Source: Trypanosoma brucei (lineage: Eukaryota). Taken from it: a stretch of 64,000 nt of DNA. The DNA is taken from contig CM000207.1 of NCBI GenBank assembly GCA_000002445.1, forward strand, positions 544,001 to 608,000. Direction: 5' to 3'. Shown here one piece after another: positions 1 to 64,000 of the stretch. The position numbers were made by a program, and so were the translations under genes. The first letter of the stretch is position 1; each line of letters starts with the position of its first letter. Below the pieces are notes generated by a model, which saw only the letters and a list, made by a program, of their open reading frames with translations, ran no database searches and was not told the origin of the DNA.

Positions 1-2892
1 TGCAGAAGATGAATCCTTCATCATAGCCGCACGTGCAGCGGAAGCACGTGGCACATATAGTGACCACATCTCAGAGAAGGGACATGCAGCAAGGGTACTT
101 AATATATCAGCATCATTTAATGAGCTCCCAATGACTTTATAATCAATCAACAGACTTCCGAGTCGGCAATCAATGATAACCACCTGCTGTGGAGAGACAC
201 CGAGAACACGCGCAGCGTCATTACGGAATGCGTTCTCCAACCCTTCACGATCACCACTAAGCACAAGATCCCAATCATCTCCCTCAAATTTTTCTGTCAA
301 TACCGATGACTCCCGTGGTCTAGATTCATACAGCATCCACACAGCAGTGTATGGACATTCATTAAGACGCTCATCAATATCATCCTTCTTTAGGTTGTGT
401 GGTAGGGTTATGGTAAATTCAAGTTTTAGCATTTCCTCGCTGTAACTCACCACCAAGTCCTGCACCTGTTCCTCATTAAGTTGCAACTGAGCAGCCGTTT
501 CTTTGGTAAAGGCACTTACGACATCAGGTTTCCTCTTCTCCAAAACATAATCCCAGTCCTCACCCTCAAATTCCACGTGGTGTTGCGTAACCGTTTCTGT
601 TGCAGAAGATGAATCCTTCATCATAGCCGCACGTGCAGCGGAAGCACGTGGCACATATAGTGACCACACCTCAGAGAAGGGACATGCAGCAAGGGTACTT
701 AATATATCAGCATCATTTAATGAGCACCCAATGACTTTATAATCAATCAACAGACTTCCGAGTCGGCAATCAATGATAACCACCTGCTGTGGAGAGACAC
801 CGAGAACACGCGCAGCGTCATTACGGAATGCGTTCTCCAACCCTTCACGATCACCACTAAGCACAAGATCCCAGTCATCTCCCTCAAATTTTTCTGTCAA
901 TACCGATGACTCCCGTGGTCTAGATTCATACAGCATCCACACAGCAGTGTATGGACATTCATTAAGACGCTCATCAATATCATCCTTCTTTAGGTTGTGT
1001 GGTGGGGTTATGGTAAATTCAAGTTTTAGCATTTCCTCGCTGTAACTCACCACCAAGTCCTGCACCTGTTCCTCATTAAGTTGCAACTGAGCAGCCGTTT
1101 CTTTGGTAAAGGCACTTACGACATCAGGTTTCCTCTTCTCCAAAACATAATCCCAGTCCTCACCCTCAAATTCCACGTGGTGTTGCGTAACCGTTTCTGT
1201 TGCAGAAGATGAATCCTTCATCATAGCCGCACGTGCAGCGGAAGCACGTGGCACATATAGTGACCACACCTCAGAGAAGGGACATGCAGCAAGGGTACTT
1301 AATATATCAGCATCATTTAATGAGCACCCAATGACTTTATAATCAATCAACAGACTTCCGAGTCGGCAATCAATGATAACCACCTGCTGTGGAGAGACAC
1401 CGAGAACACGCGCAGCGTCATTACGGAATGCGTTCTCCAACCCTTCACGATCACCACTAAGCACAAGATCCCAATCATCTCCCTCAAATTTCTCTGTCAA
1501 TACCGATGACTCCCGTGGTCTAGATTCATACAGCATCCACACAGCAGTGTATGGACATTCATTAAGACGCTCATCAACATCATCCTTCTTTAGGTTGTGT
1601 GGTAGGGTTATGGTAAATTCAAGTTTTAGCATTTCCTCGCTGTAACTCACCACCAAGTCCTGCACCTGTTCCTCATTAAGTTGCAACTGAGCAGCCGTTT
1701 CTTTGGTAAAGGCACTTACGACATCAGGTTTCCTCTTCTCCAAAACATAATCCCAGTCCTCACCCTCAAATTCCACGTGGTGTTGCGTAACCGTTTCTGT
1801 TGCAGAAGATGAATCCTCCATCATAGCCGCACGTGCAGCGGAAGCACGTGGCACATATAGTGACCACACTTCAGAGAAGGGACATGCAGCAAGGGTACTT
1901 AATATATCAGCATCATTTAATGAGCACCCAATGACTTTATAATCAATCAACAGACTTCCGAGTCGGCAATCAATGATAACCACCTGCTGTGGAGAGACAC
2001 CGAGAGCACGCGCAGCGTCATTACGGAATGCGTTCTCCAACCCTTCACGATCACCACTAAGCACAAGATCCCAATCATCTCCCTCAAATTTCTCTGTCAA
2101 TACCGATGACTCCCGTGGTCTAGATTCATACAGCATCCACACAGCAGTGTATGGACATTCATTAAGACGCTCATCAACATCATCCTTCTTTAGGTTGTGT
2201 GGTAGGGTTATGGTAAATTCAAGTTTTAGCATTTCCTCGCTGTAACTCACCACCAAGTCCTGCACCTGTTCCTCATTAAGTTGCAACTGAGCAGCCGTTT
2301 CTTTGGTAAAGGCACTTACGACATCAGGTTTCCTCTTCTCCAAAACATAATCCCAGTCCTCACCCTCAAATTCCACGTGGTGTTGCGTAACCGTTTCTGT
2401 AGCAGAAGATGAATCCTCCATCATAGCCGCACGTGCAGCGGAAGCACGTGGCACATATAGTGACCACACTTCAGAGAAGGGACATGCAGCAAGGGTACTT
2501 AATATATCAGCATCATTTAATGAGCACCCAATGACTTTATAATCAATCAACAGACTTCCGAGTCGGCAATCAATGATAACCACCTGCTGTGGAGAGACAC
2601 CGAGAGCACACGCAGCGTCATTACGGAATGCGTTCTCCAACCCTTCACGATCACCACTAAGCACAAGATCCCAGTCATCTCCCTCAAATTTTTCTGTCAG
2701 TACCGATGACTCCCGTGGTCTAGATTCATACAGCATCCACACAGCAGTGTATGGACATTCATTAAGACGCTCATCAATATCATCCTTCTTTAGGTTGTGT
2801 GGTGGGGTTATGGTAAATTCAAGTTTTAGCATTCCCTCGCTGTAACTCACGACCAAGTCCTGCACCTGTTCCTCATTAAGTTGCAACTGAGC
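1..2892. repeat. 600-bp tandem repeat array, about 4.8 copies in the window, with unit boundaries at 1/601/1201/1801/2401. It probably continues beyond the window start. Copies are more than 98% identical, with a few SNPs shared by neighbouring copies.
   Basis: The 60-nt string tgcagaagatgaatccttcatcatagccgcacgtgcagcggaagcacgtggcacatatag recurs at exactly 600-nt spacing. The repeat lies inside the minus-strand CDS and is in frame (200 aa per unit). Each unit is itself an ancient duplication of two ~100-aa halves, both starting FEGxDWDxVL. Confidence 0.95.
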
Positions 2893-5169
2893 AGCCGTTT
2901 CTTCGATAAAGGCATTCACGACTTCATTTTTTTTGTTGTGAATCGAAGTGTACCATTCTTTTCCTGCGAAATGTTTGGTGTGTTTTTTACTTTCTAATAT
3001 TAATTTGTTGTAATTTACTGGGTTTTTTTCGTTATAGAAGTTCCAAAGCCGTGGGTATTGGTGCTGAAGTATTTGGTGTTTTATTCTCTCCGGTGACTTT
3101 TTATTGTCGTATACGCTGTATTCGACTTGTAGATTGTGATCAGTTGCGTGCATGTTAGTGACAACGATTTTTTCGGTTTTCACTTCCAGTGCTGTTGATG
3201 TTTCGTGCAAAAATATGTCGTGTATTTTTTCTTTATCGTGGAGCATTTTGTATTTCCATTCTGTACCCATGAAGCTTCTCTTGTATTTAATTTTTTTGTA
3301 CGCGGTATATTTTTTGTAAATGGCGGTCGTTTGTGGGTATTCGTAGCTGTGTATGTTGTTGCCAGAATCATTGCTTTTCTTTATTCCCTTGCTCACAACA
3401 TATTCGACGTGAAGTCTGCTTGTTGCTAATATTTTTGTTACATATACATCGGCCGTACTGGCTAACCAGTGAAGATTGTAAATATCTGTTTCTGCTGCTT
3501 TTTTCACTTCATACTTGTGGTCATCAGCAATAGTTTTCCAGTCGTCACCTCTCAACGTGAAATTATGCAGTGACATATTTTTGCATTCTTCTTCATATAG
3601 TCTTCTGAGCAATGGGTAGTTGTATTCTGCGACTGCAGCCCTCAAGTCGTTTTGTGTCATAGAGTTGTCATGCTGTAATTCCGCCTGAATTATCAAGCAG
3701 TTTTGTTCCTCGTTGTAAGAAGAATGAGTGACTATTACATTACTTTTGGGCACACCCACCGCTGTTCCTGTCTCGACACAAAATGTGTGCTCAATGTCAG
3801 CTTGCCTAAAGTAGAGGATAACCTCCCAATCTTTCCCTGCGTATTCACGGCGCACCACACCGATAGTACCAGAAGGGATATTATCTACGGAGTGCGTTGT
3901 GGGTATAAATATCCCCTCGCTAATGTCCATCTCTTCTTGTTCTGATTTCCCCCGTCTACTGTTCGCTAACCGCTGCATCATAACGGTATCAAGATATCTA
4001 ATACAGGGTTCCTCGAGAGAGTACAGGTTATCCCCCCCTAGCAGTTCTTGTGAACCAAGTACCACGAGCACATTCTTTCGCAAAACGATGATGCTATAGT
4101 TTGTTGGCACCCACGTGTAGAAGGCAGGTAGCAGATATTCTTTGTTCTCCGCCCCGGCAAAACTCTGCCGGTACCTCTCTAGCGCTAAGTCTTTCGGGGC
4201 CGAGTGTTCTTCTGCCCTTGCGGGCTGCATCGAATCCCCCTCTTGCGTCTCCGTCTCTTCACCACCCCCAAATCCCATCTGCCTGTAAGCACGCAATTCC
4301 TCATTAACCTTGTCCAGTTGGGTTTGATACATCCCCATAGAGTACTGCTGCTTCTGAATGTCATTCATAACGTCAGCCAATACGCGCTTTTGTTCTTCCA
4401 TAATATCCTCTGCAGTAACCTTCTCCTTCACTGCATGGCATATGTCTAATTGAGCGAGCGTCCAGTAGTATATGGGTCCCATTGCCCTGCTGCCGTCTAC
4501 AGCCCGATCGTAGCAGAAGCTACGCCTACTCACGCAATCCCGCAAAATGAAATTACATCTCTCAATAGACAGTTCTTCGTCTGCAGAGAATTCTAGAATG
4601 CGCGCGCGAAAGTGCTGATGGCGTAACACACTCTGCATTTGTGGCCACGTTTTGGCTCCATCCTCACTCAGTAACAACATCACCGCGCGGAGGATAGTTG
4701 TTACCATCTTGGGTGGTGAACGATACGACTTCAGCTCATTCCAATGGTTGTACGAAATCGACTCAACATCGCAGCGGGCAGCAGACACTGCGGCGCGGGA
4801 CTGCATCAAGTGCGCCTCAGCTGCTGAACTAGTTCTCATCAATTCAGCTCGTGCGTTGCGAAGAGACTCGGTAAGCTCGGCCGCTCGCCGTAAGCACTGT
4901 TCAAACCCCTTCTTCGATTCTTCTACTTTACGCAGCATAGCGCCTCTCTCCCCAATGACGGTGGTGCCGCTGTTATCATCATCAACCAATTCCCACCTCC
5001 GCTCCCACAGCTGTATTTCAGCATCCTGGGCGTAAGGGGCTGACACTACCTGCCCCAGCGTCCAGTTGATTCCTCCACTATCGTCATTGGTCAGTACCAA
5101 CGCAACCACATCACCCGGTTTAATGGACCGAATGTCTGTACTGCACGTTAACGTTCTCTCTTGCATCAT
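1..5169 (-). CDS. Giant repetitive protein, partial; the C-terminus runs off the window start. The unique N-terminal region is followed by a series of ~100-aa FEGxDWDxVL-type domains, ending in a homogenised 200-aa tandem array.
   Basis: I translated the minus strand by hand from ATG ATG at 5169/5166 down to position 1 and found no stop codon. A stop lies 17 codons upstream of the ATG. Because the frame is open to the window edge it is absent from the ORF track. The 600-bp repeat unit translates as one in-frame 200-aa unit, TETVTQHHVEFEGEDWDYVLEKRKPDV...MMKDSSSA. Diverged copies of the same ~100-aa module occur between 2900 and 3900, for example GDDWKTIADDHKYEVKKAAETDIYNLHWL. Confidence 0.8.
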   Translation of the reverse strand, partial: MMQERTLTCSTDIRSIKPGDVVALVLTNDDSGGINWTLGQVVSAPYAQDAEIQLWERRWELVDDDNSGTTVIGERGAMLRKVEESKKGFEQCLRRAAELTESLRNARAELMRTSSAAEAHLMQSRAAVSAARCDVESISYNHWNELKSYRSPPKMVTTILRAVMLLLSEDGAKTWPQMQSVLRHQHFRARILEFSADEELSIERCNFILRDCVSRRSFCYDRAVDGSRAMGPIYYWTLAQLDICHAVKEKVTAEDIMEEQKRVLADVMNDIQKQQYSMGMYQTQLDKVNEELRAYRQMGFGGGEETETQEGDSMQPARAEEHSAPKDLALERYRQSFAGAENKEYLLPAFYTWVPTNYSIIVLRKNVLVVLGSQELLGGDNLYSLEEPCIRYLDTVMMQRLANSRRGKSEQEEMDISEGIFIPTTHSVDNIPSGTIGVVRREYAGKDWEVILYFRQADIEHTFCVETGTAVGVPKSNVIVTHSSYNEEQNCLIIQAELQHDNSMTQNDLRAAVAEYNYPLLRRLYEEECKNMSLHNFTLRGDDWKTIADDHKYEVKKAAETDIYNLHWLASTADVYVTKILATSRLHVEYVVSKGIKKSNDSGNNIHSYEYPQTTAIYKKYTAYKKIKYKRSFMGTEWKYKMLHDKEKIHDIFLHETSTALEVKTEKIVVTNMHATDHNLQVEYSVYDNKKSPERIKHQILQHQYPRLWNFYNEKNPVNYNKLILESKKHTKHFAGKEWYTSIHNKKNEVVNAFIEETAAQLQLNEEQVQDLVVSYSEGMLKLEFTITPPHNLKKDDIDERLNECPYTAVWMLYESRPRESSVLTEKFEGDDWDLVLSGDREGLENAFRNDAACALGVSPQQVVIIDCRLGSLLIDYKVIGCSLNDADILSTLAACPFSEVWSLYVPRASAARAAMMEDSSSATETVTQHHVEFEGEDWDYVLEKRKPDVVSAFTKETAAQLQLNEEQVQDLVVSYSEEMLKLEFTITLPHNLKKDDVDERLNECPYTAVWMLYESRPRESSVLTEKFEGDDWDLVLSGDREGLENAFRNDAARALGVSPQQVVIIDCRLGSLLIDYKVIGCSLNDADILSTLAACPFSEVWSLYVPRASAARAAMMEDSSSATETVTQHHVEFEGEDWDYVLEKRKPDVVSAFTKETAAQLQLNEEQVQDLVVSYSEEMLKLEFTITLPHNLKKDDVDERLNECPYTAVWMLYESRPRESSVLTEKFEGDDWDLVLSGDREGLENAFRNDAARVLGVSPQQVVIIDCRLGSLLIDYKVIGCSLNDADILSTLAACPFSEVWSLYVPRASAARAAMMKDSSSATETVTQHHVEFEGEDWDYVLEKRKPDVVSAFTKETAAQLQLNEEQVQDLVVSYSEEMLKLEFTITPPHNLKKDDIDERLNECPYTAVWMLYESRPRESSVLTEKFEGDDWDLVLSGDREGLENAFRNDAARVLGVSPQQVVIIDCRLGSLLIDYKVIGCSLNDADILSTLAACPFSEVWSLYVPRASAARAAMMKDSSSATETVTQHHVEFEGEDWDYVLEKRKPDVVSAFTKETAAQLQLNEEQVQDLVVSYSEEMLKLEFTITLPHNLKKDDIDERLNECPYTAVWMLYESRPRESSVLTEKFEGDDWDLVLSGDREGLENAFRNDAARVLGVSPQQVVIIDCRLGSLLIDYKVIGSSLNDADILSTLAACPFSEMWSLYVPRASAARAAMMKDSSSA

Positions 5170-6267
5170 GTGAAATGCCTTTACCGAAACTAAATCAATC
5201 TCAGGTTTCTGTTTTCACTGATTCACTTACTTACTTGTTTTTGGTGCCTTTTCTTATTGATCCTATCAACACCTGTGTACAAGTCCCTTTTGTCCGTTGC
5301 TGTTGTTGTTGTTTCGTCTTTTTTTCTTCCTTTTTTTTTCTCCAGTTCTACACCACTCCTTGGAACTTCGGAAACAGCAGAAGGTACTACTTCCTCCTGC
5401 TATGACCCCCAGATGCCGTACTGGACGTATGGTCTCTGTTTTTCTTTCTTTTCCCTTACCTTTTTCTTCGCAGCTGTGACTGTCCTTTAAGTAAGCTAAC
5501 TGTCAGATATATTAACAAACTTGTACAATTCTGTATATATATACACGTGCGTGTATGTGTGTTTATTTATTTGCTTTTGGTTGGGTAGGTGTGCTTGTTG
5601 TTGCCGTATTTTTAAACCTTTCCCGTTTGATTCACTTCCTGAAGACAAGTTGGTGCAGTAAGAAGCAGAAGTTCTTCCTTAACTTAACTTAAGCTCGTTT
5701 GCTCGCTTACCTTCCCTTGGTTTGCTTTTATGACCTTTTTTGGGGGGGCTTGATTCCCCCTTTTTTTTTTCTTTCTTCCCAACCCTCACTCTGTCTTGTC
5801 TCCTTTTTGTATTTTCTCTTGCTTTTTTTTCACGGAAACTCTCTCTCTCTCGTCTCCTTCGTTACGTTATGCACCCTCTAAACACGCTACAAAGGTATTG
5901 TGAACTGTACAACTGATATAAAGAGGCGCGCAATCAAATATATTTTTTTTTAATTTTTTTTTGATTTTTGCACCAGCCTTTGTGCTTACCTTTCGTGCCC
6001 GCGGCTCCCGCAAAACGTGCGCTCCGTTGATGGCGATGTTGTTGATATCGACTTTTTCGTAGCCGGTTTCCTTTAGTTTTTCCCGCTATTCGTGTCGTCG
6101 CCTAATCGCCTCAATTCCGTACTGTTTTGTTTCTTCCACACCTCTATTTTTAAATGATGATTCTTCTCTCAATTCGTATAAACGGACGGGAGGGCGGTAA
6201 TCCGAGGAAGGCAGCCTTTTGGTTCTCCTTCCCTTTTTTCCTTTTTCCTTCTTTTTTTTTTCTCTCT

Positions 6268-6281
6268 CGTGTGTATTGTAT

Positions 6282-6317
<36 letters not shown>
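6268..6317. repeat. (GT)n microsatellite: an imperfect lead-in, then about 16 perfect units.
   Basis: Read directly: gtgtgtattgtatgtgtatgtgtgtgtgtgtgtgtgtgtgtgtgtgtg. Confidence 0.95.
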
Positions 6318-6483
6318 CTCTGCGGTGTAAATATACTATTATTATTATTATTGTATATTATAGCCTTTTCTTTCTTTTATTTCCTTTTCTTTTAATAATT
6401 TATTCTCCCTCAGGGAGAACTGCCGGTAGCAGTGATTTTACGCCAAGTAGCACCACGGTTCCGTGACCGGTAGCCGCCAGCAG

Positions 6484-6517
6484 TAATATAATAATAATAA
6501 CAATAATAATAATAATA
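6484..6517. repeat. (ATA)n trinucleotide repeat. A second (ATT)n block lies at ~6336-6360.
   Basis: Read directly: taatataataataataacaataataataataata. Confidence 0.9.
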
Positions 6518-6889
6518 GTGGCAACAGTGCTGTTGGGTAGCGATGATTATGATGACAGTGCTAACGAGCAATAATATTTCATAAATATTTAAAAATAATA
6601 ATAATATAGATAATAATGACATTACCAATAGTATTAGCATCAGTGGTTATGAGTGACAATAATAAAAATATAGATGAGAGTGAAGACAAAAGGAAAGAAT
6701 GTGGAAAGACGGATCAACGGGGGTCATAAAATAATAATAATGGTGAAGACACGAAACTAAGTCACATAATACAAACGCATAAAATAATTAATATCTAGGC
6801 AAGCATGGCTTATCCACATAGAAACTTTATACTTTCACGCGAGACGACTTAACCTTCTAAACAAAGGCACAAGAAGAAAGAATACAACA

Positions 6890-7035
6890 ATTAAAAAAGT
6901 AAATACCATTGCAACCACGTCACAACACCGACTTTAAAAAAAAAAAAAAAGAAAAAAAGACATGTACACACAGAACACTTAAGATGGGTGGAAAAAAGAA
7001 AAGAAAAACAATGTCACGGGAAATAGGGACAAGAC
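6890..7035 (-). promoter_or_regulatory. Polypyrimidine-rich tract on the coding strand, upstream of the giant repeat gene. It is a candidate trans-splicing / polyadenylation signal.
   Basis: The plus strand is A/G-rich, including A15 (ctttaaaaaaaaaaaaaaagaaaaaaagac...ggaaaaaagaaaagaaaaacaatg). It is located in the 3.6-kb intergenic region 5170-8785. Confidence 0.3.
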
Positions 7036-8785
7036 ATCAAGCAACTACCCACCTCCCATTTACCACACCCTTCAATCTAAATATTTAAATATATATATTC
7101 AAATATTTGTCTCTTTTGTTACCTTCTCTCCTCGATGAGGTCTTATTAAGCATCAACACAACGTAACTCAACACATAAATAATTGAAATGCTTACAATCT
7201 TATTTAACATTTCTCTCTCAGTTCTCCTTATACGTATTTTTTTTTCTTTGGTTAAATTCTAATTTGTTTTACGTTCCTTTTTGATTGTTTTACGCAATGA
7301 AAATAATACTCAAACTAAAATCAGAATAAACTATTTAAGATTGATAGCCCCAGCCACAGCGATAAGATGAAGAAGTAGCGGCTAAACTCAAGCGCCATTT
7401 TGGCCCTTACACTAACAATAGTAATGATACCTTTTTTTAAAAAAAAAAACTAGCATAACTTCCTTTTGTTATGGTTAACAAAGAAAAAAAGACGTCACGC
7501 TTCTCTTCAGAAACGCTGTGATGGAAACTTCCTACATGCAAATTATGTGCTCAGAAGTTAAAGGTGACACACAAAAGAAAAAAGAGAGAAAATGAAACGA
7601 AAGGGGAAGGAAATGGACTAAAACAGCAGCATCGTTAAAAGACGGAAAAAGAGAGGTAAGTTGAACCTCACGAAACAACAATATTGCACCGCATTACATC
7701 ACAAAGATAGGGTTTTGAAGCGTGTACATATAAGAAGTTAAGAATACATAAGAGAGGGCATCAGCCTTAAAAATAAGCTTTAAAAAAATGCATGCATGCA
7801 CTAGGGGTCATGGAGAGAGAGAGAGACAAGGAGAACAAAGAACACATATTTATATTACTCAAACAGCAAATGATATCTGGCGTTGGGGGTTGAAAACGGT
7901 GAAATCCAGTGTGCAAAGTACAGTTTAAAATAAAAACAAACAGAATGAAAGGAAAGTAAAAAAATGAAGTTAAGCGAAGAGCACACAAAAATATAAATGA
8001 GCGTAACGTCACGCCCACCTAAACGAAAGGTTTTAGGTGGCACGCAGCGCATGTGAAACTTCCCCTCCCTATTGCCTTTCTTCACTCTTCTTCACTTCCC
8101 TCCTCTCTCCTCCTCCCGAGGCGATGTCTGGACGGCATGAAGCTTCCCGCCAACCAGAAACCTTTTTTACACCACATGCCGCTACACACACACCGCGTTG
8201 TGCCCAACGCCACAAATCAAAGAAATTAGATTATTAAAACACAGCGCCGCAACTCCCCCCCCCCCAGCAGTGTAGTCTAACGAGCTTCAAACTAAAATAA
8301 GTTAATGACGTTGGGAAAATGGAAGAACAAATGGAATGCTGAAGAAAATAAAGAAAGGAACACCACTCAAAGGCGTCCGCGCTTACCGAGTTGCGAGTCG
8401 TTCCAGCCCGCAAAACACCTCACCCTATTAACTATGAACAAATGACAAATCCATTCGAACGGGGGCCGCGGTATAATAATGTCGGACGTAAGGAGTAAGC
8501 TCCGCATGGTAGTGCGAAGGTGATGTTGCTGCTTGGTCGGGTTCTGCCTCCCATTCCTTAACTACACAACTCAACAATCGTTCCGCTTTGTGGTTTCTCA
8601 TCAAATCACATCACATCAAATCAAACTCTCGCATCCCTCCTCAGTTTATATATGCCTCTATATAATGCGGTCATTCCACAAATCACTTTAATAGTGGGGT
8701 AGTAAACCGTGACATCACACTCCTCTCACACATCATTCCCATCACAACACGATCCAAACACATAACTGCTCCACCAACGCCTGCA

Positions 8786-11700
8786 TTAAGCTGCTGTCCG
8801 AGAGGCTTCTTCTCTCGCCTCTTCTAGCACCGCTGAATCGAGCGTAAAAAACACGAAAGGTTTTAACCGGGTGCGGTACATAACGGTGCTTTGTGGTAGT
8901 TGCTGCTCTTCCTTCGATGGTGTCGATTGGGCAGGGGAACCGCTGCTGGGAGTCACTTCACCCACCGGTGGTGAAAAGAAGGTCATGGACATATTGAATC
9001 CGGTTGTCCGGTAACGACCCGCCGTAACCGCATCCTCATCCCCCAAGGCAGGAGCAGCTGCTGGAGAGTCGTGCTTCGTTTCTGCCGTCACAGCTTGAGG
9101 TACCCCGGCGTCACCACTGTCAAAAACTAATGTGTCGTCCATCAAAACCCGAATCTGCTTTACCCACGCCGCGCGACCCTCCATGACCAATGCACGGTTT
9201 AATGAGAGAACGGATAAACAAAAAGGGGTGTCTGCCACGTACACCAATGAAATAGACGCCTGTACTAGAGATGTATGAATACCCGCCCTCGCGGCGATAA
9301 CAGCAGCTTCTGCATCTTGCTGTATGGCGTTTGGTAGTGCAGTGAAAAGACACTCAGTCTGCAGTGCACCACGACCCTCTCCTGAGTAACTGCTCGTATC
9401 CCCCTCACCCTTTTTCCTAGAATTTTTCCCGTCCCGTTGCTGCTCGCCGGTGGAGCCTCGTGCCTTACTCCCAGAACCACGACCAGTAATCCGCTCGCCA
9501 TTTTCGTCGGCAAATGTACAGGCACGCAACGGGTTCAGCATCCACTCCTTCGCATACGTCTTAAGCTCACTCACGCCCCGGGCACAAAGAATAAGGTTCA
9601 GTTTGAGTACATACCCTACTGGAAGTAGTGGCGTCAGGTACGGCTGATATTCCAACAACCACTTGGGCCGCGGTTTTAGGGCCATGCGGGCACGCCGCAT
9701 TGACATCTCCGCGCGTATTGTCATGGAGGCAGTAAGACTCTGCGAAAGGGGTCGGTAAAGAGCGCCACCGCCAGCCAGTGGACCGCTAACAGAAGAGGCT
9801 CCATCAGGCCCGCCACCCAAAGATAGGTCATACACTTGAAACCGGGGAATAGTGAGAAAGGCAGGTGCCTTGCGCAAACTAACACCCTCCTCCGGGGTTA
9901 CCTCGTAAACGCCGTGCGCCGCTAGGATGCTGCGCATGGCGTTTCCATCACGCGACCATAAAGCCGCATAGGCCCTCACAAAGGATTCTGGTGAATGACA
10001 CTCTGTAGAGGTGCTACAGTTCGTCGAGGTGAGAAACAGTCGCGCTTCCTTGACACCGCAAAAAGTGTGTTCGCCCTGTGAGTAGTTGGCAACCTCCAGA
10101 AGACCTAAGGTTGGCAGGGGAGTCGCAAACACGAATATTATCTCAATGCCACGCACACAGGGAAGCGTCATTGCGGTTTCCGCATTTTCGTCAAAGAGGT
10201 ATTGCAGCTGGTCTGCCCACCTTTCCAGTTCGCCACCGCTGATGTCGTGCGCAGAACCCTGTTCTGCCTCCTGGAATGGAAATCGCACGTACCAATGAGT
10301 GATATACTGACTGACCAGACTCCCATTGGCGTCGCGCAAGCGGATCCCGCTCAATCCAATTTTCTCCGTGTCACCCCAAGTCCCCAACAGCATCATGCAA
10401 AGCGAAGTCACATTCCTTGGACACCCGGGGGGTCCAGCATCAGAGACACCGATAGTAGCTGACGAAACCGCTGAATGTGCCGACTGCGCACCACTGACGG
10501 TATTCGAAGAAATCACGACAGCCTTCTCGTTACCGAATCGCTTCACGTCGCCTTCGTTGCCCGACGACACCAAAAGAGTTGTTGCTGACTGACACAGATT
10601 GTTGCTCGGTTTGTAAGAGGAAGGCAAACCTATATTTGCCGGTTCTCGGTAAGTGTTTTTGGGCGCGAGCGCCGGAGATTTATCATTGGAATTGGTGTCA
10701 TAAAAAAGCATCCGCTGCAACACAACCTCATCCTCCGTAAAGAGAATGTTTTCACAATTCTTTAATCCCACCTGATGAGAAGGAATCACCTCGCCTGTGT
10801 TCTCGGCGATCTCCCCGCGGAAAACGAGTTTGTCATCTACTGTCATCTCCATCAACCGCACACCCTTGTTAGTATGCACGCGCCCACTTCCACCATAGTT
10901 GTGCACCCGCACCATGGAGACAGTAACGGGAAAAGGAAGAATGAAACCAATCAAGTGATGGTTGTCAACACTATACGGCATGGTAAAAAGGCACGTCTCG
11001 TCGTGTGTGTTGTTAACGCCATTTATAATGTTTGACACGCATCGCCGTGGGTCCGAGTTCCCATGAGCAGTTGAAACAAGAGCATCCTCATCGTATGACA
11101 TGCGCGCGAGGTCGTTGCGAGCTGCAGCGGTGGCCATTTCCATTTCGCTCGCCATCTCGTAGGGAGTGGGGTGTTCCACAATCAGAAGGAGTTGATTGTT
11201 TGGTGCACAATACGAGACGTTCGTAAAACCGCCCTCAATCCTCACCTTCTCCTCTTGCTGTTGTTTCGCCCGATCCACCACTTTTTCCTCTAACAACTCT
11301 GCCGGAGGAATGATCCGGTCACCTTTTTCGTCGAAAACCTCTATCCCATTCAAGCCCACCTCATTCAAGTCCCCCCACGTACTAAGAAGATTAAACAAGA
11401 TAAACCTCCCACGCGGCATCTCGTTGGTTAGAAAAGGCTCCAGCTCCAGCGGAGTGCTCTGCGGCAGTGCCCCACTACCCTCGTCAAGTGAAGGGACCGA
11501 ATCGAACTGTGCCTCAGGCTGCGAAGGCGCTACCGGAGTTGGTGGTCCGTTACTCATGCTGGGAGAGTCACAAGAAAAGGGAATGGCTTCATTGCCACCC
11601 ATAAAAAAGGAGTTGTGAAGCACACCCTCGACGACTTGGGGGTGACTGTTTTGTTGCCGTGAACGATCAGGGATGCGAATCATATGTTCACTGCTCACCT

Positions 11701-11914
11701 CGCAGTGCCTGTCATTTTCGCATGGAGGGAAGTCTCTGTTACGTGTTAAGTTAATGGTCGAAAGCCGTGGACCAGCAAACCCACAACTTTGATCCCGCAA
11801 CCGAGCACTGCAACGCTGGTTGCTGTCAACAGAACCACTACCGCTGCCCCTACTTCTCAAGTTATCAATTCTTAAACTTTGTCTATGGAGTTTGTGCCGT
11901 TCCTCACGACGCAT
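8786..11914 (-). CDS. Hypothetical protein, possibly KATNIP/KIAA0556-like (two DUF4457-type motifs).
   Basis: This is a 1079-codon minus-strand ORF. The ORF-track start at 12025 is a GTG; the first in-frame ATG is at 11914, and a stop lies at 12032-12034. Two copies of the motif LLSTWGDLNEVGLNGIEVFDEKGDRI and MLLGTWGDTEKIGLSGIRLRDANGSL resemble the repeated TWGD..GLNG.E signature of KATNIP. This rests on memory of the family, not a search. Confidence 0.65.
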   Translation of the reverse strand: MRREERHKLHRQSLRIDNLRSRGSGSGSVDSNQRCSARLRDQSCGFAGPRLSTINLTRNRDFPPCENDRHCEVSSEHMIRIPDRSRQQNSHPQVVEGVLHNSFFMGGNEAIPFSCDSPSMSNGPPTPVAPSQPEAQFDSVPSLDEGSGALPQSTPLELEPFLTNEMPRGRFILFNLLSTWGDLNEVGLNGIEVFDEKGDRIIPPAELLEEKVVDRAKQQQEEKVRIEGGFTNVSYCAPNNQLLLIVEHPTPYEMASEMEMATAAARNDLARMSYDEDALVSTAHGNSDPRRCVSNIINGVNNTHDETCLFTMPYSVDNHHLIGFILPFPVTVSMVRVHNYGGSGRVHTNKGVRLMEMTVDDKLVFRGEIAENTGEVIPSHQVGLKNCENILFTEDEVVLQRMLFYDTNSNDKSPALAPKNTYREPANIGLPSSYKPSNNLCQSATTLLVSSGNEGDVKRFGNEKAVVISSNTVSGAQSAHSAVSSATIGVSDAGPPGCPRNVTSLCMMLLGTWGDTEKIGLSGIRLRDANGSLVSQYITHWYVRFPFQEAEQGSAHDISGGELERWADQLQYLFDENAETAMTLPCVRGIEIIFVFATPLPTLGLLEVANYSQGEHTFCGVKEARLFLTSTNCSTSTECHSPESFVRAYAALWSRDGNAMRSILAAHGVYEVTPEEGVSLRKAPAFLTIPRFQVYDLSLGGGPDGASSVSGPLAGGGALYRPLSQSLTASMTIRAEMSMRRARMALKPRPKWLLEYQPYLTPLLPVGYVLKLNLILCARGVSELKTYAKEWMLNPLRACTFADENGERITGRGSGSKARGSTGEQQRDGKNSRKKGEGDTSSYSGEGRGALQTECLFTALPNAIQQDAEAAVIAARAGIHTSLVQASISLVYVADTPFCLSVLSLNRALVMEGRAAWVKQIRVLMDDTLVFDSGDAGVPQAVTAETKHDSPAAAPALGDEDAVTAGRYRTTGFNMSMTFFSPPVGEVTPSSGSPAQSTPSKEEQQLPQSTVMYRTRLKPFVFFTLDSAVLEEAREEASRTAA

Positions 11915-13324
11915 GTTGGTGTTTGGGAAAGAACTCGTTTGAGTGTGTGCGTTGCCGTCCACTCTTCCCCTTCGTCGCTTATTATTGTTATTGCTGTTTC
12001 CTGTTTGTTTGCTTTGTTTTTGCACCTCTCTCTATCGTCGCTACTATCGTCTTGCTTGCTAATATATGTATGGATGTATGAGTCTATCGTTTTTCTTCTT
12101 CCTTCGCTCTACCTTATTTCCCTACGTTTCGTCCCGATTGGCTACGTTTGCTGCTTCAATTCACAGAGTTAAGCAAACTTTAGGGTAAAAAGTACTGAGC
12201 ACCGGAAAGCGGGAGAAAAAACAAATAAATAAACCAAGACCACAGAAATGATAGCAATGTAACCACGCACTTGCCTGTAAAAGAGTTTGATACATTTGGT
12301 TAACGCGTTACCGGCAGAAATCCAGAGACACAAAACATTTGCCGCAAGAGTCAGATTCATCCGACTGCATCTTCATGTGTTTTGTCTCTACGGGAAGCTA
12401 CGTGCCAAACACTCAAGGCTGCGGCACTGTTGGGAAGTGTAACGTTTCCCTTAGCTCCTCTCCTCACTTTTTAAACTTGAAAAGGTCTCCTTCTTATTAG
12501 TATCAGTAAAAGTATTAGTGTTATTGTCAGCATTATTATTGTTATTATTATTGCTTCCGCTATTATCGCTATTTGGTGCCGACACTCCAAAGAAACACGA
12601 CCGCGACCGCGCTCATCAGCTCGTTACACGGGGAAACAAGTAACGAAAAAAAGAGTAAGCGGGAAATGGCCCCTTCTTATCCACAACTAGTTGTGCCAAC
12701 AAACAGGTGTAGGAGAAACGAGATTGCATGTACATACATAAATATATTGAAAAACACAGGCGAATGTACGGGTAGAAGAGGAGAGAAAGGTGTTGACAGG
12801 GGTTTATTTATCGTTTGCACAACGGAAGAGACAATAATGATGTCAATAATAATACAATAACGGGAGAAGGTACAGCAGCAGTAAAGTAATGAGGTGGACA
12901 TCTTCACTCAAAAGTAATACAGCACAACACTACCAAAAAATCACGGGTTAACCACCAAACGGGAGGGGGAAATAATGGTACCTTTTTTTTTTAAAAAAAA
13001 GAGAAAAGCACTGGAGACACAACCGACGAGGTGGCAATAAGAACGAAACGAGAGAAATAAAAAACATTATTCGGTCACTTCGCTTTATCTTTTTTTCTAC
13101 GTAAGTACAGGCATACACACAACAGAGACTAAAATGTGTAATCTTTTAACTGGTATAAGTACGCTACCTTTCTCACCAAACAAAAAGAAATACACCAAAA
13201 AAAAAGGAGCGCTTATCCATCACCATTCTGTCATTATTCCTAAACTATCATCCAAATATCAACGCGTTGCTTTACGTAACCCTGTGAAACTTATTAAGTA
13301 AATGTTATCATGGACAGAAATCCA

Positions 13325-13348
13325 ATATATATATATATATATGTATAT
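13325..13348. repeat. (TA)n microsatellite.
   Basis: Read directly: atatatatatatatatatgtatat. Confidence 0.9.
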
Positions 13349-13907
13349 GGAAACATGTAAATGTTCATATGATTTTATATATTCACATATAACATAAACT
13401 TTTACATACTCAAACACACGTTCACTACGCCCCTTTCCCTCTATGTGCGTTTACCCTCCATTCATCTGCGATATATTCAAATATTAAGGCCCTTCCTTCC
13501 CCGTCAGTACCTCTATGCAGTCTTCCCATACGCCTGGACCTCTGGAAAGTGGCGACAAATTTTGAAAAAAAAAACAACTGAGATGAACAAAGGCAACAGA
13601 AAACTCCCCAGCTGAATGTGAAAGGGGTGCGTGACGTCGCATATCCTTTCATTTGCGACATGCATCAACCCATGTGCAATCAAGTAGAGAAATAACCATC
13701 ACAACATGGTAACATGCAAACAGAAGAATGGGCGGTAATACAAAAAAAAAATCAGCAACAGCCACTGCTTCAAAGGAAAAAGAGTGGTTTTATCACAAGC
13801 ACCATATGGCGGGCGCGTTATCTCAACAGAAGATGCTTCTATCAAAAAGTTACTCCATTCCGCATAACGTAGTACAAAACAAAGTCTTCGTTACGGATCA
13901 CACCCAT

Positions 13908-14759
13908 TTATTCTTTCTTCTTCCTTTTACTGACGGACACCTGATCATCAGCATTACTGTCATCAGCGACGACAAAGCGTCTATAGCCCTGCTTCATAAT
14001 CTCAAAAAGCCACACGTACTGCAAACTCTGAATGATAGACAGGAGCACCATGGAAACAATTATACTTGCTTCATCATGTACCACGACCTTATCATCGCTC
14101 CGCGTATCCATGAGCAATTTGTACATTAATTGTAGCCATCTGAATGTCACAACCGAACCTCCCACAACACGAATGATGAGAAACATAAATGCAAACACAA
14201 CATCGCAGATTGTCGCAAGGGAGCTGAATGCTGTAGTATGCAGCGTGCGTATGATGGAGGAGATATGAAACGGTACGTTGCTAAGCTCAAACATACCTGT
14301 GAAGTACGATCCATACTGATCGGAGTAGGGAAACGATAGCAAGTAAGCTCCCACGAGGCTTGCAAAAGCATGAACTTTCCACTGCGCCTCCCATTTATAT
14401 GCAAAACAGACAAAAATGTCCCAAACAAAATACGCTACTATGGCAACCCGAAAGAAACGGTAATATGGAATCTCGCGATACACGTCAGTGTCGAGGACGT
14501 AACCATGATCACGAAGGTTCGTAACAAAGCACACTGCAGAACCTACCATAAGAAGCCCATTAAAAACACTCACCGTCCGCACAATAACATTATTTTGGTC
14601 ATCTCGCGCGAGTTTTTGGAAAGCGGTACCAAACACTTTAGGATATATCCACTGTGCTGTTACCTGAACGGCACCGTACACCGCCACCATAGGAAGGAGA
14701 ATGGGCCAGTCACGGACTAGAGGTGACATGTACGTGTCATATGCACCATAAAGCCCCAT
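13908..14759 (-). CDS. Polytopic membrane protein of about 6 TM helices, possibly TLC-domain (TRAM/LAG1/CLN8 superfamily), with a C-terminal KKXX-like ER retrieval motif (..KRKKKE).
   Basis: It is a 283-aa ORF with an ATG start at 14757-14759. It has multiple hydrophobic helices, an aromatic-rich segment FRVAIVAYFVWDIFVCFAYKWEAQWKVHAF, and a lysine-rich C-terminus. Confidence 0.6.
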   Translation of the reverse strand: MGLYGAYDTYMSPLVRDWPILLPMVAVYGAVQVTAQWIYPKVFGTAFQKLARDDQNNVIVRTVSVFNGLLMVGSAVCFVTNLRDHGYVLDTDVYREIPYYRFFRVAIVAYFVWDIFVCFAYKWEAQWKVHAFASLVGAYLLSFPYSDQYGSYFTGMFELSNVPFHISSIIRTLHTTAFSSLATICDVVFAFMFLIIRVVGGSVVTFRWLQLMYKLLMDTRSDDKVVVHDEASIIVSMVLLSIIQSLQYVWLFEIMKQGYRRFVVADDSNADDQVSVSKRKKKE

Positions 14760-15858
14760 TGGTTCTAACTTCTGTTTGTTTCAATCTTCTGTTGGTAGTT
14801 TCTATGTGAACTACTTTACTATTATATTGCTATTGTTATCTTTTTCTTGTTTGTTTGCTTTTTTCCCACTTTCAAGGAGAGTCTTACTTTGGAGTAACTG
14901 CAAAATTGTGAAAAGCAAAACAACTTGGACGAGAACAAGTAACGAAAACAACCATACAGTAACGTTGTGGAACACGTGCGTCACGCAAAGTATAAACTTA
15001 AACAACTTCACACACCTGTGCGCAGTTGGGTGGAGTGAAGATTCTTGTGCGAAGGAAAGTGAGAATAACATATATATATATAAGAATGAGTAAAGGGAAG
15101 AAAAAGCTACGCGTTTTACACAATACCACCTCCTCTTCTTTCCGATGCTCAACCTCAATATCTTCATCCTGTTTTTTTCATTCTTTTTTCCCTCACATCG
15201 CTCCCTCTTCCTCTTTATCTTTCTCCCCCCCCCCTATTTCCCATTTCCTTTCTTCGAGCTTCTTACACTTTGCGTGCATTTAAAAAGAAAAAAAACGTTT
15301 AAGCGAATACTTTTTCTTATGTATCCCCTTCTTTTTAGTTTAGGGGGTTAAGTGAATGCACTGAAAGTAAACCAACAGCAGCAACACAATGGAGAAAGCA
15401 CGCAGCCCAGCATTCACCTGTGCACTCATGCGAACTTGTAATGCAAGTCAAGACCATGCTTAAATCATCCACTCGTCGCTTCAATTAGTACCTGCCACGT
15501 AACACGTACGAACACATATGCATATGAGGAGAATGAATAGGACTATTGGCGTATGCTGAGGCACAGCAGTGGGTGAGTAACATTCTCAGCCACACCTCTT
15601 GAGAAAATAGAGAGGGGAAAGAAGGTTGAAGGACGACCAGCGACGTGTCAACAGTCACATCAATCGTTCGAAAAGAAGCACGACAATGCATCTCGGTGGC
15701 ATCAAATTTCATAACGCGAGAGCATAGCACTGCGAAAACTGCAACACATGCACTCACTGACAGACATACATATACTTATTTATATACGCATGTGTGGACA
15801 CCATTTCCTCACCATGCTCAAGAGGCCATGATCCTTCTCAGGACTACAGCACTGACCA

Positions 15859-16812
15859 CTAGTGTTGGATTCTCTGATTGTTAAATTGTGACCAATATTT
15901 ATGCATTTCAAGCGCTACCACGCAACTATCACGCACGATCGCTTCCTTGTGCTTCGCATACTCCTCTAATGCGGGAAGTGTCTTTGGATCAGCGATTGCC
16001 CCCAGCGCCTCCGCCGCCTCGTGTCGCACCATTGGGGCCTCATGCTCATCCCGAAGTGCATCAAGCAGAGCGGGTTGGCTTGCCGGATGCTCCAGCTGTC
16101 CAAGTACAAATGCCACCTCGTGCCGAAGTAATGCACTCGTGTTGTCTTGCCGCAGTGCCCGAGAGAGCGCAGCTACCGCTTCCGGGGTTCCAATGTTTCT
16201 AAGCGTGAACATAGCCTGGTAACGTAACCACAGCGAAACTGCACCGGTAGTGTCACATAATAGATTCTCAAGTTCTGAAACGGTATAGGGGGCAGAGCCA
16301 CCGGTGTTGGTGCCGTTGAAGGCGGGTGCAGGATCAATAGAGACAAATGGACAGTTTGCCGCCGGTCCCACAGCCTCCTTACCTTTCTCTTCGAGCATTT
16401 CTATTCGTTTCAGTGCGAGTTCACATGACTCACGAATGGCGGCCTCTGGTTCATTCGCCGGTTCCATGAAGTGCCGCAGAAGTGGAATACATGCAGGGTC
16501 CCCAATGGCGCCTAAGGCCTCAACCGCCTCGTGACGAGTAACAATATCATACTTGCCCACTGCGCGAATGAACCGTTCCAGATGTGGGCATGCTTCTACC
16601 ATAGCCGATTGACCAAGATTGTACACAAGCTCATGCTGTAGTAACACAGAGTTTGTAGTGTCAACAGCTTTGGCAAGCACATGAACACCAGCAGGAGTCC
16701 TCAGTATGGATTCCTTCAGACGGTACAACTCGCGTGTGCGACTAAACAGAGGTTCCTCGGGGTCGAGCAGCTTTCTGTACTCCTGCTCACAAACAGAGAG
16801 GTCCTGATCCAT
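15859..16812 (-). CDS. DOHH: Deoxyhypusine hydroxylase (a HEAT-repeat di-iron enzyme in eIF5A hypusination).
   Basis: It is a 317-aa ORF with an ATG start. Four canonical His-Glu motifs sit in HEAT-like repeats: [38 protein letters not shown] and [15 protein letters not shown]. The size and a two-lobe arrangement of two HE motifs each are typical of DOHH. Confidence 0.9.
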
Positions 16813-17803
16813 CGTTAGTGTTAGAGCAGCAGCGCTTGAGAACAGATGCGAAAGGGTACGGAGCGCTTACTTCCAAACCGTAACCGGCTTGCCGTGAGGA
16901 AATACGCTACGTAAAACCCAAGAAATTCAAAACCGTACGTAAAAAGAAAAGGAAAAGAATACAGTTCACTGGGACGGGTGCACAACACACCCAAATGTTT
17001 ACCACTTCAACAGTACTCTTTGCTCTGCGGCGGAGTGAACGTGATACATCACATAGGAGGTTTAACGAAATATTGATCATTATCAACAGCGGTCGATGCA
17101 TGACTGCCTTACGTCGCGGCTGTTATAACATTCTGTAAAGGAATGTGGTAAAACTTTGCTGCTTCCGGTGTCTCTGCCTTGCCATCAGAAAGAAGTAACA
17201 TCACCGAATATGAACACCACAGACACACACGTACAGACACCTTACAAATTATATTTCCCGGTTCCTCCAGGTGTGCGAACCATCCCGCCCCAGGGGGTTT
17301 CAACACCTTTTTCCGTTTTCTTTCCCTTCTTCACCTTCACCTCCCTCCCCTCTCCTCAGTCGCGTATCGACTATGATGAAAGAAAGCAAAAGAACCCACA
17401 ACTTCGACCAGCACTCTGAATGTCCTTGAACCAATCAAACAATGGAAAGTAAACATAACTCGTTGCAAAGCAATACATGTGGGAGGGAGAAGAGGACGTA
17501 AGTAAGGTGAAGGAAGGGCAATGTGGAACGGCTGGGTGCACACTCTCATACAGGCGAGATCGGTCAAACGCACTACCTTTCCTTCGCTTTCACACTAACA
17601 CACCTTCCACCTAAAATGGTTCCACACTTCTCAAATAATACGCCTATACACAGGAAAAATCACAGATACAGCACGTGGACGCCGTCAAGTAAGAACCCCT
17701 CTGCTTTTTTTTCTGAAATCCCTTCATTTCACACAAACAAAAGTTACATGTGCCAACAAATAACTTCCCTCCCCGTACTTTCCCACTATTCAACCCATTT
17801 TTC

Positions 17804-17830
17804 CACACACACACACACACGCACACGCAC
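17804..17830. repeat. (CA)n microsatellite.
   Basis: Read directly: cacacacacacacacacgcacacgcac. Confidence 0.9.
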
Positions 17831-18426
17831 CACCCTCAAAAGTTAACGCCCCAGTCCCCAGCTCCATAACCCCCTCACAATAAAAGCGCAAGTTTTACTC
17901 ATATCACTCCCACACTGCTTCTGTTACGTGTTTTTTTTTCCCCCTCCCTTCCTTCTTCCCTCCACTTCTCTTTCTTTCTTTTTACTTTACGCGACCTTGA
18001 ATAGCGCAGAACCGTAGGGCCACAGCTGATAACAGCAGAAAACTAGAAAGTCGACATGCAGACAAACAGACATGCATCCTCTCTCTCTCTTACAGTTGTG
18101 GCGTAACTCAAGAAACGAGAAGGAAGAGTTGACTGCTGGTTTTCACGTGCGCCGCAGCACGTAGGAAGACGTGGACACGTGTGTTTATAGCGTCATGAAT
18201 AACATACGTCTCTTTAATGGGATGAATCGGGCCCGAACATAAACAACAGGATTGCTGAAGTAAAAATAAGTTTTCTAAGAAGCATCAATCACAATGTATT
18301 GGGGAAAGATAACAATATTAAAAAAACAAGAAACTACAGTGAGCCTATAATATTTAAAGCAAAGTTTAACCAGGCACATAGAGTTTGCACATTTGTTGCA
18401 TTATTTCACCCATTATTTCAACGTTG

Positions 18427-21400
18427 TTAGGTTCCGAGCCGGCGGAGCACTTGACGCAGCGTGAACACTTCCGAAAAAAACTTCTCTCTCGTCTCCGCTG
18501 CGTTCGTAAGAACCGAGAAAGCCTCCCGCAGTGTCGCATGTTTACCCTCCGGGAACGACATAATCAGTTGCTCCACGTAGTTAAACCAGAAAGGAGGGTG
18601 TGCCTCGAAGATATGATGTACGACAGCACAGCTTGAATTTACTGCGCGATCCTGAAACACAATAATGTTCATGGCTGTACTCAATAACCTCTGCCATACG
18701 CTATCATGTGGCGCTAATAACCTGGCCAAATGCTCACGAACCTCTGTTGCCAGCCGTGGGGGCCTGCTGACGATGCTCTGCTGAACAGGGGGCATTGGGG
18801 ACGAGAGACGGGAGGATCCGAAGGGTTGCGTGAAGGGTGCAGGGGACTGGTCCGGGCCGTGAGTATCTGTGGGACGCAACGATGGCGAGAGAGCGATCGC
18901 CCTCACCTCCTGTACAAGTCCCGAGATAAATGTGAGAAACCCCAACCCATGCACAAGCACGCCAGACTGCGTGTCCACGTCTTCACACACTGTTATAACG
19001 GCGTTGATTAACCCCACTAGCTCGTCGCCTGTGAGACCCCGTAGACAAAAATACAAGTTTTCCTCAACTAACAGACGCAAAAGGTCAACAGCAACTACAG
19101 TAAACTTTCCGTGCTCCTTAAACACATTTGTCCCAACCAATGCCAGCTTTCGGAGGAGGTCTACCGTAGTGCGTTCAAAAGTGTCATCATTGTAGTATAA
19201 CATCGCACCAAAAGGAACAAAAGACCCTTCCATGCACCTCTTCATGATATCCATGGCCAGCATCCATGGTTTAAGCACCTTGTTGTAGCTGCCTGATAAG
19301 GAGGAGAGAGCCATAAGATGATCGATGGAGAATGTGCGCTTCTCTACCTTCTCAACGAGATCACAGAGATGCTTGAAAAGCATTAGTCCAACGGCACTGT
19401 TGCTGCTTGATGATATGTGAAGCCTTCCATATTTTCCAGGGGTAACGAGCTCGCAGAGGAAGCGCATGAGTGCTGTTACCACAATCGGTGAATCACCCGC
19501 TGTGTCAACGATGGTGACAAAGACGGAGTAACGGGAGAGAAACCAATCGATGAAGTCCAAAGAAGACAACTGGTCTTCCTTCAACGCCTGGCAAGCGCCA
19601 CGCAGGTCACGCACCCACCCGGCTATAAAGCTCGGGCTATTTACCTCATTATTCACAGTTCTCTGCATGCTGAAGTCAACGTTGCTAAGATATGACTCCA
19701 TGCGCTCCCTTGTGTAACTCCCCGTTGAACGGACAAACCACAATGCCTTCGTGATATTGGTACGGAGTTTGTATGTTTGTTCTGATTGGGCAAGTGGCAG
19801 ATCAGACGTTGGGGGAAGTTCAAGGGACAGCTCTCGCAGTAACTGAGGCGGAGCCTCACGGCAAGCCTCAACGATGACATCGGCAGACGATCGGATGATG
19901 TCCACCGCGTCCAAGCTATCAGGACCACGCAACAAATTATGGCCGACGTTATCCAATACAAACTGAAAGAGTTGCCCACGGTCCTGAAAAACATTAGTCA
20001 CAACAGCTGATAGGTTGCCGTGGCGAGCACCAGTGATCACAGACTGCATATTCGTCAGGAAGTGCAGCATTCCACGCTCCACAAAACTACTGAATAATGC
20101 AGGGTTGCCACTGTGGTTCCTGCGATGGTCAGCACAGCCCCTAGCGTATGCAAAAACATGTGAGCACGGTTCAATACCTGAACTTTCCATGCTAAACAGC
20201 ACGAGCCACGCAACACCACCAGCAATATAAAACAGCCAACCAGTGGAGAGAGGTGATGTGAAGATCGACATGCCCACTTGCTGATTGAGATAATTTGCGA
20301 AATCACCAAGATACGTTGCGGGGTCGAGGAGGCACACGTTAGCGTAGGCATCAGACTGTGCGAGTACCGCTTCCGCGAGACCACCATCCGCATCTTCTAA
20401 CGAGAAAGAATCCCCACCGCTTGCATCCGCGCCGTGAATACGTGCCACCAAGAAGGCACGTAGAACCGGAAGTACTGCAACCTCAATATCTTGAGGACAC
20501 TGCTCCGAGTAACTACGCCGCTTTGAAGTTGTAAGCGCAACCCAGAACGCCATCACTGCAGTGGCTGTGGAGAAACTCCCTTCTTGGCCAAATGTAATCG
20601 ACAGCACATCTACCGAAATGGATTGAAACGCCGTCACCCATTGCTCGAAGACTGCAACCTGACGGAGTTCGCGGTAGCCAAGGGAAAGCACTACACGGCG
20701 GAATGCCTCAGCAAGAGTCTCAATGTAGCGGGGTATCTTAAGCCGACCATCTTGCAACATGGTCACCTGTATTAATTTAGTGAGTGTGAATTCAATGTAC
20801 TGCAGCCGTTCCTCTACCGTTTCAAAGAATGAGCGATAAGTGCCACATATATTCGAAATAGCTGAAAGTAGACTTGCACAGTGCGGGTGCGGCAGCGCGG
20901 CGTGCTGGCCCCATAGCGTTTGTAGGGTCTGGTCACTTAAGATAGTAGGTTTCCATGCGCATGGGAAGTGAACGAAGGGAAGGTCCTCCGTATCATCAAC
21001 CATTATAGCTCGAAAATCAAACGAGAAGCAGTTTTCCACGAGCTTCACAATTTCGGTAATGTGCGGAGTGTTCACCGTTAACTTCTCTAGTAGTTTCAGC
21101 GCCTCCACCAAAATATTCAGGAGACACTTCTCATTGAAGTTACCGCTACAGTGTCGATGCGCCACAAATCCTAGATATGTCTTAGACCGAGATGAATCGT
21201 ACTTGGAGAACTCCACCACCAACGCATTGAGCATCATCAAACCAAGCAGTTGCATGTTCGTACCATCCGCCTCATGTCGCAGCAACTCAATGGGATAATT
21301 TACAGCTCCTTCAAGGAGGGGATCAGCTTCAAAGGCAAGTTTTGTCAATTTCGCGTACGCAGATAGAAGGGCCGACACCACATGTTTCGGCGCACCATTT

Positions 21401-21693
21401 TCAAGGGCACGCTTGACACAGCCGCCGCAATGCACAACAATCACATTCTGCTTCTCTTCCTCGCTGATCCACTTCCGCACAGCTTTGAACCACAGAACAA
21501 GACATTGAGACATGAAGAGCAGCGCGTATTGATTGTTGGACTGCTGAAGAATGGCACATATGATAGACTGGTCCGCTTCCGCCTTTGTAAGTTGTTCAAG
21601 TGATGCCTGCGCCCGCTGCCTGATTGAGGGATCCGGGCTCGAGTACATTTGTTCTGCGAGGCAATCAACCTCCGAGACACTGCTAGTCTGCAT
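18427..21693 (-). CDS. XPO7: Exportin-7-like karyopherin (RanBP16 family).
   Basis: It is a 1088-aa ORF with an ATG start. The N-terminus is importin-beta-like (DPSIRQRAQASLEQL). Segments CFSFDFRAIMVDDTEDLPFVHFPCAWKP and GWVRDLRGACQAL parallel human exportin-7 (CLNFDFIGTSTDESSDDL..IPTSWR and GLVRDLRGIAFAF). The length (~1087 aa) also matches. Confidence 0.8.
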   Translation of the reverse strand: MQTSSVSEVDCLAEQMYSSPDPSIRQRAQASLEQLTKAEADQSIICAILQQSNNQYALLFMSQCLVLWFKAVRKWISEEEKQNVIVVHCGGCVKRALENGAPKHVVSALLSAYAKLTKLAFEADPLLEGAVNYPIELLRHEADGTNMQLLGLMMLNALVVEFSKYDSSRSKTYLGFVAHRHCSGNFNEKCLLNILVEALKLLEKLTVNTPHITEIVKLVENCFSFDFRAIMVDDTEDLPFVHFPCAWKPTILSDQTLQTLWGQHAALPHPHCASLLSAISNICGTYRSFFETVEERLQYIEFTLTKLIQVTMLQDGRLKIPRYIETLAEAFRRVVLSLGYRELRQVAVFEQWVTAFQSISVDVLSITFGQEGSFSTATAVMAFWVALTTSKRRSYSEQCPQDIEVAVLPVLRAFLVARIHGADASGGDSFSLEDADGGLAEAVLAQSDAYANVCLLDPATYLGDFANYLNQQVGMSIFTSPLSTGWLFYIAGGVAWLVLFSMESSGIEPCSHVFAYARGCADHRRNHSGNPALFSSFVERGMLHFLTNMQSVITGARHGNLSAVVTNVFQDRGQLFQFVLDNVGHNLLRGPDSLDAVDIIRSSADVIVEACREAPPQLLRELSLELPPTSDLPLAQSEQTYKLRTNITKALWFVRSTGSYTRERMESYLSNVDFSMQRTVNNEVNSPSFIAGWVRDLRGACQALKEDQLSSLDFIDWFLSRYSVFVTIVDTAGDSPIVVTALMRFLCELVTPGKYGRLHISSSSNSAVGLMLFKHLCDLVEKVEKRTFSIDHLMALSSLSGSYNKVLKPWMLAMDIMKRCMEGSFVPFGAMLYYNDDTFERTTVDLLRKLALVGTNVFKEHGKFTVVAVDLLRLLVEENLYFCLRGLTGDELVGLINAVITVCEDVDTQSGVLVHGLGFLTFISGLVQEVRAIALSPSLRPTDTHGPDQSPAPFTQPFGSSRLSSPMPPVQQSIVSRPPRLATEVREHLARLLAPHDSVWQRLLSTAMNIIVFQDRAVNSSCAVVHHIFEAHPPFWFNYVEQLIMSFPEGKHATLREAFSVLTNAAETREKFFSEVFTLRQVLRRLGT

Positions 21694-21901
21694 TGTAAAA
21701 TAGATTTCTTTTCCTATTCTTCTTAAAAAGAGAACGGTTTTGTTTTGTTTACGGTGGGAAGGGAAGGGTGGCAGTAAAAGTTAGTGAAGCATTTTTCAAT
21801 CGTTTGCATTGTGTACATGTATGATTTCCTTTACTGCCCCTGACAGCGCGCACGGAAACAGGCAAATACAGACGGGGTGAGACCAGATACGTATTCGTAT
21901 C

Positions 21902-21926
21902 TATATATATATATATATATATATAT

Positions 21927-21966
<40 letters not shown>
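21902..21966. repeat. Compound microsatellite: (TA)12, then (ATTT)10.
   Basis: Read directly: tatatatatatatatatatatatat followed by ttatttatttatttatttatttatttatttatttatttattta. Confidence 0.95.
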
Positions 21967-22603
21967 ATGAATAACTGGTGATAAAGAGAGGAATTACCCT
22001 AATTAGCAGCCCACGCGCTTTGGCTGCGTGTGCACACGTATGTTTGGTTACGCCACCAGTTCACCAACTTCGCACCTCAAATCCACTGACAGCACTAACC
22101 CACTGAGACCTATCAGGTTGTCGTGAACCCCTTCACTCCATTACCTTTTTTTTTTGATGGCATTGCCTGTGCTGGTGTTGCTGCTCCGTTTGTCTGCAAT
22201 GGCGGATATACATTTACCTTTCGACTGACATATTACTTTGCCGATGACCATTGTGGCTCTTACCTCACTCTCCCGCCAATAATACAACGGAACCACGCAA
22301 GTAAGACGGAAAGAAAAAAGGGAATAGAATAATTAGAATAAAGAAGATAGCACAACAAAACAGTAGTGTCTTATCACAATGAGAAGGAGAGACAGGAGTT
22401 TGCGTGCAGGTGTTGTAGCAAAACAGTCAAGCTCACGCGAAGCGCAATTTCTTTATAACAGTTTGCGGAGGAAACAGTGAGACTTCGCAACGGTATGCGA
22501 AATACACCCCGTAGTCGACACAACAAAGACGGTGGAGCAAATAAAAACATCAATGGTCAAAAAAGTGCGACTACGTCACCGATATCCCGGTGAGTGTTGT
22601 GAC

Positions 22604-23293
22604 TCAAGTGAAGGCGCTCGCGGTGAATGGCTCAATGTTTGTCTGTATCTGCATATTGAAGGCACGGGAGTTGGCTAGAGACGGATCCTCATCCATCGCA
22701 TCCCGCGCCGACAGCGGGAAAAATTTTACCACGTCAGCGTCAGATCCGATGATGTCTGCCCTCACAGTCCTACACAGGCGGCGAAGCAGTTCAGCGCTCG
22801 TCCGTGTTAAACAAAACGGGTTGCACAGCGCTGCAGATGCGGCCTCATACGTCGAGCGGCAGAGCGGCAGGACAGCATCAAGTGGAGCGTCGCCCACAAC
22901 TGCCAGTACGGTTCGGATGCCAGAGGCCGACTGAAAGCCGTAAGTAGTGAATGTGTAACTTCGTATGAGTTTCCCCAGAAAACGAACATCAGCTCCAGCT
23001 GTTACCCGCGCAGAACCTCTAGGAGAGGCAGAGCCGTCACCCGACTTCTCGACGTTGGCCATCTGCTGCTTCCGCCGTTCTTGAACAATCTCGTCGCACC
23101 GATCCAATGACGATAAGATGAGGACGTGTAGCCGCATAACATCCTCTTCTCCAACAAAAACGCCCCCACGACAAACCGCCGGTACGCCGCCATGTCCGCT
23201 GTTGGGAGAAGTAAATGTGCGGATGATAAGCGGTTTTCCGTCACCGCTAAAGAGCGCAAGGGCAGCCACAGCCCACGACTGAGCGGTGCTCAT
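22604..23293 (-). CDS. Sedlin-family TRAPP subunit (TRAPPC2L/Trs20-like longin fold).
   Basis: It is a 229-aa ORF with an ATG start. The N-terminus VAALALFSGDGKPLIIRTF resembles TRAPPC2L. YGFQSASGIRTVLAVVGD, followed by the CNPF motif (..AALCNPFCL), matches the sedlin C-terminal signature (MCNPFY). Confidence 0.6.
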   Translation of the reverse strand: MSTAQSWAVAALALFSGDGKPLIIRTFTSPNSGHGGVPAVCRGGVFVGEEDVMRLHVLILSSLDRCDEIVQERRKQQMANVEKSGDGSASPRGSARVTAGADVRFLGKLIRSYTFTTYGFQSASGIRTVLAVVGDAPLDAVLPLCRSTYEAASAALCNPFCLTRTSAELLRRLCRTVRADIIGSDADVVKFFPLSARDAMDEDPSLANSRAFNMQIQTNIEPFTASAFT

Positions 23294-24014
23294 CCGGCTT
23301 CTTCTCTATAATCGCGTCTTTCGGTGCGTAACGCAACGCCACACTAGCTCTCCCTTACCCACCTCACCCTGACTTCTCTTCATTGTCATATATGCAGAGG
23401 GAAAAAGATATAAATACCAGTGGCAGACCCTCAGAACAGTAACTAGTACAGTTACAACAATAATGATAAATAAGCCCAGCAGTACCAGAGCAAACAACAG
23501 CGAGAAAGAGATAAGCGTGCGTCCGCCGTTCCGTTCCTCCTAAACTTCATCCTTTACACTCCGCTAAAGCATAACGGCCTACGTGCATGGTAAAGAGGGC
23601 TTTAGGAAGGGGTAGTCCCCGTACGAATCCCCCGACTTACTCTTGTGGTGTAGGAGTGCGGATGCTCCCCTCTTCACGTCTCCATTTAATCATAACCGTT
23701 TGTTTCGGATTGTGTGGAGGTCTAAAGGAATGGCCGCGTCCTTATGCGTCATTTAAAAGGGTTAAAGGAAGAAAAGGGGGGCGATTGAGAAAGAATGGTG
23801 CAGAAACTTCTGAAGTCCGAACGCGGAGATGTTCATCAAACAACAAACGCACGGACATACAGTGTGGAGCAGACAGCCACTGCGGTGATGGTGTGTGTGG
23901 CGAATCCAGGACGAAGTAGGAGCGCTCATGAGGGAAAGCGTCAACTCGGCGGAAGACATGGTTGGGATACTGTTTCAAGTTGTCCGTAAAGTCATATAGG
24001 AAAGACACATCCAA

Positions 24015-24189
24015 ATCTTGCAGCCCTTTGACACCCAAATCATCCAACATATCAAAGTAGTCGGTAGGGTAACACGGTACTGCTTTCAACGAAGCACGGA
24101 AAACGCCAGAACAAAAAGATCTTGCAGCCCTTTGACACCCAAATCATCCAACATATCAAAGCAGTCGGTAGGGTAACACGGTACTGCTA
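24015..24189. repeat. Tandem direct duplication with a 104-bp period: copy 1 at 24015-24118 and a partial copy 2 at 24119-24189, with one mismatch.
   Basis: The 71-nt string atcttgcagccctttgacacccaaatcatccaacatatcaaag[t/c]agtcggtagggtaacacggtactgct occurs twice, 104 nt apart, in the intergenic region between the CDSs at 22604..23293 and 24680..26710. Confidence 0.9.
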
Positions 24190-24679
24190 CCTCTCCCTTT
24201 CTCAAACGACAAATGGCAACTGCATTTCCCCCCACAACGCAACATTCACTACACTACAGCAAACCTACCCAGAACAAGAGAGGAAAAAAGAGAAAAAAAA
24301 AGAGACGTGATGAAATGGAAAAGGGGCAGATAGTCAATGTTGGCACGCTAGGTAGAATCCACTACTTTCGGTTGCCTGTCAGAGTGTTAAGAGCCAATTA
24401 TACACCTAGGCCGTCAGAATGTGCAAATCGTACCGCGTATTTACCGTGAAAACACCCTCGGTGTGTAGCCAAGGTTCGATATGCGATTTAGGCGACAAAA
24501 CACCGTCAGTGAAGAGGTCACCCTGCTCTGCCGTCGCAATGATTCCCCGACCGCCATACATGGGTATGTGCACAACTCCATCGTTCGCTCATTCGGATGT
24601 TTTACCACACGCGAAATATGCGATACCATTGACCATCAGTGTGCGCAGTCGGTCAAGAATATCGTTGGTACCAATAGCT

Positions 24680-26710
24680 TTAAAATCCAGGTTTTATCCC
24701 CCTGGTCAGTGTGGGAAACCCCTTCGGCTGCACTTTAGCATTGTTGATCTCCAGCACATCGCCCATCTTTTGATACTCAAACCTTCGACTCTTCTTCCCA
24801 TACGTACCACGCAGTTGGTCCAACATTTTCTTTGCAGCCTCTTCACGGTGCCAGCGATTGGTTAACATGAAAGTGTGCGCCATGTCATCAATGTCACTAG
24901 TTGGGACTTGGTCCACATACGGCTCAGCGTAGAACCCTTCCCACTTCAGTTGATCCTCTGCTTCAGCGTCAGAGTTGAAGGTTACTGCATGCGACAGAGG
25001 CCGCTCAACAGGAAGCGTGTCGACTCTACTATTACTGGACGCAAGATATTCATCCATATGAGGGTTTGTTTGTCGATACAAATGACGCATGCGCTCAGCT
25101 ACCGTTGGCGAGTCGTCACCACTCCGCTCTCCTTTTTCCTGACATTCCACCATCAACTCCTCATCATGTTGTTGTTTCCTTCGCCTTTCCTCTTCCTCCC
25201 GCTGCATTGCGCTTGCCGCCAGAAGTTCTTCTCGTTTGCGACTCTTCGCCTCCTGTTGAACCTCCTCCACATACCTCACAAGCGCATCACCATCAAAATT
25301 GTACGGAAGCGCCAAAAGTCCGTTCGCCCAATCAATATCGACATCAGGGGAAAGAACGAAGGTCATTTCCGACCAATCCCATGGAGCGAGCGAGGGGCCT
25401 ATACGGAACAGTTCCTTTGACCATTGTAACCGCTCGGCGTACGTGCAATCGTTGCTGAAGGCGTCGACACCTCCTGGCTCAACCATAGTGCGAAATTCTT
25501 TCAGATGCCACAGTGTAGATTCCAACATTTGCTTGGACAGCTCATACAGACGCTGCTGCAGTGGAAGTTTAGGCGAGATTGCCTTTAACCATGGGCGCAG
25601 CTGCTCCGAGGTGAGGCTGCAGTTAATGATAACCACACCGTTGGCTCGTGTTGCATGACGGTTCCCCACCTCCAGCGTTAACTTGGACAGCCCGTACTGA
25701 ATCAACAGCTCCCTGTTGCGGTGAAGCAGCTCCATCAACCGCAAAGCATCTTGGTGACTGCACGAAACTAGAATGTCATCTAATTCCAGCGCTGTGCAAA
25801 GCTCGGCAATAAGTTGTTCGATAGTTGATGCGTATTGAGTGGCAACCTCACGGCAGTGGGCAACCCCTTTTTCGTTATGTGCCATGAAGCTGTGAAACTG
25901 CTCAGGGGTAAAATCCCATGGAATCGTTATTGTGCCAGTGAGGTCACCGATGCTAAATTGGTTCGATACAATGACTGGCATTGACTCCCATGCCGAGTAG
26001 TTCAGTTCCCCGAGGTGGCGCTGCAGTGTGCTCAGAGCGGCGGCGGACTGCAGTGGTGAAAGATCCCGAGAAAACAGAATTTGGTCGGCTTCAATGAGTT
26101 CCTGCAGTGTTGGAGCGGGTGTAAGGCTCCACTGTACAGTCATACTTTCCACCGCCTCGTCAAGCAACGATTTAGGCCCAGTTGGGGCGCCTCGGTGTTG
26201 ACTTCCTCTCGGCCGCCGCCTCAGTGGTTTTGCTTCCGCACGCGCCGCCGTGGCGTCCTCTGCCTCGGATATCGACTCTGTCACGGAATCAATGCAAGCG
26301 GCCCGGCGAAGCAAATCGCGCAGGAATTTATTCACCGCACGTTCCACCGTTCCACGGTGATTGTCACTTGGTGCGAAATTCGAAGGGAGTTCAAAGGTAG
26401 ATTGGATGATTGTTGGCGATAATGACCCATCTCCCATGCTGCGGCCCACAAGCGAAGAAACTGGGGAACCGGACCCCTCCCTTCTTGTCTCACCATTACC
26501 CATGTTGTCGTCAGGTTTCCTGTAGAATGTAAGTGTAAATGACGAAGAGGGTGGCGGTTGAAGATGGCCACTCTTGAATGCCTTGGCCCAACTGAGCAAC
26601 TCATTGAGGCGGGCAACAGAACTTTCATTAACCGTCTGTTGGCTACGGTTGTGGTGGAAAAAGTCAGGATGCACCTTCAAAAAAAAGGAATGAAGGGCCT
26701 TCTTGTACAT
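24680..26710 (-). CDS. Hypothetical protein, possibly TCAIM-like (DUF4460/DUF4461) with an N-terminal J-like HPD motif.
   Basis: It is a 676-aa ORF with an ATG start. The N-terminus ALHSFFLKVHPDFFHH...NESSVARLNELL parallels the N-terminal DUF4460 consensus of TCAIM as I recall it (ALRPFYFAVHPDFF....NENSLKRL). The family assignment is from memory only. Confidence 0.6.
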   Translation of the reverse strand: MYKKALHSFFLKVHPDFFHHNRSQQTVNESSVARLNELLSWAKAFKSGHLQPPPSSSFTLTFYRKPDDNMGNGETRREGSGSPVSSLVGRSMGDGSLSPTIIQSTFELPSNFAPSDNHRGTVERAVNKFLRDLLRRAACIDSVTESISEAEDATAARAEAKPLRRRPRGSQHRGAPTGPKSLLDEAVESMTVQWSLTPAPTLQELIEADQILFSRDLSPLQSAAALSTLQRHLGELNYSAWESMPVIVSNQFSIGDLTGTITIPWDFTPEQFHSFMAHNEKGVAHCREVATQYASTIEQLIAELCTALELDDILVSCSHQDALRLMELLHRNRELLIQYGLSKLTLEVGNRHATRANGVVIINCSLTSEQLRPWLKAISPKLPLQQRLYELSKQMLESTLWHLKEFRTMVEPGGVDAFSNDCTYAERLQWSKELFRIGPSLAPWDWSEMTFVLSPDVDIDWANGLLALPYNFDGDALVRYVEEVQQEAKSRKREELLAASAMQREEEERRRKQQHDEELMVECQEKGERSGDDSPTVAERMRHLYRQTNPHMDEYLASSNSRVDTLPVERPLSHAVTFNSDAEAEDQLKWEGFYAEPYVDQVPTSDIDDMAHTFMLTNRWHREEAAKKMLDQLRGTYGKKSRRFEYQKMGDVLEINNAKVQPKGFPTLTRGIKPGF

Positions 26711-27370
26711 TTTCCGTCGCTGCCACGGTCGTAATTGGATGGTACGCCCCCATCACGACGCACCGAGAAAGAAAAAAAAAAGCAAATGAAAATGAGGAGG
26801 AGAATACACAAAGCACATCACTGACTTGGTGGACGCACTTAACCATCAATATAGTGCACATAATGGCACAATCGTTCGGTGGAAAAAAAAAAACATCCAA
26901 ATATGAATGTAGACCAATCCTTTGACAATGCACGCACTACTTCACGGTACCCCTCTTACCGGATGAACCCGGGCATCAAAAGACAATTTGAAAGACGGCG
27001 TACACTGCATATGGGGCAACAGCAAACGCCACCGGCCACGATGAGGAAAAAAAAAAGAAACACCGCAAACACACCAAAACAAATACTTCAATATTCAAAA
27101 TGACGAAACATCGCTATAAGCAAACTTCCTCGGAGACAGAATTATTTTCTGTTTAAAAAGTTATCACCCCACTGTGTCACGCTCTGACGTATTATAACCG
27201 CCTTTCTGCACATACTGATTCCCCTCATTCCCCCTCACAACACCTTTTACACATGCTAGTCTGCAATTATCTCCGCTTCTCAGTGGAGAGTAGAACGAGC
27301 ATAGTACAGGCGTAACACAAAGAAAAGGAAGTTTATTAGTATCGACGTAGCCTACCGGGTTCAATGACAT

Positions 27371-30300
27371 TTACGTATGTAGGGAACGAGCAGCCGCAGC
27401 AGCAGCTTGTCGTCTTTGTTCATTTATTGTGTCGCGAATCATTGAAACCGCACGTTCTCCCGCCTCGTGAATGGCGGTGACAGCTCTACGCGCCTTCGCT
27501 GCGCTCTTCAATGTGACACGCATTGTCACTTGGCGATTCAGAAGCTGAGCTGCCGTCGGCATCAATGTTAAAAACATTGAACCATTGCTGTGCTCCGCAC
27601 TGCCTACGGCCGAGATGGATGAATGTCGACTTATCACACTGTTTTCACCCGCTGCCATATTCATCTGTGAGTTACGGTTGCTGCACATGGAAGGTGCTCC
27701 TTCCTTCTTCCGTACAGTGGTCAATATCAGTTGTTGCAGCCGCTGCTCCAGCTCGGAAGTGGTGAGGCCCAAAGTCTCTGGGTCGTAGTGCCGCTCTACA
27801 TGAATAACCACATCGTTGCCACTGGTGTGCGTGTCGTTGGCCGCATTCCCTCCAACTTCGACAGAACACCTTACACCGCTCGCAATGGGGTGCACAAGCA
27901 CAAGGGATTTACGAGAGGAGACACGAAAGGCAGAGTGCTTCACAAAGTACACAACAAGGAAAACGTCCCATTCCACAGCAACTGTCACACACACACGCCC
28001 CCATTTACCTTTGCATATGCGGTTCTTGTGTCGTTGTCGCCTGTCCAAGAGAAGGGCACCGTGTGCAATCGCATTGTAGGAGAGGTATTGTAAACGACGG
28101 AGCTTTTCAGCGAAAACTGACTCCATGCTGGTGGCAATACTCTCGTCATTATCCTCTGTGCTATCTTGAGCGACACTGGGGGCACCGTTTGCCTCGTTTG
28201 GAAGTTGTGACACCAAGTCAAACTGCCTATTCACAGAAGAAGACAGCGAAGAGATTGTAGAGGGGGGTGAAGCCTCGTTGTTCGCAGCGGACTGAGCGGT
28301 AGCGACGGGCGCCTTCTGGGGGCCAACCGCTAGTGCGTGGTTCATGAGTTCAATCCGGGGTACCCTGCGACTTTCCGCGGGTTCTCTTGCCCCCATGTCC
28401 ACACCTTCACCCGACCTTCTGGGTTTCTTCGTGCTTTCAACTTCCTTGTCTGCATGCGGTAAACTAGGGTGGATGTCTTCACTTATCGTACCTTTGGTTG
28501 TCTTTCCCGAGTCCTTTCGGGTACGTTCTTGTGCCTTTGCTGCTGTTGATGGGGCCTCGACAAATGCATCCAAACTCTTCAAACCCGGAAGCATTAATTC
28601 CATTAACAGTCCATCTTCATCGTCATGGAAACAATGTACCAGCGCACTTATCGTACGGTACTTCTCCAGAACGCGTGGACGCACCTGCCCGGTTGTGTCA
28701 CGCTGCTGCAAATGCTTCTCAATAGATGAAACCGTGTTATATGTCGCCTTGGTGCTAAACATGCCTGCAAAGCGTGGGAACGCCGCTTCGCCTTCCTTCT
28801 GCTGCAGGTCCACCAGTCCGCTCGATACCGCCGCATGGGGAAAACTCGTTACCACGCGCAGCTGCATACCAGGAGGTGAACTATCAAACACCATGCGTAC
28901 AGATATTACAGCCGATGACGAACGCTCAGTCCTCAAAGAAAGTTTGGCTCCTGCTCCTTCGTTCCCGTTGCTTAGATTGGGGTTAGCCTTGCCTTCCAGG
29001 GTGTCTTGCAGGAACGACAGCACGTCAGCCTCCAGCTCACGTCTCGCCATCTCCCCAACCTTGTCGGAGCGGCTCAGTAACCTCCAACCGCAGCAAAGAA
29101 TACTCCCTTCCCGGTGTGGTAAAACAAAAAGATGTGCCTTCGTCCTCCCAGAAGGCGAGGAAGGCGAACGAACAGAGCGCTCTCCCTCCGCGTTAACGCC
29201 ATGAAGACCCGAAGATACGCTCCTGGGAGACATATCAAGGGAGGGCGGTACAGGTTCTATGGGATGTGGTATCGCTCCCTCCGCTACCGTTTTTTTCGGC
29301 AGCGTGCTAGCAGGTTTGACATTTATTTGCCCGTTAGACAAACCATGATTACTATGCAACGTTTCTCCCTCCTCATCTCTTCCTTTACTGCCTTTTGCCC
29401 TCTTCCTGATCCTCTCACCGGAAACAGCACCTTCCATATTTGAGAGTGAGGCCTCCTCCGCAGAAAAGCAAACGGAACCCCCAGATATTTGTGCTTCCCC
29501 GGTTTTCAGTTTCAACCGCCCCCTAGCAGAAGAAGAAATAGGTGAGGTAACGGCACACTGTTCCTCGTCGGGCATATCAGCAGCACCAACAAGCAGGTCG
29601 TTCAGGTCCTCCAGCAATTGGTCTTCCCGTCCGTGGTGAGTATGGACAAACGATTCCGCTGTTACGGAACCTAGGTATGCCCGGCGGTGAGAAGGAGCGG
29701 CATTCAAGACGCCTCGAGCCACCTCAACCATGTCTACACCATATACCTGCATTACCTTCGTGAACCGAGGGAAGGCGGTACCTCCATCGACTTGGCTAAC
29801 ACAACTACGCAAACGTTTTTCTAACGTGGACCGACTCTCATTCGACACAACGAGCAGTCTGCTGGTATTCCCCTCCGCATTGATATAGCCGCTGTCACAG
29901 CTCGTTTTGTCGTCGTCAGTTGGAGAGCGGGACGACGAGGTATCGACAAGTAACGTAACAGACTCGACTACCGCATCGTCGCAGTATCCATCTGGTGGTT
30001 GGAGGCACATCAAAAGATCTTTCTCAAGACGCGCACGCGCGTGCTCACCAACTGCATCGTCACGCCGCAGCAACGTCCAGCCGCGGCATATCGTGTCACC
30101 TGCCCGATGGTAATATCGCATAATGATATTCCGTTTGTTGCGGAACTTTAGCTTTCTCTGGAGAGTCGATGAACTCCTGCCCACTCGATTAGGTATTGTG
30201 CGCTTTTTCTTCGCTTGTAGTGCAGTGGTTGTGGTTCCATGAGGCGGCTCCGCATGCCGAGTTGGTGAGTGGAAGTGCGGCAATATGTCGCCTCCTTCGG

Positions 30301-33130
30301 GTATCAGTTGAGAACTAACGTGAACGACTCCACCGGACTCAGTGACTCCGCGCCCCTGCCGTTTATCGTTGTCGTCTCCTCCGCTTTGGTCATTTAGTGA
30401 TGCTACAGATTCCTTGCTGAGAAATCCACTGTCCTGATCATGCGTCACTTCCCGTGACCCTAAGAGGTGGCCAAACTCAACACCGAGAGAGGACGGTAAC
30501 ACAGTCACCTGCGAGGCACACGAGCGGCACTGCACCTCACTATCCTCATGTTGCGGTGGGCCATTATACGTACTGAACCACATGTTCTCCGGAGGCGAAC
30601 CGTCTGCAATCAACCGTTGCAAAAGCGACGACTCCGTGTGCAAACACCGTGGGGTCCACTGTTGTGCCTCACCCACATCCGCGTATTCGTCAACACGCGC
30701 AGTACGTAACTCCATAGAAGCAACACTATCCAACTGATGTGCATAAAGTAGCGTCTCTGAGAGAAACTTTTCCGTGTGCAGCTGCTCCTGATGTTGTTCA
30801 TCGCACTGTGAAGACGATACGATAATTCCAATTGATGTGCCTAACGATCTGCAAACGCGTTTTGCCGCCGGCTTCGGTGCGCGATCACACATGTGACTGA
30901 TGGTTGCACCCTTCCAATCTGTACGGGGTCCCTTCAGCGTGATTTCCTCGTTACTTGAACGAGTCTGCACAGCTGCCCCATACGCCCCAAAATGAACGAG
31001 TAGCGAGGGTACATGACTTTTCCTCCTTTGCTCCTCCTTCCTTCGTTTAACGGCATTCAATGCAGCCCGATTAACTTCCTCAAAAGCCTTTATGTTGCCA
31101 CAAGCGATACCCCTACTTTGTTGCAGCGACACAACTTCCACCGACGAGACGGACAATGGCCACTCTATTACAAACGCGTGCAGAAGACACACGCAACCTC
31201 GTGAGGTGAGAAAATTGTCTGCCACGTTTAGTAACGTGAGTTCAGCCAAAACACCAGTCAGTACGACAGTTCGTACGGAGGCGGTTAACCCTTTCACAGC
31301 GGCGTCAGAAATTCCTGTACCTTCCAGGTGTATTTCCTTCAATCTACGAAACGCTGTTGGAGCAGGGCAATGCCGCCTCTGCGCATTCAACGCTGCGTGA
31401 GCAAATAGTTCACACATTATATTCCCCACACACACCTGCCTGTCAAACATTAGTTTCTCAAGAGCAAATACTGATGCGTCAACCAACTTTTCTGCTTCGT
31501 GATTAAAAGACTGTTGAAAAATGTCGTTGTCAGCAAGAACCTGCTCGTTACCAAACTGAATCTGCCGAATAGCCACTGCTGGTAACTGAGCCGCGTCAAA
31601 TGTGCCCGACAGATCGAGCACACTTAAACGGGGGCAGCAAAAGAGGAGGTTTAGGAAAAGGTTGCGGCAACAAAGAGGTGTGCATAATGTTGATAGCGGT
31701 ACGCCACCAAGATTAACTGTGGTTAGCATGCAAGGGTGCTTAAGCTCCGCGAAATTTGAAAACCTACAGGCACTGCTGGGTAGAAGTGAGCCGGTAGAAG
31801 AGCTGTCACCTACTTTTTTGCTCTCAGTTGAGGGTGGAGTGGTTACCACATCATCGCTGGCATTGGGATCGCCGGCAGCGTCTTGAATGCCGCATCTTTT
31901 ACCTAACTGCTTGGGTTCTGACCGCAAAGACGTAGGGGCAGAGTTTCCCGAAAACAACACGGTGCTCAAACGGTGGGCAGCACTCGCCGCCGCTAGAAGC
32001 TCTGATATGCCACGAGGCGATGCTTGGCACTTCCTCACGTCTAGTAGCGAAACCCCTAAATGGATAGAAGGGTATTCATCCCCACTGCTATCCTTCCTTG
32101 CCCCAGCATCATCGGTAGGGGTTTTGCAATCCCCTAAAAAGGACGGACAATACGTCGGTGATTGCACCTCCTCTTGCAAATAAGGTTGAGATCCAACTAC
32201 TTTCTCCCGTTCAACAAGCTGCGCATACAAACGCACGAGATTCGGTGGGAAGAGGTGTGGTTCCCCGCGGAGCGATGCCAACCGCAACCGAGAGATATAT
32301 ATGCTCAATATCTGGAATCCATAATCTTGAAGATTATTCCCCATGAGACGCAGCTCATCCAATGTGTCCGCCGACCAAAGGAGAAGTTTACCAATAAGCG
32401 TAGCACTACGATGCGTAAGGTGGTTTTCACTTAAATCAAGTATGCGTAACCCACGAAGGGGGCCGTACCCACGCACCCCATTGCGGGATGCTGACAATAT
32501 TTCATTTCTCCTGGGAACCAAGTCGTCGCTACTGGAGATGGTTTTTTCCCCTAAGGGGGGCAGAATACCGCGGACAGTGGGTAGATCTACCCGTCGTGCA
32601 GACGGACCGGGTTTGCGACCGACAGCGTACGCAAGGGAGTGGCGTAGAAGCTCCGCCAGTTTTCTATCTGTTACTCCCATCCGCACCAACCGCAGTGACA
32701 CTAGATTTGGCATGGCCGGCAGCATAGTTTGGCACAGCCAACTCCATTGTACGTTGTCTAAACTTACATCACTGAAATCGACTTGACGCACCTGTCCGAT
32801 ACAGAGACGTTGCCGTAGCTGGCGGTAAAGAATAGCCCATTCCATGGTGGATGAAATGGAAAGGGCAACATGCACACTTTTAGCTACTTCCACCTCCGCC
32901 GCCGACATCAGTACGGTGAGGCTGGGTGCACTCGAGAACCCGCCACTGCGTGAGCCCAACAAGTCCCCAAGCTCAAGCAGTTGTGGTGCCGGTGATAACT
33001 CACTTGGCCCGGGTTCCTCATCATCTACCGACCCACTAAGCAATCGTCGCTCAATATCACTGCTACCATTGTAAGGCAGTTCCGCGCCGTCGTTTAACTG
33101 AGACAAACTACTACGCAATAAATCAACCAT
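27371..33130 (-). CDS. Giant leucine-rich-repeat protein (RNI-like LRRs) with internal duplicated modules.
   Basis: It is a 1919-aa ORF with an ATG start. LRR stretches include LRGLRILDLSENHLTHRSATLIGKLL, LDELRLMGNNLQDYGF, LSVLDLSGT and LKEIHLEGTGISDAAVKGL. Two paralogous internal modules are visible: ICRGWTLLRRDDAVGEHARARLEKDLLMCLQ and ILCCGWRLLSRSDKVGEMARRELEADVLSFLQ, each followed by an ..AFPRF.. segment. Confidence 0.75.
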   Translation of the reverse strand: MVDLLRSSLSQLNDGAELPYNGSSDIERRLLSGSVDDEEPGPSELSPAPQLLELGDLLGSRSGGFSSAPSLTVLMSAAEVEVAKSVHVALSISSTMEWAILYRQLRQRLCIGQVRQVDFSDVSLDNVQWSWLCQTMLPAMPNLVSLRLVRMGVTDRKLAELLRHSLAYAVGRKPGPSARRVDLPTVRGILPPLGEKTISSSDDLVPRRNEILSASRNGVRGYGPLRGLRILDLSENHLTHRSATLIGKLLLWSADTLDELRLMGNNLQDYGFQILSIYISRLRLASLRGEPHLFPPNLVRLYAQLVEREKVVGSQPYLQEEVQSPTYCPSFLGDCKTPTDDAGARKDSSGDEYPSIHLGVSLLDVRKCQASPRGISELLAAASAAHRLSTVLFSGNSAPTSLRSEPKQLGKRCGIQDAAGDPNASDDVVTTPPSTESKKVGDSSSTGSLLPSSACRFSNFAELKHPCMLTTVNLGGVPLSTLCTPLCCRNLFLNLLFCCPRLSVLDLSGTFDAAQLPAVAIRQIQFGNEQVLADNDIFQQSFNHEAEKLVDASVFALEKLMFDRQVCVGNIMCELFAHAALNAQRRHCPAPTAFRRLKEIHLEGTGISDAAVKGLTASVRTVVLTGVLAELTLLNVADNFLTSRGCVCLLHAFVIEWPLSVSSVEVVSLQQSRGIACGNIKAFEEVNRAALNAVKRRKEEQRRKSHVPSLLVHFGAYGAAVQTRSSNEEITLKGPRTDWKGATISHMCDRAPKPAAKRVCRSLGTSIGIIVSSSQCDEQHQEQLHTEKFLSETLLYAHQLDSVASMELRTARVDEYADVGEAQQWTPRCLHTESSLLQRLIADGSPPENMWFSTYNGPPQHEDSEVQCRSCASQVTVLPSSLGVEFGHLLGSREVTHDQDSGFLSKESVASLNDQSGGDDNDKRQGRGVTESGGVVHVSSQLIPEGGDILPHFHSPTRHAEPPHGTTTTALQAKKKRTIPNRVGRSSSTLQRKLKFRNKRNIIMRYYHRAGDTICRGWTLLRRDDAVGEHARARLEKDLLMCLQPPDGYCDDAVVESVTLLVDTSSSRSPTDDDKTSCDSGYINAEGNTSRLLVVSNESRSTLEKRLRSCVSQVDGGTAFPRFTKVMQVYGVDMVEVARGVLNAAPSHRRAYLGSVTAESFVHTHHGREDQLLEDLNDLLVGAADMPDEEQCAVTSPISSSARGRLKLKTGEAQISGGSVCFSAEEASLSNMEGAVSGERIRKRAKGSKGRDEEGETLHSNHGLSNGQINVKPASTLPKKTVAEGAIPHPIEPVPPSLDMSPRSVSSGLHGVNAEGERSVRSPSSPSGRTKAHLFVLPHREGSILCCGWRLLSRSDKVGEMARRELEADVLSFLQDTLEGKANPNLSNGNEGAGAKLSLRTERSSSAVISVRMVFDSSPPGMQLRVVTSFPHAAVSSGLVDLQQKEGEAAFPRFAGMFSTKATYNTVSSIEKHLQQRDTTGQVRPRVLEKYRTISALVHCFHDDEDGLLMELMLPGLKSLDAFVEAPSTAAKAQERTRKDSGKTTKGTISEDIHPSLPHADKEVESTKKPRRSGEGVDMGAREPAESRRVPRIELMNHALAVGPQKAPVATAQSAANNEASPPSTISSLSSSVNRQFDLVSQLPNEANGAPSVAQDSTEDNDESIATSMESVFAEKLRRLQYLSYNAIAHGALLLDRRQRHKNRICKGKWGRVCVTVAVEWDVFLVVYFVKHSAFRVSSRKSLVLVHPIASGVRCSVEVGGNAANDTHTSGNDVVIHVERHYDPETLGLTTSELEQRLQQLILTTVRKKEGAPSMCSNRNSQMNMAAGENSVISRHSSISAVGSAEHSNGSMFLTLMPTAAQLLNRQVTMRVTLKSAAKARRAVTAIHEAGERAVSMIRDTINEQRRQAAAAAARSLHT

Positions 33131-33880
33131 AACCAGCCACTACTGCCGTCACAAAAATGATGAAAAAAAAATCACAAAAAAAAAACAACTCAAACAGCGG
33201 ACAACTTAAAAACACTGTGCGGTAACCACCACAAATGCGCAGCTTCGCACTAGCGTATGTTTCACACTTCTTTTAATCTATGTCCTTCTTGTTGTTTCCT
33301 TCCCTGCTCCGCAAACACTACCGCGTTGTCACCCTTCGCGTTTGCAAGCGTCACCAACACACAGCAAGTAAGTAGTGAAATAAAACAGAAGGAGGAGAAA
33401 GTGACCTCACTGCAATGCAAAGATGGGGCAAACACCACCACCCCTCTCCGCAGAGCACAGCCCGCGTGCTCTCCCTTACCTTAATCTATCTTCAGGAGAC
33501 AAGCTCTGCGTGTGGTGGGAGACACACTTACCTCTTTTCAGCAAATGTGGTAATAAGGATAAAATAAAAAGATCAACGGAAGAAAGACAGAAAAGAACAC
33601 ATGAGAGACGAAAGGAGAGAATAAATAAAAAAACAGAGAGTTTAATGACGCATATGCACATGCGCAGCCGTTTTTCCTTTAAGAGAAAAACTTAAGGTAT
33701 CAGTTACACGGAAGCGAGTAATCCCACCAAAGGTGAGCCTACAGTTCTGGAGGTACCTTCCCATTACCTTATTATCGTATCTTGGTTCACCGCTTCTGTC
33801 ATTAAACCCGTCACATATGTTAGAGAAAAGCGCTCAAAGGCATGTACGACGACGAAAAACAGAACCTTCAGCCAAACAAA

Positions 33881-33884
<4 letters not shown>

Positions 33885-33913
<29 letters not shown>
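33885..33913. repeat. (TA)n microsatellite of about 15 units, with an imperfect extension to ~33933.
   Basis: Read directly. Confidence 0.95.
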
Positions 33914-33916
<3 letters not shown>

Positions 33917-34648
33917 AATATATATATGAATATCACAATATCGGTACACTTCAGAGAACCCACGCAACACGAAGCAATGCACCCCCATTACCACCACCCC
34001 ACCCGCCTTCCTCAAGCAACAGTACAAACCGCACCCCTGGATTAAAAGGAGGAGGTTGTCGCCAGCTCCGCTGTGAGGAACATAAATCTGCTAAAGCATT
34101 TGGGTGCATACGATAGTTGAGTAGGGATGCGAAGCGCAAATGCGACATCTTAGCGATTCGGTTGGAAGGGGTCGTCAGCAGTTTGCGAAGGGGGGGAGAA
34201 GGAGTCTAACAAAAACGATAATAGTTCTCCCTTTTTGTTAATCAGTTCATTTGCTATACGCAGTTACGTGCCTCTTCCGTCTTTTTTTTCTTTCTTTTAT
34301 GTACAGCGTCCATATTTAATTCCCCTCTCCCAAGTTGAGTTTGGGGAGGCGTACCGTTACCTTTTGACAATTCTGACATCCCTGGTCTAGTGACTCGAGC
34401 GACCCACCAGTACTAACCCTCGCAACCGCAACCCTCTAATTTTAACGTGTTCATGTGCTGAGGCAAATCAATTGTCCTAGCACATACACGGCGCGCAGGC
34501 AACAACGTGAGGAGTAAGAGATGTTGCTCCAACCAAATACCTTCTTCAACAGCCTCGCGGCAACAACAACAACAATAGGAATGCACGATTTCCCCCTTTC
34601 CACAAATACGGAAAACGGGAGCTGAAGAAATAGAACGAAGTAGACACA

Positions 34649-36469
34649 TCACTTAGTCTTTCTCCTCCGCCACAAAATGAATCCTGTTACCGTCAGAAAT
34701 GCGGCGCTTCCCACGAGCGGAATCAATACCCCATAGATCTGCGCCCTATTAAATCTGTAGCCACCCCAGTTTTGATAATCAGTGGAAATGTCTTTCGCCT
34801 TCCTCCCAGTCGTCCCACCACTCGCAGCATTTCTTCCCTGTCCCTCCTTTTCGGAAGCAGGACCACCCAACGACGATGCTGACATCACCCCGGGTTGCCC
34901 AGAAGCCGCCGCACCACCGCGCTCGGAAGCACCACGTCCAACAGTTGATTCCACCTTAATTCGACTAACCACAGGCAAATCGTACCACAATTTGGGATCA
35001 TTATAAAGAACGAGGGGCTGAGGTTTCTGGTTGACTTCGTGTTGGGAGGTTTGGATAAGGTACGTCGAAGGCGCGGAGTGCAACTCCTTAATAATGATAC
35101 GATAATTTTCAATGGGTTGGAACACAGCGTCAAATGCATCGAACAATGGGGCTAAATTCACACGCCGCCCCATAGCCTGAAGAAAGGACATGTTCTGAAG
35201 CGGCTCCAACTCTTCCACAGAAAGAACAACATCGGTGATGTCCTTTACCACATCGTCTTCGTAAATCGCCTCCACCCGCATGTTGGGCACCTCATCTGGG
35301 CACAAGCTAAGAACTTCATCACGATATTCCTTGCAGTTCACGTAACAAAAAGGAACGGCATAGCGCTTCCACACGGGACCATAACCAAACAAGACTTCAT
35401 CCGCTGATTTCAGCTGCTTCAGTACCTGGGCAAAATCGTAATGAAACTCCATCAGATCACCGGGAGTAAGGTCATGAAAGTGACGCGGACGGTAGTTAGT
35501 TACTAATGGGGCAACTACAAACTGCGCAACCGCCGTATGTGGTTGTCCAACCTTTCCAAAGCGTTGGTCTACTTTAATGTGCGGGAGTGAAGTCTTGCAA
35601 CGCTCGCGAAGAGGTGCCATAAAAGGTGAAACACTATGTAAGAGGGCGTTAGCGAAGGCTTCGAACGCATTTTTCTGAGCGGCCTCCCTCTTCTGTTGCC
35701 CCTTCGTTGGTTTTTTCCACCTCCGGTTACCGTTTGCCGTGAGAGGGGGCAAGGGCCGTCCAAATTCGTCAACATCATCATCACCGACACTTGAAGCCAT
35801 ACCATGCCCCCCTACAATACGGGACGTGCCGTGAACTCGATCGCCGTTGTGCTCCCTACCTTCCAGGTTAGTTAGTACAGTTTGTGCCTTCCCCTTCATT
35901 GCGGAGGCGGCCTTCAGCCACTTACCGCTCTGCAATGGTCTCACTACATCACATCCCGGAAGATCAGGGTACGCAGCAGGGTCAAGGATTGAGGCAGCAC
36001 CAGGTGTCGTCTTAGGAGTCGCACGTAATCCCTTCGGGTTGGAAACAGCATTTTCGGCCTCATGCTCCGCTGCTTCCTGTCTTCCCGGAGTGTCCTGCTC
36101 GCCGTTAAGCTGCCGCTCAAGGAGTTCTCGTGTAAGAGCCATGACGTTGTCAAACTCCTTCTTCCAATCTATTCCCTCAAGCGTAAACTCACCAACTTCC
36201 GTTGCATTCGGTGCTGAAATGCTTTGGCCGGCCAGCATAAACGAAGGGAAGTACGGAGGAGGATCACTAACCATGTCATTCCACTGCAACGTGTCATATT
36301 GTTCCTGCGGGGGTGAACCTGGAACGGTATTCATGCTACCATTCGTCCCTACTCCGCTCTTCTGCTCGAGTCCTTCACCTTCCGCAACGGCAGAATCTGG
36401 AAGGGAAAAAGCTGAAAAATCACCTGTTGGTACCCATTCCTTCGCATTCGCATTCAGCTGGCTAGTCAT
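34649..36469 (-). CDS. PAM2-motif protein (a predicted PABP MLLE-domain ligand) with a single C-terminal transmembrane tail anchor.
   Basis: It is a 606-aa ORF with an ATG start. Residues 4-14, SQLNANAKEWVP, closely match the Paip2-type PAM2 core NLNPNAKEFVP. The C-terminus IYGVLIPLVGSAAFLTVTGFILWRRRKTK is a hydrophobic helix followed by basic residues and then the stop. Confidence 0.7.
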   Translation of the reverse strand: MTSQLNANAKEWVPTGDFSAFSLPDSAVAEGEGLEQKSGVGTNGSMNTVPGSPPQEQYDTLQWNDMVSDPPPYFPSFMLAGQSISAPNATEVGEFTLEGIDWKKEFDNVMALTRELLERQLNGEQDTPGRQEAAEHEAENAVSNPKGLRATPKTTPGAASILDPAAYPDLPGCDVVRPLQSGKWLKAASAMKGKAQTVLTNLEGREHNGDRVHGTSRIVGGHGMASSVGDDDVDEFGRPLPPLTANGNRRWKKPTKGQQKREAAQKNAFEAFANALLHSVSPFMAPLRERCKTSLPHIKVDQRFGKVGQPHTAVAQFVVAPLVTNYRPRHFHDLTPGDLMEFHYDFAQVLKQLKSADEVLFGYGPVWKRYAVPFCYVNCKEYRDEVLSLCPDEVPNMRVEAIYEDDVVKDITDVVLSVEELEPLQNMSFLQAMGRRVNLAPLFDAFDAVFQPIENYRIIIKELHSAPSTYLIQTSQHEVNQKPQPLVLYNDPKLWYDLPVVSRIKVESTVGRGASERGGAAASGQPGVMSASSLGGPASEKEGQGRNAASGGTTGRKAKDISTDYQNWGGYRFNRAQIYGVLIPLVGSAAFLTVTGFILWRRRKTK

Positions 36470-37008
36470 CTTATTCTTTTTTCCTACCCCTAACTCGCCA
36501 CGTATGTTCTCCTTTATGGGGGATTATCCTTCCTACTAAAGTGGTTAATATGTGCGATGGTGAACACGATTGGGGGTACACGTAAATAAATATATATGTA
36601 TATTTGGTCATATTTACAGAGGGGAAATGAAGAGGGGAAACAAATAATACACCTGACAGGAAACCGCAACATCACTTACTTCGTGTTGGTGATGACGCCG
36701 GCCCACACTCACCCCCTCCCTTCTCCCACAGTCAAAAGGGGCTTAACAAAAAAAAATCCGCGCAATAAAACTCCAACGGAGATTCGAAGAACAGGCGGCA
36801 AAGCAAAGGAGAATAGTTACGCGTATATGCGTACTTCAATGTCGGGTTTAGGAACTTCCCCCTTGGTAGAGATAACGACACGTATAGAAAATAATGCGCG
36901 ATCCTCATTTCCCCCCCCCCAGTCCCTTATGTTAAGAGGAGTCCAACACCATGCGCGTCGATATGAACGGTCCGGTTGCGGACTCATCAATACTCCATAG
37001 ATCCGTCC

Positions 37009-38118
37009 CTACTCGGGGGAGAAAAAGCTCTCTAGGAACTTAGACAAGTATTTGTTGTATTCCATAACGTGTGGAAGGTCACGATGCCAACACTCCTTGA
37101 AACTCAGCAATAGTTGATGATGGAGAGCGAAGTAGCCAACCTCGAAATCGCTCGTCTCCTCCCCCTCCGAGCAGTCGACGGAATTTTGAGAGAGTGCACC
37201 GATTGATTGAGTCCCCACTTCCGACATCGCAGCAGCACTACGCAAACTACCGGTAAGAATTCCGGGTTTATGACCACGCGAAATTGTGTCATAAAGCACC
37301 TCTAGTTGTGGAAGAAACACCTTGTAGTCCCGTTGAAGGAGTAATTGGGCTGTAAACTGAATGGAGACAACAGCGAGAAGGTACCAATGATTCTTTTTAT
37401 CGGCTAGCGCACGCTTATTGAATTCCATCATTCCTTTTAGATGGTCATTATATGCCTCAGCAAAGTGCAGAAATTGGCGGAGAGCGAGCACACCACCACC
37501 ACGGAGGTCTGTCACGGGGTCCATGCCCTGAAACCCGAGATCGTTCCACTCGCTACTCCTTCGGGCGAATGCCGACTTTGGTTTCCCCGCCGCCACCCAC
37601 AACCTTTCCAGTAGCGCAATATGCTGTGGGTTTCCGTCGTCGAATGCCGTGGCCCGTTCCGCCTCTAAGCGAGCCGCCTGCTCCTCGCAACGGCATAACT
37701 GTTGCATCATATGACACACATGCTCCTCTGCACCATTTGCACCATCCGCAGGTGGTTGGTCGGCAGTCCCCACCGGGAACGCCTCCTGCAGGCACTCGAA
37801 GAGCTTACGATTAATTCTAATCGCTTTCTCCTCCCCGCCACGGAAGAAGAACACCAACTGCCCAACCGTGGTGATTTCCCCCTTCATTATGTGTTCAGCA
37901 GCCTTCTTCACGGCTAACTCTGGCTGGTTTACAGCAATATTAACACTCTGTAAAACCGGCGTGCGACGACAGACCTTTCGTGTTTGGCAACGGTATACCT
38001 TATATAAGAGGAACAACAAACCCCCTGCTCCAGCTACAAGCGCCGCCATTACGGGTGTCGGGAGACCGAAACACCTGCTATCGCTCCCCACTTCCAGACA
38101 AGACATACTGGAACCCAT
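37009..38118 (-). CDS. ELMO-domain protein (ELMOD-like, putative Arf/Arl GAP) with an N-terminal TM helix.
   Basis: It is a 369-aa ORF with an ATG start. It carries the ELMO signature SEWNDLGFQGMDPVTDLRGGGVLALRQFLHFAE (W..GFQG.DP.TDFRG.G consensus). The N-terminal hydrophobic segment is AALVAGAGGLLFLLY. Confidence 0.8.
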   Translation of the reverse strand: MGSSMSCLEVGSDSRCFGLPTPVMAALVAGAGGLLFLLYKVYRCQTRKVCRRTPVLQSVNIAVNQPELAVKKAAEHIMKGEITTVGQLVFFFRGGEEKAIRINRKLFECLQEAFPVGTADQPPADGANGAEEHVCHMMQQLCRCEEQAARLEAERATAFDDGNPQHIALLERLWVAAGKPKSAFARRSSEWNDLGFQGMDPVTDLRGGGVLALRQFLHFAEAYNDHLKGMMEFNKRALADKKNHWYLLAVVSIQFTAQLLLQRDYKVFLPQLEVLYDTISRGHKPGILTGSLRSAAAMSEVGTQSIGALSQNSVDCSEGEETSDFEVGYFALHHQLLLSFKECWHRDLPHVMEYNKYLSKFLESFFSPE

Positions 38119-39379
38119 AACCTGCTGTTAGTAAATGCGTCTACAAATATATAAAGAAAAGGCGTTGGGCCTCAAATTAAGGCAAAGTTGCCGTATGCGA
38201 CCCTCCTGTCCCAAGTCGTTCGGCACCGCTTATAAGTTTCTACCCCCCCCCCCCTAGATACAAAATAGATGTAGCAGCACAAGGAGTATAGAAAGGGGGA
38301 AAAAACAGAAACGGGAGCAAGTGACTGCGTGTGCGTATGTGACTCACCAGCCTCGGAAAACTAGTAGTACCAAACGACGAGAAAGAGGATGGGAAGCGTA
38401 GCAGAGGGAAAAACAGAAAAAGACAAAAAAAGACACAGGTGGAAAAAGTGTAGTATACATCAACGACCCGGCATAATAGACTGTGACGCTACATCACCAT
38501 ATTTTTTCTTACTCTTTTTTCTTTCTCCCACTAAAAGGTGCATCAACGCACCCATTCCACTTGGCAAGTTTAGTAAATGAAATGAAAGAGGCAGTTACGA
38601 AAATAAAAATAATAAAAATAACAATGTGGTGACTATGGATAATACTTACAAAAGCGACGAACGAACAGGAGGTATTATTTTTTTTTAAAGCGTGAAAAGG
38701 GGGCATTACTAAAACTATGGATACATCGTGGCGCAAAAATGAGCATGGTATAGTTAAATACAGATATATTTATATTAAAATGCACTAAGTAGGAATAAAC
38801 GAACGAAAACAAAGCAACAGAGCAAAGTCCATCCTCCCCAAAGGCAGTCACTGAGAAAAAAGGATGAGAATTACAACAGCAAAAAGAATAATAAAAAAAA
38901 AAAAGCATCACCGCACCTCGGCTGGGATGCCGACAACCCCGAAGGAAGACTATACCAAAGGGTACGAAAAAAAAAGGAGGAACGGGGGAGGAAGGCGCGA
39001 AAGAGAGAAAAGTAAAATAAATTCTGTATTTTTTATGGAAGCATAAATGGAAATAACAATACACAACATGAAATTGAGGAAAGCAGTGAGGGAAAATCGA
39101 AAGGGGAAGGGAAATTGAAATCTGTATCAACCCTCATACACGCAAGATGGTGTGTATGTGTGGGAGATTGAACAATGGTGCCTGTGTAGTTCTATATCCC
39201 CATAGAAATACACTGAGACATTTATGGTTGCGGAATCGTTTCTATCCGTGACCCGCCTTACAGCAACCAACACACATCCGTTTGGTTGGCAACTTTCTTA
39301 ACCAAACGTTCACGCAAACCTCTCAACTACCTATACAAAAAGCATGACGGCGTGTACAACCCACCTCACTGTGCATATC

Positions 39380-40831
39380 CTACCGTGACCGCTGACGAAA
39401 CGACGAGTACCTGGCGGAAGGAACGTCACCAGCGAAGTTTATGGCTCTTCGTTGGCGCCGTCTCCCGGTTCTGTTGGTCCTGTCCAAACCTTGCATTAGG
39501 GAAGGTGTTTTGGCATTTCGTTGATCAATCGACCCTTCCCGCGATCTCCCCGACTCTTGTGAAACAGGGCAGATGACAGTCACAGCCCGGTCGTCATCCA
39601 CTGGGGAAACTTGCAGGCATCCACCGCTACAAGAGTCTAACAAAGAAGTTTGTGACGATTTACCTTCGGTCTCAGGCGCAGGTCCCTCTTTTGCATTCTC
39701 GATTATCGAGCTCACCGTTTCCAAAGGTCCAAACCACGCTGACGACCACCGTGACATCCCTCCTCTCGCTTCGGCCGGCAGAGAAAAAGACGGTGACCCC
39801 GAAGCAACGCACCCCGAGTATGTCCGAGGCGAATCGGTTGCCCACGCTCCCATTGTTTCATGCGGAGGCAAGATCCGACTATTATGGATATTACATGTAG
39901 TCATATCCTTTGGCATTCCGTTAGGAGACTCAACAGAAATATCACTGTTAGGGGAATGCGCCGTTATTGATTCATCCACAAACCACTCAGATTCTTCGGG
40001 TACCGCTTGGAACGTGTACGAGGGCACAAAGGGAGTGCGATGGTAAAAATTGACATCCAGCACATCAACGTACATGTCGTCTGACATCCGCGGTACAAAA
40101 GGGTGACTGCCAGTACCGTTAGGCACACCAAACCACGACCGATCCCTGTTATGTTGCGATGGTAACAAGATACCACCGCTTCGCATGCCACTTGACTCTT
40201 CACAAGGTATATATCGACTACCACCGTTTATTATAGAAGAAGGAAACCCCCTTCCCGTGAAGAGCGAACTGGTAGTGATGGGAGGCCCCTCGTGCTGGCT
40301 GGAGGGTAGAGGCAGTTTGCTTCCCTGCTGCCGCGCAACATCCACGCGGTGTGTTTTGTCAGTTCCGCCACCGTCAGCGATATTTCCCTCACTCGTTGAT
40401 TCATCCTTCAATGTGGGAGGCGTTGTGGACTCGTGCCCAACAGCATCGGTGGTAGTTTCCGCACGTGGCGACCGCAGCTCAGTTGCTGCCTTCACTGACC
40501 AGTCCAATGCCACGCAGTCGACCCCACGACTGCTACTTCCTCCGCTTGAGGTTAATCCAGTTGGGCGACGAGTGGAACGGCGGGCGCGCCTCGGGATCCT
40601 TGACGACCCTTCAGCCTTATTTCTCCCCAACCGAATACCACTGTTACTTCTATTAACATTGTTAATACCACCTTCACTCACGCGCATTGCAGGGTCGCTG
40701 TGACGAATAGAACCGATTTGATTATGGTCATCGCCTGCGTCTTGAAAACCAGTATTAGTGGTGTTGCTACTGGGAGCAAGGCCTCTTTGAACCGTTGCTC
40801 GCGCCTTACTGCCTCCGGTCCACCGAAGCAT
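39380..40831 (-). CDS. Hypothetical low-complexity (S/G/R/T-rich) protein.
   Basis: It is a 483-aa minus-strand ORF with an ATG start. It is co-directional with the neighbouring genes, and I recognised no domain. Confidence 0.5.
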   Translation of the reverse strand: MLRWTGGSKARATVQRGLAPSSNTTNTGFQDAGDDHNQIGSIRHSDPAMRVSEGGINNVNRSNSGIRLGRNKAEGSSRIPRRARRSTRRPTGLTSSGGSSSRGVDCVALDWSVKAATELRSPRAETTTDAVGHESTTPPTLKDESTSEGNIADGGGTDKTHRVDVARQQGSKLPLPSSQHEGPPITTSSLFTGRGFPSSIINGGSRYIPCEESSGMRSGGILLPSQHNRDRSWFGVPNGTGSHPFVPRMSDDMYVDVLDVNFYHRTPFVPSYTFQAVPEESEWFVDESITAHSPNSDISVESPNGMPKDMTTCNIHNSRILPPHETMGAWATDSPRTYSGCVASGSPSFSLPAEARGGMSRWSSAWFGPLETVSSIIENAKEGPAPETEGKSSQTSLLDSCSGGCLQVSPVDDDRAVTVICPVSQESGRSREGSIDQRNAKTPSLMQGLDRTNRTGRRRQRRAINFAGDVPSARYSSFRQRSR

Positions 40832-41267
40832 TACAGTATCTTGCGAAAGTTATGTTTGTACGACGCGCTATTAAGCGATCGTGCCTGAGTCCGAGGAAGT
40901 AATAGACAAGAGCAGTTTTACCACTACCGACGTGTCACTCCAACACCTCCCTTTCTGTACCTAATCCTGCTAAAAAAAAAGGGTTTCTTATGTGACCACA
41001 ACGCAATGTCACAAAGAGGGTCACAAAAACACACACAAAAACGAATATATCACTTGCTGCGAGAGTCCTTTCGTTTCTCATTTAATGTATTGTCAAATCG
41101 CAGAAATTAAATGGAAAAAATGCGGCACAACAGAAGAAAGATGAAAGGAGAAGTGAGTCTGGTACGCCAGATGCAAGAAAAACAACGAGTCCTGAAGAAG
41201 TATAATAGAAGGGTTAACACAAGAAAGATGGGAAGAAAACATAGTAACGTAAAACAAAACGAAACAC

Positions 41268-41286
41268 TCATTCACTCACTCACTCA

Positions 41287-41322
<36 letters not shown>
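41268..41322. repeat. Compound microsatellite: (CACT)5, then (TA)16.
   Basis: Read directly: ttcactcactcactcactca followed by tatatatatatatatatatatatatatatatata. Confidence 0.95.
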
Positions 41323-41324
<2 letters not shown>

Positions 41325-42805
41325 AATAACACGACACCTGTGCATCAAAGCATGTGTACGCCGATAAGGAAAGAGACACTGGCAACAATCAGTAGCTAAG
41401 CCACCACAAACAGAGTAGGAAAGGAAAGAGAAAAAGAGAAGGCGAGAAAAAACCGTAAATGTGCTTCGACCATCGACCTCCTTCGATTAGTGTTGTTGTG
41501 GACCACAAAAAGGCCAAAGAAAAGAAGGATGCCAGTGAATTTAAAAAGAAAATTTCATGGCAACGATAAATGTAGGTGAAGTGGGCGGAATCATTTGCAT
41601 TGCATTCGCTTGCTTGCCCACTGAGTACAAGGGAAAGCAACAACAAAAAAGGGGAGAGGAAGCGAGGAGAGAAGGAAAAACAGCCGACATTCAGAAGTGT
41701 GTCGTGAAAAGAGGGAAGAGCGACAACAACTGCAAAAAGCAGTAGAACAAAGGTATATATATATATATAGTCCCCTCCAAACTCCCTAGAACCACACAAA
41801 CAAAAACGGTGGAAGTCAAACTATTTCCCTCGTTCTCACTCATATTTTTAAGCACTCAAGCGCATGTACATTCTACAATTATAACGGGGTCTATATTGAT
41901 CCCATGCAACCCGCTGACGGCACCGCTACCCTCACCGTCTCGTAACATGCTCAGTTACGCCATCAATACCCAGCCCCATGAACCGTTTTTATCCTCCCTG
42001 TGTTGCTTCGCTTCTGACGCACATAGATAAAGTGGAACAGGGATAAAAATAAACTCCCTTCCGGCAACAAGTCATTTTTTCACCTCTTATAACAGTCTAC
42101 AACCTTCTCCGTCCCACACCCACACCATCATTATCATTATCTTCGGTTTTTCAACTTTATCACCATCATCTTTTCACTCACACGACACACAAACCTTCAA
42201 CCCCCCCCCCACACACACACACCACACTCTAATACAACCACATCACATGCTCCAAAGAGCCTTTCACCTTATCCTCGTGATTACAAACAGCAACAAAAAG
42301 ACGCACTCCTATTCGTTTTCACTCCTTCGCTCCTACTCCAATTCCCTTTTTGCACCGAATCAAACAGCAATACTTACACGAGCCGACAAAAAACAGTGAG
42401 ACACCGGGGGCAGCGGTGGCGGTAAAGTAAAGTGAAGTTGAAGTGAAGGGGAAAAACAAACAAACGGACAAAAAAGAAGGGAGGAAGCAGTCATTCAGCT
42501 GCTGGACAAAATAAAAAGTAAAGGTTGTATAACAAGAAGTGCTCCTATAGGGTACAGCTGCTGTGCGCACATTTGACGAAGATAAGGAAAAAGGTGGTGT
42601 GGTGACGCGAACAGAGTGTGGCGGGGGGGGCATGGAAAAAAATAAGTGGATGTCGACATCTCCCTTCCCGAATATCCAAACAAAGTACACCAAACGAAGG
42701 GGAAAACAACAGTTATACATACCTACTTCAATCAATAGATTACCTTAATGGTTGAACAAGATTATAAGGTACCTCCCCTTCCCTCTTTCCTCTTCACTAA
42801 CTTTC

Positions 42806-45800
42806 TCATACGTAGCGCTCAGCAAACTTCAACAAGGGACCATCGAACTGCGCCCACTGGTAAAAGTCTGGTAATCCACCAACAACGGCACCAGGTTCAG
42901 TGAATGGCGTGGAAGATATGTTAGATGCTACCGAAGGGGATATTGTGCGGCACCGGCCATTAACTTCGCCTGCTTCCTGCCCTGACAAGTTCAATTTCGG
43001 CGTTGGTGTGCCCGCTTGCGCGTCAGTGTGTGCGCTCTCGCGGTACTGTCGGTAATATTTCGCCGCATCAATCAACAATTTGACACCCGATGGTTTTTCA
43101 TCCTGCGCGGCACGAAATGAGGAAACTCCCGCCGCAACAGCGTTACCCGATGGGGGCCCGCCTCCATTCACAGAGGCAGACGCACTGCCTTCCGTTCCCA
43201 AGCCAGAAGAGTCACCACCACCACCACCGTGCAGGGCAACCTTTTTGGCAAGTTGCCGCTCGTACTCCTCCACAGCATTCCATGACATAAGCTGCAGGGC
43301 TGCGGTAAGCAAAAACAATGGAGCGCAATAATACCCGCAAGGAGGAACACCGGTAGCACCTATATCCCTGCGGTGTCCAGGGTCAGGTACACCGTCCCTA
43401 AAGCACGGCATAAACCAAACATCAGCACGACATCGATTAGGGATGATACCAACAACTGGAATACGTGCGTAGAATGGTTGATCCGCAGATTGTAAAGTTG
43501 GACCGCAGTGGGAACCGAGGGAAGCAGTGTTGGTGGTTGAATCCACAAAGGAGAGCGATGGACTTGTATGTGTCGTCTCGTGAGCCACACCACTTGTAAT
43601 GGAGGCTTCACGGGCAGCCGCTGCATCCGCGCTGCTGCCATTCAAATCCACAGGCTTCTCGAAATTTGAGACGACGGCCGAACCCCCCGCAGCAATACCA
43701 CCAGCGGCTACGGAGGGTGATAAGGCTGGCGAAAGGGGTGCGGTGCAACCTGGAGACGCTGATTTCGGTGTCTGTGCTGTTGTTTGCTCTGCCACTGACA
43801 CTTCCCGCCGTGACGGGGCCCACATATCCCACCGTAAGGCTGCTCGGTCAGCACGAAAAACGGGACTCATCCAGCTCTTGTTCATGCATTCAAGAGCACT
43901 CGAAGACTGTGATAACGGCGCGATCTCATGACGTGGCGGCCGCGGTGCATAATAAACAATGAAACTGCCGCAATTGTGCTTGGCACAGTGGTTTTGATCG
44001 AACACAGGCCTCCAGAGCACAGCAATCCATGACTGGTAATCAAGTTCTGTGACGTTAGCAGTAAGAAGTACGGAATAGCGTGGATCCTGCGCGGCAAGAT
44101 CACGCACTTGCTCTAACACAAGGCTTCGTTGGTCAGGGCGTTCCGCGGCACCCCACGTGAGCCACCCCACACCGGAGCTATCATCCATCTCTTCTGATCC
44201 GTCACGTACCGTCGAAGCTGTTTCTACTGATCCCCTAGGTGTGGCACAATCCTTACCAGTTGCCGATTTTGTTATAGCAGGGTAGGTGCACGCAAGCGGG
44301 GGCTCATGGTCAGTATCCCCTTGGCCACTTTCCCCGGTGCAGACGCACGTCGGTGAAGTGCGGCCGCTAGCTGGCCGTCGTTGGAAGGCGTTACAGGAAT
44401 CGTCCCCCGATCTCGACTGCATAGCCTTCAGTTCCGCGTAGGTAGCGGACGATTCAAGAAAACGAAGCCGAAAACCACTAAGAAACGGACTATACACCAC
44501 GGTTTCCTGCGGAAATCGCATCGGCGTGAGGGGAACCGGTTGCGCTAGCCGAACCGCGCAGGCAAATGGCATGTCCAGCGACTCCCATATACAACGCAGA
44601 GGGATTAAGGGTTCAACAAACGTTGGAGGGTGACCTCCTCGAGATGGCGTGCGTTCCTCATTGCCGGGTGTTGCACTTTTTGGTGATGCAGTAGGCGACT
44701 CGACAAGGCGGGTGGCTAAAAGGATGGGAGAAACAGCACAGACAAATGAAACGATATTCCCGTAAACTTGCGGTTCAAATGGGATGTCGGCACCCCCCTC
44801 ATCAAAGAGATCCTCCAGTGCTCCATGTTGCTCATACATCGGAGGGTGGAGTGGCAAATGTCGGGCGTGGCCTGGTGCCCGCGCGTGACTCCACGGGCTT
44901 GCACTGCTTGGTGTCTGGGCTGTAGCCCTCCCGCCCCCATCCCCACATGTCAACCCCGACATTTGTGTGGGGCTTCCCTCTAACGGTTGCCGCCGGTGTT
45001 GAGAAGTAGGTGACTTCCACATGTAATTACCCGCAACACTCCTCACCGTTTCGTGGCCCCCTCCACCAGCAAGCAGGACGGGGCCCGACCGCTCACCACT
45101 CGCACATGATTCTGTGCAGGAGTAACCACCCTGATAAGCGATGCCCACTGCTATATTTGACCGATAGTGCTGCAAATCTTTAGGGGGTACGGGTTCCCAC
45201 TGCGATGCTCGGTGTGCTGTCGGAGACTTGTGTGAGCATCCTTGGTGATGCTTCGTCCCCAATGCTTCTGCTGCGGGAGGCCCACAAGTGGGAGACACAC
45301 CCGTCGGCGTATGTCCGAATAGGTTTGTTGGCTCCCCATACGGCTGCCTCTGATTGTGCAACATTTCCGTGTCGTGACCGTGATCACCAAGCATTGTTAG
45401 CGCTGGTGGTTTCAACTCTTGATTGCAAGAGATACATAGATTTCCCTCCCTTGCCTTCGGTTTCCCTTGATCGGTTTGACTTGTTTTTTGCCCAGCAGTA
45501 ACTTCGCACCCTGCGGCTCCCTGTTCATCTACCTTCCCAGGTAACTTGTTAGTTTTCTCCGTAGTGTTTATCTTGGTAGAGGCATACGACTCACCCTGTC
45601 CGCCGTTTTCACCCAGAGGGAACAAACCATCACTCTTATATTGACATGCATTTTGGTTACACCGTTTCCCAGCGTCGTTTGGGTGTAGGGGAAGTCCCCG
45701 GTGACCACCTTCGTCCAGCGAACAATGTTTTGTCCCCCCAAACGTCCTATTGTTTTCCCTGCTTCCGTCGTTGGAATTTTTACCATGACTATTTCTTCTT

Positions 45801-46942
45801 TCATTCAGATACCTAGAATCTCCAGGTGGGCCCGCAACACTTTTTTCTGTTTCCACACTTCGATCCAGAGCATCAGAACAATCCTCCTGACCAACCCCTG
45901 GTCCCCGCATGCTTCCCTCAACGAAAAAAGGAGGAGTTTCCCTAGAAGTGGAGCCGTCACCAGTATCACACCTCCTCCCGTCAACGTATGATGGAATGAT
46001 GCCCTTATTACCTCCACTCACCGCGGAGTCCGAGGGAAGCATCACACGCTCGTCGGTGCGTGGAGCTTCCCCGTAGAAGAACGTTGGAGGAGATGGATTT
46101 ATTGTGCCCCCAAAACACTGTTGGTGGTGACTATTGTGGTGAAAATTGTGATAGACCTGGTGTGGTTGATGATAACGATGTTGCTGCTGCTGCTGGTGCT
46201 CTCTATAGCGGTTCTGCTCATCCATCTGCTGACGAATTTGGTGGTATATGTAGGCGTCATCGTTGGTGGAAGGACCAGTTGCTATGGCAGTTGGGGCTGA
46301 TCGTGACAGGTAGCCGTAATGACGCGGGGTTGATCGCCACTGGTGGTTGTGACCATTGCCACTTGTACCTAACATGGCCGGCGCCAAAAGCGGTGGAACC
46401 AACCCTCCACAACCTGGTGGGGGCATACCAACAAATGGAGGAACCTGATGGAACGGACCCACCCGCTGCTGAGAAGGATTTTGCACACAATTTTCCATTG
46501 ACATATCCACAAACGAAGTTGCATCTGGAAGGGGAAGCGGTTGTGGCGGCTGCGGCACCGGGCGCGGACCTTCCCCAAATTGACCCCACCGATGTACCTG
46601 CTGACCAGATACCATTGAGGACTCAGCGGACCCCGGCGATGCGGCAACGCACGGGGCCCTTTGAGCAATTTTCATTAGCCATGGGCGCTGCGATTGCGAT
46701 GGTTGTTTCTGTTGCGGTTGATGTTTCTGAAAACTTGGTATGGGACCGCCTATAAGTGCCGGGGGTCCACTACGACACGTTGGTGCCTCCACGAAGACTC
46801 TCGAACAGTCTCCATTTCCCGCTGATGCGTCCATAACACACTGAAGGCCGTCCGCGCTACTACTACTAAGCTGACTCTTCGATGAAACATCACATGATAA
46901 CGGGGCAGTTACACCCTTCTCCACGTAAGTGTAGTTTAGCAT
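42806..46942 (-). CDS. Hypothetical large Q/H/P/G-rich low-complexity protein.
   Basis: It is a 1378-aa minus-strand ORF with an ATG start. It has long poly-Q/H and proline-rich stretches typical of trypanosome regulatory proteins. One more ordered region lies around GSFIVYYAPRPPRHEIAPL, and I recognised no known motif. Confidence 0.65.
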   Translation of the reverse strand: MLNYTYVEKGVTAPLSCDVSSKSQLSSSSADGLQCVMDASAGNGDCSRVFVEAPTCRSGPPALIGGPIPSFQKHQPQQKQPSQSQRPWLMKIAQRAPCVAASPGSAESSMVSGQQVHRWGQFGEGPRPVPQPPQPLPLPDATSFVDMSMENCVQNPSQQRVGPFHQVPPFVGMPPPGCGGLVPPLLAPAMLGTSGNGHNHQWRSTPRHYGYLSRSAPTAIATGPSTNDDAYIYHQIRQQMDEQNRYREHQQQQQHRYHQPHQVYHNFHHNSHHQQCFGGTINPSPPTFFYGEAPRTDERVMLPSDSAVSGGNKGIIPSYVDGRRCDTGDGSTSRETPPFFVEGSMRGPGVGQEDCSDALDRSVETEKSVAGPPGDSRYLNERRNSHGKNSNDGSRENNRTFGGTKHCSLDEGGHRGLPLHPNDAGKRCNQNACQYKSDGLFPLGENGGQGESYASTKINTTEKTNKLPGKVDEQGAAGCEVTAGQKTSQTDQGKPKAREGNLCISCNQELKPPALTMLGDHGHDTEMLHNQRQPYGEPTNLFGHTPTGVSPTCGPPAAEALGTKHHQGCSHKSPTAHRASQWEPVPPKDLQHYRSNIAVGIAYQGGYSCTESCASGERSGPVLLAGGGGHETVRSVAGNYMWKSPTSQHRRQPLEGSPTQMSGLTCGDGGGRATAQTPSSASPWSHARAPGHARHLPLHPPMYEQHGALEDLFDEGGADIPFEPQVYGNIVSFVCAVSPILLATRLVESPTASPKSATPGNEERTPSRGGHPPTFVEPLIPLRCIWESLDMPFACAVRLAQPVPLTPMRFPQETVVYSPFLSGFRLRFLESSATYAELKAMQSRSGDDSCNAFQRRPASGRTSPTCVCTGESGQGDTDHEPPLACTYPAITKSATGKDCATPRGSVETASTVRDGSEEMDDSSGVGWLTWGAAERPDQRSLVLEQVRDLAAQDPRYSVLLTANVTELDYQSWIAVLWRPVFDQNHCAKHNCGSFIVYYAPRPPRHEIAPLSQSSSALECMNKSWMSPVFRADRAALRWDMWAPSRREVSVAEQTTAQTPKSASPGCTAPLSPALSPSVAAGGIAAGGSAVVSNFEKPVDLNGSSADAAAAREASITSGVAHETTHTSPSLSFVDSTTNTASLGSHCGPTLQSADQPFYARIPVVGIIPNRCRADVWFMPCFRDGVPDPGHRRDIGATGVPPCGYYCAPLFLLTAALQLMSWNAVEEYERQLAKKVALHGGGGGDSSGLGTEGSASASVNGGGPPSGNAVAAGVSSFRAAQDEKPSGVKLLIDAAKYYRQYRESAHTDAQAGTPTPKLNLSGQEAGEVNGRCRTISPSVASNISSTPFTEPGAVVGGLPDFYQWAQFDGPLLKFAERYV

Positions 46943-47218
46943 GTGAACTCACTAGAGAGACATCAAAAGAATGTACAGCGTTATAGTGTTACAAAAAGGA
47001 GAAAAGAAGAAAAGAGAAGGGAAGAGAAACGAATCAGTGGCCGGAGCAAAGGAAGATCAAGTGCCGAGAAATAAAACGAATACAACGGTGTCCCTCGATG
47101 CGAACTCGTTGTGTGGGCACCCACACAGCAGAGCAGAAAAAAAATGTGGTTATTTTCTCTTTCTTTTTTCAACCTATGTTACACACCGGGAGACATCAGG
47201 CTGTGGATATACATGCAC

Positions 47219-47250
<32 letters not shown>

Positions 47251-47271
47251 TTATATTTATTTATTTATTTA
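47219..47271. repeat. Compound (TA)n / (TATATT)n / (ATTT)n microsatellite.
   Basis: Read directly. Confidence 0.9.
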
Positions 47272-47879
47272 CGTAATAACGTACCTCTCTTTTCTCATTC
47301 CTAAACGGCCATTGGAGCTCCTCTGATCACCTCCAACTCCTCTTCACCTTCTTTTATTACCCCTACCCGAAGTGCTGCACGCACAGGCGTTTGAGAGTTT
47401 CCCCCATAATGACCCATAATGGAGTAATATACTCAGCATGGCACGATCTGACCTTACCACTTCTTATCAAAACTCCATTTGCTTCCTTCCCCTCCTTTAT
47501 CTCTTCTCTACTATCAGGAGGACGAAACAAACTCAATCCGCGCTTTCATCCTCTTCACACCAAACCTCTACACCCGTGTTCATCATTATTATCAATCCAC
47601 CTCATTAACCTTCCTTCTCTTCGCTCTGTTATTCAAATATATACACACCACAACTATCAGATCCGCACACATACACATACACACCTTCTTTTTTTTTCCT
47701 TCCTTCCTTCCTGTTATTCTCAACTTTACAGTCACATCGCTTTATTTTTGCCCACCTCTTCTTCCTTCCCACCACTTTCCCTGATTTATGTACCTCTTTC
47801 AGGTGCTTCTATCCATCAGAGGAATCTGAAATGTTTTTCCGGTGCATATCTTCTCTGGACTCGTAATATATTTTTGGTG

Positions 47880-48345
47880 GGCAAAAACATACGGAATGAA
47901 GGGGGAAAAAAAAAAGTACCAAGAAGGGGAAAGGGGGGGAAAAAGAAGTGAAAAAATCATTCAAATGATTTGCGTGTACATCCTCACCAGCCGCCAGGAG
48001 ATAAAAATCACAAGAGGTGCCTTTCAGCAACGGCGTGTTAGAGCACTTCAAAAAAAAAAAAAGAGGGAACATATGGAGTGGAGTGGAGTGGTGAACAACC
48101 TGAAGAGGTTGGCCAAAGAAAGAAATTTGAGAAAAAAAAAAAGAAGAAGCAAAAGGAATTCTCCACACAAAAAAAAAAAGAGGGGGGAGGTGATGGAGAA
48201 GAGGGGGGGAAAGAGTTTAAAAGAGGAAACCAAAGGTGTAAAACAACAAAGCGAAAAGACGGTAAACAAAAAAAGGAAGGAGGGAGAAAACGGACAAAGA
48301 GCAAGGAGTAACAAGAAAGAAAAGAACAAAATAGAGCAAACGTGA
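47880..48345 (-). promoter_or_regulatory. Extended polypyrimidine tract on the coding (minus) strand, lying between the EB1 stop and the start of the downstream Q/H-rich gene. It is a candidate coupled polyadenylation and trans-splicing signal region.
   Basis: About 460 nt of almost pure A/G on the plus strand (gaagggggaaaaaaaaaag...ggaaggagggagaaaacggacaaagagcaaggag) equals C/T on the transcribed strand. The kinetoplastid coupling of polyY tracts to SL addition and upstream polyadenylation is established knowledge. Which acceptor AG is actually used cannot be read from sequence. Confidence 0.4.
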
Positions 48346-48862
48346 GCTAACCCCATTTTTTTTTGTCCTTTCACCACATAAAAGCAAACTCCAGATCAAA
48401 AAAAATTAAAAAACACGTATGTCTCTCTCTCCCTAGTTTCCCCTTGTTTTCCTCTCCTTTCCTTCCCTCTTTTGTTATTTCTATTTTTGGTCCCTCATAT
48501 TTAAAAAAAAAAACAGAGGATTCTTAACAAACCCATAGCGCATGTCTGCATTTGCCGTCGTTTGCCCGTGAGCAAACGTACACCAAGCACACGCATACAC
48601 ACACGCAAACATCTATTGTTGGCACTCTTCGTTCCGTTTTTTTGTTTTCCACCTTTCACTTCCCGATGTTATTATTGTTGCTTTTTGATTGCCCTCGTTT
48701 ACTGTTGTTTTTTTTTTGATATGGAGGTCTTCCTCATATATTCTAATGATATAATCGTAATAATGAATAAAAAGAAGGTCAGTTGAGCTAAAATCCCATT
48801 CACAAATCGTATGTGTGGTGGGCTGAAACGAGAGGGTGCAAGAAAAAAAAAGAAACGATCAC

Positions 48863-48888
48863 AAACACACACACACACACACACACAC
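48863..48888. repeat. (CA)13 microsatellite.
   Basis: Read directly: acacacacacacacacacacacacac. Confidence 0.95.
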
Positions 48889-49114
48889 GAGGAGAAAGGC
48901 ACGGGCTTGCACCGCACGTACATATGTAAATATATATAAGCAGAGAGCAACAGATAAAAAAATTGTGGCATATGAACACAAAAAGGGAAAGAAGAAACAT
49001 GAGCACATATTCGCTCGTATTAACTTCGCCTCCTCCCCCCTTACAAACATACACCCACTCGCGTGTCTCAATGCATAAGTAAGTAGCCGTAGAACCACTA
49101 GGGACAGTAGGAGC

Positions 49115-50725
49115 TTACTCTGCAGCGTACAATACATCCAACAATGCGGTCACCAATGTACGCGTCGAGCGGTCTGTGGATGACTCATCGACTAGAGGTA
49201 AAACAATAGCCTCCACCTGCCTCAACTTGTCGTAGTAAAACTGTCGCTCTCTAGTGGCTTTAAGCAATGCTGCTGCTGCCACCGCGGAGTCACCCTCGCT
49301 GCTGCTTTCCCCGCGGCTCCCTGAGCGTGACATTCCCGCTGACATGGAAGGTGTTGCCGCCGACACCGATTGCAGAAGCTTCCCTGACGCATTTTTCGAC
49401 ATCAGGGGTGATACTATCATCTCCACTGAAGCATGGGGGTCAACCGCACACCGTTCCCTCACATTTGAAGGATTCACCACACCGGAAAGGGAGTTTCTGC
49501 TCCTTACCGCGGTCCTCACAGGGGTAGTACCACCAGGCCGGCACGTGCGTTCGGAGATGTCGCCGCTACCACTAAGAACACCAGAACTGCTACCTGCATT
49601 ATTAGTCTTAGGCGGTATCATCGGTTGGTCACGGCCCCTGCGCACAATGTTGGGCCCCACAGCGCCTGACTTGGTTGTTGTAGCTTCTCCCATCGGAGTC
49701 ATATCCTTGTCATCGGTGGTGGATTCACTCGTCGATAACGGCGGTGTCTGCTTGTCCTCTACGGCTGCCGCTGCCTCGCCCGCAAACGCGGTACGGGGGC
49801 GAAACCCACTTCCCTCTTTCCCTGGTAGTGAGTGGCGGGGATTCGAGCGGCCGCGCATCGTGGGGGACTGTTGCGTAGCTCCACGTGGGCCGGTACTGTT
49901 CGTGTCCAGAAGCCGCCGCGCCCCGGCAGGGGTTGTGACCCTTGACCTATCCACAGGGGTGGACGTCCGTCTGGATATGGGAGACTTCTTTATACCATCC
50001 ACTGGTGCAGTGTGAAGTGTGGAAGTGCTCACAGCAGCAGGACCTTGAATGACGGGAGGCTCAGTGGATGGCGTTAACTTGCCCGAGCAACACACAGAAG
50101 TCGTTCGTGGAGATCCCCTCTTCAGCCCGGGGGCATCCCCGCGAGACGGTAACACTGCGCGGGAAGCTGCCGGTTTATCGTCGTTGGTGCCGACAGAGGT
50201 GCTATGCTGGCTCTGCTCAGAGATCAGTGACGCATCCTCTGAAGCATCGCAGTGGCGATACCTTGGTTGCCGCTGATATCCCGTCTCACCACTGTACTCC
50301 CCCCGACCGTTCTGCGGCATAAGCACATCACCAAGGCCACGGAACCACTGCAAGAGCTGCAGGTTGGCCTGGAATGCACCTTTTATAAGCTTATCCACAT
50401 CGTCCACAAGCACCTCAGGGGGCGGAATGCCGTTCTTCTGTAGAGCATCAGCCATGAGCTTCAGGTTCGACACTGCTTCAAAGTCATGTCTTGCGGGTAC
50501 CTTAGCTCTTGCTATAAGAGCTGGATGCACGAACGGAAGCATCTGCGGAAGCAACAGCACGTATGGCACACCATTGCCGCAGTGCTCCACTTTGCGCAAT
50601 CGAGGCACTTCATAGCCTGAGGCCGTCACGTGAGGCATAAGGTCATTAAGCCACGCAAGAAGCTCGGTACGCGTTCCACGTGATGGAACAATGTTCACCA
50701 GCCCATGGGTATTGCGATGGTCCAT
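49115..50725 (-). CDS. EB1: EB1 microtubule plus-end-binding protein, with an N-terminal CH domain, a long S/T/P-rich linker and a C-terminal EB-homology domain.
   Basis: The ORF-track start at 50758 is a TTG; the first ATG is at 50725 (MDHRNTHGL...). The CH domain SRTELLAWLNDLM..VEHCGNGVPYVLLLPQMLPFVHPALIARAKVPARHDFEAVSNLKLM..QWFR aligns with human EB1 SRHDMLAWINESL...QWFK. The C-terminal ERQFYYDKLRQVEAIV matches the EBH motif ERDFYFGKLRNIELI. Confidence 0.85.
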   Translation of the reverse strand: MDHRNTHGLVNIVPSRGTRTELLAWLNDLMPHVTASGYEVPRLRKVEHCGNGVPYVLLLPQMLPFVHPALIARAKVPARHDFEAVSNLKLMADALQKNGIPPPEVLVDDVDKLIKGAFQANLQLLQWFRGLGDVLMPQNGRGEYSGETGYQRQPRYRHCDASEDASLISEQSQHSTSVGTNDDKPAASRAVLPSRGDAPGLKRGSPRTTSVCCSGKLTPSTEPPVIQGPAAVSTSTLHTAPVDGIKKSPISRRTSTPVDRSRVTTPAGARRLLDTNSTGPRGATQQSPTMRGRSNPRHSLPGKEGSGFRPRTAFAGEAAAAVEDKQTPPLSTSESTTDDKDMTPMGEATTTKSGAVGPNIVRRGRDQPMIPPKTNNAGSSSGVLSGSGDISERTCRPGGTTPVRTAVRSRNSLSGVVNPSNVRERCAVDPHASVEMIVSPLMSKNASGKLLQSVSAATPSMSAGMSRSGSRGESSSEGDSAVAAAALLKATRERQFYYDKLRQVEAIVLPLVDESSTDRSTRTLVTALLDVLYAAE

Positions 50726-51437
50726 CGGTAACGATAATAACGGGGACGGTGGTAACAACGGTTGCAGTTCTTTGGTCTTACTGCCTACTTCACCAAACTA
50801 TATAAAACTTTATATTTCTCACAATCCTCTTTCTTTATTTTTGTATATGTAGCCCATGTAAAATAAAAACGGAAAGAGAGAGGCTGCAGATGCGAAACCC
50901 CACCGCCTACAACATTTCGTGTGGAGAGGTACGAAGATGTGACTGAAACACCCCTTGGTTAAGGACATACAATTTAAGGGCATTAAGGGAATTGCCCTCC
51001 GCCGTCAGACTCGCAACATGTTGCGTGAACATATCCAGCATATAAGAATATGCATATCCATTGTTGTCAGCGCTCCCGGTTGCGGCCCTCCCCATGGTAC
51101 CATCTCCCATCATTTTATGAAAATGGCACTCAAAACATTTAGTTACGCGGCATCAACAACAAGTGCACGTTCCCCGCCTTCTTCCCCCCTACCCCAACAT
51201 TACATTCCTCGAGTCACGTCGGAGTATGCGAGGACACAAAACGCTACTTTTCTAAATTCGACAGGCCGTATCACTCCATAGCCACACTGGACCAAATTTG
51301 CCCTCGCTCTTCACAGCGTACTGTGTGCAATGGCACGTGCCTAGAAAGAGCAATCACGAAAAACTGTGGTTGTAAAAAGACTCACGATGTCAATCACCAT
51401 TTCGGTTTAATTTCCCCACTCAGTCAGACAACTCGCT

Positions 51438-51453
51438 TATATATATATATATA
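51438..51453. repeat. (TA)8 microsatellite, with a nearby (CA)8 at ~51505-51520.
   Basis: Read directly. Confidence 0.85.
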
Positions 51454-51638
51454 ACCAATATATCAGTGTCGGCCTTTCTAACGACCACCACCGTCCATTC
51501 CTTAACACACACACACACACCCTCACGCAAGGACGCGCTAGGAACAGAATGATAGGATGTAAACAAGTTTCCTTTGGTTGACCACGAGGTAACTACTCGA
51601 TGGACGAAACTACGCACGATGAATATTACCGGTAACAT

Positions 51639-52667
51639 CTAGCAGGGTGCCAATATACCGAGGCGCACAGTGGTACAATCCTCGGAGGGAACAAGCTCAC
51701 AGGGATGACGCCGGGCTACGTGTTTTAGCCAACGCTGCCGAGAGAGGAAGGTCGCCATGCAATCATCATACGGACATGTAAACGTAACGTTCTCTCCATA
51801 CGAGTGCAGACCAGCCTCCGCTGCCGAAATATTTAGCACTTCAGCCGAGTTAACATTCTGCTGGGCAGCAAAACTCTGAGCCACACCTGCACAGCGCCTT
51901 GAAACTATCAAGCGACTGCGCTTAGTTCTCTTGCGCAACGGGGACCCCTCGTCAGCGTCGCCACAAAGGTCAACAGAGAATACATCGTCATCGATACCAC
52001 AGTCGCCAAAAACATCATCGCGGAATGGACAATAGCACCTTAGATGCCGCTTCAACTGACGACGGTCGGCAAGTTCCTGTTCACAGTTTGGGCAAACGAA
52101 AAATGTATCAGCGGGACCAACGACAAACTCAGTGGGAGGAGGAGCACACGTGTTAACCCTAACTTGTGTGTTGTCTCGGTCGGACCAACTAAGTACACGA
52201 GGTGGGTTAGGCCTGGAAGAGCAGTGACGCTCATGCCTGGTCCGCTTCCCCTTACAGGAAAATCCAACGTTGCAAAAACGACAGTTTATTCCCTCATCAG
52301 AAGTGGTGGATGAAGCATTCGGTGCCCCTTCATTGCAATCTAAAGCTGCAGTTGACTGCCGAGGAGCGCTACCGGAAGATGCAGCCACCGGTGGCACTAC
52401 TACCTCAGGATGGAGGGTCCGAATATGTCTCTTCATGTTTGTGTTGGTTGTGAAGCCAACTAAGCACACATAGCACTTGTACGGCCTCTCCTTCGTATGA
52501 GTGAGGAGATGTCGGCGGAAATGCGTCCCACCGCTGCTGTCCGGGCTGCGCCTCGTGGTGTAACAGCAGTACGGACAGCGCATAATCAAGTTCCTGAGGC
52601 GCCGCCGCTTCCCAGAAACCGTCCGAGTGGGAACCTCCACTGCACCGCTGCAGCCTTCGTTATCCAT
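51639..52667 (-). CDS. Multi-C2H2 zinc-finger protein.
   Basis: It is a 342-aa ORF with an ATG start. At least five C-x2-C-x12-H-x3-5-H fingers are present, for example YKCYVCLVGFTTNTNMKRHIRTLH, FVCPNCEQELADRRQLKRHLRCYC and FTCPYDDCMATFLSRQRWLKHVARRH. Confidence 0.75.
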   Translation of the reverse strand: MDNEGCSGAVEVPTRTVSGKRRRLRNLIMRCPYCCYTTRRSPDSSGGTHFRRHLLTHTKERPYKCYVCLVGFTTNTNMKRHIRTLHPEVVVPPVAASSGSAPRQSTAALDCNEGAPNASSTTSDEGINCRFCNVGFSCKGKRTRHERHCSSRPNPPRVLSWSDRDNTQVRVNTCAPPPTEFVVGPADTFFVCPNCEQELADRRQLKRHLRCYCPFRDDVFGDCGIDDDVFSVDLCGDADEGSPLRKRTKRSRLIVSRRCAGVAQSFAAQQNVNSAEVLNISAAEAGLHSYGENVTFTCPYDDCMATFLSRQRWLKHVARRHPCELVPSEDCTTVRLGILAPC

Positions 52668-53430
52668 GTAGACTCCCAGCTAATTTCCACTTGACAGCCA
52701 GCTGGAAGGCAAAAAAGTGGGAGGGTACTCTGAGCAGAAGCAAAGATTTAAGGTGGACATTGAAGGATTAAAAAAAAAAAATACTTACTTACCCGCGCTG
52801 AAAGGTGTAACGGCAACGTCACAAATTGTAGTTAGACATCTGGTACAGATATACAAGAAATGTAAGACATGAAGATACACATCAAAGAAGAGAACTGGCA
52901 AAACAAGAGCGGTGTCAGACACATTTAAAGCAGCCCCAACATCATATGTCGTTTGGCTCTCAGTCTACCACTGCAGCCGATAATTACATAAAAGAGAGAT
53001 ATCTTAGGAAGGAACGTTTTATTTCGTCCCACACTATCGGGGGCTCATACCACACTGTCGCCACACCACCTCAATGGGAAACAGCGTCCAGCGCACAGCG
53101 ACACCAATTCAACACTGAGGTATTACGATATTCAAGAAAAATTCAAATAAAATATCCAGACAGTCAACATTATTTATGGTTTTTTAATGATGGAAGGGAG
53201 TGACCATCGTTAAGAAAAAAGATGACCGTCAATCCTACACACAAATAATTAAGTAATTGTACATCGAAGCAGACAGTCGCAAATCATACATCAAGTAAAA
53301 CTCTCGTTTTTTTTCTCTGCGACGATGTACTTCGACAAGATAAATATGTCCATCAAAACTTCCTTCATCCCATAACTCCCCTTAGAACAGGACTCGAACA
53401 TGTCCACATGCGTTTTTATCACTATTAAAC

Positions 53431-53892
53431 TTAAATAGCAACCATGATACCTCTTTCGTGACGCAGTAAAGCCAGCTTATCATCCAATATCTGAGCAAAT
53501 CCCAATAAAGAAGGCTTCACCCCTGCGATGCGGTGGACAGGAACCAACCCAAAGAAACAGTTGTCACGCAGCGCCCTTTCAGCGACACCAACCTGGAACT
53601 TTCTGCAGAAATATCGGTATTCCTTCTGTGTTCCAGCTTCGATTTTAATTACTTCCCTCCATACTTCGCCGTAATTAAACGCATCCGGTGGCATGTGTAA
53701 CGGAATTGACCTTAAAATATTATTTATTTCTCTCCTTCTTTTTTCCAAACCTTCAAGGCTGTCGCCCGATGGTGCAAGTGGATAGTTGAAATAGCGCCAA
53801 ACCAACAACGCGGTCCGTTCATGAGGGATGTGCGGAACGCCACCTTCTTCCGCGCCTGCGTTTTCATGCAACTGAGGGAATGGCACCTCCAT
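53431..53892 (-). CDS. Hypothetical protein of about 154 aa.
   Basis: The ORF track extends to 54105. That extension encodes a Cys/Phe/Val-rich artefactual N-terminus derived from a T-rich polypyrimidine tract on the coding strand. The start was therefore re-set to the internal ATG at 53890-53892 (MEVPFPQLHENAG...). I recognised no domain. Confidence 0.45.
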   Translation of the reverse strand: MEVPFPQLHENAGAEEGGVPHIPHERTALLVWRYFNYPLAPSGDSLEGLEKRRREINNILRSIPLHMPPDAFNYGEVWREVIKIEAGTQKEYRYFCRKFQVGVAERALRDNCFFGLVPVHRIAGVKPSLLGFAQILDDKLALLRHERGIMVAI

Positions 53893-54706
53893 AAGAGCTG
53901 CGTTGGGGCAGACTTTACGAAGCCACTCATTAACGTCAAAACGAGAGCCTTCCCTGTAGCAACACAAAACAGCGCCGCTTTCACCAACAAAGAGAAAAAT
54001 ACAACGCTTCCACCATAAAAGGCGATAAACAAATACAGTACAACGAACAACATCACAAGAAAACACGCAGAAAACCATGATAAAGCAAAAAACCAAATAC
54101 AACAATTTATATGTACAATTAAACTAAAATATTGTGCTTATAAGCAAAACGCCTACTACAATTGACGGAAAAAAAAAGAAAAAAACCATAACAAATATAT
54201 AAAACAATAGAACACACAATACATAAGTAATACGGCTCAACACCCCATTCACACTTCATATGGAGTTTATGAACACCACTAATGATATATTCATGACAGT
54301 TAATAGTTGGAAATAGAAAATGCAATGGCATATGACTTACACTCAGTGCATTGATAATTCCAATAACTCTACATTTCATACGGCACCTCATACCACTCCT
54401 TCAAATGAATACAAACATCTCCCATGTTCGGGTTAAAATGTAACGCAATACGCTAAGGGGGATTACCTTCATTTGTGAAACTAATAATATCATCACACCA
54501 TCATATTACTGAAATGAAACTATTTTTTTGTACAAAACATCCTCAACGACAAAACGAATTATATAGTGCAACACTATTGTTAGTCAGCACACACATACAC
54601 AACACACAAGTAACAACATAAATATATTCCTTCCTTTTGTCTAACACACTAATAAGAAGAAAAATATGAGAAATAGTGAATTTGACAAGAGAACATGTAT
54701 ATATAC

Positions 54707-54727
54707 ATTTATTTATTTATTTATTCA
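54707..54727. repeat. (ATTT)n microsatellite.
   Basis: Read directly: catttatttatttatttattc. Confidence 0.85.
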
Positions 54728-55651
54728 TATACAGGTGATGAAGGGATTGACACAGTAACCCTCAGTATAATAACACAGCAACACGAAAGTAACATCGTAT
54801 CGCCATATTCCCTTACGATCAATATTAACAAAAACATATTATAAAACAAACACATGGAGGCCGTAACACCTGCCTGATTTATCCAAATACAACATATCAA
54901 CACATAATACGCTACGTCTGCACGATATATACATATACATATACTCGAACAAAGAAAAAATTGACACTTCACATAACTACTGATATGCGAATCATCACTT
55001 ACCGTCCGTACCATGTTACAGAAAAGAAAAAGGTTATTAATCAAAAAATAAAAAGAAAGGATATATAAAGTGATTACAAAGCTGACAATATAGAATATAT
55101 GCACAAGAAGGATCTACACACTTCACAATAATGCACAACATAAACACATACACAACGCATATAAGCATACAGCTAAGGGGGAAAAACATATAAGGATACA
55201 AACTCCATATAATTAGAGAAAGGTAGCAGAGAGAAAGCCTTAACACATAACTCAAGTATATTATATATGAAAGTTCAGCAGGTAAGTATTATTAATGAGA
55301 GAATAAGAAATGGAAGTGTATAGAGCAATACAAGGTAATATATATTCAAAATTAATGGAAATGAAACCAAATACTACTCATTAAGTGGTTCAACAATTTT
55401 CAAAATAAATAGTTGATTATTTCAAGAGAGTAACTGTAGTTGCTTCATGCAAACAGAAACATTTCACAAAGATTATAAAAACATTAAATACAAAAATATT
55501 ACGGTACAAAGGAAGGTACTTAAAGACATTGCGAAGAAATACAGTAGCAGAAAAAGACAATGTGACAATAGGGAAACATGACACACAACAGCACATCACT
55601 GCACACACCTCCATAAATTCTCATGCACATCATTAAACAAAAAGTATACAC

Positions 55652-56938
55652 TCACTCATCAGCTGCTGGAGTTTCCTGCTGATGGCTGGTAATGCTTAAA
55701 TGCTCCTCACCATTTGATGGTACCGCTGCCACTTCTGCTGCCTCCACATTAGATACGGGTGAGGTAACCTTTTCACGGAGAGACATTACAGTAATATACT
55801 TCTCATGACCTGCAAAACAGCAAAAGTATAAAAGAATAAGCAATACAGCAAGAAGAATAAATATTATAACAACAGCAGCACCGGCACCACCGCCACTTCC
55901 CTCACCATCGGAAGCTGTAGATGGCACAGTCTTATCTGATGCTTCATTACTTCCATTAGATATTTCATCAGCTATTGTATTTTCATCAGCTGTTGCATTT
56001 TCATCAGCTGTTGTATTTTCATCAGCTGTTGTATTTTCATCAGCTGTTGTATTTTCATCAGCTGTTGTATTTTCATCAACTGTTGTATTTTCATCAACTG
56101 TTGCATTTTCATCAACTGTTGTATTTTCATCAGCTGTTGTATTTTCATCAACTGTTGTATTTTCATCAACTGTTGTATTTTCATCAGCTGTTGTATTTTC
56201 GCTGTGAGGGGAAGCAGGTGGAAGCGGAGTTGGTACTGCAGAGGCTTCACAGAGAACCATGAAAAAGCGTGTACTTCTACCCCTAGTGTTCGTAAACATA
56301 GATATATTTCCAAAGTCGTCATCATCATCAAACCATGTGAAGCGACCAGAGGAATCCAGTTTAGCAATTACGTTTAATCTCCCGTACGCAGGATAATTTT
56401 CGAAAAAGGATGGGTAGTCATTCATACTACCAGCTCCTGTTACTTCATAGTAAGACCCACGCCAGAATGCAACACCATTATCGTCAGGAGTTGCCGGAGC
56501 AAACAATCCTGTGTTCCATCGATAGACACAATTTAATGATGAAGCGAGGTCACCTACTTTGCATCTGTCCTTTTCCTCATGTACTGAACTCGCACTGTAC
56601 TTGGCATCACCACCAAGGTAAGCATATAAATACCCCAATTCATTTTTCGGTTTTAATAGTTTATATATTAAACTGTTTGTGGCCTCAGAGTGGTCAGTAG
56701 CGAGGTTCATACCTTCAGCACGGCACACACGCTCAGAATTAACGTAATCCACATTATATACACCATTATTTTTAAACACTTCATGAGGATATATGGCGTA
56801 ACTCTTAGCTGCTGTAGTCACGGGACCCCCTCCAGAGCTGGCAGCCTGCAGTGGACGTAAAATACATTGCAATAACATCAGTATACCACACAGAGTTGTA
56901 ATCCGAGAGAAGTTTGATGGCACCATGCGGATTTCCAT
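55652..56938 (-). CDS. Type I membrane glycoprotein: signal peptide, C-type-lectin-like ectodomain, acidic ENTT[A/V]D hexapeptide repeat stalk, one TM helix and a short cytoplasmic tail.
   Basis: It is a 428-aa ORF with an ATG start. The N-terminal signal-like segment is LCGILMLLQCILRPLQAAS. CTLD-like landmarks are ERVCRAEGMNLATDHSEATNSLIYKLL, YLYAYLGG, CVYRWNTG, FWRG and the terminal RFFMVLCE (compare the ..FICE end of CTLDs). About 13 hexapeptide units span residues ~247-325. The TM helix is AAVVIIFILLAVLLILLYFCCFAG. Confidence 0.75.
   Translation of the reverse strand: MEIRMVPSNFSRITTLCGILMLLQCILRPLQAASSGGGPVTTAAKSYAIYPHEVFKNNGVYNVDYVNSERVCRAEGMNLATDHSEATNSLIYKLLKPKNELGYLYAYLGGDAKYSASSVHEEKDRCKVGDLASSLNCVYRWNTGLFAPATPDDNGVAFWRGSYYEVTGAGSMNDYPSFFENYPAYGRLNVIAKLDSSGRFTWFDDDDDFGNISMFTNTRGRSTRFFMVLCEASAVPTPLPPASPHSENTTADENTTVDENTTVDENTTADENTTVDENATVDENTTVDENTTADENTTADENTTADENTTADENATADENTIADEISNGSNEASDKTVPSTASDGEGSGGGAGAAVVIIFILLAVLLILLYFCCFAGHEKYITVMSLREKVTSPVSNVEAAEVAAVPSNGEEHLSITSHQQETPAADE
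55963..56200. repeat. 18-bp coding minisatellite, about 13 units (tttcatcagctgttgtat on the plus strand), with A/G and T/C variants.
   Basis: It is a direct perfect to near-perfect 18-nt periodicity inside the CDS 55652..56938. It encodes ENTTAD/ENTTVD/ENATVD/ENTIAD units. Confidence 0.9.
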
Positions 56939-58943
56939 GTTTACTGTTAAACTTGCTTGCTTATGAGTCTGTAGTTAATGTTGGGAAATCAAACAGATAT
57001 GAAAGGGTTAGTTAAAGGGGAAAGTCAAGGGACCGGGAAGTGAAGAAAGTAGTAATGGTTGTACAATCATAAAAGTGGTGCGCACACACATTGCGAAAAC
57101 TCAACATGAAAATAGTTCATCACTCATATTAGAAACTAGTAATTGGGAAGCAAATAACTGTCGTGGTGATAAATAAACTATCATTAAAAATACATGTTGC
57201 AGGTTGTGAGTAGTAAATTAAATAATGTGTGTTTGTGGGAATTGGCCTTCTTGCCAGGACGATAGAATACCACTCTTTCAGGCGAAGTTTGCAAGTACTG
57301 ACTGTGACGGTTGTCATTCTTTTATCCTATTTTTTTTCCTGCTGCAAATGTTGGTGTTTTTTTTTTCGCAGAGGGGGCATGATTGCTGGTAAATGGATCA
57401 AGTGGTGAGCGGGGCAACCTGTTTTAACGTTGCATTCTATGACATCTTGGTTGTAGTGCATTACTGTCTTTGTGTGTAGGCGTCCCTTGTCAATGTGTAA
57501 CCGAAAATAGTGTAATTTCATCGATATGGCACATGTAAGAAAGCGGTGTGTGCAAAACATCTGCGACGAAGATTCTGTACCAGTTCATTCCTCTGTTTTG
57601 TTTATATAGCGTCTTGTACGGCAGAGGTTAAAAGTGATACGGAGAGTCATGTACATGTGGCAGCATACGTACATTAGAGGCTATACTCCCGTCCTTTAGA
57701 ACCTTGCCAATAAGGTGCTCACTGCGCAAGTCGCTATACAACGGCTCATGATAATCGTGTCGCCGTGTTAAACCTTTCTGAGATTTACCGGCTTTTTATT
57801 TCTTAAGCCGCGAGCGGCTCCGTGTCAGTCCGCCTCTATCCAACATGTATACAAATACATGAATGAAAGATCGACCCCCCTTCCAATACCGCGCCGCCCC
57901 ACAACCTTTGGTGGAAGGAAGCGGGAAAGAAACGATTGGAATGTGTGGCGCTAAACGCACTAAAGACACCCGGGAAGGAACTTACCCTGCACTCCCCCTC
58001 ATTTACACCATGCGAAAGGGGGATAAAAAAGGACTGAGTAGTTTCTCGGGCAGCCAACAGTGTTGGAAAATTTATGAACACCAGCAGTCACTTATGGCGA
58101 GCCGCTGCTGCCGCCACAACTTCCACGGTGCAGAAGTTGCATTATTCGTATTCATCTGTCCTTAACAAAACATACTTCACTTCCACTTCCTTTCATCAAA
58201 AAAATGACAATGACAGAAAGGAAGGAAAGAAATGGCTACCGCTGCCTTTGCGGGATAGAGAGACGTTCGAAGCGCTGCACAGAGAGCACCTCTGAACCTT
58301 ATCACGAGGGTACAAAAAATGGATATTATTCATGCATCAAAGAGGGGCTCCTCACCAACACTCCCGGTCCTGATGGTTTATTTTTCAACTTAGAACTTAA
58401 ACGCTTAACGAGAACCTTAAAATTAAAAAATTTAAAAACTGTAGAGAAAAATAAAGAAGGGATACCAAGACCAAAACCTTTGTCCCTCACCCATGCGTCA
58501 CTCCCGCAGGTAAACAACGCAAAGTTTGAGCAGGCCTCACTCTGAAATGCCACCAACACCACATCTGTCAAGAGGGGGAAAAGGTAGCAGTAGAAGTAAA
58601 AAAGTGGGACCATCTAAAGGAATGGAAAAAAACAACTACATTAATGCCCCCGTTCACCCATTTGGGCCCAGTACACCTGTTATCTCCCATTGTATCCTTC
58701 CGCTGCAAATGTTTCCACGTCCAACTGCCACCGCGACGCACGCCCAATTTCGCGATGTGCGTGCGCTCCCCCACTTATCCACAAGCGAGACGCTCGCCGT
58801 CATTTCCCCAACTGATCTGTAATACCATTTAAAAAAAATTGGAAATGAAAGATAGTAACCAGCTCTTGACTTAGAGAGCTACCTCACCGAGATGTCATCA
58901 TGTACATGTACTCCAAGGCACACCCTTCCCATTGCAGCGGGTA

Positions 58944-61900
58944 TCAGGAACCCATCGCATACAGGACATCTTGGCCCGTAATGGATGAAAGATGTCCACA
59001 CAACCTCCGCGCCTGCTCCACAACGACGTCGTCGCGGTCCTCTGTAAGCTCCGCAACGGAAGGAAGCATTTCAGCCATGAGCCGCGCAGCCAATTCACCT
59101 CCACCGTCCTCGTAAATGCGATCAAGACACAACAGCGCCACACGCCGTACATGACGACTCGGGTGACGAAGCGAACGCAGCACTTCACGCTGAGTGTCGC
59201 TCTGCTGCTTGGAAGATGTCAATGAGAGGAACAGCGCACGGACAGCAGGGATGACACATTGCTCCGCGCGAAAGGCGTAGTCATGTGTGCTGTCGGCAAG
59301 GTACACGAGATTTGTGAGTTGCCGAACGACTGCAGGCATTACGGCGCTGAACACCTCGTGTGTTGCAAGGTAATTGTCCACCGGAATGCTATGATCATGG
59401 TGCGGTGGTGCTGTTTGGGCGGAAGCTATGATCCTGATGCTGTTGAGCGCACCTTCAAGCGTACGCGCTATGAGATCTGCCGCATGGCGCGCAGCATGTG
59501 TTGTAGATGAGCAGTAGCTCGCAAGGGTACCGACGATGTACGGCAGAAGAACAGGAAACGCAAAATCCATGATGGATCCCAACCTCTCCAGCAAATGGTT
59601 GCACAATGCATAGAAGAGAAGCCAACGATGCACAATCACACGGGGAACGGACGCTACGTCGTCCCTCTCCCGCACGTCCTCAGATTCTTTGCCTGCCGAC
59701 TCCTTTGCCTGCTGTTTCTCAGTCGATTTGACGAAGCCCTCCGCAGCTCCACCAAAGGCCCACTCAGCCATTGTGGATATGAAAGATGTACAGTGTTTGG
59801 CCTTAAACTTTAAAAAGAACATCGTGTATGCCTCGAGAACTGGCTGAACGGCATCTGGTGATGGAAGCGTCGGTGCACTGGCTAGCGTCTGCATCGATGA
59901 GAGCCAAAAGTTGTCACGAGCTGTGGTTCCTCCCACGAAGAGACTCAAATGTTTTAACTCCTCGCGGCCAAGGCTCGTCACCCGCCGTTGTATACTGGAG
60001 TAAAGCAGTGCTAGAGAGTGGGTGTCAACCCGCACGCGCAGAACCCTTTTTGATCGCTTCCCCGATTCATCTGCGGCCACCTCCTGTTCGACAATCCCCC
60101 GCACGCACTCGGCGGATGCCTCAATAAACAACTGCGGCTCAAGGGCAACCTCCAACATAGACATCACCTCCACACTAAGATAGTTAGTCTCCGTGTCATC
60201 GACGTTTTGCAAGTGTGTCGCGACGTAAATGATGCGGGAAAGGTATGGCTGACACATGAGCCAGGACGACGGAAAGGTACGAAGTAAGCAATTGAGAGAT
60301 GACTGACGAAGCACGGACCCCACTTCACCCCGTGAAACGGTAGGTGGGACACCCGCTGCTGCAAAAACGGCAGCATCCACTACGACTTGCAGTGTGACGT
60401 TACTATGCGGCACGGTGAAAGCAGTACCCATCACCTGGCTCACTGTGCCGAGCGCCGTCAAAAGAGCAGCTGCGGCAAACAGACAATCCTCCTTGGAGCC
60501 GTGCGTATGCTCTTCATCCTGATTACGACACGACCGAATAACACGGGGTAGTACAGAAACCATGCTGTCCACCCAACGATGAACTTCCTCCACGCGGGAA
60601 TGGTTGCCAAACAGTTTGTTAAGTCTGTCTTCCGTTACCCGAGCAGTACGGTTTACGTTTAGTAGAGCCGCCTCTGCGTGTTGACTACCACCACTAGCTA
60701 TAATACGAACAAGTTCCTCCATACATGCAACGCTGAGTGTCAGTAACCTCAAATTGTCTACCCTCTCGGCTTTTCCAACCTGCACCCCCGCCGCCGACAT
60801 CATCAACGCGAAAATATGAGAGAAGAGGGTGAAGGACCGCTTCGTCGCAAATGGTCTTGCCTTAAGGCGAACAACGTCTGTAAGGGTTAATCTGCTCTTG
60901 GGATCGCGTAGCTTCTGGCGCCCCCGTTCCACCTCCTCCTTCGTGAGGATCTGCTCAACAGTTGGCAAAGCGTTGTGCAAGCGGTCCAGCAGCATTTCCA
61001 GTCCCTTCAACTGCACCGCCGCACGGTGGTCTGTAAGAAGGTTCTTCATGCACAAAACAAATGTAGGTTCATTAATACCGGCAAGTACACAAGCCAGCGT
61101 GTTGCCAGCGAGGAGTTCCAACAGCATCACAAACGCCTTTTTTTCCCCGTACGCCGGGGCGCCCACAAACCCACCATCGGAATGTTGACTGGCAGCAGCG
61201 GTGCCGGCATCGTTTTCTGTGGCTGTGTTGAGCTCCGTGTAGTATGCAAACAGTTTGAGAGAGGCAACAAGGAGTGCCATGCACTCGTTGCTTTTGTCGA
61301 TTCCCTCAAACAAGGAGCTCTCCCCATATTTGGTCCCACTGGTATCGTCCCTTTGTACACCACCATCAGCATGTGCTGTGTCCAAACAAAGCACCGCGGT
61401 GCTGTGCTGGAGCGCCACAAACCCGGCGAGGAACTCCTCTGATTTAATCGTGTCGTTGATGAGGTACATAATCTCCTCCTGTCGATTTACCACTTGATTG
61501 GGTTTCAATAGCTTCCGAAACAGCCGCTTCATAGTGTAATCATCATCATTTTCAGAACACCCGACGTCACCTGTGTCCATACCTTCGACCTTTCCTCTCC
61601 GATTACCACCAACCTTTGGCGACGATAGGGAAAGTTGTTTGTGCGGATCAACAAGCAGCTCCATCATACCCGTGAGACAAAGCAGCTGTGTTTGCACATC
61701 AAAACTAACTAAGAGATGGCGGCATACCTCCATGGCACTGGTGTAGTTGTGTTTTCCAGACTCGAAGTTTACCGACTCCAGACGGATGAGAAGGGCGACG
61801 ACCGGTATATGCAGCGCAACCCTTCCACCAACAGAAAAATCATTGGAATGCATTGGTGTAACAGCGGGGGTAAAAAGCGGCGAAACGATCCTTAGCAACT

Positions 61901-64000
61901 CTGTGACGGTACCGATGGTGCGGCCAGAAAAAACGGAATTGGGGCGTGCAGCTTCAGATGCCGAAGCCGGCTTCTGTGCTCCGCTTGACGACGGTAAATC
62001 CGGAGTAAATAAGCCAGCCATGAGGATTACACTCTGCCTCACAACTTCTTGGCGTATAACCGCTGCGCCATCTGGCTGACCATCGTTTAATGCCCCTGGT
62101 GACGAAAGACACAGATTCACAAGGCAACGAATAAATGACAAAGCAAGGCGATACAACGAGTTCCCAGAGGCACCAACATCAGCACTATCGTTGTCTTCGA
62201 GAAGTGGAAGCAGGGATGCCAGCGGGAACGAATTCAGAACCTCTCTAACCAAATTAAATAATGATGAATCCCCCAAGTCCTCTCCTCCTTCCCCCTCTCT
62301 TTTGCCCACATCGTCCCCATCGAACCTGATCAAGTGCGATGATTCAAAAATAGCACACAGAATGCGCAGTGCTGGTAAGGTGTTGCCTTCTCGTCTCCAC
62401 ACAATTTCTTCCCCGCCATCGGCCCGACTCAACGACTTCGCACAAAGCTGAAGAATAGACTCAACATCTGTGGACTTCAGCGGGTCATAAAGAGTACACC
62501 ACGATGGTGGCTCCCATGCGTCCACCGTATCCCCTCCCTCTCCTTCCGACCCCGGTAATGGCGAGGAAGGTGACGCAGCTGCAACTGCCTCGAGCGCATC
62601 CGCAATAATTGACAAGTCCGGACTCCGCTGTTTCAGTTTCTGTGACACAAGTGGTAAAAATAGGCGTTGGTAGCCGCCAACAGTACCGACCAACAGTGAA
62701 AGTGCATCAGCACCCATCCGACTTAGGCAAACAGCGTCGTCCAGTACCACCTCCGAAACCACACTAGCCACCCTTTTGGCGTAATCCTCGTCGTCGCTTT
62801 TTTCCAATAAATTATTCGTGCCCTGTGAAGTATTTCGCGTTGGCTTTGGTACAAAGACAAGTGGGTTTGCAGAAGATACATCACACCCCCGACTCAACAC
62901 CGAAGCAAAGGTACTGAGGGCGTGGCGATACACTAAGCGGGTACGGCGACCACTGACTCGAAGAAACGGGTGGCGAACAAGGGCAAGGTTCAGCTGCAGT
63001 AAGGCATTCTTTTCTTCGTTGCTGATGGTTGCCATTTCTGCGCAAATCTGTGCGCGATTGCAGATGGCTTGCACAAAGTTTGCTGCTTCTGGGCTCACCG
63101 TCCCCTCTCCACCGTCGCCGCCCGCTTCTAGAAGTGATATTAAAAGCGGCAGGAGAGCGTTAACCACGATGCCACTTTTCCGGGCGCGCAGTGGATAGAA
63201 GTGCTCCACCACAAGGTTCAGAAAGGAAAAGGGCGCTGTTGTTTCTTCATTTCCACCGTTTCCAACTCCGTCAACTATCATGCGGCACAGAAGCTCGGAG
63301 GCGGTGTGCGTCAGGTGTGCGTGAGAATCCTCCAGAGCTATTGCCTCAACGAGGGCATTCAGTGTTGTGATGGAAATGGATCCCTGACGCAACGCAGCCT
63401 CCAAAAATAGCTGTGCGCTGCTCATGTTAGTTATCGTTAGTCTCTTCTTTGCGTCTCTGGTACTCCTCTTAACATCGTCCGCAGCAGAAAGTATGAGCCC
63501 CTGCAACGTTGTCAATACATCCTCCCGGCGACCAGCCGGCGCGGCTAGGGGTGAGGTCACAGCCACAAATAACCCTGACAGAGAGAAGTAACTTCCACAG
63601 TTCGATTTCAGAGTGACAGGGGACTCGAACACGGAGCGGTAGACGAGACGGAACCAGTCCACGGGTAGCTGTACATTCCAGTCATCGCCCGCAACGTCGC
63701 TAGCGGTGTTACACAACTCCAGCATATGCAGGTAAGCGGGTGGAAGCCACATGGGACTGACTGCCGCAGCCGGGAGGGGGGCATCCAAATAACCCAGCAA
63801 ACGCCCCATGTACGCCAGCGTATTGGTTGAATTGAACGCCATCTTCTCGCCCTCAACGCAACTACCGACCTCAGAGTTTCTAGCCAAACGCGTTTCCATG
63901 CTGATGCGAATAGTGGCACCCATTATCCTGGTAAACAGATTTTTCGGCAAAAATGGCGACGACCCGTCGTTTGCAGCTCCTCGTCCAACACGTCCTCTCA
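58944..64000 (-). CDS. UTP10: HEATR1/UTP10-like giant HEAT-repeat protein (SSU processome), 5'-partial; the N-terminus lies beyond the window end.
   Basis: The minus-strand frame is open from 58944 to the window end. The ORF-track start at 63950 is a TTG, and the frame continues upstream without a stop. The C-terminal block RWLLFYALCNHLLERLGSIMDFAFPVLLPY parallels human HEATR1 RLLTFYNLADCIAEKLKGLFTLFAGHLVKPF. The extreme C-terminus LPSVAELTEDRDDVVVEQARRLCGHLSSITGQDVLYAMGS parallels IPFLAELMEDECEEVEHQCQKTIQQLETVLGEPLQSYF (BP28 C-terminal domain). Confidence 0.75.
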   Translation of the reverse strand, partial: RGRVGRGAANDGSSPFLPKNLFTRIMGATIRISMETRLARNSEVGSCVEGEKMAFNSTNTLAYMGRLLGYLDAPLPAAAVSPMWLPPAYLHMLELCNTASDVAGDDWNVQLPVDWFRLVYRSVFESPVTLKSNCGSYFSLSGLFVAVTSPLAAPAGRREDVLTTLQGLILSAADDVKRSTRDAKKRLTITNMSSAQLFLEAALRQGSISITTLNALVEAIALEDSHAHLTHTASELLCRMIVDGVGNGGNEETTAPFSFLNLVVEHFYPLRARKSGIVVNALLPLLISLLEAGGDGGEGTVSPEAANFVQAICNRAQICAEMATISNEEKNALLQLNLALVRHPFLRVSGRRTRLVYRHALSTFASVLSRGCDVSSANPLVFVPKPTRNTSQGTNNLLEKSDDEDYAKRVASVVSEVVLDDAVCLSRMGADALSLLVGTVGGYQRLFLPLVSQKLKQRSPDLSIIADALEAVAAASPSSPLPGSEGEGGDTVDAWEPPSWCTLYDPLKSTDVESILQLCAKSLSRADGGEEIVWRREGNTLPALRILCAIFESSHLIRFDGDDVGKREGEGGEDLGDSSLFNLVREVLNSFPLASLLPLLEDNDSADVGASGNSLYRLALSFIRCLVNLCLSSPGALNDGQPDGAAVIRQEVVRQSVILMAGLFTPDLPSSSGAQKPASASEAARPNSVFSGRTIGTVTELLRIVSPLFTPAVTPMHSNDFSVGGRVALHIPVVALLIRLESVNFESGKHNYTSAMEVCRHLLVSFDVQTQLLCLTGMMELLVDPHKQLSLSSPKVGGNRRGKVEGMDTGDVGCSENDDDYTMKRLFRKLLKPNQVVNRQEEIMYLINDTIKSEEFLAGFVALQHSTAVLCLDTAHADGGVQRDDTSGTKYGESSLFEGIDKSNECMALLVASLKLFAYYTELNTATENDAGTAAASQHSDGGFVGAPAYGEKKAFVMLLELLAGNTLACVLAGINEPTFVLCMKNLLTDHRAAVQLKGLEMLLDRLHNALPTVEQILTKEEVERGRQKLRDPKSRLTLTDVVRLKARPFATKRSFTLFSHIFALMMSAAGVQVGKAERVDNLRLLTLSVACMEELVRIIASGGSQHAEAALLNVNRTARVTEDRLNKLFGNHSRVEEVHRWVDSMVSVLPRVIRSCRNQDEEHTHGSKEDCLFAAAALLTALGTVSQVMGTAFTVPHSNVTLQVVVDAAVFAAAGVPPTVSRGEVGSVLRQSSLNCLLRTFPSSWLMCQPYLSRIIYVATHLQNVDDTETNYLSVEVMSMLEVALEPQLFIEASAECVRGIVEQEVAADESGKRSKRVLRVRVDTHSLALLYSSIQRRVTSLGREELKHLSLFVGGTTARDNFWLSSMQTLASAPTLPSPDAVQPVLEAYTMFFLKFKAKHCTSFISTMAEWAFGGAAEGFVKSTEKQQAKESAGKESEDVRERDDVASVPRVIVHRWLLFYALCNHLLERLGSIMDFAFPVLLPYIVGTLASYCSSTTHAARHAADLIARTLEGALNSIRIIASAQTAPPHHDHSIPVDNYLATHEVFSAVMPAVVRQLTNLVYLADSTHDYAFRAEQCVIPAVRALFLSLTSSKQQSDTQREVLRSLRHPSRHVRRVALLCLDRIYEDGGGELAARLMAEMLPSVAELTEDRDDVVVEQARRLCGHLSSITGQDVLYAMGS

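What the first reader, a model, noticed from the sequence alone, without database searches (positions are those of the whole stretch)
34649..36469. Tail-anchored protein beginning with a Paip2-like PAM2 motif
The first 14 residues, MTSQLNANAKEWVP, are almost identical to the PAM2 core of Paip2 (NLNPNAKEFVP), which binds the MLLE domain of poly(A)-binding protein. The protein ends with a single hydrophobic helix plus a basic tail (..FILWRRRKTK-stop), which is the classic tail-anchor topology. Together these features suggest a membrane-tethered PABP-recruiting factor, for example on the ER or the mitochondrial outer membrane. Such a factor could localise mRNAs or translation to a membrane surface.
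Basis: partly seen in the sequence, partly recalled or inferred. Interest (0 to 1): 0.6.

Follow-up and report, generated by a model that had tools for sequence, protein, structure and literature searches.

The report
Mitochondrial-surface protein with PABP-binding motif
This Trypanosoma brucei gene (Tb927.9.2650, POMP2) encodes a known tail-anchored mitochondrial outer-membrane protein, and its conserved, previously unremarked tip looks like a docking motif for poly(A)-binding protein, so it may tether mRNAs to the mitochondrial surface.

Summary
The ORF at 34649..36469 (-) encodes 606 aa. It begins MTSQLNANAKEWVP and ends in one hydrophobic helix followed by WRRRKTK.

The gene is T. brucei Tb927.9.2650, called POMP2 (T. 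cruzi Tc8.2). Published proteomics already place it in the mitochondrial outer membrane, so the anchor and location are not new.

The PAM2 reading is new, as far as the searchable literature shows, and it holds up:
- The core [LM]N..A.[EA]W.P is present in 29 of 30 orthologues across Kinetoplastida.
- It recurs in 14 of 17 distant full-length non-dinoflagellate relatives, including Diplonema. Some of these carry the canonical Phe.
- The flanking sequence is unconserved and predicted disordered.
- In kinetoplastids the aromatic residue is always Trp. This is the "PAM2w" variant, so far described only for LARP4 and LARP4B.

Public raw data give some support. PABP1/PABP2 pull-downs yield about 3-fold more POMP2 peptides than controls, whereas VDAC and ATOM40 show no bait preference. 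A tethering screen shows weak boxB-dependent activation, below its cut-off.

It has a remote GalT/HIT-like fold and lacks the histidine triad.

Direct MLLE binding and any role in mRNA localisation remain untested.

The parts
34649..36469 (-). Complete ORF of Tb927.9.2650 (POMP2; T. cruzi Tc8.2), 606 aa plus stop codon
   Evidence: Exact match to TREU927 Q38FQ5. Gene ID and length from the Zoltner 2018 supplement. Named POMP2 in the Erben 2014 supplement.
36428..36469 (-). N-terminal PAM2w-type motif, aa 1-14 MTSQLNANAKEWVP (core L5-N-A-N-A9-K-E-W12-V-P14)
   Evidence: Pfam PAM2 at aa 1-16, 16.5 bits, E 0.0064. The core is conserved in 29/30 orthologues, with N6, A9, W12 and P14 at 90% or more. 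It recurs with F or W in distant relatives.
35707..36427 (-). Disordered N-terminal half (aa 15-254). It contains conserved islands: phi-x-LP-x-S/T (aa 20-27), PPPYFPS (aa 70-76) and an amphipathic helix at aa 99-121 (W102 invariant)
   Evidence: pLDDT below 50 except for helix 102-121, which scores about 88. Conservation from alignment A1.
34970..35706 (-). Conserved folded domain (aa ~255-500) with a remote GalT/HIT-like alpha+beta fold and no histidine triad. Invariant residues include H297, K299, D301, Q302, R303, H330, E341, H343, D345, W367, K368, C379, C390, E393 and N396
34745..34969 (-). Disordered Gly/Ser/Ala-rich spacer (aa ~501-575) between the folded domain and the membrane anchor
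   Evidence: pLDDT below 50 for aa 505-575. Not conserved in alignment A1.
34652..34744 (-). Tail anchor: transmembrane helix (aa ~576-599, IYGVLIPLVGSAAFLTVTGFIL) plus the basic C-terminal tail WRRRKTK
   Evidence: Hydropathy scan. AF2 helix 575-605. A C-terminal TMD with a net-positive tail is present in 29/30 orthologues. The TM helix was also noted for T. cruzi Tc8.2 at aa 564-586.
36470..36660 (-). 5' flank: pyrimidine-rich tract (~36620-36660), first downstream AG at about 36537 (candidate spliced-leader acceptor), and an ATG-free stretch up to the start codon
   Evidence: Read directly from the sequence. In-frame stop 18 codons upstream. The acceptor is inferred, not mapped.

Best explanation
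Tb927.9.2650 (POMP2) is a tail-anchored protein of the mitochondrial outer membrane, and its whole N-terminal portion faces the cytosol.

A Trp-type PAM2 motif (PAM2w) sits at the extreme N-terminus, at the end of a disordered tether of about 250 residues. I propose that this motif docks into the MLLE domain of cytoplasmic poly(A)-binding protein, PABP2 and/or PABP1. That would hold PABP, and so polyadenylated mRNPs, at the mitochondrial surface. A conserved GalT/HIT-like domain that lacks the catalytic histidine triad lies between the tether and the membrane. It presumably binds a second, unknown ligand or partner.

Shown here or in published data:
- the ORF, its start and its stop;
- the motif and its deep conservation;
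- the tail-anchor architecture;
- the outer-membrane location (published proteomics);
- preferential recovery with PABP baits (raw peptide counts).

Inferred:
- direct PAM2w-MLLE contact;
- which PABP paralogue is bound;
- the consequence for mRNA, whether local translation of mitochondrial proteins, mRNA stabilisation, or sequestration of PABP;
- what the folded domain does.
For: 1. Motif. Residues 5-14, LNANAKEWVP, carry the PAM2 determinants: Leu at consensus position 3, Ala at 7, an aromatic at 10 and Pro at 12. Pfam PAM2 matches aa 1-16 with E 0.0064.

2. Conservation. The core is present in 29/30 orthologues from Trypanosoma, Leishmania, Phytomonas, Bodo and environmental kinetoplastids, within an otherwise unalignable disordered region.

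3. Co-occurrence beyond orthologues. Of 17 full-length non-dinoflagellate distant relatives of the central domain, 14 carry the motif near the N-terminus.
- Canonical Phe forms: LRADAVPFVP, LNADAPAFTP, FNAEAPAFIP.
- Trp forms: Diplonema ambulator LRPDAKEWTP, among others.
- F/W interchange at the position that enters the MLLE pocket is what PAM2 and PAM2w show.

4. Kinetoplastid precedent. The Leishmania eIF4E4 PAM2, MNPNATEFMP, binds the PABP1 MLLE with a Kd of about 20-30 nM and has a crystal structure (PMC6379680). The Leishmania orthologue of POMP2 reads LNPNATEWKP.

5. Trp variants can bind MLLE, as shown for LARP4 and LARP4B (PMC11565960 and its references).

6. Topology. There is a single C-terminal TMD with a basic tail. 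The protein is in the outer-membrane proteome and on the OM list of spatial proteomics.

7. In vivo association, from Zoltner 2018 raw table S1A. Peptide counts for Tb927.9.2650:
- PABP1 runs: 4, 5, 3, 1
- PABP2 runs: 4, 6, 4, 5
- wild-type controls: 2, 1, 1, 1
The bait/control ratio is 3.2. The abundant outer-membrane proteins VDAC and ATOM40 give 0.91 and 1.03.

8. Tethering screen (Erben 2014). ORF-level reads persist or rise under 6-10x blasticidin only when boxB is present: 1.5x and 2.3x, against 0.007x without boxB.
Against: - No direct binding data exist.
- The Pfam PAM2 score is below the gathering threshold (16.5 against 20 bits). Only the T. brucei sequence among 30 orthologues passes E<0.1.
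- A published proteome-wide HMMER scan for PAM2 in trypanosomes reports only mRNA-metabolism proteins and does not mention this one (PMC11754739).
- The gene ID does not occur in the main text of the Zoltner paper. That paper notes mitochondrial proteins among likely contaminants of the high-salt pull-downs.
- Only peptide counts were available. Intensities and the sheets listing enriched proteins were not stored.
- No orthologue ID matching the prefixes I searched (LinJ.26.18, LmjF.26.1860, LINF_26002) was identified in the Leishmania PABP IP supplements. The L. infantum ID was guessed and only 7 passages were shown, so this is a weak negative. The gene ID was absent from the T. brucei eIF4E interactome supplements.
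- The tethering enrichment is weak and, by my calculation, just under the authors' cut-off. The column order was inferred from the legend.
- In LARP4 the PAM2w is among the weakest MLLE binders and also binds poly(A).
- Immunolocalisation of T. cruzi Tc8.2 reported cytoplasm, or nucleus and kinetoplast, rather than a clear outer-membrane pattern.
Confidence: 0.6

Rival explanations
1. The N-terminal Trp motif works mainly as a direct poly(A)-RNA contact, or as a switch between poly(A) and MLLE, as described for the LARP4A PAM2w. POMP2 would then bind poly(A) tails at the mitochondrial surface itself. PABP would be recovered with it through shared RNA rather than through an MLLE contact.
For: - Trp at consensus position 10 is invariant in all 29 kinetoplastid motifs. 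Canonical PAM2 motifs, including kinetoplastid eIF4E4, use Phe.
- In LARP4, W22F keeps MLLE binding but strongly impairs poly(A) binding, and poly(A) competes with MLLE for the motif (PMC11565960).
- Recovery with both PABP1 and PABP2 would fit RNA-mediated co-purification.
Against: - Distant relatives use Phe at this position. That argues Trp is not essential to the family's ancestral function.
- LARP4 binds poly(A) through the motif together with a La module, and nothing comparable flanks the motif here.
- Pro at position 12 and Leu at position 3, both MLLE determinants, are also conserved.
Confidence: 0.12
2. The motif is a conserved N-terminal element with a partner or role unrelated to PABP or poly(A). 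Candidates are a cytosolic targeting or quality-control factor, an intramolecular contact with the GalT/HIT-like domain, or a kinetoplastid-specific adaptor. The resemblance to PAM2 would then be convergent, and the PABP pull-down signal would be background.
For: - The Pfam score is sub-threshold, and HMMER detects the motif in only one orthologue.
- The protein was not highlighted in the PABP or PAM2 studies.
- The PABP evidence rests on peptide counts only.
- The N-terminal region holds several other conserved short elements whose partners are unknown.
Against: - All four PAM2 specificity positions are kept over the whole of Euglenozoa, with F/W interchange.
- The motif is 8/10 identical to a crystallographically validated kinetoplastid PAM2.
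- Control outer-membrane proteins are not bait-enriched in the same experiment.
- The tethering signal depends on boxB.
Confidence: 0.18
3. The protein is primarily an enzyme or nucleotide-binding protein acting through its GalT/HIT-like domain, for example on a nucleotide-linked substrate, an mRNA 5' cap or a 5' end. The PAM2w would only deliver substrate mRNAs or regulate that activity. mRNA turnover or processing at the mitochondrial surface, rather than localisation, would be the point.
For: - The domain is by far the most conserved part: 48-85% identity to the T. brucei sequence across the 15-sequence domain alignment A2, with about 50 invariant residues, many polar.
- The nearest folds are GalT, ADP-glucose phosphorylase, CDP-DAG pyrophosphatase, HIT hydrolases, aprataxin, CWF19L2 and DcpS. 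All of these handle nucleotides or nucleic-acid ends.
Against: - Profile comparison with E. coli GalT is not significant, and there is no PDB sequence hit.
- The strand where HIT proteins carry HxHxH reads PFCYVNC, and the second half has no His motif either (read from the sequence together).
- H330 is not kept in the dinoflagellate relatives.
Confidence: 0.1

Closest known systems
LARP4 / LARP4B PAM2w motif (human; MLLE complexes solved)
   Same: Both have a near-N-terminal PAM2 variant with Trp instead of Phe at consensus position 10, of the form LN[PA]NA..W. The LARP4 sequence LNPNAKVW is quoted from memory. The property is cited from PMC11565960.
   Different: LARP4 is a soluble La-module RNA-binding protein whose motif lacks Pro at position 12. 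POMP2 keeps Pro12, has no La or RRM domain and is membrane-anchored. The literature describes PAM2w as unique to LARP4/4B, so this would be an independent second family.
Kinetoplastid eIF4E4 / eIF4E3 N-terminal PAM2 motifs binding PABP1/PABP2
   Same: Same organisms and the same presumed receptor. Leishmania eIF4E4 reads MNPNATEFMP, against LNPNATEWKP in Leishmania POMP2. In both cases the motif lies in a disordered N-terminal extension. T. cruzi eIF4E3 binds both PABP MLLEs.
   Different: The eIF4E proteins are soluble cap-binding factors that close the mRNA loop, and they use Phe. POMP2 is on the mitochondrial outer membrane, uses Trp and has one motif rather than two or three.
Paip2 / Paip1 / ataxin-2 / eRF3 canonical PAM2 proteins
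   Same: They share the consensus Leu3, Ala7, aromatic 10 and Pro12.
   Different: All of these are soluble regulators of translation or decay. There is no homology outside the motif. The Pfam PAM2 gathering score is not reached here.
Ustilago maydis Upa1/Upa2: PAM2-bearing adaptors that couple Pab1/Rrm4 mRNPs to endosomes
   Same: This is the closest functional analogy: an organelle-associated protein using PAM2-type motifs to hold PABP-containing mRNPs on a membrane surface. Upa2 was the only PAM2+MLLE paper returned by the membrane-oriented literature search. The Upa1 details are from my own knowledge.
   Different: Upa1 binds endosomes peripherally through a FYVE domain and also has PAM2-like motifs for the Rrm4 MLLEs. 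POMP2 is an integral tail-anchored protein of mitochondria. The two are not homologous.
Mitochondrial outer-membrane mRNA/translation tethers: AKAP1, Drosophila MDI-Larp, SYNJ2BP, yeast Puf3/OM14 (own knowledge)
   Same: These are outer-membrane-anchored or outer-membrane-associated factors that concentrate mRNAs or ribosomes at the mitochondrial surface for local translation.
   Different: They use KH/Tudor, PDZ, PUF or NAC-receptor interactions. None is known to act through a PAM2-MLLE contact, and none is homologous to POMP2.
GalT branch of the HIT superfamily and CWF19L2 pseudo-HIT domains
   Same: These are the best structural neighbours of the central domain by two methods and two models. 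The beta-beta-alpha-beta-beta-alpha unit occurs twice in one chain.
   Different: There is no sequence-level relationship, TM-scores are only about 0.3, and the HxHxH / HxHxQ catalytic motif is absent.

Membership tests
PAM2 (PABP-interacting motif 2; Pfam PF07145 / ELM LIG_PAM2_1) | Sequence consensus: hydrophobic (Leu) at position 3, Asn/Ser at 4, Ala at 7, aromatic at 10, Pro (or Tyr/Leu/Phe) at 12 | tested here: met
   L5, N6, A9, W12 and P14 are present. The ELM-type regular expression (recalled from memory) matches aa 3-15 and matches 25/30 orthologues. A relaxed core matches 29/30.
PAM2 (PABP-interacting motif 2; Pfam PF07145 / ELM LIG_PAM2_1) | Score at or above the Pfam gathering threshold (20 bits) | tested here: not met
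   16.5 bits, E 0.0064. Only 1 of 30 orthologues is reported at E<0.1. The shortfall probably comes from Trp in place of Phe and Ala in place of Pro, but that is my inference.
PAM2 (PABP-interacting motif 2; Pfam PF07145 / ELM LIG_PAM2_1) | Location in an intrinsically disordered, accessible (cytosolic) region | tested here: met
   pLDDT is about 50 or lower over aa 1-96. The tail-anchor topology puts the N-terminus in the cytosol (inference).
PAM2 (PABP-interacting motif 2; Pfam PF07145 / ELM LIG_PAM2_1) | Direct binding to the MLLE/PABC domain of PABP, sensitive to mutation of positions 3 and 10 | not testable with these tools
   Only indirect data are available: a 3.2-fold excess of peptides in PABP pull-downs, against 0.9-1.0 for VDAC and ATOM40.
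PAM2w variant (LARP4/LARP4B type) | Trp replaces Phe at consensus position 10 | tested here: met
   W12 is conserved in at least 90% of A1 rows and occupies the aromatic position in all 29 kinetoplastid motifs. The definition of PAM2w is from PMC11565960.
PAM2w variant (LARP4/LARP4B type) | Belongs to a LARP4-type protein (La module + RRM downstream) | tested here: not met
   No La or RRM domain is found by Pfam, and the architecture is different. It works like a PAM2w but the protein is not a LARP4 family member.
Tail-anchored membrane protein | Single TMD within about 30 residues of the C-terminus, with no signal peptide or other TMD | tested here: met
   The TMD spans aa ~576-599 of 606. 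The next best hydropathy window scores 0.95. AF2 predicts a helix at 575-605.
Tail-anchored membrane protein | Mitochondrial outer-membrane signature: moderately hydrophobic TMD with a basic C-terminal flank, plus experimental outer-membrane location | tested here: met
   Kyte-Doolittle mean 2.18 and a +5 tail, conserved in 29/30 orthologues. POMP2 naming. 'mitochondrion - OM' in PMC10361982 supplement file 7. The insertion pathway and orientation were not tested.
HIT superfamily, GalT branch | HIT alpha+beta fold, duplicated in one chain | tested here: inconclusive
HIT superfamily, GalT branch | Catalytic histidine motif (HxHxHxx or HxHxQ) on the last strand of the HIT unit | tested here: not met
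   The corresponding strands read PFCYVNC (aa 373-379) and STYLIQTS (aa 468-475). hhalign against E. coli GalT gives probability 0.2%. The residue correspondence is inferred from the order of secondary-structure elements, not from a printed structural alignment.

The most novel reading that the evidence does not exclude
POMP2 defines an ancient Euglenozoa-wide class of organelle-anchored PABP receptors. It would be the first integral mitochondrial outer-membrane protein in any eukaryote to capture polyadenylated mRNPs directly through a PAM2(w)-MLLE contact. Its GalT/HIT-like pseudo-enzyme domain would act as a second, nucleotide- or cap-sensing module, coupling mRNA recruitment or local translation to mitochondrial state. 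This would matter especially in an organism that regulates genes almost entirely after transcription and remodels its mitochondrion between life-cycle stages.
Probability: 0.3. Interest if true: 0.8.

Novelty: new variant of a known kind. Interest (0 to 1): 0.6.

Why it matters
Trypanosomes control gene expression almost entirely after transcription, and they rebuild their single mitochondrion during the life cycle. How, or whether, mRNAs are brought to the mitochondrial surface in these organisms is unknown.

A tail-anchored outer-membrane protein with a conserved PABP-docking motif would give a simple, directly testable mechanism for this. It would also add a membrane-anchored architecture to the PAM2 protein repertoire. 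And it would show that the Trp variant, PAM2w, is not restricted to LARP4 and LARP4B.

According to RIT-seq data as summarised in PMC4566500, the gene causes a fitness defect in bloodstream forms. The protein and its central domain have no homologue detectable at sequence level in Pfam or the PDB, and the only relatives recovered are from Euglenozoa and dinoflagellates.

The anchor and the location were already known. The new elements are the motif, its link to existing PABP data, and the fold assignment of the central domain.

Tried and rejected
1. Pfam on the whole protein and on all 30 orthologues gave only the sub-threshold PAM2 hit. There is no domain model for the central region.
4. Literature:
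   - 'POMP2' as a whole word together with 'brucei' found nothing, and the name phrase also found nothing.
   - Niemann 2013 and Pyrih 2023 are not held in the library.
   - No paper combines PAM2/MLLE with a mitochondrial outer-membrane or tail-anchored protein.
5. The gene ID is absent from the T. brucei eIF4E interactome supplements. No orthologue ID under the searched prefixes was identified in the Leishmania PABP IP supplements, though the L. infantum ID was guessed. These are negative results of limited weight.
6. The PAM2 table in the supplement of PMC11754739 is not held. Absence of POMP2 from that scan is inferred from the main text only.
7. A PAM2w-MLLE complex model was considered and abandoned.
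8. I considered that the start codon might be Met46. I rejected this because the motif is conserved directly after the first Met in most orthologues and no upstream start is possible.
9. I considered ER rather than mitochondrial anchoring. I rejected this on the published outer-membrane proteomics.
Full report
**What is there.** The minus-strand ORF 34649..36469 encodes a 606-aa protein. It begins MTSQLNANAKEWVP and ends ...VLIPLVGSAAFLTVTGFILWRRRKTK*. It is identical to Trypanosoma brucei TREU927 Q38FQ5/XP_803575. The matching length, strand and coordinates in a proteomics supplement identify it as Tb927.9.2650.

[quoted passage not shown] The T. brucei gene is labelled 'POMP2, mitochondrial membrane' in the Erben 2014 tables. 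It also appears in a 'mitochondrion - OM' list of the 2023 spatial proteome. The T. cruzi orthologue was studied in 2015 as 'Tc8.2' (PMC4566500). That paper noted the C-terminal TM helix, left the function unknown and did not mention PAM2 or PABP. It also summarises RIT-seq data as showing a defect in bloodstream forms only.

**Start codon.** The ATG at 36469 is the first possible start after an in-frame stop 18 codons upstream. So the protein cannot begin further upstream. The next Met is residue 46. In most orthologues the initiator Met sits 0-4 residues before the motif. In three environmental sequences the Met itself occupies the Leu position (MNINASEWVP and similar). This echoes the Met in the Leishmania eIF4E4 motif MNPNATEFMP.

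Upstream there is a pyrimidine tract, then the first AG at about 36537, with no ATG between that AG and the start. This fits the annotated start but is not a mapped acceptor. In T. cruzi, a forward primer placed on the ATG and motif codons amplifies cDNA.

**Is the motif more than chance?** A PAM2-type regular expression occurs in 1-1.5% of shuffles of this protein. In 26,064 aa of stop-free six-frame translation of the window it occurs only at this site. The decisive evidence is conservation.
- In a 30-sequence alignment with 26% mean column identity, N6, A9, W12 and P14 are at least 90% conserved.
- The core [LM]N..A.[EA]W.P is present in 29/30 sequences. The exception is a sequence that also lacks the C-terminal anchor and appears incomplete.
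- The surrounding ~250 residues are predicted disordered (pLDDT below 50) and are largely unalignable.

A profile of the central domain, searched against 1.8 billion representative proteins, found only 60 relatives. Of the 17 distant full-length, non-dinoflagellate relatives, 14 again carry the motif near the N-terminus. Some have the canonical Phe: LRADAVPFVP, LRPDAAPFVP, LNADAPAFTP, FNAEAPAFIP. Others have Trp: LRADAPEWKP, LRPDAKEWTP in Diplonema ambulator, LNADAPAWSP. A 10-residue motif that travels with one domain family across Euglenozoa, with F/W exchange at the pocket residue, is a functional short linear motif.

**How good is the PAM2 assignment?** The motif has all four PAM2 specificity positions. 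The Leishmania orthologue (LNPNATEWKP) is 8/10 identical to the Leishmania eIF4E4 PAM2 (MNPNATEFMP). That eIF4E4 motif has a solved complex with the PABP1 MLLE and a Kd of about 2-3 x 10^-8 M (PMC6379680).

Two qualifications apply. First, the Pfam model scores only 16.5 bits against a 20-bit cut-off, and only the T. brucei sequence is reported at E<0.1. This may explain why a published HMMER scan for PAM2 in trypanosome proteomes lists G1-IP1, G5-IP, CE1, 4E-IP2 and RBP35 but not this protein (PMC11754739). Some Leishmania annotations (L. infantum, L. panamensis) also start 20 residues downstream and omit the motif. Second, the aromatic residue is invariably Trp in kinetoplastids. This is the PAM2w variant, described as unique to LARP4/LARP4B. 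In LARP4 it binds MLLE relatively weakly and also binds poly(A) directly (PMC11565960). The Trp may therefore mean more than 'a Paip2-like motif', and I keep direct poly(A) binding as a rival explanation.

**Evidence for PABP association in existing data.** The raw table of Zoltner et al. 2018 (PABP1 and PABP2 cryomill pull-downs against wild type) gives these peptide counts:

| Protein | PABP1 runs | PABP2 runs | Wild-type controls | Bait/control ratio |
|---|---|---|---|---|
| Tb927.9.2650 | 4, 5, 3, 1 | 4, 6, 4, 5 | 2, 1, 1, 1 | 3.2 |
| VDAC | 15, 9, 10, 1 | 14, 12, 13, 8 | 16, 7, 14, 8 | 0.91 |
| ATOM40 | 6, 4, 6, 1 | 4, 4, 4, 2 | 5, 3, 5, 2 | 1.03 |

POMP2 therefore behaves differently from bulk outer-membrane contamination. 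These are only peptide counts, however. The sheets listing enriched proteins were not stored. The gene ID does not occur in the paper's main text, and the paper regards mitochondrial proteins as likely contaminants of the high-salt pull-downs.

In the Erben 2014 lambdaN-boxB tethering screen, ORF-level reads for POMP2 behave as follows. The column order is inferred from the legend.
- Library A: 220, 246, 109, 370
- Library B: 170, 221, 149, 644, 520
- No-boxB control (library C): 86, 139, 208, 149, 0
- Enrichment is 1.5x and 2.3x with boxB, and about 0 without it.

That is what a small activating fragment diluted among inactive fragments would give. It falls just below the authors' cut-off, and the per-position data could not be read.

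Negative results: the gene ID was absent from the eIF4E interactome supplements. No orthologue ID under the prefixes I searched was identified in the Leishmania PABP IP supplements; this is a weak negative, because the L. infantum ID was guessed.

**Topology.** There is a single hydrophobic segment at aa ~576-599 (Kyte-Doolittle 2.18; the next best elsewhere is 0.95). It is followed by seven residues with net charge +5. AF2 models it as a helix at 575-605. The same arrangement holds in 29/30 orthologues. It also places the whole N-terminal part in the cytosol. The orientation is inferred from the tail-anchor rule, not measured. Diplonemid-type relatives keep the motif and domain but lack a TMD. 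Dinoflagellate relatives fuse the domain to an N-terminal polytopic membrane region and show no PAM2.

Residues ~255-500 form a confidently predicted globular domain (pLDDT mostly above 90; pTM 0.80 when modelled alone). It is the most conserved part of the protein. Identity to the T. brucei sequence is 48-85% across the 15-sequence domain alignment A2. About 50 columns are invariant, among them H297, K299, D301, Q302, R303, H330, E341, H343, D345, K368, C379, C390, E393 and N396. It has no Pfam model and no sequence relative in the PDB.
- Foldseek, on two independent models, again returns GalT, ADP-glucose phosphorylase, CDP-diacylglycerol pyrophosphatase, DUF4931 and CWF19L2. Probability is 0.94-0.99, but TM is only about 0.3 and E about 2e-3.
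- The secondary structure is a twice-repeated beta-beta-alpha-beta-beta-alpha unit, as in the single-chain double-HIT GalT branch.
- The strands where HIT enzymes carry HxHxH read PFCYVNC and STYLIQTS. hhalign against E. coli GalT is not significant.

I therefore describe it as a remote GalT/HIT-like fold without the catalytic triad. It is probably a ligand- or partner-binding module. I do not file it as a HIT family member.

**Mechanism proposed.** POMP2 is anchored by its tail in the mitochondrial outer membrane. It holds a GalT/HIT-like domain near the membrane and projects a ~250-residue disordered arm whose tip is a PAM2w. The tip binds the MLLE of PABP2 and/or PABP1, or, less likely, poly(A) itself. 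This concentrates polyadenylated mRNPs or PABP at the organelle surface.

The arm carries further conserved islands that may recruit other factors: phi-x-LP-x-S/T, a PPxY-like PPPYFPS, and an amphipathic helix at aa 99-121 with invariant W102.

The architecture, conservation, location and a PABP-biased pull-down signal are shown. The direct contact and the downstream effect on mRNA are inferred. I put about 0.6 on the PABP-docking reading.

**Comparison with known systems.**
- At motif level the nearest relatives are LARP4/4B PAM2w and the kinetoplastid eIF4E3/4 PAM2s.
- At system level the nearest analogue is the fungal endosomal adaptor Upa1/Upa2. It uses PAM2-type motifs to hold Pab1/Rrm4 mRNPs on a membrane (plus my own knowledge).
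- Mitochondrial mRNA tethers such as AKAP1, MDI-Larp and SYNJ2BP use other interactions (own knowledge).
- No paper in the searchable library combines PAM2/MLLE with a mitochondrial outer-membrane or tail-anchored protein.

**Verdict.** The gene, its anchor and its location are known. The PAM2w motif, its Euglenozoa-wide linkage to a novel domain, and the supporting signal hidden in public PABP data appear not to have been described. I class it as a new variant of a known kind: a PAM2-bearing PABP partner in a new, membrane-anchored architecture with the rare Trp variant.

Interest is 0.6. It offers a concrete, cheap-to-test entry into mRNA and translation localisation at the trypanosome mitochondrion. 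The central claim still lacks a direct binding test.

Noticed in passing
P0025 (L. infantum) and P0030 (L. panamensis), compared with P0021 (L. tarentolae) and P0020/P0023 (Leptomonas): The L. infantum and L. panamensis orthologues are annotated from an internal Met (MTDLALPP...). This lies 20 residues downstream of the MSHLNPNATEWKP start seen in close relatives. It is probably a start-codon misannotation that removes the PAM2w from these proteomes.
   Followed up: partly
window 35707..36427 (-), aa 15-254 of the protein: The disordered arm contains further conserved short elements of unknown function: phi-x-LP-x-S/T at aa 20-27 (L23, P24 at 90% or more), a PPxY/LPxY-like PPPYFPS at aa 70-76 (P71, P75 at 90% or more), and a confidently predicted amphipathic helix at aa 99-121 with invariant W102.
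   Followed up: partly
P0086-P0101 (e.g. P0087, Biecheleria cincta) and P0073/P0075/P0078/P0079 (diplonemid type): The central domain occurs in other architectures. In dinoflagellate-type proteins it follows a polytopic N-terminal membrane region and no PAM2 is seen. In diplonemid-type proteins it keeps the PAM2 and a Gln-rich linker but has no TMD, ending ...LGLRKRTA.
   Followed up: partly
window 37009..38118 (-): The gene immediately upstream in the polycistron encodes a 369-aa protein with an ELMO/CED-12 domain (Pfam E 2.3e-30) and a hydrophobic N-terminal segment.
   Followed up: no
window 42806..46942 (-), Tb927.9.2730: A 1378-aa DUF789-containing protein. It also appears with 2 peptides in the PABP pull-down raw table. 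Its window position is offset by 57 nt from the position expected from the v5.1 coordinates of Tb927.9.2650, which implies a small intergenic length difference between assemblies.
   Followed up: no
window 49115..50758 (-), 51639..52667 (-), 55652..56938 (-), 24680..26710 (-): Other genes in the same minus-strand transcription unit: an EB1-like protein (C-terminal EB1 motif), a C2H2 zinc-finger protein, an IGP-family C-type-lectin-like protein (DUF5075, E 8e-76), and a DUF4460/DUF4461 protein.
   Followed up: no
window ~33800..33990: An intergenic simple repeat downstream of the POMP2 stop. It is visible as IYIYIYIYI in both strands' spurious ORFs, which points to a (TA)-rich or TATATA-type tract, presumably within the 3' UTR or intergenic region.
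   Followed up: no
PMC4566500 (T. cruzi Tc8.2): The only dedicated paper on this family reports different transcript sizes (3.0 against 4.4 kb), different protein sizes (70 against 80 kDa), and cytoplasmic against nuclear/kinetoplast immunostaining between life stages. This does not obviously match an outer-membrane protein and remains unexplained.
   Followed up: no

What the first reader, a model, noticed from the sequence alone, without database searches (positions are those of the whole stretch)
55652..56938. C-type-lectin-like type I membrane protein with an acidic N-glycosylation-sequon minisatellite stalk
The ectodomain carries CTLD landmarks (Cys after the signal peptide, a WIGL-like YLYAYLGG, and a terminal ..RFFMVLCE). 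It is followed by about 13 copies of ENTT[A/V]D, encoded by a perfect 18-bp minisatellite (55963-56200), then a TM helix. Most units carry an N-T-T sequon, which would give a densely N-glycosylated, strongly acidic stalk. The architecture resembles metazoan lectin receptors held off the membrane on a mucin-like stalk. The minisatellite makes the stalk length prone to copy-number variation between alleles and strains.
Basis: partly seen in the sequence, partly recalled or inferred. Interest (0 to 1): 0.6.

Follow-up and report, generated by a model that had tools for sequence, protein, structure and literature searches.

The report
Known trypanosome ER glycoprotein IGP48

Summary
ORF 55652-56938 (-) encodes 428 aa: a signal-peptide-like N-terminus, a lectin-like domain, 13 hexapeptide units ENTT[A/V]D from an 18-bp tandem repeat (95% matches, not perfect), one TM helix and a 52-aa tail.

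The gene belongs to the IGP48 subfamily (Allison et al. 2014, PMC4497807). Its C-terminal 104 aa equal the published Tb09.v4.0147, and the repeat starts at the same residue, 247. That paper showed IGP48 is N-glycosylated in the repeat region, forms homo-oligomers, is retained in the ER through its lumenal domain and cannot be biotinylated at the surface.

Copy number does vary: 13 units here, 15 in Tb09.v4.0147, and 15, 12, 7 and 11 in four tandem T. b. gambiense copies.

Lectin activity is unproven, because the EPN/QPD calcium-sugar motif is absent.

Verdict: already known, low interest. The surface-receptor analogy does not hold.

The parts
55652..56938 (-). IGP48 gene, complete ORF of 428 aa including the stop codon
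   Evidence: ORF list. Pfam PF16825. 94% identical outside a 36-aa gap to the T. b. gambiense DAL972 protein P0001. C-terminal 104 aa identical to the published Tb09.v4.0147.
56843..56938 (-). Predicted signal peptide, aa 1 to about 32 (h-region ITTLCGILMLLQCIL, then RPLQA/AS)
   Evidence: Hydropathy mean 2.47 over 11 residues. The family was originally recovered by a SignalP plus TMHMM screen (PMC4497807). The cleavage site itself is inferred.
56246..56758 (-). IGP-type C-type-lectin-like domain, aa 61-231
56201..56245 (-). Pro-rich linker ASAVPTPLPPASPHS, aa 232-246
   Evidence: Read directly from the translation. pLDDT below 50 in the model.
55967..56200 (-). 13 hexapeptide units ENTT[A/V]D, aa 247-324, encoded by an 18-bp tandem repeat; 12 N-glycosylation sequons; net charge about -26
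   Evidence: TRF reports 55963-56200 with score 420. Unit table. Corresponds to the 'TRIM domain' of IGP48, which starts at residue 247 (PMC4497807).
55886..55966 (-). Degenerate unit EISNGS (one more sequon) and a Ser/Gly-rich juxtamembrane spacer, aa 325-351
   Evidence: Translation and sequon list.
55811..55885 (-). Transmembrane helix, about aa 352-376 (AGAAVVIIFILLAVLLILLYFCCFA)
   Evidence: Kyte-Doolittle 19-residue mean up to 3.39; the only such segment in the protein.
55655..55810 (-). Cytoplasmic tail of 52 aa, acidic, ending in -TPAADE, with no KKxx/KDEL-type motif
   Evidence: Translation. The paper shows the TM and tail carry no essential ER-retention signal.
56969..57052 (-). Pyrimidine-rich tract followed by AG dinucleotides (first AG at 56969-56970), 31 nt or more upstream of the ATG; candidate trans-splice acceptor
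   Evidence: Read from the sequence. The function is inferred from the general organisation of kinetoplastid genes and was not tested.
54228..57162 (-). One unit of the tandem IGP48 gene array: the ORF plus about 0.2 kb upstream and about 1.4 kb of AT-rich downstream sequence
   Evidence: This stretch matches unit-length stretches at the copies in the T. b. gambiense locus L001 at 94-96% identity; the copy-3 unit matches in two pieces. Only one copy is present in the window (tblastn).

Best explanation
This is a member of the IGP48 subfamily of trypanosomatid 'invariant glycoproteins', in a Trypanosoma brucei-group chromosome 9 housekeeping gene cluster. It is a type I membrane protein. Its lumenal part consists of a divergent C-type-lectin-like domain followed by an acidic array of hexapeptides, nearly every one of which carries an N-glycosylation sequon.

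Shown here: domain family, fold, layout, repeat structure, synteny and copy-number variation.

Taken from published experiments on the near-identical paralogue Tb09.v4.0147:
- the repeat region is N-glycosylated;
- the protein forms homo-oligomers of about 200 and 450 kDa;
- it stays in the ER because of its lumenal domain (either the lectin-like domain or the repeat region is sufficient);
- it is not on the surface;
- it rises in stumpy forms;
- knockdown slows growth and disturbs ER morphology.

Inferred: the repeat acts as a heavily glycosylated, negatively charged spacer and self-association module. It holds the lectin-like domain away from the ER membrane within an oligomer. The sequon context DE-N-T-T-x-DE makes it a preferred substrate of the oligosaccharyltransferase TbSTT3A. 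The biochemical ligand of the lectin-like domain is unknown.
For: - Family: Pfam PF16825 'IGP family C-type lectin domain', E=7.7e-76, full profile length. All 26 aligned relatives hit the same family.
- Identity with the published IGP48: the repeat starts at residue 247, the C-terminal 104 aa are identical, and 236 of 246 N-terminal residues match a machine-read copy of Tb09.v4.0147.
- Synteny: same order as the T. b. gambiense DAL972 record FN554972.1 (methyltransferase-like, C2H2 zinc-finger and EB1-like genes downstream). The neighbouring zinc-finger protein is identical to T. b. brucei TREU927 XP_803588.1. All long ORFs lie on one strand.
- Experiments: PMC4497807.
- TbSTT3A preference for acidic residues around the sequon, strongest at -1 and +1: PMC5724017. 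Sequon contexts are listed.
Against: - The exact 428-aa sequence is not in the protein collection, so nothing has been measured on this very copy. Location and glycosylation are carried over from a paralogue with 15 rather than 13 units.
- Localisation in the paper used ectopically expressed, C-terminally HA-tagged protein.
- The structural model is only moderately confident (mean pLDDT 58.6). The 74-residue long-loop region, which would hold any ligand site, is below 50.
- The published Endo H shift (about 10 of 15 kDa sensitive) suggests many sites carry oligomannose glycans. That fits a pure TbSTT3A prediction poorly.
Confidence: 0.88

Rival explanations
1. It is a cell-surface lectin receptor, displayed on a glycosylated stalk like metazoan CTLD receptors and exposed to the host.
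For: The layout of signal peptide, CTLD, repeat, TM and short tail is that of such receptors. Sera from T. b. rhodesiense patients recognise IGP48.
Against: IGP48-HA co-localises with BiP. It is recovered entirely in the non-biotinylated fraction and gives no staining on non-permeabilised cells, also after stumpy-like induction. The authors attribute the antibody response to release from dying stumpy cells.
Confidence: 0.04
2. The hexapeptide array is not a flexible stalk. It is a folded left-handed beta-helix (LpxA-type hexapeptide repeat) that trimerises the protein, as the 'TRIM domain' label of the 2014 paper implies.
For: The period is exactly six residues, with V or A at a fixed position followed by D, which resembles the [LIV]-[GAED]-x-x-[STAV]-x hexapeptide pattern (my own knowledge of that family). 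The only PDB sequence hits of the repeat alone are three left-handed beta-helix proteins: LpxD E=0.072, a gamma-carbonic-anhydrase-like subunit 0.16 and eIF2B-epsilon 0.72. Pfam LbH_EIF2B scores E=0.038. The repeat region alone keeps the protein in the ER.
Against: All hits are far below significance (14.4 bits against a cut-off of 54). PF00132 itself was not reported. Only 5 of 13 units have Val; the other 8 have Ala at that position. One third of the residues are acidic with no basic partner, so stacked rungs would repel each other. T. b. gambiense units GNTNAD and ENTNTD weaken the pattern further. A glycan every six residues is hard to fit on a compact helix. The unit number (7-15) is not kept to multiples of three.
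Confidence: 0.15
3. It works as an ERGIC-53-like cargo receptor that cycles between ER and Golgi and escorts a subset of glycoproteins (the 2014 authors' proposal), rather than as a static ER matrix component.
For: It has a lectin-fold domain, stalk, TM and oligomer architecture. There is a minor Golgi signal and some Endo H-resistant glycans. Knockdown causes no bulk glycosylation defect, as with ERGIC-53.
Against: It is not a family member: no L-type lectin domain, and the tail ends in -TPAADE without a di-lysine or FF signal. No cargo is known. In T. brucei Endo H-resistant glycans arise at transfer, because TbSTT3A adds Man5GlcNAc2 to acidic sequons. The sequons here are flanked by D/E at -2, -1, +4 and +5. 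Endo H resistance is therefore not evidence of Golgi passage (my inference). The EPN/QPD sugar-binding motif is missing.
Confidence: 0.25

Closest known systems
IGP48 subfamily of T. brucei invariant glycoproteins (representative Tb09.v4.0147; Allison, O'Reilly, Sternberg & Field 2014, Microb Cell, PMC4497807)
   Same: Same domain family (PF16825). Same layout, with the repeat starting at residue 247 and the same hexapeptide. TM and tail are identical (104 of 104 aa), and about 96% of the N-terminal 246 aa match.
   Different: 13 units instead of 15. There are up to ten substitutions in the lectin-like domain, at least one of which (residue 110) is a text-recognition error in the stored supplement. 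This exact sequence is not in the protein collection.
T. b. gambiense DAL972 IGP48 tandem array (FN554972.1; proteins of 440, 422, 392 and 416 aa)
   Same: Orthologous locus with the same downstream neighbours. 94-95% identity outside the repeat.
   Different: Four copies with 15, 12, 7 and 11 units against one copy with 13 here. The gambiense units include GNTNAD, GDTNAD and ENTNTD, which lack a sequon. An extra upstream 994-aa relative carries 24-aa repeats.
IGP34 (Tb927.6.380) and IGP40 subfamilies, and IGPs of T. congolense and T. vivax
   Same: Same PF16825 domain with four conserved Cys, [YF]-[LM]-G-G-D, C-V-Y-R-W-N, Y-P and W-x-D motifs; type I layout.
   Different: 35-44% identity in the domain. 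They have no ENTT[A/V]D array. T. vivax members carry Thr/Ser-rich stretches instead.
Metazoan C-type lectin-like domains (mannose receptor CRD-4, tetranectin, collectins SP-A/SP-D/CL-K1)
   Different: 10-20% identity. No significant PF00059 hit. The domain is about 170 rather than about 125 residues, with a much longer loop region. The second Cys pair lies in that loop. No EPN/QPD motif, and W-x-D in place of WND. The protein is ER-resident.
ERGIC-53 / LMAN1 cargo receptor
   Same: Lectin domain, stalk, TM, oligomer, early secretory pathway: the functional analogy proposed by the 2014 authors.
   Different: It is an L-type (legume-like) lectin fold, not a CTLD (my own knowledge). There is no sequence relationship and no C-terminal KKFF-type motif here.

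Membership tests
IGP family (Pfam PF16825 / DUF5075) | Match to the PF16825 profile above its gathering score | tested here: met
   254 bits against a cut-off of 22.6, E=7.7e-76, profile positions 1-173 of 173.
IGP family (Pfam PF16825 / DUF5075) | Type I layout: N-terminal signal sequence, one TM helix near the C-terminus, at least one N-glycosylation sequon | tested here: met
   Hydropathy and sequon counts. No dedicated signal-peptide or TM predictor was available, so this rests on hydropathy.
IGP family (Pfam PF16825 / DUF5075) | Found in trypanosomatids, in a housekeeping (non-telomeric) gene cluster | tested here: met
   The neighbour protein is identical to T. b. brucei TREU927 XP_803588.1. 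There is synteny with T. b. gambiense. The one-strand gene cluster holds ordinary genes. An exhaustive search found only 25 related representatives among 1.84 billion proteins.
IGP48 subfamily | Array of DENTTV-type hexapeptides starting at residue 247, rich in sequons | tested here: met
   13 units at aa 247-324 with 12 sequons. The paper gives residues 247-336.
IGP48 subfamily | 85-100% identity to other subfamily members | tested here: met
   236 of 246 N-terminal and 104 of 104 C-terminal residues match Tb09.v4.0147. 94-95% identity to the four gambiense copies outside the repeat.
IGP48 subfamily | N-glycosylated, ER-localised, homo-oligomeric | not testable with these tools
   Shown experimentally for tagged Tb09.v4.0147 only.
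C-type lectin-like domain (CTLD) fold | Double-loop alpha/beta fold: strand 1, helix 1, helix 2, strand 2, long loop, strands 3-5 | tested here: met
C-type lectin-like domain (CTLD) fold | Cys in helix 1 paired with Cys in the last strand (C1-C4) | tested here: inconclusive
   Cys72 lies in predicted helix 1 and Cys230 in the last predicted strand. Both are conserved in 22 of 26 relatives. The disulfide itself could not be measured.
C-type lectin-like domain (CTLD) fold | Second canonical Cys pair (C2 in strand 3, C3 after strand 4) | tested here: not met
   There is no Cys between residues 138 and 229, which span predicted strands 3 and 4. The conserved pair Cys126/Cys137 lies in the long-loop region instead.
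C-type lectin-like domain (CTLD) fold | Sequence match to Pfam PF00059 Lectin_C | tested here: not met
   No hit for this protein even at E<=10. Only 2 of 26 relatives hit, at E about 0.1. The paper reported a weak 1.24e-4.
Calcium-dependent carbohydrate-binding C-type lectins | EPN or QPD motif in the long loop plus WND in strand 4 (calcium site 2) | tested here: not met
   No EPN, QPD or WND in this protein. At the aligned position the family conserves Y-P (22 and 25 of 26) without flanking E/N, and W-x-D (24 of 26) with Y/F/R in the middle.
Calcium-dependent carbohydrate-binding C-type lectins | Demonstrated sugar binding | not testable with these tools
   Knockdown gave no lectin-detectable change in N-glycans. 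No binding assay has been reported.
ERGIC-53-type cargo receptors | L-type lectin domain and a C-terminal di-lysine/di-phenylalanine transport signal | tested here: not met
   No such Pfam domain, and the tail ends in TPAADE. This rules out membership, not the functional analogy.
Hexapeptide-repeat left-handed beta-helix (PF00132 and relatives) | Significant profile match and an aliphatic residue at the same position of every hexapeptide | tested here: not met
   The best match is PF25084 at 14.4 bits against a cut-off of 54, and PF00132 was not reported. PDB sequence hits have E of 0.07-0.7. Val occupies the position in 5 of 13 units and Ala in 8.

The most novel reading that the evidence does not exclude
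The acidic hexapeptide array is a genuine left-handed beta-helix that trimerises IGP48, with an N-glycan on almost every rung. The 7-15-unit variation among tandem paralogues then sets helix length within mixed oligomers. This would be an N-glycosylated hexapeptide-repeat helix in a eukaryotic ER protein, a combination I know of nowhere else. A more likely but less striking reading: the array is a dedicated TbSTT3A substrate. Its Endo H-resistant glycans would then arise in the ER, which removes the evidence for Golgi cycling.
Probability: 0.12. Interest if true: 0.4.

Novelty: already known. Interest (0 to 1): 0.1.

Why it matters
It matters little as a discovery. The family, its lectin-like domain, the sequon-rich hexapeptide repeat, its glycosylation and its ER location were published in 2014, and the domain has its own Pfam entry.

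Three points remain useful:
- An independent structure-based check confirms that the IGP domain really has the CTLD fold. The original claim rested on a weak sequence match.
- The family lacks the canonical calcium/sugar motif, so 'lectin' should be read as a fold label.
- The repeat number differs in every copy examined, and the array is probably collapsed in this assembly. This matters for anyone using IGP48 as an antigen or mapping reads to it.

Tried and rejected
- The full-length protein search was swamped by the low-complexity repeat. Apart from the gambiense orthologue it returned only unrelated proteins (P0002-P0004) matching 19-29% of the query, which I discarded.
- The domain-only search and the profile search gave just five further relatives. 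The exhaustive representative search added about twenty.
- The first structure prediction, with 7 sequences, was too poor to use (pLDDT 48.2). The second, with 26 sequences, was usable in the core.
- The AlphaFold-database fold library was not available.
- I looked for further IGP copies in the window by tblastn and found none.
- Exact look-ups of this protein found nothing.
- ORFs on the other strand and in other frames across the repeat (55975-56262 +, 55972-56367 -) are by-products of the 18-bp periodicity, so I rejected them as genes.
- I rejected a mucin-type O-glycosylated stalk. The units contain no Pro or Ser, and the published shift is sensitive to tunicamycin and PNGase F. About 10 kDa of the published mass excess remains unexplained.
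- The paper's wording 'heptad repeats' is wrong: the period is six residues.

Full report
**What is in the sequence**

Tandem Repeats Finder reports an 18-bp array at 55963-56200 with 13.2 copies, 95% matches, no indels and score 420. No other repeat in the 64-kb window comes close.

Read in the coding frame, the array gives 13 hexapeptides at residues 247-324: ENTTAD x6, ENTTVD x4, ENATVD, ENATAD and ENTIAD. A degenerate EISNGS follows. Twelve of the 13 units keep an N-x-T sequon. The stretch has 26 acidic residues, no basic ones, and is 78 aa long.

The repeat is not perfect. There are five DNA variants of the unit and eight mismatches to the consensus.

A single strongly hydrophobic segment lies at about residues 352-376 (19-residue Kyte-Doolittle mean up to 3.39). 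A 52-residue acidic tail follows it. The N-terminus has a 15-residue hydrophobic core and then RPLQA/AS. ORFs on the opposite strand and in other frames across the repeat are periodicity artefacts.

**Genomic setting**

All long ORFs in the window lie on the minus strand. That is the layout of a kinetoplastid polycistronic unit.

The neighbouring C2H2 zinc-finger protein (51639-52667) is identical to T. b. brucei TREU927 XP_803588.1 / EAN76378.1 and to a second Trypanozoon entry. The downstream neighbours are a methylguanine-methyltransferase-like gene, the zinc-finger gene and an EB1-like gene. They appear in the same order in T. b. gambiense DAL972 record FN554972.1.

A pyrimidine-rich tract followed by AG dinucleotides lies just upstream of the ATG. 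This is what a trans-splice acceptor looks like. I infer that function and did not test it.

**What the protein is**

Residues 61-231 match Pfam PF16825, 'IGP family C-type lectin domain', over the whole profile at E=7.7e-76. The family is small: an exhaustive HMMER pass over 1.84 billion representatives found 25 relatives. All 26 sequences I aligned hit PF16825.

The paper that defined the family (Allison et al. 2014, PMC4497807) divides the T. brucei members into IGP34, IGP40 and IGP48. It describes IGP48 as having 'multiple DENTTV repeats' at residues 247-336, each with a sequon. The window protein has the same repeat starting at the same residue.

The window protein's C-terminal 104 residues are identical to the published Tb09.v4.0147. 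In the N-terminal 246 residues, 236 match a machine-read copy of that sequence, and at least one of the ten differences (residue 110) is a text-recognition error. It is therefore an IGP48 gene.

Table S2 of the paper lists eight IGP48 genes in TREU927. One is on assembled chromosome 9 (Tb09.160.1520) and seven are on unassembled Tb09.v4 contigs.

**Is the lectin-like assignment real?**

The original claim rested on a weak PF00059 match of 1.24e-4. I could not reproduce it. This protein gives no PF00059 hit at E<=10, and only 2 of 26 relatives hit, at E about 0.1.

A family profile searched against PDB sequences gave marginal but concordant hits. SP-A (E=0.012), conglutinin, tetranectin, CLEC4A4 and CD93 all fall on the same N-terminal stretch.

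Structure settles it:
- An AlphaFold2 model from 7 sequences was unusable (pLDDT 48.2).
- With 26 sequences the model reached pTM 0.62, with the core at pLDDT 70-84 and the 74-residue long loop below 50.
- Foldseek agreed, with SP-A at E=6.8e-4.

The domain is not a canonical sugar-binding C-type lectin, however:
- EPN, QPD and WND are absent from this protein.
- The family conserves Y-P and W-x-D at the corresponding places.
- The second conserved Cys pair (126/137) sits in the long loop rather than around strands 3-4.

'Lectin' is thus a fold label. Knockdown produced no lectin-detectable glycan defect.

**How it most likely works**

The published experiments were done on ectopically expressed, HA-tagged Tb09.v4.0147. 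They show the following.
- The protein runs about 25 kDa above its predicted size.
- It shifts by about 15 kDa with tunicamycin or PNGase F and by about 10 kDa with Endo H.
- It loses tomato-lectin binding when the repeat region is removed.
- It co-localises with BiP, with a minor Golgi signal.
- It forms complexes of about 200 and 450 kDa and co-precipitates with itself.
- ER retention maps to the lumenal part. Either the lectin-like domain or the repeat region suffices, and the TM and tail carry no essential signal.
- Knockdown slows growth and disturbs ER morphology, expression rises in stumpy forms, and patient sera recognise the protein.

My reading is that the window gene encodes an ER-resident, self-associating glycoprotein. 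Its repeat is a negatively charged, glycan-covered spacer and association module. The ligand of the lectin-like domain is unknown.

One added inference concerns the glycans. In T. brucei, TbSTT3A co-translationally adds Endo H-resistant Man5GlcNAc2 to sequons containing or flanked by acidic residues, with positions -1 and +1 counting most (PMC5724017). Every repeat sequon here has D at -2, E at -1, D at +4 and E at +5. The Endo H-resistant fraction of IGP48 therefore need not indicate cycling through the Golgi, which weakens one argument for the ERGIC-53 analogy. The published ratio (about two thirds of the shift is Endo H-sensitive) does not fit a pure TbSTT3A prediction, so this remains to be measured.

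**Is the repeat a folded beta-helix?**

The paper calls the repeat a trimerisation domain because of similarity to LpxA-type hexapeptide repeats.

Searching the repeat alone against PDB sequences gave only three hits, all left-handed beta-helix proteins, at E=0.07-0.7. Pfam gives LbH_EIF2B at 14.4 bits against a cut-off of 54. This reflects the shared six-residue period more than homology.

Several features argue against a compact helix:
- Val occupies the would-be core position in only 5 of 13 units.
- One residue in three is acidic, with no counter-charge.
- The gambiense units diverge to GNTNAD and ENTNTD.
- Unit numbers are not multiples of three.

I give the helix about 15%.

**Copy-number variation**

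The counts are 13 units here and 15 in Tb09.v4.0147. The four tandem copies in T. b. gambiense (440, 422, 392 and 416 aa) have 15, 12, 7 and 11 units, and their flanks are 94-95% identical to the window's. Sequons per array range from 4 to 14.

The window holds one array unit (about 54228-57162) where gambiense has four. The paper places seven of the eight TREU927 copies on unassembled contigs. The single copy here is therefore probably an assembly collapse, which also means cross-strain differences should be confirmed by long reads.

**Verdict**

The feature is an already described and experimentally studied gene family with its own Pfam entry. The implied surface-receptor role does not hold, and sugar binding is unproven. 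Interest is low.

Noticed in passing
L001 3-890 (T. b. gambiense FN554972.1, upstream of the IGP48 array): A 994-aa gene, cut by the locus end, finishes with five ENTTAD/ENTTVD units plus one ENTNTD, then a TM and tail almost identical to IGP48. Upstream of these it carries a different 24-aa acidic, sequon-rich repeat (GNTSDDKNTTxHENRSYDDSSVAD). The window has no counterpart: its upstream gene, 58944-63998 (-), is an unrelated large protein.
   Followed up: partly
window 54228-57162, compared with L001: The window has one IGP48 array unit where T. b. gambiense has four. The 2014 paper lists seven of the eight TREU927 IGP48 genes on unassembled contigs. The array is probably collapsed in this assembly.
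   Followed up: partly
window 55417-55614 (-) and 54721-55104 (-): Short Cys/Phe/Ile-rich ORFs of 65 and 127 aa lie in the AT-rich (33% GC) region downstream of IGP48. Equivalents of 65 and 96 aa are called as genes within the array units (the 65-aa ORF after two copies) in the T. b. gambiense record. They look like spurious calls in untranslated sequence.
   Followed up: no
window 1-5214 (-): An open frame of at least 1738 aa runs off the left end of the window. It holds 12 copies of the Pfam FAZ1_cons domain (E=7e-255). The repeats are too diverged for Tandem Repeats Finder to report.
   Followed up: no
window 55967-56200 (-): The repeat sequons sit in the context DE-N-T-T-x-DE, the preferred acceptor of the T. 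brucei oligosaccharyltransferase TbSTT3A. That enzyme transfers a glycan which is Endo H-resistant from the start. The published inference that IGP48 cycles through the Golgi may therefore not be needed.
   Followed up: partly
window 6269-6316, 21904-21965, 33885-33941, 41290-41322, 47220-47271, 48860-48888: Ordinary intergenic microsatellites, (GT)n, (TATT)n, (TA)n and (CA)n, lie between the genes of the cluster.
   Followed up: no
PMC4497807, Discussion: The paper calls the VDENTT units 'heptad repeats', but the period is six residues. It also describes ERGIC-53 as having a C-type lectin domain, whereas to my knowledge it is an L-type lectin.
   Followed up: no
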